A stretch of DNA of 64,000 bases from Phycisphaerae bacterium (GCA_035527275.1 DATLBA010000122.1:19764-83763), one strand, 5' to 3'. Shown: positions 1 to 64,000, counted from the stretch's first letter. Notes: a model not told the origin generated them from the sequence alone. Numbers and translations are program-made.

Positions 1-13
1 GCCGGGAGTCGCG

Positions 14-52
14 TACTACTCTGCGAAGCAGCGCTTCGCTGCGAAGCACGAG
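14..52. repeat. 39-bp element built from GCGAAGC / GCTTCGC / GCGAAGC 7-mers; an inverted copy lies at 10305..10343
   Basis: The reverse complement of 14..52 matches 10305..10343 at 38 of 39 positions. Each copy contains three GCGAAGC-type 7-mers in direct-inverted-direct order. Confidence 0.6.
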
Positions 53-146
53 TCGGTTTGTCCCCGTGCGAACCGGCGCGTCTCTGCTCTCAACACCCCC
101 CGAGAGCAACGGCAGGGGCCCTGTTTTTCTCGGGTGGGAAGGACCC

Positions 147-479
147 ATGACCGGAACGAGCAGCCGTAAGCAACTCTGGTGTGGACGCTGCGGGCGGGTG
201 GTCAAGGTCGGCGCCGAGGCCCTCGAAGTCCTGTGCCCGTGGTGTCTGGTGGATGGAGCGGCGGGGGCGAAGGATGAGAAGGAACCCATCCGAACCTGTC
301 CGGACTGTGAGGACGTGCCGCTCGGCCGGGGCGAAAGATGCTGTCGGACCTGCCGGTTGAAGCGGCGGCGAAAGACTCAAAACCGGTCCGGACGCAAGCG
401 GGCCGAAAAGCCCACGCGAATAAGGCCGTTTGCAGCCTCATGTGAAGGCTCTTTGGCTTATGCACACGACAAACGATAG
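147..479 (+). CDS. hypothetical zinc-ribbon protein (four CxxC pairs)
   Basis: ORF 66..479, with ATG at 147 preceded by GGGAAGGA. Cysteine pairs CGRC, CPWC, CPDC and CRTC are present. Confidence 0.35.
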   Translation: MTGTSSRKQLWCGRCGRVVKVGAEALEVLCPWCLVDGAAGAKDEKEPIRTCPDCEDVPLGRGERCCRTCRLKRRRKTQNRSGRKRAEKPTRIRPFAASCEGSLAYAHDKR

Positions 480-915
480 CAAACCGGGGCCACGGCCCCA
501 GGGGCGGATTAACTGTAGCGCGCGTCGCTCCTGCGCAAACGTGGAAGTAGCGCTGGCACAGGACGAGGTTCTTGTGGATGTGCCAATTTCCGTATTGCAA
601 TCTGATCCCGATGTTGCCAAGCGACTGAGGGGCGAAGTGGTTATATCGGGCCGAGTGCCTGAACATGCCCCGCGCACCCCGGCGTCTGCAAGCCTTCTGC
701 CTGACGGTACGCTTCGCATTTACGATGGAACGCATCGCATAGCCGGTGGGATCGTTCGCGGGGAATCGACATACCCAGTCAAAGTGCGGCTTGCCGCACC
801 ACGGGAAGATTACCCTGCCTCAGTTCTCGCCGACTACCCGGACCTTGCGCGGGTCGCCGCCGAGTGCGACGACTGCATGGGCCTCCCCGTTCCACTCCCA
901 AAGGAGAAGCCATGA
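460..915 (+). CDS. ParB/sulfiredoxin-like nuclease-domain protein
   Basis: ORF 430..915. VDVPISVL followed by a YDGTHRIAGG motif resembles the ParB N-terminal domain. The start is uncertain: ATG at 460 or GTG at 541. Confidence 0.4.
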   Translation: MHTTNDSKPGPRPQGRINCSARRSCANVEVALAQDEVLVDVPISVLQSDPDVAKRLRGEVVISGRVPEHAPRTPASASLLPDGTLRIYDGTHRIAGGIVRGESTYPVKVRLAAPREDYPASVLADYPDLARVAAECDDCMGLPVPLPKEKP

Positions 916-1571
916 AAGACCGAGTGCCAATCGGACCGCTCACCTGCCTTTGGATCCGCTCCGGGCGTCCGCCGTGGCTGGTCTTGATCCTGGCATTACT
1001 CGCTCTCGTTGCTGCGGTGGTCTTTGCTTTTGTTTCTGGCTGTGAGCGCGAGGCGGAGGGGTCCGAACACGAAATGTTGCGGGGTGGTGTAAGGGTAACA
1101 CACCGGGTTCATTCCCCGGAAGCCGCCGGTTCGACTCCGGCCCCCGCTACCATTTTCGTGCCCCCCCCTGCCCCGTTCTGGCGCGCGACGATTCATCACA
1201 CCGGGACGCCGCCGGAGAATCCGGCCACCCGCGTCCGCTCCATCGACGCCGACCACCGCTCGCGCAAATGGGACGGCATCGGCTACCATCTTCTGGTCGC
1301 CGAGGACGGCGGGGTCTATTTCGGCCGGCCGCTCTCGCACCAAGGGGCGCACGTCCTTCACGAGAACGAGGGGAACCTCGGGATCGCATTGATCGGGAAC
1401 TACTCGGACCACACCCCGCCCGAAGCGGCGCTTGCCTCCGTCCGGCGGCTCCTGGCCTGGGCGTTCGAGACGTGGGGCTTTGGGCCGGAGGCGGTCTATT
1501 TTCACAAGGAACTTGCGGCGACGGCGTGTCCGGGTGCGTGGGACAAGGCAAAACTTGGAAAGGAAAAATGA
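912..1571 (+). CDS. N-acetylmuramoyl-L-alanine amidase (PGRP/amidase_2, T7-lysozyme-like), probable endolysin, with a lipoprotein-type signal peptide if the 912 start is real
   Basis: Residues from IHHTGTPP to ACPGAWDK align with the T7 lysozyme / amidase_2 fold. A strong RBS (AAGGAGAAGCC) sits before ATG 912. The N-terminus (WLVLILALLALVAAVVFAFVSGC) looks like a signal peptide with a lipobox. The ORF reads in frame through the tRNA-like sequence at 1078..1152, so an alternative start at GTG 1158 (no clear RBS) is possible. Confidence 0.5.
   Translation: MKDRVPIGPLTCLWIRSGRPPWLVLILALLALVAAVVFAFVSGCEREAEGSEHEMLRGGVRVTHRVHSPEAAGSTPAPATIFVPPPAPFWRATIHHTGTPPENPATRVRSIDADHRSRKWDGIGYHLLVAEDGGVYFGRPLSHQGAHVLHENEGNLGIALIGNYSDHTPPEAALASVRRLLAWAFETWGFGPEAVYFHKELAATACPGAWDKAKLGKEK
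1078..1152 (+). tRNA. tRNA-Met (anticodon CAT), initiator (fMet)-like
   Basis: A 75-nt cloverleaf is present. The acceptor stem is TGCGGGG/CCCCGCT with a 1:72 mismatch, A73 and 3'-CCA. The D-arm is GTGT-AAGGGTA-ACAC. The anticodon stem CCGGG/CCCGG carries three G:C pairs, the loop is TTCATTC and the anticodon is CAT. The T-arm is GCCGG-TTCGACT-CCGGC. The 5' and 3' ends resemble E. coli tRNA-fMet (CGCGGGGTGG...GGTTCAAATCCGGCCCCCGCAACCA). Position 37 is U, which is atypical. Confidence 0.65.
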
Positions 1572-1572
1572 A

Positions 1573-2088
1573 ATGGCGGAGCGACGAGTCGTCAAGGTGA
1601 AGGACAGGAAGGGCAAGATTGAGGTCGCCTACGAGTTGGAGCGGACCGGCGATGATCCGGACCAAGTGACGGTGAGGTGCGGCGATGCGCCGCACCCGGA
1701 GTTCCGCAAAGCGCTCGATGATCTGCGGCCGCACGTCGCCGAGATCTGTGAACTGTCGAAGGCCTGGAGCCAAAATCTGGACATCTGCGGCGTCTCGCTT
1801 TCCTACGCCGAGGACGCCAACGGCGACCCGGTGCTGGGCGCGACGATCACGGCAATGAAACCTCTGGGCGCAAGTCACGGTCCGTTGGTCATCAATACGC
1901 CGCACAAACCCGAGCGGCCGTATTCCGGCCAGGGCGACGACAGCGAAGAATTCTGTCTGTCGGGCGAGTGCGCCGAAGTCCTCGAGGAGGTGATCCGCCA
2001 GGCCCTCGCCTACGTTGATGGCCGGCGTGCCCAGGGCATGTTCGGTTTTGCGGCAGAAGAACCCGAAGCGGTCGGCGCGAAAGGCTGA
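1573..2088 (+). CDS. hypothetical phage protein
   Basis: ORF 1432..2088. ATG at 1573 follows GGAAAGGAAAAA and sits next to the amidase stop. Confidence 0.45.
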   Translation: MAERRVVKVKDRKGKIEVAYELERTGDDPDQVTVRCGDAPHPEFRKALDDLRPHVAEICELSKAWSQNLDICGVSLSYAEDANGDPVLGATITAMKPLGASHGPLVINTPHKPERPYSGQGDDSEEFCLSGECAEVLEEVIRQALAYVDGRRAQGMFGFAAEEPEAVGAKG

Positions 2089-2091
2089 GGC

Positions 2092-2406
2092 GTGACACCG
2101 ACAAACGGAGAGCGAAACCCGCATACCTTTCCCCGGCCCGGCTCGGCCGAAGGAGACTGGACGGCCGAACGGTTGGCGGAAATCGGGCGGCTGATCGAGG
2201 CCCATGAACGCGAAGGCACGCGCAAAAACCATTCGGCGGGCGTCGAGATGCTCGCGATTTTGCGACGCCGGACCGCACGGGTGCGGCGACTCTTGCTTGT
2301 CGGTCTCGCTCCCGACAAGTCAAAACTCGGCGTCCGCCGGATACCGATTGTGCCGTGCCCGATGGCGCGAAGGAAGGGAGGACAAGATGCCACGCGCGTC
2401 GGATGA
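2092..2406 (+). CDS. hypothetical protein
   Basis: ORF with a GTG start. Coding potential is weak and it overlaps the next gene by 20 nt. Confidence 0.25.
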   Translation: MTPTNGERNPHTFPRPGSAEGDWTAERLAEIGRLIEAHEREGTRKNHSAGVEMLAILRRRTARVRRLLLVGLAPDKSKLGVRRIPIVPCPMARRKGGQDATRVG

Positions 2407-2665
2407 AGCGATTGCACGGGGGGCTGAACTTGCCCGGCTCGAAAAGGTGGCGATGCACTATCTGAACAGGGCCAAACTCGCCATGTTGCGACTCCGGACC
2501 CGCGAGGCGCAGGCACAGGCGCGCCTTGCCGTGACGGCGATCGACGAGTTGGAGGCGTTTCTTAAGGCGGCGGAGGAGCGGGGGGAGAGGCGGATTAGGC
2601 TGGCGCCCGACCTTGACGCCGCCTGGCGTGGTATGCCAGACGACGACGACGGGGGCGGGCCTTGA
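2387..2665 (+). CDS. hypothetical coiled-coil protein
   Basis: ATG at 2387 after GAAGGGAGGACAAG, inside ORF 2204..2665. Confidence 0.4.
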   Translation: MPRASDEAIARGAELARLEKVAMHYLNRAKLAMLRLRTREAQAQARLAVTAIDELEAFLKAAEERGERRIRLAPDLDAAWRGMPDDDDGGGP

Positions 2666-2701
2666 GGCGGTGGAAAAGGTAATCGAAAAGGCGGAAGCAA
2701 G

Positions 2702-3103
2702 GTGAGTTTCGAGGCGAAAGAAATTCTCGGCAGGTTGCCGGCCGGCGCGAGGGACGCCGTAGAGGCGCAGTTGGGGCCGCGGCGAAAGCCGGCCGGACGC
2801 CGGAAGTACGGCAACGAGCCGACCTATGTGGATGGCGTCCGATTCGACAGCAAGAAAGAGGCCGCACGATACACGACGTTGCGGGTGCTGATGCGGGCGG
2901 GCGTGGTGAAATGGTTCGCCCGCCAGTGCCGCTTCGTCCTGCCCGGCGGCGTCGAGTATGTGTGCGACTTCATCGTCCACTGGCACGACGGTCGGATAAC
3001 GGTCGAGGACGTCAAGGGCGGCAAGGGGACTCAGACGAAAGTCTATCGCCTCAAGAAGCGCCAGGTGGAGGCGCTTTACGGTATCACAGTCGAGGAACTC
3101 TAG
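2702..3103 (+). CDS. DUF1064-family protein (PD-(D/E)XK-like nuclease / resolvase-like)
   Basis: KYGNEPTYVDGVRFDSKKEAARYTTL...CDFIVHWHDGRITVEDVKGGKGTQTKVYRLKKRQVEALYG matches the DUF1064 pattern. GTG start after GAAAAGGCGGAAG. Confidence 0.5.
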   Translation: MSFEAKEILGRLPAGARDAVEAQLGPRRKPAGRRKYGNEPTYVDGVRFDSKKEAARYTTLRVLMRAGVVKWFARQCRFVLPGGVEYVCDFIVHWHDGRITVEDVKGGKGTQTKVYRLKKRQVEALYGITVEEL

Positions 3104-3110
3104 GTCGGAA

Positions 3111-3542
3111 ATGACAAGGGCCCATCCAACTCGCAAGCCCATCACGGATCCGAATCAGTTGGAGCCAGCCCACCGGGCGCTGGTGGCTCTTTTGAAAGGC
3201 ACATGCTTCGGCGCCGATGCGGCCAGGCCCGAACGGGTCATTCGGCGGATGATGGCCGAGCGGGGGTTCCCGACAACGCTGCGGCGCCTTTTCTATCTCG
3301 TCGGCGACCTTCGTTGCTGCCACTTCTTCGTCGGGAGTGGCACGGCCGGTTATTTCTGGCCCGCGACGCGCGAGGAGTTCGCGGCGGCGATCGGGTTTCA
3401 CGCCTCACGCTTCGAGAAACTAAGGCAAGTCAATATGGCGATGAAATCGGCGATCGGACTCTGGCGGGCCGAGCCGCACCCGGCAGTTGACGGGACACAG
3501 GGGCAGTTGTTCGCGAACGCGGCGGCGGGCAGCCGCCCATAA
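3111..3542 (+). CDS. hypothetical phage protein
   Basis: 143-aa ORF in the coding strand and context of the early region. Confidence 0.45.
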   Translation: MTRAHPTRKPITDPNQLEPAHRALVALLKGTCFGADAARPERVIRRMMAERGFPTTLRRLFYLVGDLRCCHFFVGSGTAGYFWPATREEFAAAIGFHASRFEKLRQVNMAMKSAIGLWRAEPHPAVDGTQGQLFANAAAGSRP

Positions 3543-3558
3543 AAGGAAAGGGGCAGTC

Positions 3559-5196
3559 ATGGCGAAAAGAAAGAAGGTGAAGGTGCAGAAACCGAGGGTG
3601 ACGACGGAATCGTTTCTCCTCGAGGAGGTTTCCGTTGCGGCGATCAAGCCCGACGGAAACCACCGGGAGGACGTCGGCGACATCAAGGCCCTGGCCGAGT
3701 CGATCCGCCGGCAAGGGCTCCTGCAACCCGTCGTCGTGTTCAGGCGCGACGTGCGGGAACACGTGGCCTCTTACATTCTCGCGGCCGGACAGCGGCGCCT
3801 GGCGGCCGTCAAGCGGCTCGGCTGGCTGCGGATTCCGGCGCGGGTGTTTCCTGCCGCGAGTGCCGAGGTCCGAACGGCCGTCTCGGCCATCGAGAATCTC
3901 GACCGCCGGGATCTCACCCCGGTCGAGGAGGCGCTGGCCGTGGCGCGGTTGGCCGAACACCTTGGCGTCAAGCCGAAAGACCTCGAGCGCGGGGCCGGCG
4001 ACTCCGCGGCCCTCGAGAAAGCGGCCGCGATGCTCGGCCGTAGCGTGCCGTGGGTGCGCCAGCGCGGGGCCCTTCTCCGTTTGTGTCCGGGGGTCCGCGC
4101 CCTCGTGGCAGCCGGCCGGCTGCCGCTCGCGCAGGCGCGGGAGATCGCGAAACTGGCCTCGGCGAGCATACAGTCCGACGTCGCCGGCGGGGCGATCAGA
4201 GAATACCATAGGGATCCCCGCAGCGTCGCGAAGGAAGATCCGGCCAACAGCGACGTCCACGTGGATAGTGTGAGGATCGTCCGAGCGGCGGTCGCCGAGA
4301 TGCTCGACACGCTTCGCGGCGTGCCCTGGAAGGCGGACGTTGCGTTTGCTGGACGCCCGGCTTGCGGCCCTTGCCCCGACAACTCGGCGAACAGTCTCCT
4401 CTTTGGACTGGACCCGGCGGACACGACGGACCCGGCGCCCGAGGCCCGGTGTCTCAACGCGACATGCTACCGGCGAAAGATGGTCGCGGCCGAGGAGGCG
4501 CTTGCCGTGACGGCGAAGAAGTTGGCGAAGGAGAAGGGCGTCAGGGCGACGGTCGCGGGCGTCCGCGATCGGTCGCCGGATTGTCTGAAGCCGGCGAAGG
4601 TGGCGCGGGAACTCGAGCGGGCGCGGGGAACAAAATCAAAACAGAAGGGCGGCCAGGACAGCCGGGAAAAAGTGTCAGTCCCGTGGGACAAGCAACCAGA
4701 GGGAAAACTTTACGCGGCCGAGGATAAGTGGACGAGGACGTGCAAGCAGTTGATCGCGAAGGCCCTCACGGCCAAGCCCTTCGGAGTCGCTTGTCTCTTT
4801 ACGGCAATCGAGACGACGACCTGGTGCCGGCACATCTCGTGGGGCCCACCGAAGAAAGAGGCCTTGGCGAAGGTGCGGCCGCTCCTGAAGCACGTCGCGT
4901 CGGGCCAGGCGGCGGACTTGACGGCCTTGCTCGCTGACGTGAACGCCGAGCGGATCTTTGATGGCGGTGGTGGTAGTTGGGGCTTTTGGGCGACCCGCCA
5001 CTTGGGCGGGCTCCTGAATGTGGACCTGCCCGCTGAACCGAAACTCGAGGACTTCCTGCCGAAGCCGAAAGCGGCGAAGCCGGAGCCAGCGAAGCCGAAG
5101 GCCGCGAAGCCCGAAACGAAAAAGGCCGCGAAGCCGAAGGCGAAAAAGGGCCGGGGCGCGCTCGTTCGCGCCAGGCTTCGAGGGCGCAAGGCGTGA
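3559..5196 (+). CDS. ParB-like N-terminal-domain protein with a C-terminal Lys/Pro/Ala-repeat tail
   Basis: ATG 3559 after AAAGGAAAGGGG. IKPDGNHREDVGDIKALAESIRRQGLLQPVVV...YILAAGQRRLAA is the ParB N-terminal motif region. The C-terminus carries KPKAAKPEPAKPKAAKPETKKAAKPKAKK repeats. Confidence 0.65.
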   Translation: MAKRKKVKVQKPRVTTESFLLEEVSVAAIKPDGNHREDVGDIKALAESIRRQGLLQPVVVFRRDVREHVASYILAAGQRRLAAVKRLGWLRIPARVFPAASAEVRTAVSAIENLDRRDLTPVEEALAVARLAEHLGVKPKDLERGAGDSAALEKAAAMLGRSVPWVRQRGALLRLCPGVRALVAAGRLPLAQAREIAKLASASIQSDVAGGAIREYHRDPRSVAKEDPANSDVHVDSVRIVRAAVAEMLDTLRGVPWKADVAFAGRPACGPCPDNSANSLLFGLDPADTTDPAPEARCLNATCYRRKMVAAEEALAVTAKKLAKEKGVRATVAGVRDRSPDCLKPAKVARELERARGTKSKQKGGQDSREKVSVPWDKQPEGKLYAAEDKWTRTCKQLIAKALTAKPFGVACLFTAIETTTWCRHISWGPPKKEALAKVRPLLKHVASGQAADLTALLADVNAERIFDGGGGSWGFWATRHLGGLLNVDLPAEPKLEDFLPKPKAAKPEPAKPKAAKPETKKAAKPKAKKGRGALVRARLRGRKA

Positions 5197-5212
5197 ACGT
5201 TTAGGGAGTGAG

Positions 5213-6118
5213 ATGGCGAGCAAACCGGCAAAACTCGGCGGCATCGTTCCCTGGGCCGGGGCGAAGCGGACCCTCGCGCCACTCATCGTTCAGGAACTCG
5301 GCCGTCATCTTTGCTACCACGAGCCGTTCTGCGGTTCGATGGCAGTGCTCCTCGCCAAGCCGCCCGTCCACATGGAGGCCGTGAATGACCTGCATGGCGA
5401 TCTCATCAACCTCGCCAGGGTGCTCCAGGACGAACGTCGGGGTCCGAAACTCTACCGACGACTCCGGCGGACCTTCTTCGCGGAGGAGTTGTTTGAGAAG
5501 TCGGCCGACTGGATGCGGATGGTGGCACCGTGCACCATCGCGGACAAACCGGATGCTAGACGGGCCTACCACTACTGGGTGGTCTCGTGGATGGGACGCA
5601 ACGGCGTCGCGGGCACGCCCGCCTACAACCGAAACTTTTGCGCCCGGTTCACCTACGGGGGCGGGAATCCGGCAGTCCGATTCTCGAACGCGGTCGCCTG
5701 CATCCCGGCTTGGCGACGTCGCCTGAGGCGCGTGGCGATCTATCGCATGGACGCCTTCGATTACTTGGATCGGATCGCCGACGAGCAGGGCACGGTCATC
5801 TATGCGGATCCGCCCTACTTCTCGAAGGGGTTCCTCTACGTCCACGACTTCGATGATGCGGCCCACGAGCGGCTGGCAGAGGCTCTCGGGCGCTTCCGCA
5901 AGACGCGGGTAGTCGTCTCCTACTATGAGCACCCGCGGCTTGAGAAACTTTACGCCGGATGGACGCGGCGGAGCCTAGCCTGCCCGAAAAGGCTGGGCCT
6001 TGCCGCTGGCCGAGGGAGTCGGGGCCCAAGCAACGCTCCGGAACTACTCCTTATCAACGGACCGAGTTTCGCGGCGGCCGACGACGCGCCGCTATTCGCT
6101 CAGCAGGGGGCCTCGTGA
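5213..6118 (+). CDS. dam: DNA adenine methyltransferase (Dam-family, N6-adenine)
   Basis: N-terminal PWAGAKR and the catalytic DPPY motif (VIYADPPYF) are present. ATG 5213 after GGGAG. Confidence 0.75.
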   Translation: MASKPAKLGGIVPWAGAKRTLAPLIVQELGRHLCYHEPFCGSMAVLLAKPPVHMEAVNDLHGDLINLARVLQDERRGPKLYRRLRRTFFAEELFEKSADWMRMVAPCTIADKPDARRAYHYWVVSWMGRNGVAGTPAYNRNFCARFTYGGGNPAVRFSNAVACIPAWRRRLRRVAIYRMDAFDYLDRIADEQGTVIYADPPYFSKGFLYVHDFDDAAHERLAEALGRFRKTRVVVSYYEHPRLEKLYAGWTRRSLACPKRLGLAAGRGSRGPSNAPELLLINGPSFAAADDAPLFAQQGAS

Positions 6119-7182
6119 CCAAGAACCGCACAAAGAAGTCGCGACAGAAGGCTCCGGCCCCCAAGTCCGACGTTGGGGGGTCACAAAGGGGGTCTCCCCC
6201 TTCGGCTTCCTTTGCCAAGGCGCCCCTGGCGCTCCTGGCCCGGCAGGATCTCACGCCGGCCGAAAAACTGGTGGCGATCGTGCTGGAGGATCTCCGGGCG
6301 TTTTCAGGGCGGCGGCCGACGCAGCGGGCCTTGGCCGAGGCGACGGGGCTGGGCGAACGAACCGTCCGGCGGATCTTAGGGCGGCTCAAAAAAGCGGCCA
6401 AAATGGCCGCCTTGAAGGGAGAAAAAAAGCGGCCAAAATGGCCGCCTCAACCGGACAATTTGGCCGGTCCCTTAACCTTTAAGCAGACAATTCAGACAAA
6501 GAAGAGAAAGAAACGGCCTTCCCCTCTCCCCTTGACGAATTCGGGAACGGAAAAAACGGCGCCCGGCCCGCAAGGGCTGTCGGCGAGCGTGGCGATTCTG
6601 GCGGCGAAAATGGCGGAGGGCGCAGGCCGGCAATGGGGCATCGGGCGGGTCAGGGCGGCGGTGGAGGATGACCTGAGGCACGATCGGTATAACCGGGCGG
6701 CTCTGGAAATGTACTTGGCGGCCACCGGGCCCATCGCCGCCCCGCCCTGGAAGTTGGCCGACGACATCCGGGCGGCCCTCGAGGCGAAGGGGGGGGCCGA
6801 CTTTCGCGAGCGGATCCGACAGATCCGGATCGAAGGTCTGACGGACGTCCGCCGGGAAAGCGACGGGCGGCGATGGCGCGTGCGATATCCGGACGAGCGC
6901 GCGGGACTGCTCATCCTTGAGTCGGTGGTCGAACCGCCGCGTCGGCCGACGCTGGCGGATTTGGAGCGGGAACGGGAAGGTTGGAAGTTTGACCGGCGGG
7001 CCGCCGGGTCCCGCACACTGGAGCGGCGGATCGCCGCGCTTCGCGCCGGCCTGCCCGACCCGGACCCGCCAAGAGCGCCGGAGCCGGAAAAGATAGAAAT
7101 CCGCCAGCCCAAGGATCTGGCGGGCTGGACGTTCCGGCCCGATCATCCGACGCTGTTTTCCCTTGAGGGGGGCAGGCCGTGA
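6115..7182 (+). CDS. HTH-domain protein, putative replication initiator (O-like)
   Basis: GTG 6115 overlaps the dam stop (GTGA). An HTH segment (PTQRALAEATGLGERTVRRILGRL) is present. Tandem iteron-like repeats lie inside the gene at 6389..6446. Confidence 0.45.
   Translation: MTKNRTKKSRQKAPAPKSDVGGSQRGSPPSASFAKAPLALLARQDLTPAEKLVAIVLEDLRAFSGRRPTQRALAEATGLGERTVRRILGRLKKAAKMAALKGEKKRPKWPPQPDNLAGPLTFKQTIQTKKRKKRPSPLPLTNSGTEKTAPGPQGLSASVAILAAKMAEGAGRQWGIGRVRAAVEDDLRHDRYNRAALEMYLAATGPIAAPPWKLADDIRAALEAKGGADFRERIRQIRIEGLTDVRRESDGRRWRVRYPDERAGLLILESVVEPPRRPTLADLEREREGWKFDRRAAGSRTLERRIAALRAGLPDPDPPRAPEPEKIEIRQPKDLAGWTFRPDHPTLFSLEGGRP
6389..6446. repeat. two identical 23-bp direct repeats (AAAAAGCGGCCAAAATGGCCGCC), each containing the palindrome GCGGCCA-AAA-TGGCCGC; candidate ori iterons
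   Basis: Copies at 6389..6411 and 6424..6446 are 23/23 identical with a 35-bp period, and lie within the putative initiator gene. Confidence 0.55.
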
Positions 7183-8033
7183 CGAGGATCCTGCGCGTGT
7201 TTCCGCGACGGACGAGCCACACTCCGACCGGCCCCCTGGTCGCGGTCGGTGAGCCGGGGCTATGGCTGCCGGAGCCTACCGACTTTGATGAGATTCACGT
7301 CTCGGTGACGTTTACGTGGGACGTCAGGCGAGCCGCTGGGCTTGCGGAAGCATGGGAGATGGCCTATCCGGGCAGGTCTGTCCTCGTCGGCGGACCGGCG
7401 GTGTGGTCGCCCTGTGATTCCTTCGTGCCGGGGCGCTACGTCTGTCCCGGCATCACCTACACCTCGCGCGGTTGTCCGAACCGATGTCCCTGGTGTCTTG
7501 TGCCGGACTGGGAGGGGCCGCTCTGGACGCTATCGGATGTGGCGTCGGGGAACGTCGTTCAGGACAACAACTTTCTCGCGTGCCCGCGGGGCCACCGGCG
7601 CAAGGTCTACGAAATGCTCCGAGACCAGGCGCAGGTCCGGTTCCAGGGAGGCCTCGAGGCGGGACGGCTGACGGCTTGGGATGTCGAGCGGATCCGGGGC
7701 CTTCGCCTCAAGGCGGTCTGGTTGGCCTGCGACACGCCGGAAGCGATCGGGCCGCTTCGTCGGGCGATTGGGCTCTTGGCGGGACTCGGCCGCGCGAAAC
7801 TTAGGTGCTACGTCCTAGCGCGCTTCGATCCGCAGGAAACGCCGGACGATGTTGAAGGGCGATGCCGCGAAGTGTGGGCGGCGGGCGCCATGCCCTTCGT
7901 CCAGATGTATCGCACGCATGGCGAGAAGCGCAAGCGGCGGTGGCCGGACGAATGGGCGCCGGTGATGCGCCGCTGGTCGCGGCCGGCGGCGACGAAGGCG
8001 CACATGCGGCAAGTGGGGTTGGTGGAACACTAA
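7179..8033 (+). CDS. radical-SAM-like protein (CxxxCxxC motif)
   Basis: The sequence TSRGCPNRCPWC contains the spacing C-x3-C-x2-C. GTG start overlaps the preceding stop. Confidence 0.4.
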   Translation: MTRILRVFPRRTSHTPTGPLVAVGEPGLWLPEPTDFDEIHVSVTFTWDVRRAAGLAEAWEMAYPGRSVLVGGPAVWSPCDSFVPGRYVCPGITYTSRGCPNRCPWCLVPDWEGPLWTLSDVASGNVVQDNNFLACPRGHRRKVYEMLRDQAQVRFQGGLEAGRLTAWDVERIRGLRLKAVWLACDTPEAIGPLRRAIGLLAGLGRAKLRCYVLARFDPQETPDDVEGRCREVWAAGAMPFVQMYRTHGEKRKRRWPDEWAPVMRRWSRPAATKAHMRQVGLVEH

Positions 8034-8050
8034 CCGGAAAGGGTCAAGAC

Positions 8051-8665
8051 ATGGACGCACGAGTATTGGAAATTGCAAGGGCGGCAGGGAAAGAGGACAG
8101 GAGGTACACACTGGCTGGCGTTCGCTTGCGGAAGAAGGGGCCCGGCGTTGTTGAGGCCGTCGCGTGTGACGGTCGGGTGCTCGTCGAGGTGAAAATGAAC
8201 GACGACAAGACCTTCGAGGAGGGGGAGCCCGCGGAGATCTTGATTCCGGCGGAGGCCTGTCGACGAGGCCTGCAAATTCTTGCCGCAGACAGGAGCGAAG
8301 ACCCAGGGAGCGGCCGGGATGCCATCGTTGAGGTGCGGGAAAACAAGAAGGCGGGAACCGTCATTCTCAAAGTCACCGACACCCATAAGCGCGTGACCGA
8401 AGTCCAGACAAGAGCCGCCAAGGGTAACTTCCCCAAAACGGAGGACATTTGGCCGAAAGACGAGCCCGCAATCACGGTGCGGTTTTGCACGAGTGACCTC
8501 ATCAAGGCGCTGTCGGTTCTGCTCGCCGCGGCGGGCGGTGCAGACAGCGACGGGGATCATGTGATGATGACCATCTACTCAGACAAGAAGCCGGTCCGTC
8601 TCAGTGCCGACACCGTCGAGGACGGATCTCCGGTTCGGGCACTCGTAACGACCGAGATGAAATGA
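8051..8665 (+). CDS. hypothetical protein, possibly sliding-clamp (DnaN)-like
   Basis: ATG 8051 after GGAAAGGG. The N-terminal pattern RYTLAGVRL...VEAVACDGRVLVEV resembles the beta-clamp domain I pattern. This call is weak. Confidence 0.35.
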   Translation: MDARVLEIARAAGKEDRRYTLAGVRLRKKGPGVVEAVACDGRVLVEVKMNDDKTFEEGEPAEILIPAEACRRGLQILAADRSEDPGSGRDAIVEVRENKKAGTVILKVTDTHKRVTEVQTRAAKGNFPKTEDIWPKDEPAITVRFCTSDLIKALSVLLAAAGGADSDGDHVMMTIYSDKKPVRLSADTVEDGSPVRALVTTEMK

Positions 8666-8871
8666 TCTGGCGACCGAAACCAGGCCAGCGCGTGGTGGTC
8701 CGTTACAACCGGCTCGCCCGGCGATTCTTTCCGCACCACGGCCGGGAGGCGACGGTCGAGACGGTCGGCGACGGGCCCGGCCCGATTAACGCCCAAGTCC
8801 GATTCGACGACGGGATTCGCGTGATCGTCCCTCGAGGAAATCTGTTTCCGGGTGGAGGATGCGGACCATGA
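8662..8871 (+). CDS. hypothetical small protein
   Basis: ATGA overlap with the upstream gene; 69 aa. Confidence 0.4.
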   Translation: MIWRPKPGQRVVVRYNRLARRFFPHHGREATVETVGDGPGPINAQVRFDDGIRVIVPRGNLFPGGGCGP

Positions 8872-9074
8872 GTCTGACCGATGGACGGTGGGGCGACAGG
8901 GGTCATTGTCCGAAGTGCGGGCGCTTCTGCGGTGATGTTGTCGGCACAACGAGCGAGAGCCGCGGGCTTGAGCGCGTAGAGGGCACGTGCCGCCAGCACG
9001 GGCGCGTGGATCTGTCGAAACAGGAATGGTCCTATGAGGACTTTGTTGGCGAGGGCGAGGAAGGCGGGCGATGA
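8868..9074 (+). CDS. hypothetical zinc-ribbon protein
   Basis: ATGA overlap. CPKCGRFCGD...CRQHG is present. Confidence 0.35.
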   Translation: MSLTDGRWGDRGHCPKCGRFCGDVVGTTSESRGLERVEGTCRQHGRVDLSKQEWSYEDFVGEGEEGGR

Positions 9075-9259
9075 GCACCGGCGACTTCATCATGCCGTTC
9101 GGAAAGTATCAGGGAAAACTTCTATCGGACATTCCGACCAAGTATCTGGACTACATGCTCGGCCTCAACAATCTCTGGCCTGGAACGAGAGCCGCCATTC
9201 TCGCTCATCTGCGCACGCGGGGGAACTGGCAAAGAATGGAGGAAGCGGGCGATGTCTGA
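9071..9259 (+). CDS. DUF3820-like small protein
   Basis: MPFGKYQGKLLSDIPTKYLDYMLGL matches the DUF3820 pattern. ATGA overlap. Confidence 0.5.
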   Translation: MSTGDFIMPFGKYQGKLLSDIPTKYLDYMLGLNNLWPGTRAAILAHLRTRGNWQRMEEAGDV

Positions 9260-9725
9260 GCGAGACAAGTGTCCGGGATGCGGGGCGAGTGGCCTGACCG
9301 ATGCCGAGCAGGACGCCGGCAAATGCTACGATTGCCAACGGTCGGCCCGGAAGGAAAGCGAACTGCGCCGTCAACTCGCCGATGCGAAGGCCGAGGTCGG
9401 GCGGCTGCAAAAGTATGCTGATGTTGCAGAGGCCGTGTCTCAGGCCATTGCTGAAGCGAGGGAGAAGAGGGTCGTGGACGAACTCCGGGCCACGCTACTT
9501 GTGAACTTCGAGAAAGGCTGTGGGCGGCCGGCTGAGTGGGTTGGCCTCGAAAACAAGGGGCACACGCTTGGCCTGTTGATGGTCACGCTGGGGCGGCTAT
9601 TGAATCGCATCGGCGACCTGGAGGCCGAGGCTAAGCGGTCGCGGGAGACGAACCGCCGGCTGAACCGACGCTGTCAAAAACGCGAAGCGGCTTTGGCGAA
9701 GTTGCGCAGGCCGAGCCGAAACTAA
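9252..9725 (+). CDS. hypothetical zinc-ribbon / coiled-coil protein
   Basis: CPGCG...CYDCQ at the N-terminus. RBS GGAGGAAG. Confidence 0.45.
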   Translation: MSERDKCPGCGASGLTDAEQDAGKCYDCQRSARKESELRRQLADAKAEVGRLQKYADVAEAVSQAIAEAREKRVVDELRATLLVNFEKGCGRPAEWVGLENKGHTLGLLMVTLGRLLNRIGDLEAEAKRSRETNRRLNRRCQKREAALAKLRRPSRN

Positions 9726-9753
9726 CCGAACCGGGATTGAAAGGGGAAGGGCG

Positions 9754-10023
9754 ATGGCGAGCAAAGGACTTACGGTGCAGGACATTCTCATCTTGTGGCT
9801 TACCGACCACGGCTACGACGGCCTTGTTTCCGATGGTGCGGACTGTGGTTGCCTTCTCGATGATCTAATCCCGTGCGATGCGCCGTGCGAAACCTGCCGG
9901 CCGGGATACCGCGGCCCGGACCTAACTGGTGAGGGCGATTGGGCCATTTACGGCTCTCGTGAGGCTGTGGGCCAAGCCCTCGCCGCGAGCAAGGCGCTGG
10001 CTGACGGAGAGGCGGACGGATGA
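9754..10023 (+). CDS. hypothetical Cys-rich protein
   Basis: RBS GAAAGGGGAAGG; 89 aa. Confidence 0.45.
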   Translation: MASKGLTVQDILILWLTDHGYDGLVSDGADCGCLLDDLIPCDAPCETCRPGYRGPDLTGEGDWAIYGSREAVGQALAASKALADGEADG

Positions 10024-10295
10024 GCGTATATGTTGACATCCTCAAGCCCTGTGCGCCGAGCCGCGTCTGGCGGTGGGGAGAGTCGTGTCATTTACTCGCC
10101 GATAGCGGGGCGGAGTTGCATGAATTCGCCCGGCGACTCGGCCTAGAAAGGTCGTGGTTTCAGGCGCGATCGGTGCTGCCGCACTACGACCTCACCGCCG
10201 GCAAACGGGAGACGGCCGTCCGCCTGGGGGCAACGGAGATCGGGGATCAAGACGTTGTTGGCCTCATGCGCCGAACGAGGGAGGCAAAAAAATGA
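10020..10295 (+). CDS. DUF4031-family protein
   Basis: MSVYVDILKP...HLLADSGAELHEFARRLGLERSWF...HYDLTAGKRETAVRLGA fits the DUF4031 pattern. Confidence 0.55.
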   Translation: MSVYVDILKPCAPSRVWRWGESCHLLADSGAELHEFARRLGLERSWFQARSVLPHYDLTAGKRETAVRLGATEIGDQDVVGLMRRTREAKK

Positions 10296-11269
10296 CACAA
10301 CCTGCTCGTGCTTCGCAGCGAAGCGCCGCTTCGCAGAGTAGTAAACGAATCGCCAGGGGGCTTTATTGGGACCGGGCTTGGTCGCTGGTGGAGGGTTGCA
10401 CGCCCGTCTCCGCCGGCTGCCGGCACTGCTGGTCGGCCGGCCAGACGCGGACACGCGCAGGCCAGTCGAACTGCAAGATAAAAGCGCGGTACGCGGGCCT
10501 CACGAAAAATACGAGCGAGGGCCCGCGCTTCAATGGAACGATCCGCCTCATGGAAGCGGATCTCGAGAAGCCTCTGCGGGTGCGCAAGCCCACGACTTGG
10601 GCGATCTGGAACGACCTCTTTCACCCGGACGTGCCGGATGAGTTCGTCGACCGCGCGTTCGCCGTCATGGCGCTTTGCCCGCAGCATACGTTCCTGGTGC
10701 TGACGAAGCGGCCGGAGCGGGCCGAGGCGTATGTCCGTGCCGGGCATCAGGCGCTGTGGGGGCGATGGGGCCGTGCGGCGTTGACTGTCGCCTGTGGGAC
10801 AATGGAATGGGTTGGCACGTTCCGCGGGGTTGACCCCCTGCCCTGGCCCCTGCCGAATGTCTGGCTTGGCGTCTCGGTCGAGGACCAGCCCACGGCCGAC
10901 GAGCGCCTGCCCTATCTCCGGGAACCGTCCGCCCAGGGCTGGCACACGTTCGTAAGCGTCGAGCCGATGTTGGGTTCCGTATATTTGGGCGATGCGCTGA
11001 AAGTACCCGAACCCCTCGAGGGGGTTATCTGCGGCTGTGAGTCGGGGCCGAAGCGGCGCATCGACTCGGTAAACTGGTGGCTCTGGGTGAAGGCCCTGAA
11101 AGATGAATGCGTTGCCGGCGGCGTACCGTTCTTCCTCAAGCAAGGCGAGGGATGGGGCGGCTGTGTTGTCAAGATGCCACTTCTCGACGGCCGGCGGTGG
11201 GACGAGATGCCGGAGGAGATGAAGGGGAAAGCCCGCGGATTGTCCCGGCGCGCCGGGATGGGTGGATAG
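10292..11269 (+). CDS. phage Gp37/Gp68-family protein (DUF5131)
   Basis: LYWDRAWSLVEGCTPVSAGCRHCW matches the characteristic N-terminus of this family (C-x5-C-x2-C). RBS GAGGGAGG. The 5' end contains the inverted-repeat copy at 10305..10343. Confidence 0.6.
   Translation: MTQPARASQRSAASQSSKRIARGLYWDRAWSLVEGCTPVSAGCRHCWSAGQTRTRAGQSNCKIKARYAGLTKNTSEGPRFNGTIRLMEADLEKPLRVRKPTTWAIWNDLFHPDVPDEFVDRAFAVMALCPQHTFLVLTKRPERAEAYVRAGHQALWGRWGRAALTVACGTMEWVGTFRGVDPLPWPLPNVWLGVSVEDQPTADERLPYLREPSAQGWHTFVSVEPMLGSVYLGDALKVPEPLEGVICGCESGPKRRIDSVNWWLWVKALKDECVAGGVPFFLKQGEGWGGCVVKMPLLDGRRWDEMPEEMKGKARGLSRRAGMGG
10305..10343. repeat. inverted copy of the 39-bp element at 14..52
   Basis: 38/39 identity to the reverse complement of 14..52. 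Confidence 0.6.
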
Positions 11270-11485
11270 ATGGAGCGCATCGGCGGACTGCTCGGCTTGG
11301 CGTTCTGCGCCGCTCAGGCTGTGGCCTTGGGAGGAGGGCTGATCGTGATGGTCGTCGGTGGAAACGGCGACGCTTGGCTTCGTTGGACCTTGCCGCCGAT
11401 GATCGGCCTGGGGATGGTGCTCGTGTACGGCCTGCCGCTCGTTGGCGTCTCGGCGGCGCTTTGGCGGGTTTTTAGGGATGGATAG
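11270..11485 (+). CDS. small membrane protein (2 TM helices)
   Basis: Hydrophobic 71-aa ORF directly after the stop at 11269. Confidence 0.4.
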   Translation: MERIGGLLGLAFCAAQAVALGGGLIVMVVGGNGDAWLRWTLPPMIGLGMVLVYGLPLVGVSAALWRVFRDG

Positions 11486-11617
11486 GGTGCAAGAACGTGC
11501 GGCTGAAAAATCGGTGACGGGTCCTTTTTTTGTCCTGCGTTTTCCGGTGGGCGCGGGGAACAATCCTAGACCTGGCTATTCTTTCTTTCGTGGGAAAAAC
11601 GCGAGGAGGACCGACAA

Positions 11618-13015
11618 GTGGGAAAACGCAAACCGCCGCGGAAATTGCCCCGGGCTCCCCACAAAAAGGGTTCTGTGGGGGATACGAAAAAGGGTTCCGG
11701 GGCTCTGGTGAAGGCGGCGGGCGGGCTGGTGGTCGAGCGGGTGCGGGTTGAAGATCTGTTGCTCGATCCCGCGAACGTCCGGCTGCACGACGAGCGGAAT
11801 CTTGCGGCTCTGGTCGCCAGCCTGAAGCGGTTCGGGCAGCAGAAGCCCATCGTCGTGGACGCCCATGGCATCATCGTCGCCGGGAACGCCACGCTGGACG
11901 CGGCCCGGCGGCTGGGCTGGACGCACCTGGACGTCGTGCGGACGGGGCTGGAGGGGGCGGAGCGAATGGCCTACGGGATCGCTGACAACCGGCTCGCCGA
12001 ACTCGCCACATGGGACGACCAGGCGCTGGCGGACCTGCTGGAGGCTTTGCGGGCCGAGGACGAGTCGTTGCCCGGAGATGCGGGGTTCCTCGAGGAGGAC
12101 CTGGCGGTGCTCCTGGCCGGGAACGTGAAAGAGGGGGAGACGGACCCGGATGCCGTGCCGGAAGCGCCGAAGAAGGCGGTGAGCAAGCGGAGCGAGGTGT
12201 ATCTCCTCGGAGAGCACCGGCTGATGTGTGGGGATTCGACAAAGACGGAGGATGTGGGGCGGCTGATGGGGGCGGAAACAGCAGAAACGCTTTTTACATC
12301 TCCCCCGTATTGGACAGGTAAGGACTATGACAAAGCGTGTGGTTCGCAGGGGGTTGTCCGTTTTATGGATCGGTTCGCTAACACGTGGACCAACGTGATA
12401 AATAGACGCATTATAATAGAAAGTTTCTTCACCACAAATCAAAAAACAATCGGTGATGGGGGACCGATGCGTAAGGTTTTGCTTTGTGCCATGTGGCAGA
12501 AAGCAATGGAAGATCACGGTTGGCTGTTACGTCACCTGCGCTGGTGGTTGAAGCAGGGAACCTTGCCACATACGACACCCGTAAGCGATATGGTGGACGA
12601 GTCCTGCGAAGGCCTTTTCGTCTTTTATCGCCCAGGCCACAACGAGGGCGGGATGGAGCGCGTTGGAGAAGAATGGGTTTGTCGCGGATATTGGGACGAT
12701 GTGCCCGGCAGGCACGATCAAGAACATCCGGCCGTGTTTCCCGTGGAGATTCCGAGTCGCATGATTCGACTTTATTCGCGGCCCGGAGCCATCATCGCAG
12801 AGCCTTTTTCCGGTTCCGGCACGACCATCATCGCCGCCGAGCAGTTGGGACGGCGGTGTTTCGGTATGGAAATTGAGCCGCGGTACGTGGACGTGGCGCG
12901 ACGGCGGTGGGCCGAGTTCGTCCACGGCGAAGGATGCGCCTGGCAAGCGTTGACGCCCAAGGAAGGCGACGCGAAACCCCGGCGCCGACCGGGCCGGAAG
13001 AAAGGCGGCCGATAG
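11618..13015 (+). CDS. ParB N-terminal domain fused to a DNA (N6-adenine/N4-cytosine) methyltransferase
   Basis: ParB-like region (VEDLLLDPANVRLHDERNLAALVASLKRFGQQKPIVV...GNATLDAARRLG). Methyltransferase motifs FTSPPYW (catalytic motif IV, SPPY) and EPFSGSGTT (SAM-binding motif I). GTG start after GAGGAGGA. Confidence 0.7.
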   Translation: MGKRKPPRKLPRAPHKKGSVGDTKKGSGALVKAAGGLVVERVRVEDLLLDPANVRLHDERNLAALVASLKRFGQQKPIVVDAHGIIVAGNATLDAARRLGWTHLDVVRTGLEGAERMAYGIADNRLAELATWDDQALADLLEALRAEDESLPGDAGFLEEDLAVLLAGNVKEGETDPDAVPEAPKKAVSKRSEVYLLGEHRLMCGDSTKTEDVGRLMGAETAETLFTSPPYWTGKDYDKACGSQGVVRFMDRFANTWTNVINRRIIIESFFTTNQKTIGDGGPMRKVLLCAMWQKAMEDHGWLLRHLRWWLKQGTLPHTTPVSDMVDESCEGLFVFYRPGHNEGGMERVGEEWVCRGYWDDVPGRHDQEHPAVFPVEIPSRMIRLYSRPGAIIAEPFSGSGTTIIAAEQLGRRCFGMEIEPRYVDVARRRWAEFVHGEGCAWQALTPKEGDAKPRRRPGRKKGGR

Positions 13016-13641
13016 TGGCGAAACGGCAACCGGGCCGGACGGCCGAGGCCCGCAAACAGATCATAGCCCTCATCGTCGCCGCCGCCGGCGGGCGGAAGGA
13101 CCTGGTCTGGCTCGATGCCGCCATCCGCAAGGCCGGATATGTCGGCATTCGCGGGACGGGTGCGGCAGCGACGGAATCGGGCGTGGAGCGGGTGGTACTC
13201 TGGATAGTGAGCGGTCTCTTCGGCGCCGATCTGGAAGGGGCGTGCGTCTCCAAACTCGGCATTGGTCCGGCCGGCGTGAAGGATATAATTGCCGAAGCGC
13301 GGAAAAGGATTACGATTGCGGCCGACTTCGCCCGGGACGAGCAGATCGGGAAGGCGGTTCTGCGGCTTGAAGATATCTATGCGAAAAGTATGACGACGGC
13401 CGGTGCAGATCCCCGGACGGCGCTTCAGGCGCAGAAGGAGTTGAATCACCTCATGGGTCTTTACCCCGCCGACGAATCGGGCGAAGGGGGGTTGCCCGAG
13501 GACGAGGACGACGCCCGCCGGCGGCTGGAAGTGATCGCCTCTTATCTTTTGCCCCTGAAGTTGGCGGGCGGAAAGTATCCGGTAGAGGAGCACGCGAGAG
13601 TTGCCAGTGAAATCCTCCGTGATCGCGCAAACCGCGTATGA
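13015..13641 (+). CDS. putative terminase small subunit
   Basis: Sits immediately upstream of the large terminase. GTG overlaps the preceding stop. The start is uncertain. Confidence 0.35.
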   Translation: MAKRQPGRTAEARKQIIALIVAAAGGRKDLVWLDAAIRKAGYVGIRGTGAAATESGVERVVLWIVSGLFGADLEGACVSKLGIGPAGVKDIIAEARKRITIAADFARDEQIGKAVLRLEDIYAKSMTTAGADPRTALQAQKELNHLMGLYPADESGEGGLPEDEDDARRRLEVIASYLLPLKLAGGKYPVEEHARVASEILRDRANRV

Positions 13642-15670
13642 TCGACATCGTGCCCGGGCGAAGGCCAGGAGCGCGGCGATCACCCTGGCCGGCCAGGACA
13701 TCGCCCCGCTGCCGCCGATCCGGAATCGGAAAAGGCGGGCGCGGGCGGAGCGGGAGTTCCGGTTCTTTTGCGAGACTTATTTTCCCCAGGTCTTCAGCCT
13801 GCCGTGGTGTCAGGATCACTTGCGGGTCATCAAGAAAATAGAACGGGTCGTCCGTCACCGCGAGACGCTGGCCGTCGCCATGCCGCGCGGGTCCGGGAAA
13901 ACTTCTTTATGTTTGGCGGCCGTGCTGTGGGCGATCCTTCCGGCATGGCATCTTTACGTCGAACTAATTGGCGCTACGGACAAGCGGGGGCAGGAACTGC
14001 TCGAAAGCCTGAAAAGCCACCTGGCGGGGAACGATGGACTGTTGGAGGATTTTCCTGAGGCTGCTTATCCGATCCGAATGCTGGAAGGCGAGTCGAGGCG
14101 GTGCGCGGGTCAAAGGTACTACGGCGTCCCGACGAGGATCGAATGGCTGAACGATTTGCTCGTCCTTCCGACGATCCCCGGAAGCCGGTCGGCGGAGACG
14201 GTGATCCGCGTAGCGGGGTTGACGGGGCACATTCGCGGCGCCCTTCACACGCGCTCCGACGGGACGCAGATCCGGCCGACTCTGGTCATTTGCGACGATC
14301 CCCAAACGGACGAATCGGCCCGAAGCCCGGTTCAGACGGCGCAGCGCCTGGCGATCATCCAGCGGACGATTCTCGGCCTGGCGGGTCCTACCAGCGGGAT
14401 CGGTGTCATCGTCCCCTGTACCGTGATCTGCCCGGGGGACCTGGCCGAATCGCTTCTCGACCGCGAAAAACACCCGGAATGGCGCGGCGAGCGAACGAAG
14501 ATGATGTATGCGTTTCCGAAGAACAAGAAACTCTGGACCGAGTACGCCCGGCGCCGGGGGGAGTCGCTTCGCGCGAAGGAAGACATCAGCGAGGCGACGG
14601 AGTTCTACAAAAAACATCGGAAGGCGATGGACAGGGAAGCCATCGTGGCGTGGCCCGAACGGTTCGGGCCCGGCGAGGTGTCGGGGATCCAGTGTGCCAT
14701 GAACCTGAAGATCCAGGACGAGGCGGCCTTTATGAGCGAATACCAAAACGAGCCGATCGAGGAGCACGGGGAGATGGACGTCCTCGCCCCGAGCGATGTG
14801 GCGGCAAGGTTCTCGGGCCGGCCGCGGGGGGAGGTGCCCCTGGAGTGCCGTATCGTGACGGCGTTCATCGACGTTCACGATCGCGTCCTCTACTGGATCG
14901 CCTGTGCCTGGGCCGAAGGGTTCAAAGGCTACATCGTCGATTACGGGACCTGGCCGCCGCAGAAGAGGAGTTGGTTCACGCTGGAGACGGCGCCGAGGAC
15001 CCTGGGCCGGTCCTTTCCCAAAATCGGGACGGACGGAGCGATCCAGGCGGGCCTTGAGTCTCTCGTCGGGACGATGCTGGCAAGGGAATGGAGAAGGGCC
15101 GGAAACGGGGGCGTCCTTCGGATCGAAAGGTGCCTGGTGGACTCGGGCTACAAGGCGGGGATCGTGGCGGCCGTCAAGCACAAGGTCGGCGGCGCGACGA
15201 TGGTCCTGTCGAGGGGCGTCGGGATCCGGGCCGGTTCGCGGCCGATGACGAGTTACCGGCGCAAGGCCGGCGAGGTTCACGGCTACAACTGGTATATGCC
15301 GAACGTCGCGGGATCGAAGGAGTTTCCCTACGTGGCGTTCGATGCGAACTGGTGGAAGACGTTCGTCCACAAGAGGTTGAGCGTGGCGCCGGGCGACCCG
15401 GATTCGCTCATGCTTTTCGGCAAGAGCGCCGAGGAGCATTCCCTTTTTGCCGAGCATATCGCGGGAAGCGAAACCTGGAACAAGACGACCGGCCACGGCC
15501 GGGAGGTTCAGGAGTGGCGGCTGCGCCCGTCGAAGCCGGACAACCACTGGCTCGATTGTCTCGTGGGCTGCGCCGTTGCGGCCTCGACGTGCGGCATCAC
15601 ATCGGCCGACGCGGGCGCCAGGCCGGCGGGGAAGAAACAGCGTCGAAAGTCCAGGGTGACGTATCTATGA
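13601..15670 (+). CDS. terL: terminase large subunit
   Basis: Walker A MPRGSGKTS, Walker B-like LVICDDP, a C-terminal nuclease-like region, and a size of about 690 aa. The start is ambiguous (TTG 13601 or GTG 13619). Confidence 0.8.
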   Translation: MPVKSSVIAQTAYDRHRARAKARSAAITLAGQDIAPLPPIRNRKRRARAEREFRFFCETYFPQVFSLPWCQDHLRVIKKIERVVRHRETLAVAMPRGSGKTSLCLAAVLWAILPAWHLYVELIGATDKRGQELLESLKSHLAGNDGLLEDFPEAAYPIRMLEGESRRCAGQRYYGVPTRIEWLNDLLVLPTIPGSRSAETVIRVAGLTGHIRGALHTRSDGTQIRPTLVICDDPQTDESARSPVQTAQRLAIIQRTILGLAGPTSGIGVIVPCTVICPGDLAESLLDREKHPEWRGERTKMMYAFPKNKKLWTEYARRRGESLRAKEDISEATEFYKKHRKAMDREAIVAWPERFGPGEVSGIQCAMNLKIQDEAAFMSEYQNEPIEEHGEMDVLAPSDVAARFSGRPRGEVPLECRIVTAFIDVHDRVLYWIACAWAEGFKGYIVDYGTWPPQKRSWFTLETAPRTLGRSFPKIGTDGAIQAGLESLVGTMLAREWRRAGNGGVLRIERCLVDSGYKAGIVAAVKHKVGGATMVLSRGVGIRAGSRPMTSYRRKAGEVHGYNWYMPNVAGSKEFPYVAFDANWWKTFVHKRLSVAPGDPDSLMLFGKSAEEHSLFAEHIAGSETWNKTTGHGREVQEWRLRPSKPDNHWLDCLVGCAVAASTCGITSADAGARPAGKKQRRKSRVTYL

Positions 15671-15703
15671 ACGCACCGGCGTGTGCCGGCAAAGGAGGAT
15701 GTC

Positions 15704-15991
15704 ATGTCAGCAAAGTCCAAGGTGAAACGACCGAGAGGCGCGAAGACGAAGATTTTGCCCGTGGTCGAGGTGAGCCGTAGCCGGTGCCCGAAATGTGAGA
15801 GCACCGAAAGGACGCGCGTCCTTGGCCGTCCGCCGCGTGAGTGGGCCTACAACGGCGTGGACCCCGGCGGCAAACCCTTTACGCACGTCGTCTGGCGGCA
15901 TTGCGTGTGCGTGGCCTGCGGGCAAAGGTTCGTGGAAAAGACCTACGAAAACCGCGTCGCCACTCCTCGCGGGACCCGAAAAAAAGTCTAA
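15704..15991 (+). CDS. hypothetical zinc-ribbon protein
   Basis: AAAGGAGGA RBS before ATG 15704. CPKC...CVAC is present. Confidence 0.45.
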   Translation: MSAKSKVKRPRGAKTKILPVVEVSRSRCPKCESTERTRVLGRPPREWAYNGVDPGGKPFTHVVWRHCVCVACGQRFVEKTYENRVATPRGTRKKV

Positions 15992-16181
15992 GATTCTTAG
16001 TCTATTCTGAAAGTTCATCTTGACGGGTTTTCGTTTGCGCGCCAGAATGTAAGAGTGTAAGTCTGAGTGACATCTGAATACTGCCAAGGAGAGGCCCTGG
16101 CCGGGGTTGCTTCGTGGCGAGCAAGGCCGCTGGACTGTGATCACCAGCCCGGCGGCCTTTCTCTTTGGCTGGAGGCGACGC

Positions 16182-16385
16182 ATGGCGACATATTCCGAAA
16201 CCATGTTGCACAAATACGAGACGCTGCTGGAATCGTCGGCGGGGCTGAACGTGGTGACCATCGACGGGCAGAGCGTCTCGTTCGCCGATCTGGAAGTGAA
16301 GCGAAAATACTGGCAGCGCGAGGTGGCGAAGGAATCCGGCGCGAAACCGGCTGCTTCGACCATCGACCTGTCGAGGACGTTTTGA
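16182..16385 (+). CDS. gpW-like head-tail joining protein
   Basis: LLESSAGLNVVTIDGQSVSFADLEVKRKYWQREV parallels lambda gpW ([33 protein letters not shown]). RBS GGAGG. Lies upstream of the portal gene, as in lambda. Confidence 0.55.
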   Translation: MATYSETMLHKYETLLESSAGLNVVTIDGQSVSFADLEVKRKYWQREVAKESGAKPAASTIDLSRTF

Positions 16386-17800
16386 TGACGGTCGCAACCG
16401 ACAATCGCCGCGTGGTGCTCGGGGCCGACGGGAAGCCCGCGACTCGCCTCGATTACGACGCCGTCGAATCAGGCAAGCGCCGGTCGGCTGCGGTGACGAG
16501 TCTCAAGAGCGAAGACGAACACCTTCCGCCGGAGAAGCGGAAGGCGCTTGTCTCGACGACCCGGGACCTCCAGCGAAACTTCGCCCTCGCCGCCTGGGCG
16601 ATCCGCAAGCATCTCGACTACGTATCCAGTTTTTCCTTCCAGGCCAAGACCGGCGTCCCGGAATTCGACGATTCCCTTGAAGCGCTCGTCCGGTGGTGGT
16701 CGCGGGCGAAGAACATCGACGTGGCCGCCCGTCATCCTCTTCGGCGCATGATTCGGATGGCCGAGGAGCGGCGGACCGTGGACGGGGACGTCTTCCTGAT
16801 GAAACTGGCGGACGGCCGGATCCAGGCCGTCGAGGGCGACCGCGTCAGGAATCCGCTCGTGGCGTTGCCGATCGAGATCGACCTGAAGCGCCTCGTCCAG
16901 GGGGTCCTCATGGATGAGGCGGGCGCGGCGGTCGCCTACGCCGTCAACCGGCGCGGGTCGATAGGCATGATGGGATTCGAGCGTTTCGTAGCGGCCGAGA
17001 ACATGATTCACCACGCCTATTGGGGCCGGTTCGACCAGGTCCGCGGGATCTCTCCCCTGGCGCCGGCGATCAACGCCTTCCGCGACCTGTACGAGGGCAT
17101 GGACTACGCCCTGGCGAAAATCAAGGTCGCGCAGTTGTTCGGGTTGGTGTTCTACCGCGAAAGCGCGGAGTCGGTCGGAATCACGATGGAGGCCGAGGAA
17201 TCGACCGACGAAGCGCCGAAGTATGACGTGGATATCGGCAAGGGGCCGGTCAAACTCGAACTGGAACCCGGCGACCGGGCCGAGTGGCTCGAATCGAAGA
17301 CGCCGGCCGGCGAGACGGTCGTGTTTCTGGATAAGATCGTCGGCCTGGCCCTCAAGGCGCTCGATCTGCCGTACTCGTTCCACGACGAATCCTTCACGAA
17401 CTTCTTCGGGTCCCGGGCGGCCTTGAATCACTATTTGCAGTCAGCCTCTTCCAAACGGGCCGACAACCAGGACGTGCTCGACCACCTGACGCTGTGGCGG
17501 GTGCGGATGTGGATCGACGACGGCGTGTTGAAAGTGCCCGCGAAAGCCCGCCTGGAATGGGATTGGATTCCGCGCGGATTGCCCTGGTGGAACCCGGTCC
17601 AGGAGATCAACGCCGACGTCCAGGCAATCGCGGCCGGCCTGAATTCCAGGACGCGGGTATGCCGGGAACGCGGAGCAGATGTGTATGAGATCATCGACGA
17701 GATCGCCGACGAGAACGCTTATCTGAAAGAGAAGGGTCTGCCGGTGAACGTCGAGCCGGCCAACGTCCAGATCGTGGAGATCGGAAATGAAGGCCAGTGA
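16385..17800 (+). CDS. portal protein (lambda gpB family)
   Basis: ATGA overlap with the gpW-like gene. LQRNFALAAWAIRKHLDYVSSFSFQAKTG and overall similarity to lambda-type portals. Confidence 0.75.
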   Translation: MTVATDNRRVVLGADGKPATRLDYDAVESGKRRSAAVTSLKSEDEHLPPEKRKALVSTTRDLQRNFALAAWAIRKHLDYVSSFSFQAKTGVPEFDDSLEALVRWWSRAKNIDVAARHPLRRMIRMAEERRTVDGDVFLMKLADGRIQAVEGDRVRNPLVALPIEIDLKRLVQGVLMDEAGAAVAYAVNRRGSIGMMGFERFVAAENMIHHAYWGRFDQVRGISPLAPAINAFRDLYEGMDYALAKIKVAQLFGLVFYRESAESVGITMEAEESTDEAPKYDVDIGKGPVKLELEPGDRAEWLESKTPAGETVVFLDKIVGLALKALDLPYSFHDESFTNFFGSRAALNHYLQSASSKRADNQDVLDHLTLWRVRMWIDDGVLKVPAKARLEWDWIPRGLPWWNPVQEINADVQAIAAGLNSRTRVCRERGADVYEIIDEIADENAYLKEKGLPVNVEPANVQIVEIGNEGQ

Positions 17801-19034
17801 ATTGAAGAACGATCCGGAAATGCTGACGCGGGCGGAGGCTCGGCGCCTGGGGATCGCTCCGGCGGCCGCCATGCGGTTCGGCGCGGGGGAGTTCGTTCTC
17901 GGAACGAACGGCGAAGGCGCCAAGACCGCGCCGATTAAGATTCTCGCGCGGACCGGCCAGCCGCTCTATCATTGGTGGTGGGGCCGGTGCGTCCATGATA
18001 TGGCCGGCATGACGGTTCACAAGTCGCGCCTCGCGCTCGATTACTGCCACGACGACTACGAGATCATCGGCTACCTGAACAAGTTCGACACGACCGGCGG
18101 GGACCTCAATGTGTCTGGGGCCGTGGTCCCCTACAAGGAAAACGACCGGGCGACGGAGATCATGTTCAAGTCCCGGGCGGGCGTGCCTTACGAGGCGTCG
18201 ATCGACTTCACGCCGGGCGATGCCGCCCTGGTCATCGAGGACGTGCCTGTGGGTCGGAAGGTGGCCGTCAACGGCTACGAGTTCGAGGGGCCCGGGATGG
18301 TGTTTCGCCAGTGGCCGCTCCGGGGCGTGGCCGTCTGTCCCTACGGGGCGGATATGAACGCGCGGTCGGAGCTCGCGCGGAGCGAGAAGAACGTTCCTGT
18401 CACTTTCATCGAACCAGGAAAGGAACACAAAATGGTTGTGCACAAACAGGTCGAGGCCGGTGGTTCTGAAACGCCGGTCGTTGACGCCGAGACGGTAGTA
18501 GAGCCGGAGGCCGCGCCACCTGCGGCCGTTGAAGGCATAGTGCCGGCCGCAGCGGAAGGCGAGGAACCGCCTCCCGCGCCCGCCCCCGAACCCGCGGCCG
18601 ATCCGCCGGTGGCGCCGGCGGAAGAACCGGAGCCGGAATCGGAGCCGGAACCGGAGCCGGAACCGGAGCCGGAATCAGAGACGCCGCCGGTTGCAGGACC
18701 GGAAACCGATGCCGCAGCCCAGGCGCGGGCCGAGTGTAAGAGGTTCGTCGAGGCGTTCGGCGCGAAGGGCGGCGAGTGGTTCGCCGACGGCCGGACGTTC
18801 GACGAGGCCCAGGCGCTTCACGTCGAGGCCCTGGTGGCGGAGAACGCGCGACAGGCCAAGGAGATCGAGCGGCTCGCCAAGGCGGCGCGGGCGGCGCGCG
18901 GTGAAGAGGCTCCGGTGACGTTCGTGGCGGATGGGGCGGAAGACGGGCCGGATGTTACCGGCCTGTCCGGGAAGATCGGAGAAAACGCGGCGAAGGTCGC
19001 CGCTGGGATCAAGTTCCAGAAGAAGGACAACTGA
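17787..19034 (+). CDS. prohead protease (HK97/S78-like) fused to a scaffolding-like C-terminus
   Basis: His/Ser-containing N-terminal half (LDYCHDDYEIIGYL...), a (PE)n linker, and a Glu/Ala-rich coiled-coil C-terminus. It sits between the portal and capsid genes. Confidence 0.5.
   Translation: MKASELKNDPEMLTRAEARRLGIAPAAAMRFGAGEFVLGTNGEGAKTAPIKILARTGQPLYHWWWGRCVHDMAGMTVHKSRLALDYCHDDYEIIGYLNKFDTTGGDLNVSGAVVPYKENDRATEIMFKSRAGVPYEASIDFTPGDAALVIEDVPVGRKVAVNGYEFEGPGMVFRQWPLRGVAVCPYGADMNARSELARSEKNVPVTFIEPGKEHKMVVHKQVEAGGSETPVVDAETVVEPEAAPPAAVEGIVPAAAEGEEPPPAPAPEPAADPPVAPAEEPEPESEPEPEPEPEPESETPPVAGPETDAAAQARAECKRFVEAFGAKGGEWFADGRTFDEAQALHVEALVAENARQAKEIERLAKAARAARGEEAPVTFVADGAEDGPDVTGLSGKIGENAAKVAAGIKFQKKDN
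18624..18688 (+). repeat. tandem CCGGAGCCGGAA-type repeats encoding (EP/ES)n
   Basis: gaaccggagccggaatcggagccggaaccggagccggaaccggagccggaatcagag. Confidence 0.6.
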
Positions 19035-19103
19035 CCGCCGGGCCGCGGGCAAGGCATCGAATAGCCTGCCCGTAAACCGCGGTCGAACAGGAAAGGATAG
19101 CAA

Positions 19104-20030
19104 ATGGCTCTGCCAACGCTGTTGGACATCGCCAGGGCGAGCGGGTCGGACGCCGTGGTCGGTCTCATCGACGAGGCCGCCAAGACCCATCCGGAACTCT
19201 TACTCGGCCCGGCGAGGACGATCAAGGGTCTGAACTACAAGACCCTCGTCCGGACGGCCGTGCCGACCGGAACGGCGTTCCGCGACGCGAACGAGGGCGT
19301 CGCGCCGACGAAAGGGACGTACATCAACCGCCTGGTCGAGGCGTTCATCCTCAACCCGAGGTGGGAATGCGACAAGGCCGTCGCCGACGCCTACGAGGAC
19401 GGCGCCGAGGCCTACATCGCGCTCGAGGGCCAGGCGATCCTCGAGGCCGCGATGCAAGACCTCTGCGCCCAGTTCTACTACGGGCGCGGGACGGGCGGCA
19501 ACGCGAAGGGCTACCCCGGCCTCCTGGCGGCCTACGACGCGGCGAACATGGTTGTGGACGCGGGCGGGACAACGGCCGCCACCGGCTCGAGCGTGTGGGG
19601 CGTGCGTTGGGGCCCGAAGAACGTCCAGTGGGTGTGGGGCCTGAACGGCCAACTCGCCCTCGCGGACGTGCGGGAGGAATCGATCCTGGACGCGGGCGGG
19701 ACGAATAAGTTCACCGCCTACATCCAGGAGATCCTCGCGCGGCCGGGCCTCCAGGTGGCGAGCCTCCTGTCGATCGCCCGCATCAAGAAGTTGACGGCCG
19801 ACAGCGGCAAGACGCTGACCGACGACATGATCGCCGATCTCCTGTCGAAGTTCCCGGCCGGCCTCAGGCCCGACGTGCTCCTGATGAACCGGCGGAGCCT
19901 GCGGCAACTCCAGGACAGCCGCACGGCGACGAACGCGACGGGCGCCCCGGCGCCGTTCCCGGCCGAGGCGTTCGGCGTGCCGATCGCCCCGACGGATGCG
20001 ATCCTCTCGACCGAAGGCTTGACCCTGTAA
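19104..20030 (+). CDS. major capsid protein
   Basis: RBS GGAAAGGA. A 308-aa protein following the protease/scaffold gene, with strong hairpins downstream. Confidence 0.55.
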   Translation: MALPTLLDIARASGSDAVVGLIDEAAKTHPELLLGPARTIKGLNYKTLVRTAVPTGTAFRDANEGVAPTKGTYINRLVEAFILNPRWECDKAVADAYEDGAEAYIALEGQAILEAAMQDLCAQFYYGRGTGGNAKGYPGLLAAYDAANMVVDAGGTTAATGSSVWGVRWGPKNVQWVWGLNGQLALADVREESILDAGGTNKFTAYIQEILARPGLQVASLLSIARIKKLTADSGKTLTDDMIADLLSKFPAGLRPDVLLMNRRSLRQLQDSRTATNATGAPAPFPAEAFGVPIAPTDAILSTEGLTL

Positions 20031-20055
20031 GCGTTCAGGTCTGGGGCCGTGCGGC

Positions 20056-20133
20056 CAGCGGGGCCGCACGGCCAGACCTGACGAACGACAACCCCCCGAT
20101 TGCAATCGGGGGGAAGTCAAAAAAGCACGGCCT
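20056..20133 (+). terminator. two consecutive GC-rich stem-loops after the capsid gene (terminator-like / RNA-stability elements)
   Basis: A hairpin with a roughly 19-bp stem at 20056..20100 and a perfect 22-nt palindrome CCCCCCGATTGCAATCGGGGGG at 20112..20133. No clear U-tract follows on the + strand. Confidence 0.4.
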
Positions 20134-20170
20134 CCAGAAAGCGGCCGCAAACGAACGAAAGGAATCTCCA

Positions 20171-20569
20171 ATGGCGCGCGAAATCCGGGATACTCTCCTC
20201 AAAGACACGAAAGCCCTGCCGGAGACGGCCGAGACCGTCTATACGGACGGCATCGACCTCGGCGCCGGTGAAAAGGTGGCCGGGATGGACCTTCTCATTT
20301 CGGCCCCGGCGCTGGCGGTCGGCGAACTCGGGGACGGTGAAACCGTGACGTATGAGGTCCAGACGGATTCCGATTCCCTGTTCCTCTACCCGACAGACAT
20401 CATCCCGAGCGCCCTTGTCCAGACGGGCGCCGATGGAGCCGGCGCCGCAGCCGCGACGCGGCGGTTCGCTCTGCCGACCGACGCCGAGCAGTACGTCCGC
20501 GTGGCGGTCACGGCCGATGCGGACAAAGATGCCTCGGCAAAGAGCGTGACGCTCGAAGTCCTCCTGTAG
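20171..20569 (+). CDS. hypothetical virion protein (possible decoration / head-associated)
   Basis: 132-aa ORF with RBS GAAAGGAA. Confidence 0.45.
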   Translation: MAREIRDTLLKDTKALPETAETVYTDGIDLGAGEKVAGMDLLISAPALAVGELGDGETVTYEVQTDSDSLFLYPTDIIPSALVQTGADGAGAAAATRRFALPTDAEQYVRVAVTADADKDASAKSVTLEVLL

Positions 20570-20597
20570 GCGGTAAAAGCCGACGGAGGGCGATGTT

Positions 20598-20957
20598 ATG
20601 GGTGTCTTCGATTACGCCACCGGGGCCTTGGCCGCGGCGATGAAGGGTGCGGAAGGGCGAAACATCTTTTATCGCCGCGGCGCGGCCGAACTTGCGATCA
20701 CGGCCTGGCGGTCCTTCCGCGCGGGCGAGGTGGACGACGGGACCGGCATCCTCGTGGTCTATGAATCGTGGGACTGGCTTCTGGAGGCCGCCGATCTCGA
20801 CGAACTGGACGCGCCGGAGCCCGGAGACCGCCTGATCGACGCCGACGGTTGCGAATACGAGGTGACGGCGCCGCCGGGGCAGAAGGAATTTCAGGTGGCG
20901 GGGCCGGCCGGGACGCTTTTGAGGGTGCACACGAAACAACTTGCCGGGGAGCCCTGA
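20598..20957 (+). CDS. hypothetical head-tail connector-like protein
   Basis: Position and size only. Confidence 0.4.
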   Translation: MGVFDYATGALAAAMKGAEGRNIFYRRGAAELAITAWRSFRAGEVDDGTGILVVYESWDWLLEAADLDELDAPEPGDRLIDADGCEYEVTAPPGQKEFQVAGPAGTLLRVHTKQLAGEP

Positions 20958-21139
20958 TGCCCGAACCCAAAGATCACGACTTGTTGATCCGAATCGACGA
21001 GCGCGTCGCCAAACTCGATCGGTGCATGTCGAATCATCTGTCACACCATTGGGCCGTTACGCTGGCCGCGCTGGGCGCGATGTTAACGGCCATGATCTCG
21101 ATCGTGATTGCCATCGTGGCTGTCCTGGGGACGAGATGA
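20957..21139 (+). CDS. small membrane protein
   Basis: ATGA overlap. One TM helix (AVTLAALGAMLTAMISIVIAIVAVL). Confidence 0.35.
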   Translation: MPEPKDHDLLIRIDERVAKLDRCMSNHLSHHWAVTLAALGAMLTAMISIVIAIVAVLGTR

Positions 21140-21140
21140 C

Positions 21141-21590
21141 ATGTCGATCATCGCGGACGTGGCCGATGCGGTGGCCGGGGAACTCGCGGAAGGGACGTTC
21201 TCTAAAGAGATTTCGGTCGAGCGCCGTTGGCGGCCCCGCGCGACCCTCAGCGAGGCGGGACCGGACGATCCGGTGGCCGTTTTCGTCGTGCCGAAATCCT
21301 GGGCGGCGGAGGTGCTGGACCGCGGACGGACGGTCGAGACGGTCGAGATCGATGTGGCGGTCATGCGGAAACTCGCCGAGCCGGCCGACGACGAGGCGAC
21401 GATCGACGCCCTGATGAACCTGGTGGAGGAGATCGCCGATTTTTTCAAAATGCGGCGGCTGGCGTCGTACCCGTTGGCCGCATGGAAACATTCGGGGCGG
21501 GATCCGATTTACAGCCCGCAGCACCTGGACGAACTCAGGCAGTTCACGAGCGGCGTGACCCTGACGTATAGGGTCGTGCCTTCCGCGTGA
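21141..21590 (+). CDS. hypothetical head-tail joining / tail-completion-like protein
   Basis: ATG 21141 adjacent to the upstream stop; 150 aa. Confidence 0.4.
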   Translation: MSIIADVADAVAGELAEGTFSKEISVERRWRPRATLSEAGPDDPVAVFVVPKSWAAEVLDRGRTVETVEIDVAVMRKLAEPADDEATIDALMNLVEEIADFFKMRRLASYPLAAWKHSGRDPIYSPQHLDELRQFTSGVTLTYRVVPSA

Positions 21591-21702
21591 AAAGTTCAAG
21601 GGTGACGAGCCGCGCACGTAAGTAAGCGGAGCAGTTGACTATGAAACGGATTCTGATGTGGGTCTTTTTGTGCCTGTTTCCGTTCCTCGCGGAGGATCTT
21701 TA

Positions 21703-22449
21703 GTGCAGTCATTCAGCGTCTATCCGGGCGCGACGGATGCCGATACGTTGCTCCTTGCGCGCGCCGACAGCGGTTGGCTGCGGGGAAAGAGCATCGTCGG
21801 GCCGGACTTCACCAACCTTGGCGCTACCCCTACTCCTGAGAGCGACGGCTGGCGCTTCGGCGATGCCGAACGTGACTACATGAACGTCGCGCTTGATGGC
21901 GGTGCACGGATGGCGGGCACACTCGAGTGCTGGATTCGAAACTTCACCACCCCGGATACCACCTATCATTATCCGGTCTGCTGGTTTGAAGCGGGAGCAA
22001 GTCGACTGGCCATATTCCTCCGGCGTAGCGATCCAACAAGTGCGCGCATCGGCGTATATTTTGTGGACAGAAACGCCGCGAACCGCTCGATCTACTGGCA
22101 ACCGAACGACGGTTCAATCGAAGCCCTGTTCGACAGTCCAAAACCGTTTCACGTTGCCGTCACTTTCTGCTGCGATCCGCAAAAGCAGGTTGCGGTGATT
22201 GTGAATGGAAAGAGATATGTGGGGACATCTTGGTCAGGGCTCGTAGGCTTCTCACCTACCACACTTCGCCTGGGGCGGAACTATGATGGTGCTGCCGCTA
22301 ATGACTTCTACGGCGTCCTGGACGAGGTTCGGGTGTCTAACATTGAGCGCTACTCGGCCGACTTCCCGATCACGCGGTTTCAGGAAGGCGAGCGGGCTGG
22401 TTCGAGGGGGCCGGGCGAAACGGTGGAAGTGGCGGGAGGTTGCGTATGA
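21703..22449 (+). CDS. LamG / concanavalin-A-like lectin-domain protein
   Basis: GTLECWIRNF...LRLGRNYDGAAANDFYGVLDEVRVSN is typical of LamG-like jelly-roll domains. GTG after GGAGGA. Confidence 0.5.
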   Translation: MQSFSVYPGATDADTLLLARADSGWLRGKSIVGPDFTNLGATPTPESDGWRFGDAERDYMNVALDGGARMAGTLECWIRNFTTPDTTYHYPVCWFEAGASRLAIFLRRSDPTSARIGVYFVDRNAANRSIYWQPNDGSIEALFDSPKPFHVAVTFCCDPQKQVAVIVNGKRYVGTSWSGLVGFSPTTLRLGRNYDGAAANDFYGVLDEVRVSNIERYSADFPITRFQEGERAGSRGPGETVEVAGGCV

Positions 22450-24740
22450 GCCGGCTCGATAGGGAAACTCTAACGGGTGTTGACATTACGCCCGCTGATG
22501 GACTCCTGGTCCTCACGAAGGCGCTGCCGACCAGCCTGGCGGAGTGGGCACTGAAAGGCATCGTCCGCGTATCGGCTCTCGCCGCAAGCAAGACACGGAC
22601 GCTCACGCTGACCGTCAAGACGGACGGCGAGCACGTGTTCTCAACCGACTGGGTCTTCGAGAGCGACGCGACCGACGCCGGACGGGTGAAGCGAATGGCC
22701 TTTCGCGTGCCCGAGGACATTCGGGGGACGGTGACGCTGCATCTTCACTCCACCGAAGCGACCGATACGACGGTCGATGTGGACGCTCGCCTGAATACAG
22801 ATGTGGATGACGTGCCGAACACTTGGTTTGTGGATGCGACCTACGGCCACGACACGGAGCACGACGGCCGGTCGTGGCAAACTGCCTTTCTGACAATCGA
22901 CGCTGCAATAGCGGTAGCAGCCTCAGGCGACACGATTTGTACGGGTCCTGGGATTTTCGCTCTGGGGGCCGCTGTGATCGAATTACCTGACGGCGTCAAC
23001 TTACAAGGTAAAGGCATCGACGCGACGCTTATTACAAGCACGGCGGTGTTGAGCACACTTGGATGTATCGTAAAGCCGGGCACGGGATCTCGGATAGCCG
23101 ATCTGACAATTCAGGGGATTGCTGGTGCTGGGGTATATCAGGCCGCGTTGGGATACCGAAAGGCGAGTGCCGGCGCGCCGACCCAGGCCCGCTTCCTCCA
23201 TGCTTGGGCCGACCGGGTGCGTTTGATTGCCGACGCCGACGGCGTTTACATTCGAGAAGAGCCCGACCCGGGTACCCGATGTGATCTTGTCATGCGCGAC
23301 TGTCTTATCGAAACTAAGTATGATGGTGTGACGATAATTTCGCGCAACGCAAGTATTGTTCTTTACGACACGCGCATTGTTGTGATAGGGCCCTCTTCCT
23401 GCGGTGGCCAATACGCTCACGGCCTTGCCGGAATAGGAGGCTCGGACGCCTTTATTTCCATGGTGCGGGGTTCACTTGAGGTATCCGGAGCAACAGTGTC
23501 AAACGTAGGTGCTCAAGAGGCCAGAGGTCGCATTATCTTGAGCGATGTTCACGTGGATACCGCTGGAGCTGCCCCGATGGACTTGGTGCAAGCAGATAAT
23601 GGCAGTGTCTTCGTTTTCGGCAGTGTGTTTGACCCAGCTAAGACCTCTGGCACGATTATCCACGTTCCGCCCGGCGCATCCATCCTGGCCGACACGGCCG
23701 CCCTTGAGGCGCGCCTCACTGCGGAACGGGCGGCCCGCCTGGATGCGGACGTATCGAGCCGCGCCACGCCCGCTGACGTGACAGGTGCCCACGGTATGAC
23801 AGACGGCCTCATTGGAGGCCTGGGGTCGCCGGAGCAGGATGGCGCGGTCGCGACCGCCCATGCGACGACTGACGGCAAGGTGGACGCGGCCAAAGCCTCG
23901 GCGGACGCGGCGTCGCGCCCCTCGGACGTCACAACGGCCCACGCGACGACAGACGGCAAGGTGGACGCGGCGAAGGCGAGCGCCGACGCGGCGAAGGCCA
24001 GCGCGGATGAGGCGTCGCGCCCCTCGGACGTGACGACGGCCCACGCGACGACTGACGGCAAGGTGGACGCGGCGAAAGCCAGCGCGGATGCGGCGAAGGC
24101 GAGCGCCGACGAAGCCACCCGGCCCGACGACATTCCGACGCCGGAGGCGAACGCGGCCGAGACCGCAGAAGTCCTGGCGGCGGCGCACGGCGAAGAATCG
24201 TGGGAAAGCCTTGCGGAGCGAGATTGGACGGCGGGCGAGCGCGGGCAGATCCGCGACGCTCTGGGCGTGGCTGGCGACAAGACGACGGCGGAGGACGGAC
24301 AATTGCAGAATATCAAGACCAAGACGGACCTCATCACGGCCGGGAATGTTCGCGTGCGGACGCCGGTTGCGGCCGACGGAACGATTACGCTCATGCGCGG
24401 CGATTCCTACTTGGAAGTGGACGATACAAAACTGAAACTCGATGTTCCGAACTACGCCGGCCCGGACCTGACGGCCGAGGGAACGGTTCTTACGTTCAGC
24501 GTCGGCCCGAGACGCGAGGGACAACCGGCAATCTTCACGGTCGAGGCGTCGGCGGAAATGGACGGGACGACCCTGGTGCTCTCCGCCGATGTGGCGAGCG
24601 GGGACACGGCCGAACTGGATGCGCCCGGAGAATATCTTTATGACTTTCAGGCCGTCTTTGCCTCCGGCGGGATCTTCACTCCCGCCGCCGGCAAACTGTT
24701 GGCGCTTGCCGACGTGATGGCCGAACCGGAAGAGGAGTAG
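22440..24740 (+). CDS. right-handed beta-helix (pectate-lyase-fold) tailspike / depolymerase-like protein with internal tandem repeats
   Basis: NTWFVDATYGHDTEHDGRSWQTAFLTIDAAIAVAASGDTI is the canonical start of pectin-lyase-like beta-helices; 766 aa. Confidence 0.55.
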   Translation: MRMSRLDRETLTGVDITPADGLLVLTKALPTSLAEWALKGIVRVSALAASKTRTLTLTVKTDGEHVFSTDWVFESDATDAGRVKRMAFRVPEDIRGTVTLHLHSTEATDTTVDVDARLNTDVDDVPNTWFVDATYGHDTEHDGRSWQTAFLTIDAAIAVAASGDTICTGPGIFALGAAVIELPDGVNLQGKGIDATLITSTAVLSTLGCIVKPGTGSRIADLTIQGIAGAGVYQAALGYRKASAGAPTQARFLHAWADRVRLIADADGVYIREEPDPGTRCDLVMRDCLIETKYDGVTIISRNASIVLYDTRIVVIGPSSCGGQYAHGLAGIGGSDAFISMVRGSLEVSGATVSNVGAQEARGRIILSDVHVDTAGAAPMDLVQADNGSVFVFGSVFDPAKTSGTIIHVPPGASILADTAALEARLTAERAARLDADVSSRATPADVTGAHGMTDGLIGGLGSPEQDGAVATAHATTDGKVDAAKASADAASRPSDVTTAHATTDGKVDAAKASADAAKASADEASRPSDVTTAHATTDGKVDAAKASADAAKASADEATRPDDIPTPEANAAETAEVLAAAHGEESWESLAERDWTAGERGQIRDALGVAGDKTTAEDGQLQNIKTKTDLITAGNVRVRTPVAADGTITLMRGDSYLEVDDTKLKLDVPNYAGPDLTAEGTVLTFSVGPRREGQPAIFTVEASAEMDGTTLVLSADVASGDTAELDAPGEYLYDFQAVFASGGIFTPAAGKLLALADVMAEPEEE
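23863..24135 (+). repeat. three imperfect tandem repeats of about 81-102 nt encoding TAHATTDGKVDAAKASADAA(KASADEA)SRPSDVT
   Basis: Direct reading of the nucleotide and protein sequence. Confidence 0.6.
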
Positions 24741-24746
24741 AGTCGA

Positions 24747-26585
24747 ATGACGATGCCTATGGTCATCTCGTTCTACACGCCCGACAACGAATACGCGGAG
24801 TGGGCGAAGACTCTCCGCGCCTCGTGCGAGAAGTTCGGGCTGGATCACGAAATCAACGAGGTGGACCTCTCGCGTGTGGGTTCGTGGCATGCGCGCGCGG
24901 CCCATAAAGGCGTGTATATGTTCGAGGCGGCCAAGCGACACGATCCCCGGCCCGTTCTCTGGCTCGACGCCGATTCCGAGATCGTCGGACCGCTGGATAT
25001 GTTCGACGATCCGCCGTTCGATTTCGCCGTCTCGCATCCGCACAACGACCGCGTGCGGACCGGGACGATTTACGCGAACCCTGCCGCGCGGCGTCTGCTC
25101 AGGATCACGGCGGCATTTTGCAAGGCCCATCCCGGGAAGGCCCACGAACGGAATCTTCAGGCGGCCATGCGTCTCGTCAGGATACCGGCGCATCGGAGCA
25201 TCCGGGTCCATTTCCTGGACTATGGGTACAACTACGTCCCGAACTGGCCGACGCCGGCGCAATGGAACGGAAGGATCTTCATTCTCTCGAACCACGTCTC
25301 GGGATGCGGGTATCTCAGATCCACGCAGCGAGACGGAGGGCCGAAGGGCATGGGCAGGCGGCTCAAACTCAAGACGCTCGTGACTTCTTTCTGGTCCGAC
25401 CAGGAGGGCACGTTCTACAAGCAGGCCGCGCGGACGCTCCAGAAAAGGTGCGGTGCCCTCGGCATCGAATACGACATCCGGCCGCGACCGCCGGGTGCCA
25501 ATTGGATCCGCAACTGCGACATGAAGCCGAGTCACATCCTGGAGGTCCTCGAACAGCGCAAGCGGCCGGTCCTGTGGATCGATGCCGATAGCGATCTTAT
25601 AAGCGTGCCGACGGCCGTGGACGCCCTCGATTGCGATGTGGCCGCGGTGCCGTTCGAGGGATCCCCGCGGAACGATCCGCCGCTTCGCGTTCGGGCATTC
25701 GTGCTCTATTTCAATTACACGCCGGCGGCCCTGGATTTCGTGAGGTCCTGGAAGGCCAAGTGCGACTCTTCGACGAGCGAGGACATCTCGGACCACCAGT
25801 ACCTCGAGCGGACCTGGCGGGAGTTCGAGGCGGCGCGGCCGGACTGCCGATTCGCCCACCTGCCGGAGACCTACGCCGGCACGCGGAAAACGGCGGGCAG
25901 CGTCATCCTTTACGGGGCCGGGCATGGGGCAAGCCGCACGGAGGTGTGTCAGCGCTACTCGAAACGGGCCCTGCGGCTGACGAGCGATAAGGTGTTCGGA
26001 TACTTCAGCCGCGCTCAGCGGGCCTTTTACGACCGCATGGTGGCCGAGGCGCCGGACCCGGCCGTCTTTATCGAGGTGGGGTGTCTGCTCGGAAAATCGA
26101 CGATCTACCTGGCCCAGGCGATCCAGGCCGTGCGTAGTTATGCCGGTAGTCCAGGAACCGGCAAGTTCATTCAGATTCATGCCGTCGATTGGTTCAAGGG
26201 GAGCGACGAGCCGGCCTTCCGGACCGAGCCGGCCCTCCAGGGCATAGACTTCAAGACGGAGTTCTTGCGGAATATCATGTCGGCAAACGTCCATAAAGTA
26301 GTTCGTACTCATACCGGCGAATCGACCGCCGTCGCCCGGACGTTCGCGCCGGCGAGCGCCGACATGGTTTTCATCGACGGATCGCACGACTACGAATCGG
26401 TCAAGCGGGACATCCTGGCGTGGCGATCGGTGGTGAAGCCGGGCGGCGTGCTGGCGGGCGACGACTACCATTCCCCCCGATGGGCCAGCGTCGTAAAGGC
26501 CGTGGACGAACTCCTGCCCGGCCGGAAGATCGAGGGGACGATCTGGACGTGGAAAGTGCCCGCGAAGGAAGAGGTTCCGGCATGA
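24747..26585 (+). CDS. multidomain protein: two tandem nucleotide-sugar glycosyltransferase-like domains (DxD-type) plus a C-terminal class I SAM-dependent methyltransferase
   Basis: Paired domains (VISFYTPDNEYAEWAKTL...VLWLDADSEIVGPLD and LVTSFWSDQEGTFYKQAARTL...VLWIDADSDLISVP). The C-terminus carries FIEVGCLLGKST...VFIDGSHDYESVKRD...GGVLAGDDY. RBS GAGGAG. Confidence 0.5.
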   Translation: MTMPMVISFYTPDNEYAEWAKTLRASCEKFGLDHEINEVDLSRVGSWHARAAHKGVYMFEAAKRHDPRPVLWLDADSEIVGPLDMFDDPPFDFAVSHPHNDRVRTGTIYANPAARRLLRITAAFCKAHPGKAHERNLQAAMRLVRIPAHRSIRVHFLDYGYNYVPNWPTPAQWNGRIFILSNHVSGCGYLRSTQRDGGPKGMGRRLKLKTLVTSFWSDQEGTFYKQAARTLQKRCGALGIEYDIRPRPPGANWIRNCDMKPSHILEVLEQRKRPVLWIDADSDLISVPTAVDALDCDVAAVPFEGSPRNDPPLRVRAFVLYFNYTPAALDFVRSWKAKCDSSTSEDISDHQYLERTWREFEAARPDCRFAHLPETYAGTRKTAGSVILYGAGHGASRTEVCQRYSKRALRLTSDKVFGYFSRAQRAFYDRMVAEAPDPAVFIEVGCLLGKSTIYLAQAIQAVRSYAGSPGTGKFIQIHAVDWFKGSDEPAFRTEPALQGIDFKTEFLRNIMSANVHKVVRTHTGESTAVARTFAPASADMVFIDGSHDYESVKRDILAWRSVVKPGGVLAGDDYHSPRWASVVKAVDELLPGRKIEGTIWTWKVPAKEEVPA

Positions 26586-27187
26586 CGACTCACGTGAAAT
26601 TGAGGACTATCACGCAACTCGATGTGGAGCGCGAGGCGGCCTTGAATCCGTACTGGAAAGGGCGGTGGGAAAATTATCTGGCGGTCGCGTGCCGGATTTT
26701 CCGCGAGATCCCGGGTGTCACGAGGGTGCTGGAGATCGGACCCGGAAGCCTCTCGCTCGTGCGCGGTTGCGACATCATGGACATCTGGAACTGGGGCCGG
26801 CGGCCGCTGACTTTCGGGCACGATGCCGGGGCGGTGCCCTGGCCGCTCCCCGACGATGCTTACGACGTGGTCGTGGCCTTGCAAGTGCTCGAGCATCTTG
26901 GCGGCGACAACGCCCGATTCTATCGCCGGGTCATGGCGGCGTTGCCGGACAAAGAGCAATGCGTCCGGCGGCAAAGGGCGGCGTTCGCCGAGGCGCTCAG
27001 GGTCGCGCCGAGGCTGCTCCTCAGCGTGCCGCTGGACTGGAAGACGACGGGGATGCACGCGGGGATCACGCCGGATGTGGTGAAATCTTGGGCGCCGCGC
27101 GGCGCCAAAGTGACAGCGTCTGTCAAGGTCGGGCGGGACCAGAACCGCCGGCGACTTGTGGAACTCTGGCAAAGGGAGACAGTCTGA
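26582..27187 (+). CDS. class I SAM-dependent methyltransferase
   Basis: VLEIGPGSLSL...VVVALQVLEHL. ATGA overlap. Confidence 0.5.
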   Translation: MTTHVKLRTITQLDVEREAALNPYWKGRWENYLAVACRIFREIPGVTRVLEIGPGSLSLVRGCDIMDIWNWGRRPLTFGHDAGAVPWPLPDDAYDVVVALQVLEHLGGDNARFYRRVMAALPDKEQCVRRQRAAFAEALRVAPRLLLSVPLDWKTTGMHAGITPDVVKSWAPRGAKVTASVKVGRDQNRRRLVELWQRETV

Positions 27188-27630
27188 TGGAAAAACTGGG
27201 AATGGATGCAAAACTCTACCGGAACAAGGGGACCTACGCGGTTCCCGACTGGGAGGAGATCACCAACGTGCGGGACGTGACGCTGAACCTGGAAGAGGGT
27301 GAGGCGGATCTCACGACCCGGGCGAATGCGGGCTGGCGGGCGACGCTCGGGACCCTGAAGGATGCGAGCGTCGACTTCGAGATGGTCTGGGACACCGAGG
27401 ATGATGGGTTCACCGCCCTCCAGGAGGCGTTCTTTGATAAGACGACCCTGGAGATAGCCGCCATGTCCGGCGCCATCGACGATGCCGAGAGCCAGGGACT
27501 CCGGGCGACCATGCGGGTGGCGACGTTCACGCGGTCTGAGCCGCTCGAGGAAGGCATCACCGTCGCCGTGACGCTGAAGCCGGCCCCGGCCGACAACGCG
27601 CCGGAATGGATCAGCGGCGCCTACGCCTGA
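27187..27630 (+). CDS. major tail (tube) protein
   Basis: 147-aa protein immediately upstream of the chaperone and tape-measure genes, with a beta-rich composition. Confidence 0.55.
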   Translation: MEKLGMDAKLYRNKGTYAVPDWEEITNVRDVTLNLEEGEADLTTRANAGWRATLGTLKDASVDFEMVWDTEDDGFTALQEAFFDKTTLEIAAMSGAIDDAESQGLRATMRVATFTRSEPLEEGITVAVTLKPAPADNAPEWISGAYA

Positions 27631-27701
27631 GCTGGCGTAGGATGGCGGCGGATCAACGAACATCTGCCCCAATGCAATGGGGCGGGGAAAGGGAGCAGGC
27701 C

Positions 27702-28238
27702 ATGAAAACGTTTCTCGACAGCGCGGGCCGGACCTGGACCATCGCGATCACGGTGGATGCGGTGCGGCGGGTGCGCGACCTGGTGGACGTGAACCTCGCG
27801 CGCATCATCGAGCCGCGCAAGGCGGGAGGCGAGGTCCCCCTTATGACGGATCTCGAGGACGATCTGCTGCTCCTCGTGGACGTCATCTACGCCCTGGTGA
27901 AGCCGCAGGCCGACGAGGCCGGCGTCTCGGACGAGGAGTTCGGCCGGGCCCTGGGCGGCGAGGCAATCGCCGCGGCCCACGAGGCGTTCTGGAGGGAACT
28001 CGCGGATTTTTTCCGGAGCCTGAGGCGGCGCCCGAACGCGGCCGAGGCGAGGGCCATCGAGAAGCAGCTCGCGCTCGTCGAGGCGGCGCTGGCGGTCGCG
28101 GAAGAGAAGATCGAGGCCCTCGATCCGGAAAAGATGATCGCGGCGGCGGAAAAGAAGTTCGAAGAGGAAAACCTCCGGACGGCTGGCGACTCGTCTTCGA
28201 GTGCGCCGGGGTCTGCGGAGTCGCCCCCGGACCGCTGA
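27702..28238 (+). CDS. tail assembly chaperone (gpG-like)
   Basis: Position after the tail-tube gene and an acidic C-terminus. An 89-codon ORF in the -1 frame runs from its stop to 28504. Confidence 0.45.
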   Translation: MKTFLDSAGRTWTIAITVDAVRRVRDLVDVNLARIIEPRKAGGEVPLMTDLEDDLLLLVDVIYALVKPQADEAGVSDEEFGRALGGEAIAAAHEAFWRELADFFRSLRRRPNAAEARAIEKQLALVEAALAVAEEKIEALDPEKMIAAAEKKFEEENLRTAGDSSSSAPGSAESPPDR

Positions 28239-28258
28239 CGCTGCGGGAACTGGTGTGG

Positions 28259-28504
28259 ATGGCGGAAGGATGCTCGCGGGAACGGTGGAACCATACGGCG
28301 TCGCTGATGGCGCACCTGGCGAACATCAGCCCGTTCCGAAAGAAGGGGCGCACGCTCCAGCCGAAAGATTTTCATCCGTTCCAGACGGGACGGCGCAAAG
28401 GCGGTCTGCGGCTGACGAAGGAGAACATCGGCATCCTGAAACAGGTTTTTGTGCGGTCAAAGGCCGCTTCCAACAGGCGGGGGAAAAAAGGGGACGGAAA
28501 ATGA
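28259..28504 (+). CDS. ORF in the -1 frame relative to the chaperone gene: either a gpT-like frameshift extension or a small separate gene
   Basis: Frame-2 ORF open from 27677 through 28504. ATG at 28259. The stop overlaps the next start (ATGA). Confidence 0.3.
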   Translation: MAEGCSRERWNHTASLMAHLANISPFRKKGRTLQPKDFHPFQTGRRKGGLRLTKENIGILKQVFVRSKAASNRRGKKGDGK

Positions 28505-29187
28505 AATGCGCGGCGGCAGTTCTTCTGGCGGTGGCAGTACTCGTTTTGGCGGGCGGGTGCCTCTGGCTCAAAGACTCAACCCGGACCACACCCGCCAGCG
28601 TCGAACTGAACTCGGAGGTTTATAGCGGCCAAGACGAGACTGGTGCGCCGATATGGTCGCGCAAAAGCGCCAAGGCCGTCGGGCCGAGCGTCGCCGTCAA
28701 ACAGGATGGCGGGGCGGCGGATTTCGATTCTACCGTGCCGGAAGTGTCCATCAACGGAATGACGGGGAAGGCCGGCGGGACGGCACTGGGCGTCAAGAAC
28801 GCTTTTGCCAAGGCGCTTCAGACGCCACTAGCGCTCGGCGTTCTGGGTGGTCTGGCGGTCATTGCCGGCGCGGTGCTCGGGATTTTGACGAAAAGTGCCA
28901 AGGCGGCCTTGCCGCTGGTCGGGGTCGGCGTGCTCTTGATTGGCTTGGCCGTCGTCGCCGAGACGGCACCGTGGGTCTATTGGATTGCCGCCCTCGCGGC
29001 GCTTGCTGCTGCGGGCTACCTGGGTTGGCGCTACTGGAAAACCGACCTGTCGTTGCGTCTGGTGGCGCGGGCCGTTGAGAAGTCCGACCATGCTGGAGAA
29101 GTCAAGACGGCGGTTGCACTCGCCAGCCGCGACGATCCGGGGGTCAAGGCGACCATCGGCGAGGCCAAGACAAGAGAAGGGGTGTGA
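28501..29187 (+). CDS. membrane protein (signal peptide/lipobox-like N-terminus, 3 or more TM helices)
   Basis: MKCAAAVLLAVAVLVLAGGC followed by hydrophobic segments. Confidence 0.45.
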   Translation: MKCAAAVLLAVAVLVLAGGCLWLKDSTRTTPASVELNSEVYSGQDETGAPIWSRKSAKAVGPSVAVKQDGGAADFDSTVPEVSINGMTGKAGGTALGVKNAFAKALQTPLALGVLGGLAVIAGAVLGILTKSAKAALPLVGVGVLLIGLAVVAETAPWVYWIAALAALAAAGYLGWRYWKTDLSLRLVARAVEKSDHAGEVKTAVALASRDDPGVKATIGEAKTREGV

Positions 29188-29190
29188 GCA

Positions 29191-29442
29191 ATGGCTCGAA
29201 GGTACATTCTGATTACGCCCGCCGACGGCGGGCTGTGGCGACTCGCCAAGGCCGTCTGTCGTCAGGGGGCGACGGAAGCCCTTGATTTTGCGGGCCTCGT
29301 CAAACGTCTCTGCGAAGAGGAGGCCGGCAAGGCCGAGGTCAACGTCGCCCAGATGAGCGAAGTGCTCGCGGATCTTCGGAAACTCTTGGCGGCGGACCCG
29401 AAGGCGGTCTTGGAGGTCCTGGCTGGGAAACTGGAGGAATGA
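29191..29442 (+). CDS. hypothetical protein
   Basis: RBS GAAGGGG; 83 aa. Confidence 0.4.
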   Translation: MARRYILITPADGGLWRLAKAVCRQGATEALDFAGLVKRLCEEEAGKAEVNVAQMSEVLADLRKLLAADPKAVLEVLAGKLEE

Positions 29443-29558
29443 GGCGATCTCCGCCGAAGGGGTCCAGTCCCACGGCCAAGGGGGGGATCGCCGCGTGTGG
29501 GCGGTCCTGGCGCACCAGGGGGGGGACTAGCCCCTCGCACCGCGAGGGGACATTGGTT

Positions 29559-29590
29559 ATCCCCCGGAGCGCAGTCCGGGGGAGAATAGA
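29559..29590 (+). promoter_or_regulatory. 32-nt hairpin element ATCCCCCGGAGCGCAGTCCGGGGGAGAATAGA immediately 5' of the RBS; copy 1 of 2
   Basis: Stem CCCCCGGA/TCCGGGGG with loop GCGCAG. Identical at 31/32 positions to 32471..32502. Confidence 0.5.
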
Positions 29591-29601
29591 AGGAGGATGA
29601 C

Positions 29602-30132
29602 GTGCCTGCAGGCGGGTTGAACATGACCTTTTCGATGTTCTTCGATCGCCGTCCCGTTCTGCACGCGGCGGATAAGGCCAAGCGGCAGGTGATGTCGAAG
29701 GCCGGGGCGTTCATCCGGACAGCCGCGAAGTCCTCCTTGAAGTCCGCGCCGCAGAAAACGCTCGCGGAAATGTCGGCCGAGGAGCGCGAGATCTATGCCA
29801 TTCGCATCCGCAAGGCCGAACGCCGGGGCCGGCGAAAACCCCGCCGGCCCGAGCGGAGAAGCAGGCCCGGCCGGCCGCCGCTTCTGCACATGCGGCCGTC
29901 GCCTCTGAAGCGGCTCATCTACTTCGGTTACGACCGGGCGGCGGACTCGGTGGTCGTCGGGCCCCTCAGGTTCGGGCGACGCCCGGGCGCGGACGTCCTC
30001 GAGCGCGGCGGCACGGCCCGGATCCGGGGCCGCCGTCGGCGCGTCGCCGCCCGGCCGTTCATGGGACCGGCTCTGGCGCAGGAACTGCCGAAGTTCCCGA
30101 GCCTGTGGCGAGACTCGGTAAGGAGGGCGTGA
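29602..30132 (+). CDS. hypothetical tail/virion morphogenesis protein
   Basis: GTG after AGAAGGAGGA. 176 aa with an Arg-rich C-terminus. Confidence 0.4.
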   Translation: MPAGGLNMTFSMFFDRRPVLHAADKAKRQVMSKAGAFIRTAAKSSLKSAPQKTLAEMSAEEREIYAIRIRKAERRGRRKPRRPERRSRPGRPPLLHMRPSPLKRLIYFGYDRAADSVVVGPLRFGRRPGADVLERGGTARIRGRRRRVAARPFMGPALAQELPKFPSLWRDSVRRA

Positions 30133-30133
30133 C

Positions 30134-32440
30134 ATGGCGACTCCCGGCGGCATTCGTGCCGGCAAGGCTTACGTCGAACTGGGCGTCCGGGACCGTCTGT
30201 CGCGGGGTCTGAGGGCGGCCAGTGCAAAACTCAAGGCGTTCGGGGCTCAGGTCATGGCCATCGGGGCGTCGGTCCGGACCGCGGGCCTTCGGCTCTTCGC
30301 CGCCGCCGCAGGTATGGCGGTGCCGTTTGTCGTTGCCGCGAAGGTCTTCGCCTCCTTCGAAGAGCAGATGGCCAACGTCTCGACGATGCTCGGCGACCAG
30401 GCCGAAAAATACATGCCCGCCTACACGAAAGCCGTCCGCCGCATGAGCGTCGAATTCGGCGAAGGGACCGAGACCATCGCCAAGGGCCTCTACGATCTCC
30501 TGTCGGCCACGGTTGCGCCGGAAAAGGCGCTGGGCGTCCTTCGCGTCGCCCTGAAGGCGGCCGCCGGCGGCATGACCGATACGGCCACATCCGTCAAGGC
30601 AGTGGTCCGCGTCCTGAAGGCTTACAACGTGGATGCGGAGGCGGCGGCGGACATAAGCGACCTCCTGTTCAAGATCGTCCAGCGAGGCGTGGTGACCTAT
30701 CCGGAACTGGCCGAGCACATCGGCTCGGTCGCGCCGGCCGCCCGCGCTGCCGGACTGTCGCTCGAAGAGTTGGCGGCGGCCATCGCGACGGTCATTACCG
30801 TTGAGGAGCCCGCCCGGGCAATGACCGCCCTCAGGCAGGCGATATTCGAGGCCGCCGAGGCGGGGCTCGACCTGATGTCGTTCATCCGAAAGTTCGAGGG
30901 CGCCGACCTCGAAGCAATCATTGCCGCGGGCATTCCCAAACGGGCCGCTCTGGGCGTGGTCATTCTCGCCGGCAACATCGCACTGCTCGATGAAAACCTT
31001 GCCGCGATGGCGGCGAGGACCGGCGCGGCCGAGGAGGCCTATCAGAGGATGGCCTTTACGCTGGGCCGCTTCGGCCGCCAGGCGAAGCAGGCGGGCCTCT
31101 TGATCCTGTCGACGATCGGCGAGGCCCTGGCGGAGCCGCTGAAACGGGCGGCGAAGGCCATCACGGAGTGGGGAACAAGAGTCGCCGACTGGGTTTCCAA
31201 GAATAAGGAGCTGATTCGCACACTGGCAAAAGGCGTCCTCATCGTCGGGGCCCTCGGGGCCGGACTGGTCATCCTGGGGACGATCATTTCCGGCGTCGGC
31301 TTCGGGATTATGGGGTTTGGGATAATACTCGGCGCGGTTGTCACAGCCCTGGGGGCACTTCTCTCGCCCCTCGGGCTCGTTGTGGCGGCCCTCGGCCTCG
31401 TCTCGATTGCCGTCGTCGGTCTCGGCGCCTACCTCCTGTGGGCGAGCGGCGCGGGCGGAAAGGCCCTGGCCTGGCTCAGCGAGAAGTTTGGGGAACTGAA
31501 GGACTTCGCTCTGAAGTCTTTTCAGGGCATCAAGGACGCCCTGGCCGCAGGCGACTTCCGGCTGGCGGCCAGAGTTCTCTGGGCGAGTCTCAAGGTGGCC
31601 TGGCAGAAAGGGACCCACTGGCTGGAGACGACCTGGCTCGATTGGAAGAAGTCATTTCTCGACACGGCGACGGACGCCTTCTACGGCTTCCTGGCGCTTT
31701 GGACCCAGGTCAGAGCAAAAATCGCCACGGTTGCAGCCGAGATGAAGGCGCTTTTCTCGACCATCGGCGCCGTCGGCGCGGGCCTTGTCAAACTCAAACT
31801 TCACGAGACCGTGGGCCGAGCGGCCGCTCGGCGCGAGGCCGCCGAACTGAAGGCACGCAGGGGGCGCGGCGAAATCACACCGGAAGAGTATGCGGCCGGC
31901 AAAACAGAAATTTTTGAGCGTTGGAAAGCCAGGCGCGCAGAGATCGTCGGCGAGACGGATAAAAAACTCGTTGACGCCGAGGAAGACCTGCAAAAAACCC
32001 TTTTGGGAATCGAGGACGAAAAAGAGAAGGCCCTCATCGACGCCGCCGAAAAGGCCGCCGCCGCCCGCCGCAAACACGCAGCTGCACACGGCAAGGCCCT
32101 GGCCGCAGCGGAAAAGGAACTCGCCGACGCCGAAGCCGCGTGGGAGACGGCGGTCAGAGATGCAGCCCAGGCACGCGAGCTGGCGGAACGGCCGCTGTGG
32201 GGGGAGGAAGAACCGCCGGGGGCGCCGCCCGTGCCCAACATTGCGGATCTGCTGAAAAACATCGGCGAGGGTGTGGGCGAGGCTGTGGAGCGGACCGTCC
32301 GGGTCCGGGGGACCTTCAGCCCGTTTGCGGCCGAGGCGCTCGGCCTGGGCGACGCCCTGACCAACGCGGCGAAGGCAACCGCCAAGAACACGAAGCGCCT
32401 CGTCGACATGGCGGAGGATGGCGGACTGGTCTTCGAATAG
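30134..32440 (+). CDS. tail tape measure protein
   Basis: 768 aa, alpha-helical and Ala-rich, with multiple TM segments in the middle. N-terminal resemblance to the phage tape-measure domain family. Confidence 0.75.
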   Translation: MATPGGIRAGKAYVELGVRDRLSRGLRAASAKLKAFGAQVMAIGASVRTAGLRLFAAAAGMAVPFVVAAKVFASFEEQMANVSTMLGDQAEKYMPAYTKAVRRMSVEFGEGTETIAKGLYDLLSATVAPEKALGVLRVALKAAAGGMTDTATSVKAVVRVLKAYNVDAEAAADISDLLFKIVQRGVVTYPELAEHIGSVAPAARAAGLSLEELAAAIATVITVEEPARAMTALRQAIFEAAEAGLDLMSFIRKFEGADLEAIIAAGIPKRAALGVVILAGNIALLDENLAAMAARTGAAEEAYQRMAFTLGRFGRQAKQAGLLILSTIGEALAEPLKRAAKAITEWGTRVADWVSKNKELIRTLAKGVLIVGALGAGLVILGTIISGVGFGIMGFGIILGAVVTALGALLSPLGLVVAALGLVSIAVVGLGAYLLWASGAGGKALAWLSEKFGELKDFALKSFQGIKDALAAGDFRLAARVLWASLKVAWQKGTHWLETTWLDWKKSFLDTATDAFYGFLALWTQVRAKIATVAAEMKALFSTIGAVGAGLVKLKLHETVGRAAARREAAELKARRGRGEITPEEYAAGKTEIFERWKARRAEIVGETDKKLVDAEEDLQKTLLGIEDEKEKALIDAAEKAAAARRKHAAAHGKALAAAEKELADAEAAWETAVRDAAQARELAERPLWGEEEPPGAPPVPNIADLLKNIGEGVGEAVERTVRVRGTFSPFAAEALGLGDALTNAAKATAKNTKRLVDMAEDGGLVFE

Positions 32441-32445
32441 AAAAG

Positions 32446-32467
32446 CCCATGGATTGCAATCCGTGGG
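32446..32467 (+). terminator. stem-loop CCCATGGATTGCAATCCGTGGG after the tape-measure gene, sharing the GATTGCAATC palindromic core with 20112..20133
   Basis: Roughly 10-bp stem with one mismatch. Confidence 0.35.
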
Positions 32468-32470
32468 GTA

Positions 32471-32502
32471 ATCCCCCGGAGCGCAGTCCGGGGGAGGATA
32501 GA
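32471..32502 (+). promoter_or_regulatory. copy 2 of the 32-nt hairpin element, immediately 5' of the start of gene 32505
   Basis: ATCCCCCGGAGCGCAGTCCGGGGGAGGATAGA; 31/32 identity to 29559..29590. Confidence 0.5.
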
Positions 32503-32504
32503 CC

Positions 32505-33380
32505 ATGCCGATCACGGTAAGCGAAAAACCCGACAGCCGCACCCGCGGGGAAGATCGGGCGGAGATGCGCTTTATCATCCGCGGCACGGCCGACGGCGCC
32601 GCCGCGCGGACCGCGCTCCTCGCCAGCGGGGACGTGCCCGCCGCCTACGACGGTCTGGTGCGCGAGCGCGCCCGCGTCGAGCCTGTCCACGTGGACGCCG
32701 GCGACGAGCCGGCCTGCATCTGGGAGGGAATTGTCGAGTACGCCCAGCCGTCCGGGTCCGCGCCGATCCAGACGGAGATCGGCGACGTGGTCCTCTCCGT
32801 CGATACGACCGGCGGTACGCAGCACATCACACAGAGCCTCGAGACGCTGGGCTATTATTCTCCACCCGACAAGGATCCAGCGAACAACAAGGGCGCCATC
32901 GGCGTCACGGACGACTCCGTCGAAGGCGTGGACATTCCCCTGCCGGTCATGCGGCTGACGGCCACGAAGGTGTGGGACCCGGCCGATGAAAGTCTGCCGA
33001 CCATCGCGGCCCTTTACGCCCTGATCGACACGCCGATGAACGTCGCCGAGTTCACTGTCACCGACACGCAGACCGGCCGCACCATGACTTTCGCCGCGGG
33101 CGAGTGCCGATTCCTGGGGCACCGCGAGGGCGGACGAAGAGCCGACGGGGGGTTGGAAATCGTCTATGAGTTCGACGCCCAACCGAACCGGACAGATATG
33201 GACATCGCCGATATGACCGACATCCTCGGGCACAAAATCTCCAAGAAGGGATGGGACTATCTCTGGTTTCGCTACGCGGATGCCGAAGACGACGCGGCGA
33301 AAGCGCTTGTTCAGATCCCCATCGCCGCTTATGTCGAAAAGGTGCACAAAGATGGAGATTTCTCCGTCCTGGGCCTGTAG
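32505..33380 (+). CDS. hypothetical tail protein (distal tail protein position)
   Basis: Follows the tape-measure gene; 291 aa. Confidence 0.45.
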   Translation: MPITVSEKPDSRTRGEDRAEMRFIIRGTADGAAARTALLASGDVPAAYDGLVRERARVEPVHVDAGDEPACIWEGIVEYAQPSGSAPIQTEIGDVVLSVDTTGGTQHITQSLETLGYYSPPDKDPANNKGAIGVTDDSVEGVDIPLPVMRLTATKVWDPADESLPTIAALYALIDTPMNVAEFTVTDTQTGRTMTFAAGECRFLGHREGGRRADGGLEIVYEFDAQPNRTDMDIADMTDILGHKISKKGWDYLWFRYADAEDDAAKALVQIPIAAYVEKVHKDGDFSVLGL

Positions 33381-33395
33381 GCGGGAACAAATGTC

Positions 33396-35180
33396 ATGGC
33401 CTTGAAGCGGGTCCGGCCCGGTGAACGGCTGCGAATCCCGGCCGATGCCTATAACGCCTTCGTGGAGGCGGCCCAGGCCCACCGCGGCCGCCAGCAGGGA
33501 ACAGGCGCGGAGCGCCCCGCTCGCCGGCTCGAGTCCCGAAACGTCGTCCCCGTCAAGAACACTTCCGGCGCCGATCAGGATCGCTTTGCGATCCTCGGCA
33601 TAGATGTCCCGATCTTCACGCCCACGGACAACCTTCAGGAGTTCCAGAACCGGCCGGCCCTGAAGGGCATCGTCCCGACCACGGCCGACCATGCGGGCCG
33701 GTTCGTCGTCCTCCTCGAGCCCGCCAAGGCGGACGTCATCGTTCCCGGCCTGATGATGGGCGTGACGCCGGTCCAGGTGAACATCACGGATGAGAACCAC
33801 CAGTTCGCCGACGTGGCCGACGGCGAAACGGGGCACCTGGAAAGTGGGGTGGCAGGCGCAGCACAGATTCTCTGGCGCGAAGGACTGGTCGAAGAGGAGG
33901 AATGGCCGCAGGTGAAGTGGGCCGTGGTGCGCGTGTCCAATCCCGCGGCCGCGGCGCAACTGGCGATAATCCACGGCCTCAAGGTCACGGGCGTATGGAC
34001 AGCATGGGGCGAGGCATGGACCGATTTCGACACCCACGGATACATCACCTTTGTCAGTGGTAAGTTTGCTTTCCTTGATAAGTCATGGGTGGACGAAGAA
34101 TCGGACGACCTGTTCATCAAGGTCACCGGCCCGCGCGGCAAGAACACCCCCATCGGCTACCGCGGTATCGCCGTCAACGACTTCATCGGCTGGGCGGCTG
34201 GCGATTACTTTGAGGATATTCCGGACTCAGGCGGCGAGGTCTATGACGGCGAGGTGGTGGCGTTCGTCGGCCCCGAGGGGGCGCTGCTGAACTGGGGAAT
34301 CACCGCAGGCAAAGGCTTGGTGCTCGACAACCCCGTGCCCTACGACCGCAAGATCCACGTGGAACTTGAAGATACTACACCCGGTCTCAAGTTCGATGAG
34401 GAGACCGACAACGGTCAACTTATGGTGGATCCGAACACGGACAAAGGCATCACCGTCGGCGCCGCCGGCGTGGAAGCGAAGATTAACGATGGGGTGGCGG
34501 GCCTTCGGTTCGGTGGTGAAGGAAACATCGAAGTTAAACCAGATGCGACGCGCGGCATTGACGTAGCCGCCGATGGCGTCCGAGCGAAACTTGCTGCTGA
34601 CGGGGGCCTTCAGTTCGACGGTGCAGGTGACCTGGCGGTCAAGCCCAAACCAGACGCAGGTATTGTCGTTGATGCGGATGGCGTAGCGGTCAAGCCGTAC
34701 TTTGGGATCGTCCTCGATGCCAACGGAGTGGCTGTCAAGCCGAAGCCGGACTCGGGTATCGTAGTGGATGTGGATGGTGTGGCCGTCAAACCCGACGCGG
34801 CGCGGGCCGCGGGCGTCGATGCCAGCGGCCTCCACGTCCGTGTGCCAGCCGCCGGCAGCCGCAAGGGCGTGATCTTCACGCCGGATGGGGAACTCGGCGC
34901 CCATGTGAACATGGCGGTCGGCGGCATCATGGTTGATGACGACGGCCTGGCGATTCTTGTCAACCAGGACAAAGGCATATCCGTTGACGGCAATGGGGTA
35001 TTTCTCCAACTGGACAGTGTAAATCTGGACTTTGCTGCTGGAGACCTTACCCACATCGTCGGCCCGCACGTGTATGGACACGAAACCAACCTGACGAGTC
35101 TTCATGGCATCAGCCTAGATGCGAACGGGCATGTTCGGAAGGTTTACGCTTATGAGGCATGGATAGGACCGGCAGCATGA
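33396..35180 (+). CDS. tail fiber protein with internal periodic repeats
   Basis: 594 aa with periodic GIVVDxDGVAVKPKPD-type repeats (about 34440..34800). The C-terminal region shares a 64-bp identical stretch with the convergent gene at 35752..36342. Confidence 0.55.
   Translation: MALKRVRPGERLRIPADAYNAFVEAAQAHRGRQQGTGAERPARRLESRNVVPVKNTSGADQDRFAILGIDVPIFTPTDNLQEFQNRPALKGIVPTTADHAGRFVVLLEPAKADVIVPGLMMGVTPVQVNITDENHQFADVADGETGHLESGVAGAAQILWREGLVEEEEWPQVKWAVVRVSNPAAAAQLAIIHGLKVTGVWTAWGEAWTDFDTHGYITFVSGKFAFLDKSWVDEESDDLFIKVTGPRGKNTPIGYRGIAVNDFIGWAAGDYFEDIPDSGGEVYDGEVVAFVGPEGALLNWGITAGKGLVLDNPVPYDRKIHVELEDTTPGLKFDEETDNGQLMVDPNTDKGITVGAAGVEAKINDGVAGLRFGGEGNIEVKPDATRGIDVAADGVRAKLAADGGLQFDGAGDLAVKPKPDAGIVVDADGVAVKPYFGIVLDANGVAVKPKPDSGIVVDVDGVAVKPDAARAAGVDASGLHVRVPAAGSRKGVIFTPDGELGAHVNMAVGGIMVDDDGLAILVNQDKGISVDGNGVFLQLDSVNLDFAAGDLTHIVGPHVYGHETNLTSLHGISLDANGHVRKVYAYEAWIGPAA
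34836..34899 (+). repeat. left copy of a 64-bp inverted repeat, inside the tail-fiber CDS
   Basis: 63/64 identical to the reverse complement of 36081..36144. It encodes VRVPAAGSRKGVIFTPDGELG in both genes. Confidence 0.7.
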
Positions 35181-35755
35181 AAATCGACTGGATTACCGTC
35201 GTGAAGTGTCGCTACGCACGGGACTGGGGCAACCCGGTTCTGGACAAGTGGCTCAACGCCCTGGCGGCGATGGGGGCGGTGGTCCGTGCGAGCAGCGTGG
35301 CTCCGCGCGTGGACTTGATGCGCAACCGCGAGGTTGGACGGTGGCTCGCGGAGGATGCAACCCGCTATCTGCTGATGGTGGATTCGGATATGGTTCCGCT
35401 GCCTGAGACCAACGCCCTGTTGGTTGAGGCGGGCGACGCGCTTTGGTGTCCCTATGTGGACCAGGCGGGCAAGGTGATAGACGCGCAGAAGAACGGTGTC
35501 GGGACGGGATGTATGAGGATTTCACGCGGCTTGGCGGAAGCGATACCGGAACCGCGATTCGAGTATACTCTGGATACATCTGGTCGGAAGGTCGAAAAGA
35601 GCGAGGCCTTCACTTTCACGCAGAAAGTGGCGGCGGCGGGCTTCGCATTCCGCGCCGTCGGGCGAGCGGGACACCTGATGCGGCTGGTAGCCTTGCCGCC
35701 GGGGCCGGGGCACACGGCGGTCGAATGGAAATTCGAGTGGGAGTTTTGGGGCTAG
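35177..35755 (+). CDS. hypothetical protein between the inverted repeats (possible DxD-type glycosyltransferase-like or fiber-assembly protein)
   Basis: ATGA overlap with the fiber stop. Contains LLMVDSDM. The functional call is weak. Confidence 0.35.
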   Translation: MKIDWITVVKCRYARDWGNPVLDKWLNALAAMGAVVRASSVAPRVDLMRNREVGRWLAEDATRYLLMVDSDMVPLPETNALLVEAGDALWCPYVDQAGKVIDAQKNGVGTGCMRISRGLAEAIPEPRFEYTLDTSGRKVEKSEAFTFTQKVAAAGFAFRAVGRAGHLMRLVALPPGPGHTAVEWKFEWEFWG

Positions 35756-36342
35756 GGCGACGAGAACGTCGCTACTTCAACCCATTTAACCGCACCATCG
35801 CCGTGGTCGAACATAAGCACGTAATCTTTAGTTGCGGGATTCGCCGGTGCCGCAACCAATTTCCAAGCCTTGTCTATGGTCTGGTCCCAGACGAGCATCT
35901 GCCCGTCCGCCGTGCCGTCCGCCAGCCCCACACCATCAGCATCTACTTTGACCGCGGCCGCCGCGTCCACCTTGACGCGCACTCCGTTGGCATCAACATC
36001 TATGCCCTTATCCTGGTTGGCGAGGATCGCCAGACCATCATCGTCGATCATGATGCCGCTGATCAGCATATTCGTGTGAACGCCGAGTTCCCCGTCCGGC
36101 GTGAAGATCACGCCCTTGCGGCTGCCGGCGGCTGGCACACGGACATAGAGGCCGTCAGCATCAACCCCCATGGCTCGTGTTGTGTCCGGCTTGGCTTCGA
36201 ATTTGCCGCCCGCCTCGTTCACCAACCGAAATTTCCGCGCCTCCACGACCTCTGCCGCTGGCGGCGTTCCGCCGCACGCCACCGCCATGACGGCCAACGG
36301 AAGCACCAACAACACAGTGATGAATCGAGTTGATCTCTTCAT
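35752..36342 (-). CDS. lipoprotein whose C-terminal domain is homologous to the tail-fiber C-terminus
   Basis: Lipobox signal peptide MKRSTRFITVLLVLPLAVMAVAC. RBS GGGAGA. The C-terminal region (YVRVPAAGSRKGVIFTPDGELGVHTNM...GIMIDDDGLAILANQDKGIDVD) parallels the fiber C-terminus (HVRVPAAGSRKGVIFTPDGELGAHVNM...GIMVDDDGLAILVNQDKGISVD). Confidence 0.55.
   Translation of the reverse strand: MKRSTRFITVLLVLPLAVMAVACGGTPPAAEVVEARKFRLVNEAGGKFEAKPDTTRAMGVDADGLYVRVPAAGSRKGVIFTPDGELGVHTNMLISGIMIDDDGLAILANQDKGIDVDANGVRVKVDAAAAVKVDADGVGLADGTADGQMLVWDQTIDKAWKLVAAPANPATKDYVLMFDHGDGAVKWVEVATFSSP
36081..36144 (-). repeat. right copy of the 64-bp inverted repeat, inside the lipoprotein CDS
   Basis: See 34836..34899. 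Confidence 0.7.
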
Positions 36343-36533
36343 GGCATGTCTCCCAATTTGGCAATAGGAGTATAGCACAGAAACGGAAGGCTGTCAAGAA
36401 ACTTGTCGTGGCGGACGGGCGCGTGAAGCCGTGCGGCGAATGTAAGAAGGGCAGGACAGGACAAGGCGGTCCGGCCACAACTCTTTATCCCATCAAGGCT
36501 TACGGACAATAATAAAAAAATCGGGATTTTTTT

Positions 36534-36562
36534 CTTGACTCCTGCCGGCGAAGCGCCGATAC
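36534..36562 (+). promoter_or_regulatory. sigma70-like promoter TTGACT-17-GATACT, preceded by an AT-rich near-palindrome (AAAAAAATCGGGATTTTTTT)
   Basis: A good -35/-10 match with 17-bp spacing, about 150 nt upstream of gene 36710. The AT-rich island is unusual in this GC-rich genome. Confidence 0.4.
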
Positions 36563-36709
36563 TACCGGCAGAGGTGGAGATGAAAATCCCAATAAACGAA
36601 AACGCGAAACGAGGGCCGGCCAGGGGCGACGGCATCTTCACGCTCGTCTCCACCTCTAAACCTGGCCGGCCTTCATTGCGCGAAGGGCGAAAGAAAAGAG
36701 GGGTGGATC

Positions 36710-36928
36710 ATGGACAAGCCGCAGTATGTGACCACGCAGCGGACGGGCAAAGGCGTAAAGTTGGCGATCCTGATAAGCGGCCTCGGCATGTTGTTTTCCC
36801 TCGGCGGAGCGGGGGCGTCGGTCTTGGCCGAGTCGGGGAAGGGGATCGTTCTTTCCATTCTGGCGTTCGTGGCCTGCGCTGGGGCGCTTTTGGCGGCGAA
36901 GATCGTCCGGTGGTGGCGCTATGAATAG
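36710..36928 (+). CDS. small membrane protein (2 TM helices)
   Basis: RBS GAGGGGTGGA. Hydrophobic segments. Confidence 0.45.
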   Translation: MDKPQYVTTQRTGKGVKLAILISGLGMLFSLGGAGASVLAESGKGIVLSILAFVACAGALLAAKIVRWWRYE

Positions 36929-37241
36929 CGGCGAAGGGAATTCGGATCGCCCCCCGGTCGACGCCGAAGAGACCGTGCGGACGTGCAAAATCTACCTTGC
37001 TCGGGCGGGCGAATGGCGCTGGCGGCTGTTGATAAACGACTCCTATGTCGTGGCCGAAAGCGACGAGAGCCATGTGAGCGGCTACGCGGCCAGACAGAAT
37101 TTTTTGCAATTCGTTGCGGCATGGTGGGCCATCTCGGACATCGCCCAGATCGCGATCCAGTTTTGCCTGACGGGCGGCGGAGCGGGGCCTCTCATGAGTA
37201 TTCATGTCGTTCAGGATGTCACCGATGGTGTTGAGGACTGA
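36921..37241 (+). CDS. DUF1508 (YegP-like) domain protein
   Basis: CKIYLARAGEWRWRLLINDSYVVAESDESHVSGYAARQNFLQFV matches the YegP/DUF1508 pattern. Confidence 0.6.
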   Translation: MNSGEGNSDRPPVDAEETVRTCKIYLARAGEWRWRLLINDSYVVAESDESHVSGYAARQNFLQFVAAWWAISDIAQIAIQFCLTGGGAGPLMSIHVVQDVTDGVED

Positions 37242-37569
37242 GATGGCGCGACGGAAAACCGTGAAAACTCGGCCGCAAAACCTTCCGGTGCGCATCGCGC
37301 CAAACTTCATTTCGAGTTATCTTGATGCTCCCATTATACATATTATGTTGCGCTGGGGAGCGCTTGCGGAGTCCACGCGGTCCTTGCGGCCGTTGTTGTG
37401 GTCGGGCCATGGAGGGGGCCGAAAAAGTGCTAATGGTTCGGGAACACGACGCGCAGCCTCCACGACGTTGAAGAGGATGGTTTCGCACGGTGGCGCGCGA
37501 AGTCCGGTGGCCGTTCGGAAGACGCGGCAGGCGCGGGGTTCGAAGAATGCCCCTAACAGGCAGAAGAGG

Positions 37570-38112
37570 TCAGGCGTCCGAATCGAGGAGATCCTCATCG
37601 GAGATTTGGAGTCGGCCGTCGTCCGGCCCGGCCGTCGGTGGTTTCTCGGCCTTTGCTTCAGGCTTTTTGCCACCGGAGAGGCGTTCGAGGTTGGAGGCAA
37701 TGTCGTCGGTGGTTCGGGCGGGTCCGGGCGCGGGAATCTTGGGTTCAGCGGCGGCGGCCCTCTTGCGTGTGGCGGGTTCGGGTTTCGGTGCGGGGGCCGC
37801 CTGGGCGGGCGGTTTGCGGACGCCGCCAATTTCGACGATAAACGTCAAGGGGCCGATTCGGACCTCGTCACCGGGGCGCAGCGCTTGTTCCTGGATCCTC
37901 TTGCGGTTGACGAAGGTGCCGTTCCCGCTTCCTTTATCGCGGATGAGAAGCGTGTCGCCCTCGTTGACGATGTCGCAGTGGTGTCGGGAGACGCGGGTGG
38001 AGGCGATGATGAGGTCGCTGTCCTCGGCGCGTCCGACGCTGAGTGTGCCGGGTGCGACCTCCACCTGTTTGCCCTTGGGATTTCCCTTGATAAGGTCGAG
38101 TTTGACGTCCAT
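37570..38112 (-). CDS. FHA-domain protein
   Basis: VGRAEDSDLIIASTRVSRHHCDIVNEGDTLLIRDKGSGNGTFVNRKRI...LRPGDEVRIGPLTF is a canonical FHA domain. RBS GGGAGGAG. The C-terminus is Pro/Ala/Lys-rich. Confidence 0.65.
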   Translation of the reverse strand: MDVKLDLIKGNPKGKQVEVAPGTLSVGRAEDSDLIIASTRVSRHHCDIVNEGDTLLIRDKGSGNGTFVNRKRIQEQALRPGDEVRIGPLTFIVEIGGVRKPPAQAAPAPKPEPATRKRAAAAEPKIPAPGPARTTDDIASNLERLSGGKKPEAKAEKPPTAGPDDGRLQISDEDLLDSDA

Positions 38113-38642
38113 GGCACTCCTCCCAACCGTATAGAGTTTCCGTCGATCCTCCGAGAGGGAGGGTGTACCAGAAGGCCGGAGGCGAATCAACCCCAAATCC
38201 GGATTTTGGAGGTCGAGCCCCCCTGCCCCACCTCAGAGGGCCGGGGGCGACCAAGCGTCGGCCCGAAATGCGGGGCTGAAAAACCGCCAACAGGCGGGAA
38301 CGCAAGGGACCGAATCGTTGAAGCCCGAGGGCCTCGTTTGCCGATATCAGCCGCAGAAGGCGGGCTGCGGCCGCTTTCAGAGAAAATCGCGTGAATTCCG
38401 ACTGTGCTGCGCATCCCCCTACGGCCCAGGCGCGTAATGGGTCCCCTACCCAGAAAACTCTGTGACGTGTGTAAGCCATGGTGCGAAAAGGGGTTATGCT
38501 CGACCCTTTCGGTTCGGGCACGCGGATTCGGCCGAACTTGCAGCGAGATTTGACCCCTAGCGCGCCCTGTATAGGCTCTCCACCAAAGGGGGCCGTGTGT
38601 CTATGGAGTAGGTAGAAGCGCGCCAATCTCGAGGAAGGCCAT

Positions 38643-39767
38643 ATGGTGCTTCGCAAACGCATTCTATTGCCCATTGGTATCCACTTGAACCTGGAGTCGG
38701 TTCAGATGGTCCAGTTGGAGCAGGCGGACGGGTCGGTCGCGCTGGTTTCGAAGGCTGGTGCCACGTTTCCGCCGATCGCCGCCCCATCCAAGGACGGTGA
38801 GGCGACCGGCGTGGAAAGGGATGAGGTATCCGAGGTGGCGGCGGCGCGCTACCGTGAAGGCCGGGAGTTTGTCCGCCAAAGACTCGCCGGGAACGGTTTC
38901 CGAGGGAAAGAGGCGGTCATCAGTTTGCCGGCGGAGCATTTGGTGATTCGGCAGGTGCGGATGGCGCCGATGCAGCCCGACGAGTTGATCGCCGCCCTGG
39001 CCTGGGAACTGCAAGGCAAGTTGCCGTTCGATCCGAAGCGTGCCGTGATTCGGCACATCGTGGCAGGCACGGTCTCCGAAGACAACGAAACCAAGCAGGA
39101 TGTCATTGCCCTAGCCGTCCGCCGGGACGTGGTCGAGAAGCACGTCGCTGCGACAGAGAAACTGGGCCTGCAAGTTGTGGGCGTGGGGGTGGAACCCTGC
39201 GTAATGGGCTACCCCTATGTGTTTGCCGTCACGCACGGCGCGGACACTCCGGGAGGGCCCTGCGGACTGATGCTCGTCCATCTCGGCGCGCTTACGACCT
39301 ACGTGACCATCATCCGGGGCCAGGAGACGGCGTTCGTCAAGGGTATCGACTTCGGCGTTGAGAACGTGGTCCAGGCGGTTGCGAAGTCGCAGGACATCCC
39401 GACCGAGGAGGCCCGCGCGATGCACGACCGGTGGTGCGGCTCGAGCGCGGGGACGGCCGAGACGGAAGGTCCGGACCCTGCGCAAGTGTACAATCGAATC
39501 CGACCGGCATTAGAACATTTCACCGACCAGATTGAGTCGTGCATGCGGTATCACGGGTCGTTGGCGCGCGGCGCCGACATTGACCGGTTGATCTTTCTCG
39601 GCCCGGGTGCACGGGACCGGCCGCTGGTGGGCGTCCTGGGCGCTCGCTTGGGTATCGCGTGCGAAGTGGGTGATCCGCTGGGCGCCGTTGCTGAGAGGGG
39701 TAATTCTGGTGAAGCCGAGCCGGAACTGGCAGTTGCGCTCGGCCTGAGCCTTTTCGAGGCGCAGTAG
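38643..39767 (+). CDS. pilM: type IV pilus assembly protein PilM
   Basis: Actin-like ATPase-fold features and its position at the head of the pilN-pilO-pilP-pilB-pilT-pilC cluster. RBS GAGGAAGG. Confidence 0.65.
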   Translation: MVLRKRILLPIGIHLNLESVQMVQLEQADGSVALVSKAGATFPPIAAPSKDGEATGVERDEVSEVAAARYREGREFVRQRLAGNGFRGKEAVISLPAEHLVIRQVRMAPMQPDELIAALAWELQGKLPFDPKRAVIRHIVAGTVSEDNETKQDVIALAVRRDVVEKHVAATEKLGLQVVGVGVEPCVMGYPYVFAVTHGADTPGGPCGLMLVHLGALTTYVTIIRGQETAFVKGIDFGVENVVQAVAKSQDIPTEEARAMHDRWCGSSAGTAETEGPDPAQVYNRIRPALEHFTDQIESCMRYHGSLARGADIDRLIFLGPGARDRPLVGVLGARLGIACEVGDPLGAVAERGNSGEAEPELAVALGLSLFEAQ

Positions 39768-39779
39768 GCGAGAAGCGAA

Positions 39780-40532
39780 ATGATGAGAATCATAAACTTT
39801 TTGCCGGCTGACCATGTGGAAAAGCGAGGCCGCCGCCGGGCGAACCTTATCTGTCTCGGGCTGGCCGCCGTGGCGGCTCTGGCGCTGGGGTTGATAAGCG
39901 CGATTTGCGTGGCACGGGCCGCCGGGGTCGCCGGCCTCCGCAGACTGATCGATCAGCAGTATCGCGATGCCGGGCAGCAGATTAACCAACTGAAGAAGTT
40001 GGAGCAGCGCAAGGAAGGACTGCTCCGCAAGGTCGAACTGAGCGCGGATTTGCTGGAACGGGTTCCCCGAAGCCACATCCTGGCGCGGGTGACAAAGGCC
40101 CTGCCCCTCCGGACCAGCGTCCAGGTCTTCACCATGTCGGTTGAAGAGGTCGAAATGGTGACGGAGAAGCCCCCCGAAGGCGAGAGTACCGAAAAGGGCC
40201 AATCGGCCGGTCAAGCAGCCACGCGGGGCGGCAAGAAAAAAGGCCGCGTCCCAACAGTGAAGGTGAAGCAGACTCGATTCACCCTGGTCGGGCTGGCGCC
40301 CACGGACGTCGAGGTGGCGGAGTTGATTTCGCGGCTCAACACCGATCCGGTCTTCGAGGGCGTGAACCTTCAGTTCAGTGAGGAGTTTCCCTACGCGGAG
40401 GATGTGCAGATGCGGCGGTTCAAGTTGTCCTTCTGGCTGAGCGCGGAAGCGAAAAGGATATTGGAATCCTTCACCAGCCCAGGGCAGGATCCAGTCGAAC
40501 CTGATGCACCGATTGCAGGGAGTGATTTATGA
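39780..40532 (+). CDS. pilN: type IV pilus assembly protein PilN
   Basis: N-terminal INFLP motif, a single TM helix and a coiled coil. Confidence 0.6.
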   Translation: MMRIINFLPADHVEKRGRRRANLICLGLAAVAALALGLISAICVARAAGVAGLRRLIDQQYRDAGQQINQLKKLEQRKEGLLRKVELSADLLERVPRSHILARVTKALPLRTSVQVFTMSVEEVEMVTEKPPEGESTEKGQSAGQAATRGGKKKGRVPTVKVKQTRFTLVGLAPTDVEVAELISRLNTDPVFEGVNLQFSEEFPYAEDVQMRRFKLSFWLSAEAKRILESFTSPGQDPVEPDAPIAGSDL

Positions 40533-41056
40533 AAGTGTCCACGCGCGTTCTGCTCACGGTTCTGGCCGTCGCCGTTGCTGCGGCGGCCGTCCTTCTCTTG
40601 GTCGTCCTGCCGCTCGGGCGGCGCGTGGAGTCGGATCGTGCAGCCATCCAGAGCCGGCGGGCTCAGTTGGCGAAACTCGAGCGCATCACAAGGTGGATCA
40701 GCGATCTTCATGGAGAGATCCGGCGGCTCGAAGAAGCGCTTGAGTTCTTCGAAAACCGGCTGCCGGAAAAACGCGAAATCGACGTGATCGTCCGCGAGGT
40801 CTGGCTCATCGCGGAGTTGAAATCGCTGACCTCGCGCAGCATCCGGACGGAGAAGTCCGAGCGGATGCCGCGATACAGCGTCCAGCCCGTCCGTCTGGCG
40901 CTCGAGGGGCGGTTTGAGGGTTTCTATGAGTTTCTCCTCGGCCTCGAACGCCTGCCGCGCATCACTAAAGTGCGCGAGATGCAAATTCAAAAATCACCCA
41001 CTCAGGAAGGCACCGTGCAGGCCGACCTGGTGGTGGACATCTTTTTCGAGCAATAG
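40529..41056 (+). CDS. pilO: type IV pilus assembly protein PilO
   Basis: TM helix followed by a coiled coil. ATGA overlap. Gene order. Confidence 0.55.
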   Translation: MKVSTRVLLTVLAVAVAAAAVLLLVVLPLGRRVESDRAAIQSRRAQLAKLERITRWISDLHGEIRRLEEALEFFENRLPEKREIDVIVREVWLIAELKSLTSRSIRTEKSERMPRYSVQPVRLALEGRFEGFYEFLLGLERLPRITKVREMQIQKSPTQEGTVQADLVVDIFFEQ

Positions 41057-41058
41057 CC

Positions 41059-41775
41059 ATGACCGACGAAATACCCATGAACCAGTATCGGATGTCGTCC
41101 AGTGGGCTGGAGCCGCTGACGGCAAAGAACGACCACGACCTGCATCGCCACAGCAGGGAACTGGGGCTCAACGACAAGAAGAAAGTAGCGGCTCTGGCTG
41201 TTCTGCTCGCGTTGGGATGCGGGGTGGTGGCGTTTCAGTTTCTCCGCGGCGGGAGTCCGAAGCCGGCTGGCGCGGTGGTAAGCGGGGCATTCTCCACCCA
41301 ACCTTCGAGCAGCCTAGGCGAAATTGAGTCCGTCCTCAAGCAATTGGAAACCAGGGCCCCTGGGCAGGATGACGTCTCCGTAACCCGCGTTGAGGAACTG
41401 GTCAAGGAGTTCCACGGTTACGTGCGACGGCGCCAAGTCCCGCTCCAAGACCTCGGCGTCAACCCCTTCCTGGTCGTCATGGCGCAGGAGGAACGTGTGG
41501 CAGAGGTAGAGCAGGCGGCTGAAGAGGCAAAGCAGGCGGCTGAAGAGGCATTGAAGCGGCAGCAGATCCGTGAGGCGGCCGCGCAACTTACCCTGACTTC
41601 GATCGTCGTGGCGGGAGAAAAACGGCTGGCCCGGGTTTCCGGCGAAGTCTGTGGTGTGGGTGATAAGGTCCGCGGGTTCCAGGTGGAACGAATTGAGCCC
41701 GACCGCGTGGTGCTCGTTTGCGAAGGTGAGACGGTGGAACTGACACTCTTTGAGAAGCCGAATGTAAGGAACTAA
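41059..41775 (+). CDS. PilP-like pilus assembly protein
   Basis: Position after pilO. TM helix and a C-terminal beta domain. The call is weak. Confidence 0.4.
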   Translation: MTDEIPMNQYRMSSSGLEPLTAKNDHDLHRHSRELGLNDKKKVAALAVLLALGCGVVAFQFLRGGSPKPAGAVVSGAFSTQPSSSLGEIESVLKQLETRAPGQDDVSVTRVEELVKEFHGYVRRRQVPLQDLGVNPFLVVMAQEERVAEVEQAAEEAKQAAEEALKRQQIREAAAQLTLTSIVVAGEKRLARVSGEVCGVGDKVRGFQVERIEPDRVVLVCEGETVELTLFEKPNVRN

Positions 41776-41777
41776 GG

Positions 41778-43601
41778 GTGGCGATGGCAAGCGACAAACA
41801 GGAAGGCAAGGCGGCAGCCGCGCCAGATACCCCGGGAGAGGGCGCAGCGGCCCTCGCCGAGGCCAAGCCGCGCCCTCGGCGTATGGGCGACACCCTCGTC
41901 AGCCGCGGCGTCGTGACCGCCGCACAACTGGAAGAGTGCCTCGCGCTCCAGAAGTCCAGCCCGGGCGAGCGGCTGGGCCAGATTCTCGTCCGCAAAGAGT
42001 ACGCCAAGGAAGAGGAGATCATGACGTGCCTGGCGGACGAGTATGGTCTGGAGTTTGTGCACGTCGGTGAGTTGGACATTCCCCAGCGCGTTCTCGACAT
42101 GCTGCCGTCCGATTTCTGCCGCCGCCACAAAGTGCTCGTCATCGACATGGACGTGGACGAAGACACGGTGACGGTGGCGACGGCGGACCCGGCGAACGTG
42201 TTCCTCATGGACGAAATCCGCCACCGTCTCGGCCAACCGGTTCGGCTGGCAGTGGCCGCCCCATCGGCCATCACCAAGGCAATTGACGAAAAGGTCCTCG
42301 CCTTCGACGACTTCGAACTGGACGAACTGATTCGCGACATCACGGACGATGCCGTCGAGGTCGTCCAGGACGGAGACGACGAAATGACGGACCTGGCGGA
42401 GGTGGCGGGCGAATCGCCGATCATCCGCCTGGCCAACTACCTGATCTGCAACGCTGTCAAGGAAGGCGCCAGCGATATTCACGTCGAGCCGGGTGAAAAG
42501 AAGATGAAGGTGCGGTACCGCATCGACGGGGTGCTGTTCGAGATGATGTCCCCGCCGCAGGCCATGCACCCTGCCCTGATGTCGCGTCTGAAGATCATGG
42601 CCAACCTGGACATTTCGGAGCGGCGTCTGCCCCAGGACGGCCGCATCCGCGCCATCGTTCGGAACCGCTATGTGGACTTCCGCGTCAGCACGCTCCCCAC
42701 CACCCAGGGCGAGAAGACGGTCATCCGCGTTCTGGACAACCGGTCCATCCTGATCGGCCTCGAAAAACTGGGTTTCGAGGAAGACCATCTGAAGACCTTC
42801 AAGGAACAGGTTCGGCGGCCGCACGGCATCATCCTCGTCACCGGGCCGACCGGGTCGGGCAAGACGACGACCCTTTACTCGGCCCTGCTGACGATGAAGG
42901 GCGGGGAGATTAACATCTCCACCGTCGAGGACCCTGTCGAGTACTTCCTGGGCTTTGCGAACCAGGTCCAGATTAACGAGCGGATCGGGTTTACTTTCGC
43001 CAGTGCCCTGCGGGCGCTCCTGAGGCAGGACCCCGATGTGATCATGGTGGGCGAAGTCCGTGACGAGGAGACGGCTCGGATCAGTGTCCAGGCCGCTCTG
43101 ACCGGTCACTTGGTTCTTTCGACCTTGCACACCAATGACGCGCCGTCGAGCATCACCCGCCTCATCAACATCGGCGTCGAACCGTATCTGATCAGTGCAT
43201 CGGTGAACGCGGTGCTGGCCCAACGTCTCGTCCGCCGCATCTGCGAGCATTGCAAGGAACCCTACGAGCCCAGCGACGAAGTCAAGATGGCGCTCGCAAG
43301 GAACAAGATCGAGGTGGAACAGTTGTATCGCGGCAAAGAGTGCGACCATTGCCGAAACACCGGCTACAGCGGGCGGTGCGGCATCTACGAAGTGCTGGAG
43401 TTGGACGATGCGATCCGTGACCTGGTCGCAGCGAGCCCGAATGTCACGGACCTGCGGCGCTACTGCCAGGAGGGTGGCATGTTGACGTTGCGCGACGACG
43501 GGATACGAAAACTGCGCCGGGGCATTACGACCGTCGAAGAGGTGCTTCGGGTGACGGAAGACATCCACACGCAGTCAGCTGTGACGGAGGCGCAACCGTG
43601 A
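41778..43601 (+). CDS. pilB: type IV pilus assembly ATPase PilB (GspE family)
   Basis: Walker A VTGPTGSGKTTTL, Asp and His boxes, and a tetracysteine motif CEHC...CDHC. Confidence 0.8.
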   Translation: MAMASDKQEGKAAAAPDTPGEGAAALAEAKPRPRRMGDTLVSRGVVTAAQLEECLALQKSSPGERLGQILVRKEYAKEEEIMTCLADEYGLEFVHVGELDIPQRVLDMLPSDFCRRHKVLVIDMDVDEDTVTVATADPANVFLMDEIRHRLGQPVRLAVAAPSAITKAIDEKVLAFDDFELDELIRDITDDAVEVVQDGDDEMTDLAEVAGESPIIRLANYLICNAVKEGASDIHVEPGEKKMKVRYRIDGVLFEMMSPPQAMHPALMSRLKIMANLDISERRLPQDGRIRAIVRNRYVDFRVSTLPTTQGEKTVIRVLDNRSILIGLEKLGFEEDHLKTFKEQVRRPHGIILVTGPTGSGKTTTLYSALLTMKGGEINISTVEDPVEYFLGFANQVQINERIGFTFASALRALLRQDPDVIMVGEVRDEETARISVQAALTGHLVLSTLHTNDAPSSITRLINIGVEPYLISASVNAVLAQRLVRRICEHCKEPYEPSDEVKMALARNKIEVEQLYRGKECDHCRNTGYSGRCGIYEVLELDDAIRDLVAASPNVTDLRRYCQEGGMLTLRDDGIRKLRRGITTVEEVLRVTEDIHTQSAVTEAQP

Positions 43602-44659
43602 GTCGAGTTAAGGCGCTCTTGAGACAAACCGTCGCGGCGGGGGCCAGCGACCTGCACATCATCGTCGGCCACCCGCCGATACTGCGGATTCACACCATCC
43701 TCGCCCCCGTCGAGGGGGAAGCGGCTGTCAAGGAAGACGAGGCCGACGCCTTCATGCGGGAGTTGCTCACCGACGGGCAATATGAGCGGCTCGAGCAACA
43801 GCGGGACCTGGACTTTTCGGTTTACCTGCCGGGCGGCCCGCGTTTTCGCGTCAATGCACACTTTCAGCGAGGCACCCCGGCGCTGGCGTTTCGTGCGATC
43901 CCCGCCCAGGTGCCGCCGCTGGAGACGTTGAATCTCCCGGACGTGACCGTTGACTTTGCCAATCTTCCACAGGGTCTGGTCCTCGTGACGGGCGAGACGG
44001 GCAGCGGCAAGTCGACGACCCTGGCGGCGATGATCAACCACATGAACGGCCGCTTCCGCTACCATGTCATCACACTCGAGGATCCGGTCGAGTATTCCCT
44101 GGAATCGAGAATGTGCACGGTCGAGCAGCGGGAAATCGGCCTGGACGTGCCGGATTTCCGGTCGGGGCTGCGACACGTCCTGCGGCAAGACCCCGACGTC
44201 ATTTTAATCGGCGAGATGCGCGATCTGGAAACGATTTCGACGGCGCTGACGGCGGCAGAGACGGGACACCTTGTCCTTTCCACCCTGCACACGAACGATG
44301 CCGCATCCACGGTCGAACGGATCATCGACACCTTTCCGGCGGGTCAGCAGAACCAGATCCGATCGATGCTGGCCAACACGTTGAGAGGCGTTGTCTGTCA
44401 GCGTCTGTTTGCGCGTATCGACGAGCCCGGCATGATTCCGGCCACGGAAGTTCTGGTGTCCACCCCTGCGGTCAGAAATTGCATTCGGGAGAACCGCGTC
44501 TTCGAAATCCCGAACATTATCGAGACGAATCGGGCGCTCGGAATGGAACTGTTCGACGAGTCGCTCAAGCGGTTGTACTTCAACGGCCACATCAGCCGCC
44601 AGGACGCCCTGTCCCACGCCCGGCAACCCGAACTGCTTGAAGGAGTGCTGTCCGCCTAG
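43598..44659 (+). CDS. pilT: twitching motility ATPase PilT
   Basis: LVLVTGETGSGKSTTLAAMINHMN; about 350 aa. GTGA overlap. Confidence 0.8.
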   Translation: MSRVKALLRQTVAAGASDLHIIVGHPPILRIHTILAPVEGEAAVKEDEADAFMRELLTDGQYERLEQQRDLDFSVYLPGGPRFRVNAHFQRGTPALAFRAIPAQVPPLETLNLPDVTVDFANLPQGLVLVTGETGSGKSTTLAAMINHMNGRFRYHVITLEDPVEYSLESRMCTVEQREIGLDVPDFRSGLRHVLRQDPDVILIGEMRDLETISTALTAAETGHLVLSTLHTNDAASTVERIIDTFPAGQQNQIRSMLANTLRGVVCQRLFARIDEPGMIPATEVLVSTPAVRNCIRENRVFEIPNIIETNRALGMELFDESLKRLYFNGHISRQDALSHARQPELLEGVLSA

Positions 44660-44667
44660 GTGAAGCC

Positions 44668-45888
44668 ATGCCTACATACCAATACCAACTCAAGGAGGCG
44701 GACGGTCACGTGGTCACCGGAACCACGAAAGCCGAGAGTCTGATGCTGGCCACCCAGCAAGTGCGAGAACTGGGCGGCACCATCATCGATCTGATGCGTC
44801 TCGGAGATGAGCAGGCCCCGGGCCGAGGTATTCTCGGTCTCCAGTTCGGTCAGCGTGTCCGGTCGAAAGACATTCTGGCGTTCACCAGCCAGTTGGCGGT
44901 CATGTCCAAAGCGGGCATCGGCCTGACCAGCGCGCTGGAGGGAATCGGGGAACAAATGAAGAACCTCCGGATGGGGCAAATCGTCCGGACGATGAAACGC
45001 GACGTTGAGGCGGGGCGCCAGTTCTCCGAGACCCTTCAGCGCTTCCCGAAGGTCTTTTCACCGCTCTATGTCAATATGGTCCGCGCCAGCGAACTGTCGG
45101 GATCGTTCGGGCATATGCTGGACCGCATCGGAGGCTACCTCACCCAACAGGTTGAAACCCGGCGCCAGGTCAAAGGGGCCATGATCTACCCGACCATCAT
45201 CGTCGTGCTGGCCATCGCCACCACGATTTTCATGCTCACCTTCGTTTTGCCGCGATTCATGGTCCTGTTCGAGGGCAAAGAGGACATTCTGCCTATGCCC
45301 ACGAAGGTCCTCATGGCCATGAGTTCCTCCCTGCGAGGCTACTGGTATATCCACCTGGTGGCGGCCGCCGCCATTATCAGTGGCGCGGTGTATTTTCTCC
45401 GCACGGACATCGGCAAAGTGTGGTGGGACAGCGCGAAACTCAAGATTCCCATCCTGAAGAACCTCTGCCACGCCCTGTACCTGTCGCGTGGCCTGCGGAC
45501 GATGGGGGAACTTGTCAATGCCGGCGTGCCGATGCTCGACACGATTGCCATCACGGCCGAGGTTTCGGGCAATGTGCACTACGCCCAGGTCTGGCACCGC
45601 GTTCACGCGGGCGTGCGGAAAGGGCAGCGCATCTCCCCTACCCTTTCGCGCAGCCCGCTCTTCCCCAGTAGTGTGGCCCAGATGATCTCCGCCGGCGAGG
45701 AAACCGGCTCCCTGGGCGAGATCCTCAGCAACGTCAGCGAGTTCTACGACCGCGAACTGAGGGCAACGATTAAGGCCGTGACCGCCGCCATCGAGCCGCT
45801 GATGATTATCCTGATGGGCGGCGTCGTCGCGTTCATCGCCGCCTCGATCCTCCTGCCCATCTTCAAGATGTCCCAGTTGGTGAAATAG
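44668..45888 (+). CDS. pilC: type IV pilus platform protein PilC (GspF family)
   Basis: 406-aa polytopic membrane protein with duplicated GspF domains. Confidence 0.8.
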   Translation: MPTYQYQLKEADGHVVTGTTKAESLMLATQQVRELGGTIIDLMRLGDEQAPGRGILGLQFGQRVRSKDILAFTSQLAVMSKAGIGLTSALEGIGEQMKNLRMGQIVRTMKRDVEAGRQFSETLQRFPKVFSPLYVNMVRASELSGSFGHMLDRIGGYLTQQVETRRQVKGAMIYPTIIVVLAIATTIFMLTFVLPRFMVLFEGKEDILPMPTKVLMAMSSSLRGYWYIHLVAAAAIISGAVYFLRTDIGKVWWDSAKLKIPILKNLCHALYLSRGLRTMGELVNAGVPMLDTIAITAEVSGNVHYAQVWHRVHAGVRKGQRISPTLSRSPLFPSSVAQMISAGEETGSLGEILSNVSEFYDRELRATIKAVTAAIEPLMIILMGGVVAFIAASILLPIFKMSQLVK

Positions 45889-46316
45889 CCGCGCGACACG
45901 CGAAAATCTATCGGCTCCAGGGGCGAAAAATTGGCAGATTGGAAAGCCGGCAGTCTGAAGAGCACGGAACGGGGCGGCCTTGAGGGGTGTCGCCCCGCTT
46001 CCTGTGACAACTCCTCCGGCTTGCTCGAGTGGGGTATTAGAGGAATCGAATCTTCGGCGCCCGGAGAAACCCTACCGTTTTTCGGGGACGGCGCGCAACA
46101 CCTCCGCCTGTGATCGGGCGATGGAGCCCGAGCGAGCAGGCTGGCTCAAATCTCTAACCCACTGCACACAAAGAGGTTACGCGTCCCCGCCGCAGCGTGA
46201 GGAAGCGGAATCTTGGCGACCCCCCTGCCCCATTTGACCGCCAGGGATATACCAGTAACCTATCAAAGACGAGGGCGCGGCAAACGGCCGCCCCGATTCG
46301 GGAAGGAACGGTAACC

Positions 46317-46814
46317 GTGAAGCGACAAAGCGCCAGCCTCCAACAAGGGCGCGGCCGGCGAGGATTTACTCTGGCGGAGGTGATCGTCAGCGCGGCGCTG
46401 CTGGCTATCGGCTTCACCGCCCTGGTGGCCTCGTTCGGCCACGAGTCGGTCGTCACCCAGCGGGGCGAGGACATCACGCTAGGGACGTTTCTGGCGGAAG
46501 AGATCCGCGATAAGGCCTTTCAGACGGCCTTTGACGACGTTCTCGACCTGGACGGGACGACCTACAGCCCCGCTTCACTCAGCACGGGCGTCTCGGAGGA
46601 TCTATCGAACTGGTCGCAAAGAATCAGCGTGACGCCGGTTTCATCGAGCGACCTCAACGAGGAAGTCGAGGCCGCTGAAGCACAGGTCGCCCGCCTCACG
46701 GTGGAAGTCTTCGCCAAGGGGAATCCGGTCCTCACCCAGACGTATTATATCTTTGATTTCGCCGGTGTTCCTTTTACGGAAGCCGACGGAGGCGGCGACG
46801 ATGACGGTGAATGA
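46317..46814 (+). CDS. prepilin-type N-terminal cleavage/methylation-domain protein (pilin/pseudopilin)
   Basis: GFTLAEVIVSAALLAIGFTAL is a class III prepilin signal. GTG after GGAAGGAA. Confidence 0.55.
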   Translation: MKRQSASLQQGRGRRGFTLAEVIVSAALLAIGFTALVASFGHESVVTQRGEDITLGTFLAEEIRDKAFQTAFDDVLDLDGTTYSPASLSTGVSEDLSNWSQRISVTPVSSSDLNEEVEAAEAQVARLTVEVFAKGNPVLTQTYYIFDFAGVPFTEADGGGDDDGE

Positions 46815-46889
46815 TAGCGGTGCAGACCAACAGGGGGCCGCGACCGACGCTTTGGTATCTCGGCGCGGTCGAGATTGTGGAGACGAACC

Positions 46890-48293
46890 ATGAAGGACCG
46901 TCGGGGGAGCGACAGGCCGGCCGCGAGGGGCGTCGCTCTGCTTCTCACGTTGATTTTTCTGGCGCTGTTCGTGGCGATGGCCGTGGCGATCGCCGCGTCG
47001 GCCGATATCAACCTAACCATCGCCAGGAACCGCATAGAAAGCCGTCAGGCGGCCGCGCTGGCCGAGACGGGTCTGCTCTTGTGCCAACGACACCTCGGCG
47101 GGCTCCAGGTCCCTGCCACGAGTGACATTGAGGACCTGCACGAGGCGATAGCCAACCACATTGCGGCGGCCTGGGACGCCTCTTCCATGGCCGACGCGAC
47201 CGACCTGACCTGGGACGCAAACAGCGCGGTCCTTCCGACGGTGATGGTTACCCAAGAGGGGCGTTCGGGAACCATTGACGCGACCGTGACGGCAAATGGC
47301 GGGGTGCTTTCCAGCCCGACGGTCACGATTCAAAGCACCGGGCGCTTTGGGAATGCCGTACGCACGGTTTCGTACCGAATGGCCGTTGTGGACACGTTTT
47401 CGGTGCTATCCAAGTATGGCGTCGTCAGCAAGTCACGCCTCCGGATGACCGGCAACGGAAAGATTGAAGGCGCCAACCAGGATGCGGAGGGAAGTGTCCT
47501 CTCGGCCACCTATTCTCACATTGAGGCGATTGACATGGGGGGCCACAGCAGCGTTTCCGGTGATGCGGCCGTCTCCAACCTCAACGCGCAAATCATCAAA
47601 TCCGACAGCGCCTCGATAGGGGGCGATCAGATATACGGCGTCATGGAGCTGCCATGGCCTGAAATTGACGTGAGCATCTTCGAACCTTATGCCACGAACA
47701 TTTACACCGGCAACTCGGGGGGCGGTAAGGACAAAGGTAAAAAAGACAAAGACGACGGAGATGACACGCTTACGAACATCCGTATCCCCGCCGGAACCAA
47801 CCCCACGTTCAACGCGAACACGACGATTAGCGGCGTGCTCTACATCGAGTCACCCAACGTCGTGACGTTCAACGGCAGCGCGACGATTAGCGGCGTCATC
47901 GTTGCCGAGCAACCTGAGATCGAAGACCTTTCAACAAACCAGATTCACTTTGGGGGCAACGTCACCAGTTCGGGGGTTGAAAACCTGCCTCCGGACAGTG
48001 AGTTCGACGGCCTGCGCGAACTGACCGGCTCGTTTCTCCTCGCGCCCGGCTTCAGCACAAAGTTCAGGGGAAACTCCAGTATGCTCTCCGGCTGGATCGT
48101 CGCCAGTTCGTTTGACTTTGCAGGCAACGTCAGCGCGGCAATCCGCGGCGGGGTCATGAATCTGAACGACTCGAACTTCCTCGTGAGCGGCAATCTGACA
48201 ATGACCATCGACAAGGCAAACGTGGCGGGGGAACCGGCCGGGATGGTCGCTATCTATGTCCTGGCTTGCGTCCCCGGTTCTTACGAGGAGTGA
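46890..48293 (+). CDS. pilus-associated large minor-pilin-like protein (PilX/GspK-like N-terminus)
   Basis: N-terminal hydrophobic segment GVALLLTLIFLALFVAMAVAIA; 470 aa. Confidence 0.4.
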   Translation: MKDRRGSDRPAARGVALLLTLIFLALFVAMAVAIAASADINLTIARNRIESRQAAALAETGLLLCQRHLGGLQVPATSDIEDLHEAIANHIAAAWDASSMADATDLTWDANSAVLPTVMVTQEGRSGTIDATVTANGGVLSSPTVTIQSTGRFGNAVRTVSYRMAVVDTFSVLSKYGVVSKSRLRMTGNGKIEGANQDAEGSVLSATYSHIEAIDMGGHSSVSGDAAVSNLNAQIIKSDSASIGGDQIYGVMELPWPEIDVSIFEPYATNIYTGNSGGGKDKGKKDKDDGDDTLTNIRIPAGTNPTFNANTTISGVLYIESPNVVTFNGSATISGVIVAEQPEIEDLSTNQIHFGGNVTSSGVENLPPDSEFDGLRELTGSFLLAPGFSTKFRGNSSMLSGWIVASSFDFAGNVSAAIRGGVMNLNDSNFLVSGNLTMTIDKANVAGEPAGMVAIYVLACVPGSYEE

Positions 48294-48296
48294 GCG

Positions 48297-48770
48297 ATGC
48301 ATACGCGGTCTTGTGAGAGCGGCTTCACGTTGGCCGAGATGCTCATCTCGCTGGCGCTGATGGCCCTGCTCGTCACCGCAGCGGCCATGGGCATCCATGC
48401 AGCGCAGGTTTCCCACGCCTACAACACCGAGAAGGCCGACCTTGTTGCGCGGGTGCGCGGCGTGCTCGACCGTATCGCACGCGATATCCGCCGCGCCGAC
48501 TCGTTCAGCGTGCCGGACGGCGACGACAAGGTCGTGACCATCACGATGCCCGACGGCAGCACCCGCGCCTACGAATGGGACGGCGAGGACGGGGGGGACC
48601 TCACCCTGACCGTGGACGGCGGCACACCGGCCACGCTTACCGGATTCGTTCACTCCTTCGTGGTGTCGGACGACAACCAGCCCACTTGTGAAGTTCGACT
48701 CGAACTCGTCGGCGACAAGGCGGCAACGGAGGCCTCCATCACTGCCACGCCGCGGAAAGAATTGTTCTGA
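48297..48770 (+). CDS. prepilin-type pseudopilin
   Basis: GFTLAEMLISLALMALLV N-terminus. Confidence 0.55.
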   Translation: MHTRSCESGFTLAEMLISLALMALLVTAAAMGIHAAQVSHAYNTEKADLVARVRGVLDRIARDIRRADSFSVPDGDDKVVTITMPDGSTRAYEWDGEDGGDLTLTVDGGTPATLTGFVHSFVVSDDNQPTCEVRLELVGDKAATEASITATPRKELF

Positions 48771-48777
48771 GCCGCCC

Positions 48778-48800
48778 GGGGGGCTTCCCGGGACGTCTCG
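48778..48800. terminator. hairpin CCCGGGgggcttCCCGGG between the convergent pilin and pheS genes (bidirectional terminator candidate)
   Basis: A palindromic 6-bp GC stem located between convergent gene ends. Confidence 0.3.
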
Positions 48801-48816
48801 GCGCGCGGCGTGGCGT

Positions 48817-49833
48817 TCAGAACTGCCGCAGAAGCCGCACATCGTTCTCGAACAGAAGGCGAATGTCGTTAATCCGGTATTTGAGCATCGCGGGACGCTC
48901 GATCCCGAACCCGAACGCCAGACCGGTCACCTCTTCCGGGTCGTAGCCCACCGCCTCGAAGACGTTCGGGTCCACCATTCCGCACCCGGCGATCTCGATC
49001 CATCCGGTGCGTTTGCAGGCGGGGCATCCCCGGCTGTCGCACAGTATGCAGGACACGTAAAGTTCCGCGCTCGGTTCGGTAAAGGGGAAGTAACTTGGCA
49101 GGAACCGCGTGCGGACATCCGGGCCAAAAAACGCCCGCGCGAACGTCGAGAGAACGCTCTTGAGGTCCGCGAAGGTGACGCCCTTGTCAACCCACAGCCC
49201 CTCGAGTTGATAGAACATGTTGGAGTGGCCCGCGTCCACCGTGTCCGGCCGGTACACGCGGCCCGGCGCGATGATGCGGACCGGCGGCAGACGATTTTCC
49301 ATCACGCGAATCTGCACGGTGGAGGTCTGTGTCCGAAGCAGGGCGTCGTCGGTCAGATAATAGTTATCAAGGGGGTCCCGTGCGGGGTGCTCGGGCGGAA
49401 TGTTCAACGCGACGAAGTTGTGCCACTCGTCCTCGACCTCGGGTCCTTCGGCCACCTCGAAGCCGAGCCGGCCGAAGATCTCAATCATCTCCTGCATCGC
49501 GCGGAGCGTCGGATGGATGCGACCGAGGCGGGGCCGACGCCCCGGCATCGTCACGTCCACGGCGGGGCGCTCGGCGCACGGCTCGCCGAGGGCCAACTCC
49601 CGCTCGGCCAACCGTGCCGCCACATCCGCCTTCAGGGTGTTGACGGCCTTTCCGAAGGCCGCCCGCTCCTCCGCCGCGACCAACGGAATCGACTTCAAAA
49701 GCGCCGTAATGCGTCCGGCCTTGCGGCCGAGCCACTCGACGCGCACGGCCTCCAGCGCGCGGGCGTCGAGTGCCTGCTCGATCTCAGCGAATGCTTCGCT
49801 GCGAAGGATATCGACGTCCTCGAGTCGGCTCAC
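48817..49833 (-). CDS. pheS: phenylalanine--tRNA ligase alpha subunit
   Basis: Class II aminoacyl-tRNA synthetase motifs ([12 protein letters not shown]-like [10 protein letters not shown]; [11 protein letters not shown]; [11 protein letters not shown]). Confidence 0.85.
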
Positions 49834-50195
49834 CCCTTCTCCTCCAGGGCGGCTTTTGCCCGGCCGACGACGGCGTCGAAGGCCTTGGGATCGTTGACGG
49901 CGAGATCAGCCAGGACCTTCCGGTCCAGTTCGATGCCGGCCTTCTTCAGGCCTCCCGCAAACTGGCTATATGGCATCTCCCGCTGTCGGCACGCGGCGCT
50001 GATGCGTGTGATCCAGAGGCGGCGGAAGTCGCGCTTCTTGCGTCGCCGGTCACGATAGGCATACTGGTCGCCCTTCATCACCGATTGCTTGGCGACCCGA
50101 TACAGTTTGCTGCGCGCACCGAAATAGCCTTTGGCTCGTCGAAGGAGGCGCTTCCTGGCCCGGCGTCTGGCGGCTCCTTTACGCGTTCGTGGCAT
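49830..50195 (-). CDS. rplT: 50S ribosomal protein L20
   Basis: [18 protein letters not shown]...[10 protein letters not shown] is a conserved L20 sequence. Confidence 0.9.
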
Positions 50196-50231
50196 AATGG
50201 ATCTCCTGGTTTTCCTCGGCGTGGGCCGGCG

Positions 50232-50426
50232 TCAGCCGCCGAGCAGTCGCGCATACGCTCGTGCCTGTTTCGTGACCACGCGGCCTTTCTTTCGCAGGCG
50301 GCGCTTACGCGTGCCGCGCTTGCCGCTCATCAGGTGTCCGCGGTTCGCACGGCTGCGCGTGACGGTGCCTTTGCGGGTGCGTTTCATGCGCTTCGCTATT
50401 CCTTTATGGGTTTTCATCTTGGGCAT
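50232..50426 (-). CDS. rpmI: 50S ribosomal protein L35
   Basis: MPKMKTHKGIAKRMKRT... is canonical L35. Confidence 0.9.
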   Translation of the reverse strand: MPKMKTHKGIAKRMKRTRKGTVTRSRANRGHLMSGKRGTRKRRLRKKGRVVTKQARAYARLLGG

Positions 50427-50529
50427 TGCTTATCTTTCCTTGCTGTGCTTGTATCTCCCTAAGAGCCCGCCGCCGACGGCCGATCGGCGAGCCCGGCCTG
50501 TGTTCTCCGGTCCTGATCCGGTCGGCAAA

Positions 50530-51042
50530 TCAGGAACTCTTCTTCGGGGTAAGAATGAGGATCATGCGGCGGCCGAGGCGGTCGGGCCCGCGCTCGACCT
50601 TCGCGACGTCGGCCAACTGCTCGACGAACGCCAGCATGTTCTGCCGCGCATAGTCCAGATGGCTCAGTTCGCGCGCCCGGAACAGCATATTGACCGTCAC
50701 CTTGTCCCCGTTTTCGAGGAAGGACCGGGCCCGTTGGATCTTGAAGTCCCGGTCGTGGGCCTGGGTTTTGGGCCGGATGCGGATCTCTTTCATGTGGACT
50801 TCATGGTGTCGGCCCTTGTGCGTCCGCTTGGACTGGCGGTACTTGAACTTCCCGTAGTCCATGATGCGGCAGACGGGCGGTCGATCGTTCGGGGCGACCT
50901 CCACCAGGTCCAGTCCGGCCTCCGAAGCCAGGTTGATCGCTTCGTCTCGCTCCAGAATCCCCAACTGCTCGCCCTTTTCTCCAATTACTCGCAACGGCGA
51001 AACACGGATCTGATCGTTGACCCGCTGTCTTGCCTCTTTCAA
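50530..51042 (-). CDS. infC: translation initiation factor IF-3
   Basis: IRVSPLRVIGEKGEQLGIL...LDLVEVAPN... pattern. Likely a non-ATG (TTG) start with an AAGGAGG RBS, which is typical of infC. Confidence 0.85.
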   Translation of the reverse strand: MKEARQRVNDQIRVSPLRVIGEKGEQLGILERDEAINLASEAGLDLVEVAPNDRPPVCRIMDYGKFKYRQSKRTHKGRHHEVHMKEIRIRPKTQAHDRDFKIQRARSFLENGDKVTVNMLFRARELSHLDYARQNMLAFVEQLADVAKVERGPDRLGRRMILILTPKKSS

Positions 51043-51072
51043 GCCTGCCTCCTTACCTGGGTTCCGGTTCGT

Positions 51073-53082
51073 TTACGATGCGCGGGTTTCGGACTCACTC
51101 TGGTGCGGCCTGAGCCGCCTCGCTTCGATCTCCTCTCTCGCGCGCCGGATAAACGCCTCGACCGGCTCCGGGCCGAGGTCACCGAGCGCCTTGTCGCGCA
51201 CGCTGACCGAGCCCGCCCCGGCTTCCTTCTCGCCGACGACAAGCATGTAAGGGATTTTGCGGGCGCTGGCGCGGCGGATTTTCGCGCCGACCTTGTCGCT
51301 TGAGCCGTCCACCTCGGCCCGCAGGCGCGCGGCCCGCAGCGTATCGGTCACCTTGCCCGCATAGGTATTGAACCGGTCGCTGACCGGGAGGATGATGGTC
51401 TGAACCGGCGCCATCCAGAGTGGGAAGTCTCCCCCGTAATGCTCGATCAGGATGCCTAGGAATCGCTCGATGCTGCCGAGGACGGCCCGGTGGATCATCG
51501 CGGGCCGATGTTCCGCGTTGTCGGGTCCCACGTAGGTCAACCCGAACCGCTCAGGCATCGCCAAGTCCACCTGAATTGTGCCGCACTGCCATGAGCGTCC
51601 GAGACAGTCGCGAATGTGGTAGTCGATCTTCGGGGCGTAGAAGGCCCCCTCCCCTTCGTTGACCTTGTACGGGACGTTGCGAGCCTCCAGCGCGTCGCGC
51701 AGCGCCGCCGTCGCATGCTCCCACATTTCGTCGGTGCCGATGGAATGCTCCGGCCGCGTCGAAAGTTCGACCCGGACCCGGTCGAAGCCGAACGTTCGGT
51801 ATATCCGATCCGCGATGTCGATGACGCCGATGATCTCCTCTCGCAACTGTTCCGGCAGACAGAAGATGTGCGCGTCGTCCTGGGTGAACTGCCGCACGCG
51901 CAATAGCCCGTGCAGGACGCCGCTTTTCTCGTGCCGGTGCACCAGACCCAACTCCGCCACGCGCATCGGAAACTCGCGGTAGGAATGCGGACGCTCGAGG
52001 TAAATTAGCAGGCCGCCGGGACAGTTCATGGGCTTGACGGCATAGGACTGGTCGTCGATCTGAGTGAAATACATCGCCTCGCGGTAGTTGTCCCAGTGGC
52101 CGCTTCGGTGCCAGAGGTCCTCGCTCAGGATCATAGGGGTGCGAACCTCGACGTAGCCCGCCTCGCGGTGGACCTCGCGCCAGAAGCCCAGGATCTCCTC
52201 GAGCAGGATCATGCCGTTCGGGTGGAGGAACGCAAAGCCCGGCCCCTCATTGTGGAAACTGAAGAGGTCGAGGTCCTTGCCGAGGCGGCGGTGGTCCCGT
52301 TTTTTGGCTTCTTCGCGCTGCGCCAGGTGCTCCTGGAGATCCTTTTTCGAGAAGAACGCGGTGCCGTAGATGCGCTGGAGCATCGGCCGCGTCGAGTCGC
52401 CGCGCCAGTAACTCCCCGAGACATTCAGGAGTTTGAAGGCGGGGATGCGGCCGGCGTCCGGCAAGTGCGGTCCGCGGCAGAGGTCCACGAACTCGCCCAT
52501 CCGGTAGAGCGTGACCGTTTCGGCCGCCTCCGGCTTGGCTTCAGCGTCCTTCAGTTGCTCCCCCTGGGCGAGTTTCCCCGACGCGATATCGTCCAGCAGT
52601 TCGACCTTGCACCACTGGCCGTCTTTTTGCATCCGGCGGTGCGCCTCGGCCGTCGGGACCCCTTCGCGCACGAACGGCTCGGCGGCGGCGATGATGCGGG
52701 CCATCTCGTCTTCGATCCGCGTCAAATCCTCGTCGCTGATTCGCTCCGGCAGATCGAAGTCGTAATAGAAGCCGTCCTCGATGGCCGGGCCGATGCCGAA
52801 GCGCACACCATCCCCGTAGAGCCGGCGCACGGCCGCCGCCATCACGTGAGCGGTTGAGTGGCGCAAAATCGAGAGGGCTTCGTCGCTTTTGTCGGTCAGG
52901 ATCTCCACGTCGTGCTCGCCGTCTGATTCGAGCACGCGCGACAGATCCACCAACTTGCCGTTCAGCCTGGCAGCGACGGCTGCTCGGGCCAGGCCTGAAC
53001 CGATCCGGTTGGCCACCTCTGCGACGCTTGTCCCTTCGGCCACTTCCAGGGCGCTTCCGTCAGGAAGTTTGACCGTCGGCAT
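51073..53082 (-). CDS. thrS: threonine--tRNA ligase
   Basis: N-terminal TGS domain (MPTVKLPDGS), class II motifs and anticodon-binding domain; 669 aa. Conserved thrS-infC-rpmI-rplT-pheS gene order. Confidence 0.9.
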   Translation of the reverse strand: MPTVKLPDGSALEVAEGTSVAEVANRIGSGLARAAVAARLNGKLVDLSRVLESDGEHDVEILTDKSDEALSILRHSTAHVMAAAVRRLYGDGVRFGIGPAIEDGFYYDFDLPERISDEDLTRIEDEMARIIAAAEPFVREGVPTAEAHRRMQKDGQWCKVELLDDIASGKLAQGEQLKDAEAKPEAAETVTLYRMGEFVDLCRGPHLPDAGRIPAFKLLNVSGSYWRGDSTRPMLQRIYGTAFFSKKDLQEHLAQREEAKKRDHRRLGKDLDLFSFHNEGPGFAFLHPNGMILLEEILGFWREVHREAGYVEVRTPMILSEDLWHRSGHWDNYREAMYFTQIDDQSYAVKPMNCPGGLLIYLERPHSYREFPMRVAELGLVHRHEKSGVLHGLLRVRQFTQDDAHIFCLPEQLREEIIGVIDIADRIYRTFGFDRVRVELSTRPEHSIGTDEMWEHATAALRDALEARNVPYKVNEGEGAFYAPKIDYHIRDCLGRSWQCGTIQVDLAMPERFGLTYVGPDNAEHRPAMIHRAVLGSIERFLGILIEHYGGDFPLWMAPVQTIILPVSDRFNTYAGKVTDTLRAARLRAEVDGSSDKVGAKIRRASARKIPYMLVVGEKEAGAGSVSVRDKALGDLGPEPVEAFIRRAREEIEARRLRPHQSESETRAS

Positions 53083-53590
53083 CGCTCGTGTCTCGGGCCG
53101 GGCCGCGCAAATCGGAGATCTGAAATCTCAGACTCCACTCGGACGAGCCGGCCCCCTGTCCTCCACTGTGTCTCGCTTGCCGGTTTTCCGGAAGCCTTCT
53201 TTGCACGATATGATACCGGCAGCGGCCCACGCGGTCAAGGCCAAATCCCGGCCCTGTCGGCGGTCACCGCCGCCGCCAACCCCTCGACCGCCCGGGTCAG
53301 GAACGAGTGAGGCCATCACAAACAGAACTGCTGCGCACGTGGTCAGAAGGCGCCTGTGGAGGCCCCGTTCCGGCCGCCGCCAGCCCTCCGCCTACCGCCA
53401 ATCCACGAAACGGTGGCCGGGTGCGGGCTGCTTCACGGCAAATTCACATTCGGGGGTTGGCTTTCCGGCGGTTCGGGTGTAGAATGGCGGCGAGGATGGC
53501 CGATAGAATCGGGCGAGGGGCATGCCGTCTCCGCCGATCGGGGTTTTGGGCCCGCCCGTGCCGGGGCGGAGAAGGCGAGAGCAAGGAACC

Positions 53591-54265
53591 GTGAAACACA
53601 AGCTCAAACAGAAGGCCCACGACGAGTTCTGTAACTGGGCCGCCACCTATGACACGCACTGGTTGAACCGGTTCCTCTTCGAGCCGGCGCACAGCCAACT
53701 GCTGAACGAGTTGGGACCGTGTGAGCAAGCCACGGCAGGTAAACCCGCCCGCGTTCTGGACATCGGCTGCGGGACGGGGGAACTGGCCGTTCGCCTCGCC
53801 GAGCGGGGCTGGCATACGGTGGGCCTGGACCTCTGCGAGCCAATGCTCCACCGGGCGCGCCCCAAGGTGAACGGCAGCCCGGGCTCCGTGCGCCTCACGG
53901 TGGCCGACAGCGAGCACCTTCCGTTCGCGACCGGCTCGTTCGACGCGGTCACGTGCGCCAACTCCTTCCATCATTATCCACATCCGAAGGCGGTGGTTCG
54001 GGAGATGCTGCGGGTCCTGCGAGCGGACGGGTGGCTCTTGGTGATCGACGGCTGGCCGGACCACTGGGCCGGACGCATCATCTACGATCTGGTCATTACC
54101 CGTGTGGAAGGGGGGGATGTGCGGCACGTGGAGTCGCACGAGATGGTGCGGCTGCTTGAGGGGGTGGGCTTCCGGGAGGTGACCCAGAAGCGGATCCATG
54201 CCCTGTTTCCTCTCCTCCTTACCCGGGGTATTGCCCCCGGCGCCGAGCCGGCAACGCCTCGCTAA
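53591..54265 (+). CDS. class I SAM-dependent methyltransferase
   Basis: VLDIGCGTGELAVRLAE...FDAVTCANSFHHYP... Confidence 0.55.
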   Translation: MKHKLKQKAHDEFCNWAATYDTHWLNRFLFEPAHSQLLNELGPCEQATAGKPARVLDIGCGTGELAVRLAERGWHTVGLDLCEPMLHRARPKVNGSPGSVRLTVADSEHLPFATGSFDAVTCANSFHHYPHPKAVVREMLRVLRADGWLLVIDGWPDHWAGRIIYDLVITRVEGGDVRHVESHEMVRLLEGVGFREVTQKRIHALFPLLLTRGIAPGAEPATPR

Positions 54266-54275
54266 GGGACGCTCC

Positions 54276-55160
54276 ATGGTCGTGCCCACCTTGACGCAGC
54301 GTGTGCCGAGGCGCTCGGGTTGCAACGCACGCTCGCTACGGGTTACGTTGAGGCTGCCGGGGCCGCTCCTTCTCCTCGCCCTTGTGGGATCTTTGCTGTG
54401 CGCCGAAACGCCGGCCGGCAAGAAACTTTCCGTTGCGGCCGAGCAGGCCGTCTATCCGCAGCCTCGCGAGGAAGTCGAAGCGCTGGCCCGGCGCGACCCG
54501 CTGGAGTTTCTGCGTCTCAGTCTGAAATGGTACGAAGCGAAGGTGACCTCCTACGCGTGCCAATTCCACAAGCACGAGCGGGTCGGCGACAAGGTCCGCA
54601 AGCCCGAAACCATCTTCATGAAGTTTCGCGAGCAGCCGTTCAGCGTTTACATGAAGTGGACTGCCGACCCATCGAACGGTCAGGAAGTCATTTACGTCGA
54701 GGGGCAGCATGACAACAAAGCGGTGGTCCATCCGAGCGGGCTGCTGGGCTTCATCTTCCGCAAAGTCAGCCTGGACCCGGAAGGCAAGATCGCCAACCGC
54801 CACAGCCGCCGGCCCGTTACCTACGCCGGCCTCGGGAACATGCTCAGGGTCGTGATCCCGCAGTGCGAGCAGGCGAAGGCCAACGGCGACCTTGTCCTCG
54901 AATACCTGGGGGTACGCGAGGAGGCCGGGCGGCCCGCTTATGTTATCAAGCGCGTGCTCCCCAGGAAGCACGATTACCGCTCGCACCAGTTATTCATTTT
55001 TATCGATCAACAGTTTCTGATTCCCGTCCGCACAGAGGCGTATCTCTGGGACGGGACGCTGCTCAGCGATTACCGTTACACGGACCTTGAAATCAATGCG
55101 GACCTGATGGACGAGGACTTCGACCCCGACAACGCCGCCTACTCATACCGCCTGTTTTAG
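54276..55160 (+). CDS. secreted hypothetical protein (N-terminal signal peptide)
   Basis: Signal peptide LRLPGPLLLLALVGSLLCAE; 295 aa. Confidence 0.45.
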   Translation: MVVPTLTQRVPRRSGCNARSLRVTLRLPGPLLLLALVGSLLCAETPAGKKLSVAAEQAVYPQPREEVEALARRDPLEFLRLSLKWYEAKVTSYACQFHKHERVGDKVRKPETIFMKFREQPFSVYMKWTADPSNGQEVIYVEGQHDNKAVVHPSGLLGFIFRKVSLDPEGKIANRHSRRPVTYAGLGNMLRVVIPQCEQAKANGDLVLEYLGVREEAGRPAYVIKRVLPRKHDYRSHQLFIFIDQQFLIPVRTEAYLWDGTLLSDYRYTDLEINADLMDEDFDPDNAAYSYRLF

Positions 55161-55186
55161 AGCGACGTAGATGAGGGACAGAAGCC

Positions 55187-55930
55187 GTGTTCACCGGCGT
55201 GAAAGCCGTTCTGTTTGACCTTGGCGGGACACTGGTCGAGTACGCCGTGCCGAGTTGGCCGGCCGTGCTCGGCCAGTGCGTGGACGCGGTCTACGGGTTC
55301 CTCATCCGGCCGGAGGAGGAACGGTTCCCGCCGGCCGCTTCCGTCCCGCCGCCCGATGAGGCTCATGCGCGCCGCGGTCCGGCGCGGCCGGACACCCCCC
55401 TGCCCCACCGAATCACGATGGCGCTCAGGCGGATGGTGCGAGGCGCGAGCGGACGCACGCTGCCCGCGATTGCCGAGGCGTGTGCTCGGCCGCTGATGGC
55501 CACCGGCAGGATTTGCGAGGATACGTTGCCGGCGCTCGAGGCGATCCGCGCGCGCGGGTATCGCCTGGGCCTCGTCTCCAATACGCCCTGGGGCACGCCG
55601 GACTATCTGTGGGAGAAGCAGATTGAGAAGTTCGGCCTGACGCCGTTTCTCGACGTCCGGTTGTTCAGTTCCGGCGTGGGATTTCGGAAGCCCGATCCTC
55701 AAATCTTTCGCGAGGCACTCGGTCAACTCGGGGTCGCGGCGGGCCGGGCCGTTTTTGTCGGCGACAGCCCGCGCGACGACATCGCCGGCGCCCATGGCGC
55801 AGGGCTGCGCACGGTCCTGATTGCGCGACGGCCATGCTTTCCAGATGCCGTGGATCCTCCGCCCGATGCGTCCATTCAAACGCTGGCGGATTTGCCGGCG
55901 CTTCTCCCCTCGGGTATCCAAAACTGTTGA
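55187..55930 (+). CDS. HAD-family hydrolase (subfamily IA)
   Basis: VLFDLGGTLV at the N-terminus. LGLVSN...FRKPDPQIF...VFVGDSPRDDIAGAHGAG. Confidence 0.6.
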   Translation: MFTGVKAVLFDLGGTLVEYAVPSWPAVLGQCVDAVYGFLIRPEEERFPPAASVPPPDEAHARRGPARPDTPLPHRITMALRRMVRGASGRTLPAIAEACARPLMATGRICEDTLPALEAIRARGYRLGLVSNTPWGTPDYLWEKQIEKFGLTPFLDVRLFSSGVGFRKPDPQIFREALGQLGVAAGRAVFVGDSPRDDIAGAHGAGLRTVLIARRPCFPDAVDPPPDASIQTLADLPALLPSGIQNC

Positions 55931-56025
55931 CACGCCTGCGGCCCCCTCTTAGCATTTGCTGTCTGCCGACGAGCGAAGCAGCATAATCGGCCCCGCCGGG
56001 GCCCGTCGATTGAAGAGTTTTTGGC

Positions 56026-57123
56026 ATGGCACATGATGTCACCTTAATTCTGGGAGACGGTGTCGGGCCGGAATTGGCAGCCGTAGTGCGCTCCTGCATC
56101 GACGCCACCGGCGCACGTGTAGCCTGGGACGAGCAGGAAGCGGGCACCGAGTGCCTCGAGAAGTACGGCACCCCCCTGCCCGACGCCCTGATGGAGAGCA
56201 TCCGGCGGACGCGGGTGGCCCTGAAGGCGCCCATCACGACACCGGTCGGCAAAGGCTTTCGCAGCGTCAACGTCCACCTGCGCCAGACGTTCGACCTGTA
56301 CGCCTGCCTGCGGCCGTGCAAGTCCTATCCGGGCGTCCGCTCCAAGTACGAGGACGTCGATCTGGTCGTCGTGCGCGAGAACACCGAGGACCTCTATGCC
56401 GGTGTCGAATTCAAGAAAGGCGAAGAGACCACCCGGACCCTTTACCAGACGATTAACAGGCTCAGCACCGACAGAAAAATCGTCACCGGCGAGGCGACCA
56501 CGGGCATCAGTATCAAGCCGATCAGCGTCGAGGCGACCGAGCGGATCCACCGGTTCGCGTTTCGCTACGCGCGCGACAACGGCCGCAGGAAAGTGACCAC
56601 GGTCCACAAGGCGAACATCATGAAGCACACGGACGGTCTGTGGCTGGAAGTGGCCCGCGAGGTCGCCAACGAGTTCTCCGATGTCGAGTTCGAAGAGCGT
56701 ATTGTTGACAATATGTGCATGCAATTGGTTCAAAAGCCGGAACTGTATGACATCCTGGTTCTGCCGAACCTGTATGGCGACATCTTGAGCGACCTGTGCG
56801 CGGGCCTGGTCGGGGGGCTGGGCGTCGCCCCCGGCGCCAATATCGGCGACGACTGCGCCATCTTCGAGGCCACGCACGGCTCGGCGCCGAAATACAAGGG
56901 TCTCAACAAGGTCAACCCGACGGCCTTAATCCTTTCGGGCGTCCTGATGCTGCGTCACCTGGGCGAGGCCGACGCCGCCGACCGCCTCGAGCGGGCCGTC
57001 ACGGCCGTCGTCGCTGAGGGGAGGCACGTCACCTACGACCTGAAACCGCATCGCGACGACCCGACGGCGGTCGGAACCCGCGAAATGGGACAGGCCGTCA
57101 TCAAGCGGCTGGCGGGGCGCTGA
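56026..57123 (+). CDS. isocitrate/isopropylmalate dehydrogenase-family protein (NAD-dependent isocitrate dehydrogenase-like)
   Basis: [34 protein letters not shown] and [10 protein letters not shown] are motifs of the beta-decarboxylating dehydrogenase family. Confidence 0.7.
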
Positions 57124-57213
57124 CCCGCCTGCGGGTCGCCACGGCGACTCGCCTGTGGAGAGCCGTAGCCCTACGGCGGGCGAAGGCCCGCCCCGGAAAG
57201 TTCGGTCCTGTCT

Positions 57214-58326
57214 ATGGAAGCGAACCGTTCAACCGGACAGCCGGGCACTACGCCGGACCGACGGCAGGTCTGGCTGCCGCTGATCTCGGGCGAGCAGCGC
57301 GGTCTGGGAGCCGCCCTCGCCCGTTTCGGACTCTGGCTCATGGCGGGGCTGTATCACGCCGGGCTGTTCCTGCGCAATCTACGCTTTCGCTTGCCCGGTG
57401 CCGTCAGGCGCATCGGTCGCCCCGTCATCAGCGTCGGCAACCTGACGGTTGGCGGAACGGGCAAGACGCCGATGGCGGCCTATCTGGCCCGACTTGCCGC
57501 TAAGATGGGCGGGCGGCCGCTTGTTATTAGCCGCGGGTATGCCTCGGCCGCCGGTGAAGCCAATGAAGAAACCCGAGAACTGGCGCGGCTTTGTCCGGAC
57601 ATCCCCTGCGTTCAGAACCAGGACCGATGGCAGGCGATTCACGACTGGATGTGGCGAAACCCGTGCGACGTCGCCATTCTCGACGACGGCTTCCAGCACC
57701 GCCGTCTCGCCCGCGACCTCGACATCGTCCTGGTCGATGCGAGCCTGCCGTTCGGATACGGCCACGTCCTGCCGCGAGGGCTCCTGCGGGAACCGCCCTC
57801 GGCATTGCGCCGCGCCGACCTCGTTGTCATTACCCGTGCCGAACTGGTCGAGGCGGACGCCCTCGCCGCTCTCAAAGAAGATCTTGCGCGCCGAACCCGG
57901 CCCGGCGTGCCGATCCTCGTTGCGGAGCATCGGCCGCAGGAACTTATCGCCCTTGACGGCTCGAGCCAGGACCTGAGTCGGCTTCGCGGTCAGGACGTGG
58001 CGGCGGCGTGCGGCATCGGGAATCCGGACGCCTTCCGCAGGACGCTTGAAGCCCTAGGCGCGCGGGTCGCCCTGTGGGAAACGTATCCTGACCACTATCC
58101 ATACACCGTGGAGGAAATCGAGCGGCTGCTGCGGGCGGCACACTCTGCCGGACTGAAGATGCTTGTGACGAGCGGGAAGGATTATGTAAAATGGAAGCCG
58201 CTACTGGGGGGCAGGAAGGGGTCGGGGTCGGCGCCGGTCGAGGTCGTCGCACTGACCGTCGGAATCGAGATCGTCGAGGGGGCTGACGTCCTGGCCCGCC
58301 GGGTCCGTTCTCTGCTTCCTGGCTGA
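57214..58326 (+). CDS. lpxK: tetraacyldisaccharide 4'-kinase
   Basis: PVISVGNLTVGGTGKTP P-loop and overall LpxK architecture. Confidence 0.7.
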   Translation: MEANRSTGQPGTTPDRRQVWLPLISGEQRGLGAALARFGLWLMAGLYHAGLFLRNLRFRLPGAVRRIGRPVISVGNLTVGGTGKTPMAAYLARLAAKMGGRPLVISRGYASAAGEANEETRELARLCPDIPCVQNQDRWQAIHDWMWRNPCDVAILDDGFQHRRLARDLDIVLVDASLPFGYGHVLPRGLLREPPSALRRADLVVITRAELVEADALAALKEDLARRTRPGVPILVAEHRPQELIALDGSSQDLSRLRGQDVAAACGIGNPDAFRRTLEALGARVALWETYPDHYPYTVEEIERLLRAAHSAGLKMLVTSGKDYVKWKPLLGGRKGSGSAPVEVVALTVGIEIVEGADVLARRVRSLLPG

Positions 58327-58331
58327 CCCGA

Positions 58332-59324
58332 ATGGGCCTGACCAGGACGTTTGTCCGGCTCGGGAAACCGCCGATGCGCCAGCGAAAAACCTATCAGCCT
58401 GTTGACCTGTCGGCACTGGAGTTTCTTCCCATTTCCGATCGCGCCCACAAGGTCCATCTGGACGACCTTGCCGCCCCGGCGGGGCCGGAGGCCGGCCTGG
58501 CCGACTTCTTCGACTCGCTGCCCACGACGCCCGTCACGGAGAACTTGCGCGGCCTGGCCAAAGCCATCGCCCATGCCGCGCGGAACGATTCCCCGGTCGC
58601 AATCGCCTTCGGCGGCCACGTCATCAAGTGTGGCCTCGGCCCGGTCATCATCGACCTGATGGAGCGAGGCGTCGTGACGGTAGTGGCAACGCACGGGGCC
58701 GGGGCGATTCACGACCTGGAACTCGCCTTCCACGGCGCCACCAGCGAGGATCCCGCCAAAACGATGCGCGACGGCCGCTTCGGTATGGTCGAGGAGACGC
58801 CGGGCTATCTAAACGATGCGGCTCGGCTCGGCCGGCATCGCGGCTTTGGCCAGGCCATCGGCGACCTCATTAACGAAGCCGGTGAAGAGTTTCCTTACGC
58901 CGACAAGAGCGTCCTCGCCGCGGCCAGCCGCCTTGACTGCCTGGCCACGGTGCACGTGGCCGTCGGGTCCGATACCGTCCATATGCATCCGGAGGCCGAC
59001 GGCGCGGCAATCGGCGAGGCGTCGCTCTTGGATTTTCGCAAACTGTGCGCCGCCGTCGCGGACATGGCCGAAGGCGTCTGGATGAACGTCGGCTCCGCCG
59101 TCCTCCTTCCCGAGGTTTTCATGAAAGCGTACACTGTTGCGGCCAACCTGGGGGCGAAACTGGACAAGATGGTGACGGCCAACTTCGACCAGATTCAACA
59201 CTATCGCCCGCACCAGAACGTCTTGACGCGGCCGACGAGTCGCGGCTATGGGCTGACGGGACACCACGAGATCATGCTGCCGTTGCTTCGACACCTGATC
59301 CTGCTCGAACTTGGAGACCTGTAG
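58332..59324 (+). CDS. deoxyhypusine synthase-like family protein
   Basis: VTVVATHGAGAIHDLELAF resembles the DHS motif VDVIVTTAGGVEEDLIKCL. The call is weak. Confidence 0.35.
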   Translation: MGLTRTFVRLGKPPMRQRKTYQPVDLSALEFLPISDRAHKVHLDDLAAPAGPEAGLADFFDSLPTTPVTENLRGLAKAIAHAARNDSPVAIAFGGHVIKCGLGPVIIDLMERGVVTVVATHGAGAIHDLELAFHGATSEDPAKTMRDGRFGMVEETPGYLNDAARLGRHRGFGQAIGDLINEAGEEFPYADKSVLAAASRLDCLATVHVAVGSDTVHMHPEADGAAIGEASLLDFRKLCAAVADMAEGVWMNVGSAVLLPEVFMKAYTVAANLGAKLDKMVTANFDQIQHYRPHQNVLTRPTSRGYGLTGHHEIMLPLLRHLILLELGDL

Positions 59325-59334
59325 GAGCGGCTGC

Positions 59335-60876
59335 GTGTATCGCCACCTGATTAATCTGATTGACGGACTGGGCGAGCCGCGCATCGCGGTGGTCGGCGAT
59401 TTGATGCTCGACCGGTACGTTTACGGCGACGCGGAGCGCATCAGTCCCGAGGCCCCCATTCAGGTCCTGCGGGCTGCCGGAGAGGAAAACCGCCTCGGCG
59501 GCGCGGGCTCAGTCGTCAGCAACCTCCGCGCCCTGGGGGCCGACGTCGCCGTCTTCGGCGTGGTCGGCCGCGATGAGAACGGCCGGCAGGTGACCGACGC
59601 CCTGAAGGCCGCCGGCGCGAAGACGGGCGGTGTGCTCCGTCTGCCGGTCCGCCCAACGACCGTCAAGACGCGCTTCGTGGGCCGGGCCCAGCACCGCATC
59701 CCGCAGCAGGTGCTGCGTGTGGACTGGGAGGACACGAGGCCACTCCCGCGCAAGGCCGAGGACAGACTGATCGCCAAAATTGAGCGGAACCTTGGCCGAA
59801 CAGATGCCATCGTGCTGAGCGACTACGACAAAGGCGTTCTCACGCCGCGCGTGGCCCGGGCGGTCATCCGGCTGGCGCGGCGCGGTCGCGTGCCGGTTCT
59901 CGTGGATCCGCTCCGCGCGAAGGACTATTCGAAATACCGCGGGGCGACCCTTCTGACGCCCAACCGTGTGGAAACCGAAACGGCCCTGGAGGTGCGCCTG
60001 ACCGGCGCCGATGCCTTGCGCCGGGCCGCCCAACGCCTGGTCAAGGAACTGAATCTGGCCGCGCTGGTGGTGACGCTCGACAAGGAGGGTGCCTACCTGG
60101 CGGTCAAGGGCAAGTCCGGCCGGATGGTTCCGACCCGTCCCCGGCCCGTCTATGACAACGCCGGCGCGGGCGACATGGTCATTGCGGTGGTCGCGCTGGT
60201 GGTGGCGTCGGGCGGTTCATTTTTGGACGCGGTGCGGCTGGCGAACGTGGCCGCAGGCCTCGAGGTCCAGAAGTTCGGCGTCCAGACGGTCTTGCGCGAG
60301 GAGGTTACCGCGGAACTGCTTGATGAAGCCCGGCGCAGCGGCGACAAACTCCGCACTCTCGATAATCTCCTCGTGGACCTCAATCGCCACCGCGCTCGCG
60401 GCGAGGCGGTCGTCTTCACGAATGGGTGTTTCGACCTCGTGCACGCCGGCCACATCGCGTTTCTCGAATTTGCCGCCCGCCAGGGCGAGGTCCTCGTCGT
60501 CGGCCTTAACTCCGACCGAAGCGTCCGGGCAATCAAAGAGGCGGGGAGGCCGGTGTGCCCGCAAGAGCAGCGCGTACGCGTCCTTGCGGCCCTTGAAGCC
60601 GTCGATTACATTGTTATTTTCGACGAGGACACGCCGGCGGAACTGATCAGGACCGTTCGGCCCGATGTCCTCGTCAAAGGCGAAGACTGGTGCGAGAAAG
60701 GCGTCGTCGGCCAAACGTTCGTCGAGTCCGACGGCGGGCGCGTCGTTCTAGCGCCGCTTGTCAAAGGAATCAGCACCAGCGGGATCGTGGAGCAAATCCG
60801 CGGCGCGGATTGCAAAAAGAGGCATTCGCACCGGAAAGGCTCAGCCCGACCGCCGCAGAAGGGAGGCGCGCCGTGA
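59335..60876 (+). CDS. hldE: bifunctional D-glycero-beta-D-manno-heptose-7-phosphate kinase / heptose-1-phosphate adenylyltransferase
   Basis: N-terminal ribokinase-like domain. C-terminal cytidylyltransferase domain with FTNGCFDLVHAGH. GTG after AGGAGCGG. Confidence 0.8.
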   Translation: MYRHLINLIDGLGEPRIAVVGDLMLDRYVYGDAERISPEAPIQVLRAAGEENRLGGAGSVVSNLRALGADVAVFGVVGRDENGRQVTDALKAAGAKTGGVLRLPVRPTTVKTRFVGRAQHRIPQQVLRVDWEDTRPLPRKAEDRLIAKIERNLGRTDAIVLSDYDKGVLTPRVARAVIRLARRGRVPVLVDPLRAKDYSKYRGATLLTPNRVETETALEVRLTGADALRRAAQRLVKELNLAALVVTLDKEGAYLAVKGKSGRMVPTRPRPVYDNAGAGDMVIAVVALVVASGGSFLDAVRLANVAAGLEVQKFGVQTVLREEVTAELLDEARRSGDKLRTLDNLLVDLNRHRARGEAVVFTNGCFDLVHAGHIAFLEFAARQGEVLVVGLNSDRSVRAIKEAGRPVCPQEQRVRVLAALEAVDYIVIFDEDTPAELIRTVRPDVLVKGEDWCEKGVVGQTFVESDGGRVVLAPLVKGISTSGIVEQIRGADCKKRHSHRKGSARPPQKGGAP

Positions 60877-61466
60877 TCGAACGCATCAAACGCCGTCTCC
60901 AGGAAGCCGCCGACCTCTACCGCCAGATGGCCGAGCAACTGGCCAAACCGACCGCACAGGCGGCTGAGGTGCTCATTGCTGCGCTTCGCGAGGGGCACAC
61001 GATTTACGTCTGCGGTGACGGCGGCAGCGCCGCCCAGGCCCAGCACGTCGCCGGTGAACTGGTCGGGCGGTTCATGGCCGATCGCCCTGCCCTGCCGTGC
61101 GTCGCCCTGACGACGGACACGAGCGTCCTCACGGCCGTGGCGAACGATTACAGTTTTGAGCAGGTCTTCGAGCGGCAGGTCGAAGCGCTCGTCAGGGAAG
61201 GCGACGTGCTGCTCCTCCTGTCCACGAGCGGCTCAAGCGCCAACGTCCTGAAGGCCGCCACGCGAGCGCGCAAGAAGGGCGCCAAGACCATCGGCCTGGT
61301 CGGCCAGAGCGGCGGCAGGCTGAAGGAACTTTGCGACCTCAGCCTTTCCGTGCCCGCCGAGACCGGCCCCCTGATTCAGGAGGGACACTTGGTGCTTCTT
61401 CACATTCTGTGCGGACTCATCGAACAGGCCCTGTTCACGCGCGACGGGGCGGAAAGTAAGGAATAA
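60873..61466 (+). CDS. gmhA: phosphoheptose isomerase (SIS domain)
   Basis: IYVCGDGGSAAQAQH...LLLLSTSGSSANVLKA... SIS-domain motifs. GTGA overlap with RBS GAAGGGAGG. Confidence 0.75.
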   Translation: MIERIKRRLQEAADLYRQMAEQLAKPTAQAAEVLIAALREGHTIYVCGDGGSAAQAQHVAGELVGRFMADRPALPCVALTTDTSVLTAVANDYSFEQVFERQVEALVREGDVLLLLSTSGSSANVLKAATRARKKGAKTIGLVGQSGGRLKELCDLSLSVPAETGPLIQEGHLVLLHILCGLIEQALFTRDGAESKE

Positions 61467-61472
61467 ACCGAC

Positions 61473-62639
61473 GTGGGACAGGCAGCCGTTTTTCTCGACC
61501 GGGACGGTGTGTTGATTGAAGAGGTGGGCTACCCGACCCGACCGGAGCACATCCGCATTCTGGGCGGCGTCGCACGGGCGCTGGCGCGGCTCGCCCAGGC
61601 AGGGTTCAAACAGGTCGTCGTGACCAACCAGTCGGCTATCGCCCGCGGCCTGATGACCGAAGAGGACCTCGACCGCTTCCACGAGGCGCTTGACGAGCAA
61701 CTGGACCTCCTTGGGGTCGGCGTGGATGCGTACTACGCATGCCCGCACCACCCGGACCCTTCAGAGGCCGCGCGGCAGGACCTCGCCGTGGAGTGCGAAT
61801 GTCGAAAGCCCAAACCGGGGCTCATTCTTCAGGCCGCCGAGGACCTGGAGATAGACCTCGACGCCTCCTGGCTGGTCGGTGACACGTGGCGCGACATCCA
61901 GGCGGGTCAGGCGGCGGGGCTGCGAACCATCAAACTGCCGGCCGCCCCCGGCCACGACGCGCTGCGCCCTCCCGAAGTCGCACCGCTAACGGCCGAAGCC
62001 GCCGACCTCAACAAGGCCGTGGATATTATCCTCGGGGAGGCGGAACCGGTTGCAGAGGAGCCCGCCACGTTTACCCGCCGCGCTTGCCCGCCGTGGCGGG
62101 GTGGGGCGGGCGAGCCCGCTGGGGCAAAGCCGGCTGACGCGGTGCCGCCACCCGAGCCCCCGCCGGCGCCGAGCCCTGAACCCATCTCCGCCGAATCGAA
62201 GGAGCCGAGTATACCTCAGGCTCAACCTGAAGTTGCCGAACAAGAGCCACTCGAAGATCGGCCACCTGTGAAGACATGCGCTCGCTGCGGTCAGGTGATC
62301 CCGCCTGCCGCGCTGGAGGCCGGAACGGCCGGTTCCCACGACGGCCTCTTCTTGTGTTCCGAGTGTTTTTCGAGGCAGCCGCGCGAAAAGGTGCAGCACT
62401 TCCCGCAAGACACGACGGCACTTCTTCGGGCCGTTTTGACGGAACTTCGCCGCATCGGCCGCGCCCAGGAATCGGCCAGTCTGTCTGCCGTTCGGCTGTT
62501 TGCCTATGTCCTTCAGGCGGCGGCGCTCTTTGTCGGCGTCTGGGGTCTGGTGGGCAGCGAGCGGGCGGTGATGCTTCCGGTCGCCATTTTCCTGCAGTTA
62601 CTGGTCGTCACGCTTCTCGTGATTGAGAGGCAGCCATGA
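61473..62639 (+). CDS. gmhB: D-glycero-D-manno-heptose 1,7-bisphosphate phosphatase (HAD) with a C-terminal Pro-rich linker, CxxC...CxxC zinc-ribbon and TM extension
   Basis: FLDRDGVL, VVTNQS, CxCRKPKPG and GDTWRD motifs in the first 190 aa or so. The C-terminus carries CARCGQ...CSECF and a hydrophobic tail. Confidence 0.65.
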   Translation: MGQAAVFLDRDGVLIEEVGYPTRPEHIRILGGVARALARLAQAGFKQVVVTNQSAIARGLMTEEDLDRFHEALDEQLDLLGVGVDAYYACPHHPDPSEAARQDLAVECECRKPKPGLILQAAEDLEIDLDASWLVGDTWRDIQAGQAAGLRTIKLPAAPGHDALRPPEVAPLTAEAADLNKAVDIILGEAEPVAEEPATFTRRACPPWRGGAGEPAGAKPADAVPPPEPPPAPSPEPISAESKEPSIPQAQPEVAEQEPLEDRPPVKTCARCGQVIPPAALEAGTAGSHDGLFLCSECFSRQPREKVQHFPQDTTALLRAVLTELRRIGRAQESASLSAVRLFAYVLQAAALFVGVWGLVGSERAVMLPVAIFLQLLVVTLLVIERQP

Positions 62640-63658
62640 GGCTGGCTGTGGCATTGCCGAGTTGGGTCGGCGATGCCGTCATGGCCACGCCGGTGCTCCG
62701 CGCGCTTCGGACGCGTTTTCCCGACGCCCGCATCGTGGCGGTGGTGCGCCCCTACGTGCGGCCGGTGATGGACCCCAACCCCTGGACGGATGCGTTCATC
62801 GAAGCCGACAAGTCGGCCGTTGAATTTCTTCGTGCAGCGTCGCGCCTTCGGAAGGAGGTGATTGACGTCGGCGTCCTCCTGCCGAACAGTTTCCGAAGTG
62901 CCCTGCTCTTCCGCCTGGCTGGCGTCAAGCGGCGTATCGGGTACGATCGGGGCGGCCGCGGGGCCTTGCTCACCGACCGCATTCAACCCGAGAAGAGAGG
63001 CGGCCGCTTCGTCCCCACGCCGCAGATTGCGTACTACTTGAGACTTGCCGAGGTCCTCGGCGCTCCCACAGGCGACCTCCGCATGGAACTTTTCCCGACG
63101 GAAGCGGACGAAGCCGCAGCGGAAGCGGCCTACCGCGCGGCCGGCCTTACGCCGGAGCGAACGCTTCTTTTGTGCCCGGGTGCGGCATTCGGGCCGTCGA
63201 AACGCTGGCCGCCGGTTCACTGGGGGACGCTTGTCCGAGAGGCGCGGGCAAAGTTCGGTCTGGATTCCGCCATTTTGTGCGCGCCGTCCGACGCCGACCT
63301 CGCAACGACCATTATCGAGTCGGCTGGCGGACGCTGCGCGACATTCCATGATAAGGGCATCAATCTGGCTTCCGCGCGGGCCGTCGTCCGGCGCGCCCGG
63401 GCGATGGTCGCCATCGACAGCGGCCTCAGGCATTATGCGGCGGCCCTGGGGCGGCCCGTCGTGTCCCTCTTCGGGCCCACGGACGTTCGCTGGACGGAAA
63501 CCTGGTACGAGAAGGAGGTCCGCCTTCAGTCCGTCCCGCCTTGCGGGCCTTGCCAAAGGCCAACGTGTCCTGTAGGAACGACCGAATGTATGTGGAAGAT
63601 TGAGCCGGAGGAAGTGCTTGATGCGCTCACCGAGGCACTCGAGCGGGACCGTGCATAG
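62636..63658 (+). CDS. ADP-heptose:LPS heptosyltransferase (glycosyltransferase family 9)
   Basis: LPSWVGDAVMATPVLRAL N-terminus. A GT9 fold pattern and the heptose-operon context. ATGA overlap. Confidence 0.7.
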   Translation: MRLAVALPSWVGDAVMATPVLRALRTRFPDARIVAVVRPYVRPVMDPNPWTDAFIEADKSAVEFLRAASRLRKEVIDVGVLLPNSFRSALLFRLAGVKRRIGYDRGGRGALLTDRIQPEKRGGRFVPTPQIAYYLRLAEVLGAPTGDLRMELFPTEADEAAAEAAYRAAGLTPERTLLLCPGAAFGPSKRWPPVHWGTLVREARAKFGLDSAILCAPSDADLATTIIESAGGRCATFHDKGINLASARAVVRRARAMVAIDSGLRHYAAALGRPVVSLFGPTDVRWTETWYEKEVRLQSVPPCGPCQRPTCPVGTTECMWKIEPEEVLDALTEALERDRA

Positions 63659-63672
63659 AGGGTGGTTTAGGG

Positions 63673-64000
63673 ATGCTGGATCGCGATGAACTGGAGGCCA
63701 TTCGCGACGGACGGCTGACGCCCGAGGACCTCGCATCCATCGTGATTCCCCACTACCAGACGGAGGAGTTGATGCGCCTGTGCCTGCGCGCTATCCGGCG
63801 TCTGACGGCCCATCCGTTCGAGGCCATCGTGGTGGATAACAACTCTGGGGACGGGTCGCTGAATTATTTGCGCCGGGTGGGCTGGATCCGGCTCATTGAG
63901 CGCGGGGGCGAGGCGGAAACCGACGTCGTGCGCGCCCACGCGAGCGCGATGGACGCGGGGCTGCGGGCCGCGCGCGGACGCTGGCTCGTCAGCCTCCACA
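63673..64000 (+). CDS. glycosyltransferase family 2 protein (partial, 3' end beyond the window)
   Basis: SIVIPHYQTEELMRLCLRAIRRLTAHPFEAIVVDNNSGDGS is a GT2 N-terminus. No stop occurs within the window. Confidence 0.45.
   Translation, partial: MLDRDELEAIRDGRLTPEDLASIVIPHYQTEELMRLCLRAIRRLTAHPFEAIVVDNNSGDGSLNYLRRVGWIRLIERGGEAETDVVRAHASAMDAGLRAARGRWLVSLH

Follow-up and report, generated by a model that had tools for sequence, protein, structure and literature searches.

A Fibre-Repeat Lipoprotein Gene Facing the Tail-Fibre Gene of a Temperate Phycisphaerae Phage, a Candidate for Superinfection Exclusion

Introduction

Prophage proteins that block self-adsorption have been reviewed (PMC13434031). 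In phage T5, the llp gene adjoins the pb5 gene on its downstream side, and the Llp lipoprotein binds FhuA at the periplasmic face; Cor lipoproteins act similarly (PMC9586334). Llp and the Cor proteins of phages T1, phi80, and N15 have a signal peptide and a lipobox, are encoded beside receptor-binding or fibre genes, and are expressed independently of virion assembly. They are small (about 60–80 residues, with a conserved disulphide in the family) and unrelated in sequence to the receptor-binding protein of their own phage. The lom and bor morons of lambda are single reverse or independent genes in or beside the late tail region; they have a promoter-like site and a GC content that deviates slightly, and the prophage expresses their envelope-targeted products. 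Inverted in-frame repeats in a fibre gene are known from the Mu G, P1 C, e14, and p15B cassettes, in which a second coding sequence lies opposite the fibre gene and an accessory gene lies between them.

The DNA analysed here, called the window, is a stretch of 64,000 nt from an uncultured Phycisphaerae bacterium (GCA_035527275.1 DATLBA010000122.1:19764-83763). An earlier note had drawn attention to a tail-fibre gene and a convergent lipoprotein gene that share an inverted repeat with a nearly identical core, and had offered two readings: a host-range switch by inversion, or a fixed fibre-derived lipoprotein for superinfection exclusion. The best overall explanation, to which we assign a probability of about 0.5, is that the locus carries an accessory lipoprotein made of fibre repeats and a gene-conversion tract, with no invertase switch and a likely role in exclusion.

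Results

Genome Organization

The window contains a 37.46-kb temperate siphovirus of this bacterium, which was observed in an integrated as well as a free circular state. Genes for terminase, portal, capsid, tail tube, and tape measure were found in the phage genome. The free circular form is represented by contigs L002 and L003, and the integrated form with host flanks by L001, L004–L008, and L016–L018. Comparison of attL (L016), attP (L002), and attR (window) revealed a 23-bp att core, ATACATATTATGTTGCGCTGGGG (37336..37358, + strand), which marks where the prophage ends on the right; the fibre and lipoprotein module lies about 1 kb away from this end. Integration at tRNA-Met was considered and rejected: the 3′ end of the tRNA has no second copy, and the att core proved to be another 23-mer. 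A putative lysis region can be noted near the lipoprotein gene; it consists of a 72-aa gene, the product of which reads as two hydrophobic helices, followed by an amidase gene on the other side of the att site.

The tail-fibre gene (33396..35180, + strand, 594 aa) is located downstream of the tape-measure gene (30134–32440) and a gene encoding a 291-aa protein. The lipoprotein gene (35752..36342, − strand, 196 aa) is convergent with it, lies 0.6 kb downstream with a single gene between them, and is the sole minus-strand gene call in the phage. Both genes agree with the earlier description, and the ORFs were matched by the same public gene calls on independent contigs. The fibre comprises an N-terminal attachment part and a central domain, adenovirus-type shaft repeats (approximately residues 330–535), and a short distal tip (approximately residues 545–594). 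It matches the Pfam family Av_adeno_fibre (E = 1.2e-7), and its PDB sequence matches are the trimeric tail fibre 9qgo (E = 7.8e-8), AfpX13 (8uur), and the adenoviral fibre 8on5. Eighteen homologues of the fibre were found, mostly with 30–59% identity.

The distal tip of the fibre and the gene that follows it form a mobile module (35026..35755, + strand), which was delimited by blastn of the relatives L020 and L021 against the window and by the translations. This partner gene (35177–35755, 192 aa) is translationally coupled to the fibre gene. In L020 and L021, the module stands behind different fibre bodies, with 76–82% nucleotide identity; partner homologues show 79–86% identity. In more distant relatives, a partner homologue (31–52% identity) directly follows the fibre gene, and a search of genome contigs with the partner profile returned one distant locus. 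The arrangement resembles lambdoid stf/tfa and T-even gp37/gp38 in that about 55 distal residues of the fibre and the next gene move together between phages with different fibre bodies; however, the partner encoded here lacks a recognisable Tfa or gp38 domain. It contains a D-x-D-like motif and shows a very weak profile match to the STIV A197 glycosyltransferase (E = 0.36), and its AlphaFold model, built from four sequences (pLDDT 34), is unusable.

The stops of the lipoprotein and partner genes overlap (CTAG). In L020 and L021, an unrelated gene of about 185 aa with an N-terminal hydrophobic signal occupies the module junction with the same 4-nt stop overlap. Since these relatives share the module but carry an unrelated secreted-protein gene, the junction is a variable slot for envelope-targeted accessory genes. 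No convergent gene follows the fibre and partner genes in the more distant relatives.

The Lipoprotein Gene

The signal peptide and lipobox (36274..36342, − strand), read from the translation, are MKRSTRFITVLLVLPLAVMAVA followed by C23, the sole cysteine of the protein. The predicted lipobox fits the PROSITE PS51257-type rule: K/R within the first seven residues, an uncharged h-region, and [LIVMFWSTAG]2-[LIVMFYSTAGCQ]-[AGS]-C. The expression signals (36349..36397, − strand) comprise a promoter-like TTGACA-17-TATACT with an upstream TG (36397..36369) and the RBS GGGAGA (36354..36349), 6 nt before the ATG. In the promoter scan, 11 of 12 positions matched, which shows agreement with a consensus and no more, since little is known of Phycisphaerae promoters. 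Thus, the promoter-like site, RBS, and lipobox that had been ascribed to this gene were recovered by the promoter scan and the translation.

After the signal peptide and a short linker, the lipoprotein consists of shaft repeats (approximately residues 45–140) and two C-terminal fibre repeats of the GQxLxWD / DGxxKW type. Like the fibre, it matches adenovirus-type triple beta-spiral shaft repeats in Pfam and in solved trimeric fibres, as judged from sequence: the match to Av_adeno_fibre (E = 0.0026) is below the curated cut-off, and the PDB match is AfpX13 8uur (E = 2.7e-5). Residues 83–154 are 45% identical to the short fibre-like proteins P0035 and P0037 (E~1e-14). By eye, the C-terminus also resembles the fibre-like proteins P0048 and P0051. 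Beyond the fibre repeat, no family match was found in Pfam, PHROGs, NCBIfam, or PADLOC, and a search of 1.84 billion representative proteins returned no full-length homologue. The AF2 model, based on 14 sequences, is all-beta with low confidence (pLDDT 56). The GC content is slightly below that of the neighbouring genes, and the gene is identical in every contig carrying it. It is a stand-alone reverse accessory gene ('moron'), in which a signal peptide is fused to the distal approximately 170 residues of a diverged fibre allele.

Such a gene might encode a lysogenic-conversion factor unrelated to defence, either a carbohydrate-binding surface or periplasmic adhesin of advantage to the host or an envelope protein of lysis, with the repeat as incidental paralogy. 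The gene's own promoter-like site, its export signal, and its repeats of the fibre type, which are often glycan-binding, are in line with this, as is the proximity of the putative lysis region. However, the protein has neither a C-terminal transmembrane segment nor proline-rich spanin features, the gene points away from the lysis genes, and its location beside the fibre tip and its exchange for other envelope proteins in relatives suit exclusion genes at least equally. We regard a conversion role of this kind as unlikely.

The Inverted Repeat and Its Core

A repeat search revealed inverted arms of 213 nt with 79% complementarity and a spacing of 981 nt. Arm A (34787..34999, + strand) encodes fibre residues 465–534, within the shaft repeats, and arm B (35981..36193, − strand) encodes lipoprotein residues 51–120; according to BLASTP, these 70 residues are 80% identical. 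Within the arms, the 64-nt core of the fibre (34836..34899, + strand) and the reverse complement of the lipoprotein copy (36081..36144, − strand) are identical at 63 of 64 positions, 50 nt of them in one unbroken stretch, and both are translated in the same frame into VRVPAAGSRKGVIFTPDGELG. The nearly perfect, in-frame, inverted core reported earlier was therefore reproduced by repeat search and alignment, and so was the geometry of in-frame repeats around a 1.18-kb segment that carries gene 35177..35755. The inverted repeat is present because the phage has two genes made of the same kind of fibre shaft repeats. The fibre-to-lipoprotein region is identical or has one or two differences outside both arms (34317, 35261) in all eight inspected loci; its near-identity in MEGAHIT and JGI assemblies rules out an assembly artefact, which had been named as a possible source of the core.

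The homology does not extend to the ends of the proteins. The earlier note had spoken of homologous C-terminal domains, which is correct for the 70 residues of shaft repeats but not for the true C-termini, which fail to align. No BLASTP alignment was obtained between the last 60 or so residues of the fibre and the last 75 or so of the lipoprotein, and a profile of nine fibre tips matched the lipoprotein C-terminus with an hhalign probability of 0.7%. A D-x-x-G-x-V-[KR]-type motif that ends both proteins can be noted by eye; remote homology of the two C-termini, considered because of this motif, was rejected at that hhalign value.

The core is much cleaner than the rest of the arms. When the 45 mismatches were shuffled across the 213 positions, a run or a 64-nt window as clean as the core occurred at a frequency of 1e-5 to 5e-5 in 200,000 permutations, and a version stratified by codon position agreed. 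Among codons for identical residues, 20 of 21 are also identical in the core versus 16 of 35 in the flanks (Fisher p = 1.4e-4); synonymous differences number one per 17.3 sites in the core and 25 per 34.7 sites in the flanks. This excess of nucleotide identity points to recombination (gene conversion) between the fibre and lipoprotein copies, and the pattern is best explained if the core is a recent short conversion patch between the inverted copies. Alternatively, the core may be under selection at the nucleotide level. A role at the RNA level was rejected, as the core folds no better than shuffled sequences (z = −0.45), and the 17-nt palindrome GGCGTGATCTTCACGCC within it has no further exact copy in the window.

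In the block shared by the two genes, pN is 0.17 versus a pS of 0.72. This constraint may stem from selection on the lipoprotein or from an earlier period, while the segment belonged to a fibre gene; the two stages are inseparable, and the gene is carried by a single lineage with nearly no sequence variation. The ratio also bears on the idea that the lipoprotein is a by-product with no selected function, produced when a fibre fragment came to lie behind a signal-peptide start through illegitimate recombination, the core being a chance conversion. The orphan status of the protein among 1.84 billion representatives, its confinement to one nearly clonal lineage, and its slightly lower GC content agree with such an origin. 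It is nevertheless unlikely, given the intact frame of 196 codons, the coherence of its promoter-like site, RBS, signal peptide, and lipobox, the identity of the gene in all carrying contigs, and the few non-synonymous against many synonymous changes in the shared block.

The location of the repeat in the 3′ part of the fibre gene might also recall a diversity-generating retroelement with the arms as template and variable repeats. This was rejected, and we consider its probability negligible: the phage has no reverse transcriptase domain, the repeats are inverted and both coding, and 39 of the 45 mismatches are transitions with no adenine specificity (A at three mismatch sites in one copy and at 13 in the other).

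Orientation of the Segment

All 13 contigs with the exact lipoprotein gene (eight inspected), free and integrated, show one orientation, at the consensus level and in a look-up that cannot return the inverted form. They come from at least eight sample accessions; contigs of up to 100 kb, assembled at k = 141, extend through both arms. No chimeric fibre or lipoprotein was found in a database of 5.8 billion clusters or among the 1.84 billion representative proteins. A scan for the recombinant junction had no power, as both the junction and its parental control were absent from metagenome_contigs (the parental control also from viral_contigs).

The earlier observation that no recombinase is visible nearby holds for the whole 37.46-kb phage: Pfam revealed no invertase, integrase, or reverse transcriptase domains (Resolvase, Recombinase, Phage_integrase) in its gene calls and scanned ORFs. 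No gix/hix-like AAACC-NN-GGTTT element occurs near the arms; the one match, at 42764, is no more than expected by chance. The repeat itself, 213 nt of coding homology with a GC-rich core, is unlike the short gix/cix/hix crossover sites of 26–34 bp, and the core is not a crossover site for a dedicated invertase. Thus, the comparison with Mu G and P1 C, and likewise with e14 and p15B, holds for the geometry, that is, the in-frame inverted repeats in the fibre gene, the opposite second coding sequence, and the gene between them. It fails for the invertase and the gix/cix-type site, for the distal ends, which are not detectably homologous, and for the exon structure: the 'alternative' copy is not a promoter-less 3′ exon but a complete secreted-protein gene with an ATG, RBS, promoter-like site, and signal peptide. 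In addition, the segment contains one partner gene (35177–35755), whereas Mu has a U/U′ pair. Given this and the single orientation observed, a Gin/Cin/Hin-type segment served by a serine invertase encoded elsewhere, for which only the overall geometry speaks, is very improbable.

Inversion might instead be driven by homology, through RecA or a phage recombinase acting on the 64-nt cores, and serve as a working, selected host-range switch. The fibre would gain the 109-residue distal end of the lipoprotein, while the fibre tip and partner would come behind the lipoprotein promoter and signal peptide. The inverted in-frame repeats allow this, the excess identity of the core suggests past recombination between the copies, the geometry would keep the partner gene linked to its usual fibre tip, and the distal part of the lipoprotein resembles parts of real fibres. 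However, RecA-type exchange generally works poorly on an identity of 50–64 nt, the phage has no recognisable recombinase or single-strand annealing protein, and the long contigs pass straight across both arms in one orientation (with the limit of the look-up given above). No chimeric protein turned up in the searched databases, and a recombinant fibre would lose both its tip family and its conserved partner. We therefore regard such a switch as quite improbable. It is a similarly long shot that the core is kept identical by its use in homologous exchange and that rare inversion acts, with no recombinase, as a double switch that changes both host range and the specificity of exclusion. If this were true, the virion fibre would be re-tipped with the distal end of the lipoprotein, and the lipoprotein of the lysogen would turn into a lipid-anchored version of the fibre tip of the phage itself, expressed together with the partner gene of that tip.

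Discussion

With inversion set aside as the probable explanation, all the findings are compatible with the second reading of the earlier note, in which a fixed lipoprotein derived from the fibre serves superinfection exclusion. Most likely, the lipoprotein is an exclusion candidate of the Llp/Cor kind, a function suggested by its context: it is the sole reverse-strand gene, it occupies a variable slot for envelope genes beside the fibre-tip module, and T5 offers a parallel in llp and pb5. The protein would be exported by the lysogen and held in its envelope by the lipid anchor, where it probably folds as a fibre-like, presumably trimeric, beta structure. There, most likely at the cell surface, it would hinder the same phage, or related ones, in adsorption or entry, as superinfection exclusion or by shielding released virions from re-adsorbing to lysogens.

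Like Llp and Cor, it is a phage lipoprotein with a signal peptide and a lipobox (here judged by rule), encoded beside the fibre gene with its own expression signals, and it presumably acts in the envelope. In contrast to them, it is 196 aa long, has one cysteine and no match to the family, and is made of shaft repeats 80% identical to those of the phage's own fibre. The likeness to lom and bor extends to the reverse single gene at the late tail region, the promoter-like site, and the slightly deviant GC content; the sequences are unrelated, and the gene described here derives from the structural gene family of the phage itself.

Two points weigh on the other side. The approximately 40 C-terminal residues of the lipoprotein do not belong to the tip family of the fibre according to the profile comparison, which leaves receptor binding by the lipoprotein conjectural. 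Fibre domains normally bind the outer face of the cell, whereas lipoproteins of diderms usually face the periplasm, and this usual orientation counts against an exclusion role at the cell exterior.

To our knowledge, the exclusion lipoproteins that coliphages encode next to receptor-binding genes bear no relation to the proteins against which they act. Full-text literature searches returned no description of a fibre-derived exclusion lipoprotein, which is a weak negative. Even with no inversion, superinfection exclusion by an envelope-anchored fibre fragment would be of a kind that we have not found described. The locus also indicates that an inversion switch need not lie behind every striking in-frame inverted repeat of a fibre region; here, a short tract of conversion between diverged paralogues can account for the nucleotide-perfect core. 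If the lipoprotein acts on adsorption, the path from attack protein to defence protein would be evolutionarily short, and a signal peptide joined to fibre repeats beside a fibre gene would be a signature by which such genes may be located in uncultured phages.

Phage Limits and Gene Order

Judging by how the identical database proteins are named, the window comes from a Phycisphaerae metagenome-assembled genome. Its positions 1 to 37358 are occupied by a siphovirus-like temperate phage. The recognisable phage genes encode a ParB-like protein, two DNA methyltransferases and a DUF5131 protein; the head genes encode the large terminase, a lambda-type portal and the major capsid protein, and the tail genes include those of the tail tube protein and the tape-measure protein (30134-32440). 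After the tape-measure gene come a 291-aa gene, the fibre gene, a 192-aa gene, the oppositely oriented lipoprotein gene and finally two small genes with products of 72 and 106 aa. The flank to the right of the phage belongs to the host and includes a gene for a protein with an FHA domain, as well as a pilus cluster of the pilM type.

Two metagenome contigs, L002 and L003 (37.4 and 37.8 kb), join window position 37358 via 99 nt to window position 1 and are the circular, or attP, form of the phage. In other contigs, the integrated form is located between the ribosomal protein S21/ABC-transporter region and the FHA gene. The attL, attP and attR sites have in common a 23-nt core, ATACATATTATGTTGCGCTGGGG, the direct repeat that bounds the prophage; attR is at window 37336-37358, and attL is about 100-120 nt to the left of window position 1 (8308-8330 of the public contig L016). 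The circular and integrated forms, together with the shared att core, indicate an active, site-specifically integrating phage, and its full length was open to inspection. The free circle occurs in two metagenomes, yet no integrase domain was recognised in the gene calls and scanned ORFs of the 37.46-kb phage. The att site of the free form falls within a called 203-aa ORF.

Several other features of the phage can be noted. A tRNA-Met gene is predicted inside it at 1078-1152, directly ahead of the Amidase_2 endolysin gene (1158-1571), and one gene caller stretched the amidase ORF across it (912-1571). An identical 26-nt hairpin element, CCCCCGG-AGCGCAGT-CCGGGGG, occurs at 29559-29584 and 32471-32496, with none expected by chance. 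One copy lies just ahead of the 176-aa tail gene that starts at 29602, the other just ahead of the 291-aa tail gene that starts at 32505, and the element may serve processing, attenuation or translational control of the tail operon. Two small plus-strand genes occupy 36710-37241, between the lipoprotein gene and attR; the 72-aa product reads as two hydrophobic helices (holin-like), the 106-aa product has a weak match to the HVO_2922 family, and a promoter-like site ahead of them (36535-36563) is divergent from the lipoprotein promoter. When the public contig L004 is compared with the window, 26 differences fall within 224 nt (25767-25990), in the gene of a 612-aa protein with a Methyltransf_24 domain, and just two in its other ~13 kb; this cluster is a local recombination patch or a hypervariable spot. 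Another public contig, L001, has 14 clustered differences at 41072-41296, in a gene of the host pilus/type II secretion cluster (238-aa product), and its host flank outside this stretch is almost identical to the window.

Fibre, Partner Gene and Adjacent Slot

The fibre has a match to the Av_adeno_fibre repeat family (E = 1.2e-7), and its sequence also matches solved trimeric fibres (9qgo, AfpX13 8uur and the adenoviral fibre 8on5). The build is unchanged in its relatives, mostly at 30-59% identity. The last ~55 residues of the fibre and the translationally coupled 192-aa gene (35177-35755) make up a module, which was found again at 76-82% nucleotide identity in the related loci L020 and L021, where it sits on a different, shorter fibre body. 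The partner gene directly follows the fibre gene in all relatives examined, the distant ones having a homologue of ~190-215 aa in this place. No family match for the partner was found, and at pLDDT 34 its AlphaFold model cannot be used. The STIV A197 glycosyltransferase gives a very weak profile match (E = 0.36) around a D-S-D motif with a hydrophobic strand, and distant homologues do not conserve the motif. The partner could be an enzyme that modifies the fibre, instead of a classical assembly chaperone. In the IMG/VR relative UViG_3300027896_002811 (L023, about 4600-7600), a long regular repeat array lies directly 3' of the fibre and partner genes; three of its reading frames yield the same peptides (VLNALRHRRGQH / CSTPCGIGEVST / AQRLAASERSA), and it resembles a CRISPR array.

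The lipoprotein gene, which comes directly after the fibre-tip module, is the only minus-strand gene among the otherwise plus-strand genes of the phage. At its position, L020 and L021 carry an unrelated ~185-aa gene with the same 4-nt stop-codon overlap, whose product has an N-terminal hydrophobic signal sequence; no gene was found there in the distant relatives examined. This slot thus collects accessory genes with envelope-targeted products.

Composition and Origin of the Lipoprotein

The two ORFs described in the earlier note, the fibre gene (33396..35180, plus strand, 594 aa) and the lipoprotein gene (35752..36342, minus strand, 196 aa), are present, and the same genes were called on independently assembled public contigs. 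The lipoprotein starts with MKRSTRFITVLLVLPLAVMAVA-C23, which, judged by rule, has the form of a signal peptide and lipobox. A short linker, shaft repeats and two repeats of the GQxLxWD...W / DGxxKW kind follow; by eye, the latter motifs are also seen in the fibre-like proteins P0048 and P0051. Residues 83-154 show about 45% identity (E ~1e-14) to the short fibres P0035 and P0037. Since P0037 has its N-terminus and tip in common with the L020 fibre, the distal half of the lipoprotein can be traced to the pool of fibre genes in this group of phages. Upstream of the ATG there is a promoter-like TTGACA-17-TATACT with an upstream TG, and then a GGGAGA ribosome-binding site. When 1.84 billion representative proteins were searched exhaustively with phmmer, no full-length homologue was returned; the matches were fibre proteins only, via the repeats. 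In a word-indexed search of 5.8 billion clusters, the lipoprotein itself was the sole match. As read from these signals and repeats, the gene is shown to be intact, independently signalled, export-tagged and made of fibre repeats. A rival reading takes its product for a functionless by-product.

The Inverted Repeat and Its 64-nt Core

The arms of the inverted repeat, detected by repeat search at 34787-34999 in the fibre gene and 35981-36193 in the lipoprotein gene, are 213 nt long, 79% complementary and 981 nt apart. Within them, the core at 34836-34899 and the reverse complement of 36081-36144 are identical at 63/64 positions and match without a break over at most 50 nt; alignment shows that both genes read the core in one and the same frame, as had been proposed. 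When the 45 mismatches were shuffled over the 213 positions (200,000 permutations), an equally long run or an equally clean 64-nt window arose in only 1e-5 to 5e-5 of permutations; stratification by codon position left the outcome unchanged. Codons for identical residues are themselves identical in 20/21 cases in the core versus 16/35 in the flanks (Fisher p = 1.4e-4), so the identity of the core goes beyond amino-acid conservation. The core has 1 synonymous difference per 17.3 sites, and the flanks have 25 per 34.7 sites, with 19 non-synonymous differences per 112 sites. An unusual RNA fold of the core was looked for and not found.

Because most synonymous sites differ between the copies, yet the 64-nt patch has a single difference, the core is most likely a short tract of gene conversion between two repeats of the same genome, for which such a footprint is expected. 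The alternative is nucleotide-level selection on the core, and a single lineage is at hand for weighing the two. Read as conversion, the pattern suggests recent recombination between the fibre and lipoprotein loci; it would not in itself demonstrate crossover resolution (inversion) or its use. A diversity-generating retroelement was also considered and excluded: no Pfam-recognisable reverse transcriptase domain is present in the called genes and scanned ORFs of the 37.46-kb phage, and the 45 mismatches, most of them transitions, are not specific to adenines.

The homology of the C-terminal domains, claimed in the earlier note, holds for fibre residues 465-534 and lipoprotein residues 51-120 (80% identity) and ends beyond them. 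Past this block, BLASTP gives no alignment of the C-termini, and an hhalign comparison of the lipoprotein end with a profile built from nine fibre tips gave a probability of 0.7% and no alignment.

Orientation of the Segment between the Arms

A host-range switch like the Mu G or P1 C segment had been suggested for this locus. The likeness is in geometry only, and the following defining features of those systems are absent here. A recombinase had been noted as missing, and indeed no Pfam-recognisable integrase or invertase domain was found in any called gene or scanned ORF of the phage. A search near the arms revealed no gix/hix-like site, the second copy is a complete gene rather than a promoter-less exon, and there is one partner gene rather than two. 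The reading as a switch of this kind is unsupported.

A homology-driven switch between the repeats is a further rival. As to either kind of switch, all contigs with the exact lipoprotein (13/13), free circular and integrated forms alike, share one orientation, although these are consensus-level data, eight contigs were inspected, a rare subpopulation would escape, and a look-up by the exact lipoprotein sequence cannot return the inverted form. The eight correspond to eight sample accessions, some possibly re-assemblies of the same samples; the source metagenomes are the samples behind ERZ27256808, ERZ27256810, ERZ27256828, ERZ27256847 and JGI 3300031565, 3300031578, 3300031669 and 3300031673. 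In the inspected contigs, the fibre-to-lipoprotein region is identical or has 1-2 differing positions, outside both arms. No protein matching a fibre with the lipoprotein end, or the converse chimera, was found in the databases searched. A scan for recombinant junctions gave 0 matches and is void, as its parental-junction control also gave 0.

Possible Role of the Lipoprotein

A fixed, fibre-derived lipoprotein, the other possibility raised in the earlier note, is plausible. By analogy, we infer that it would act at the level of the envelope and keep the same phage, or related ones, from adsorbing or entering. In phage T5, the llp gene adjoins the pb5 gene, downstream of it, and the Cor lipoproteins are a second analogue (PMC9586334); a further parallel is offered by genes with which prophages stop released virions from self-adsorbing (PMC13434031). 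The lipoprotein resembles Llp and Cor in logic and position, but is not a member of their group: its sequence is unrelated to theirs, it is about threefold larger, and it is derived from a structural fibre. Its gene can be counted in general terms among the phage accessory genes known as 'morons'.

The proposed block has some weak points. Diderm lipoproteins usually face the periplasm, a receptor-binding tip of the fibre's type is undetectable in the lipoprotein by hhalign, and the lipoprotein has no defence-family match. A non-defence conversion factor, such as an adhesin, is a rival to such a block.

Full-text searches, as weak negative evidence, turned up no account of a lipoprotein for exclusion or conversion that is made of a phage's own fibre repeats. 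The case comes from a single lineage with an uncultured host, and the function of the lipoprotein is inferred; the construct is unusual, and it provides a searchable signature.
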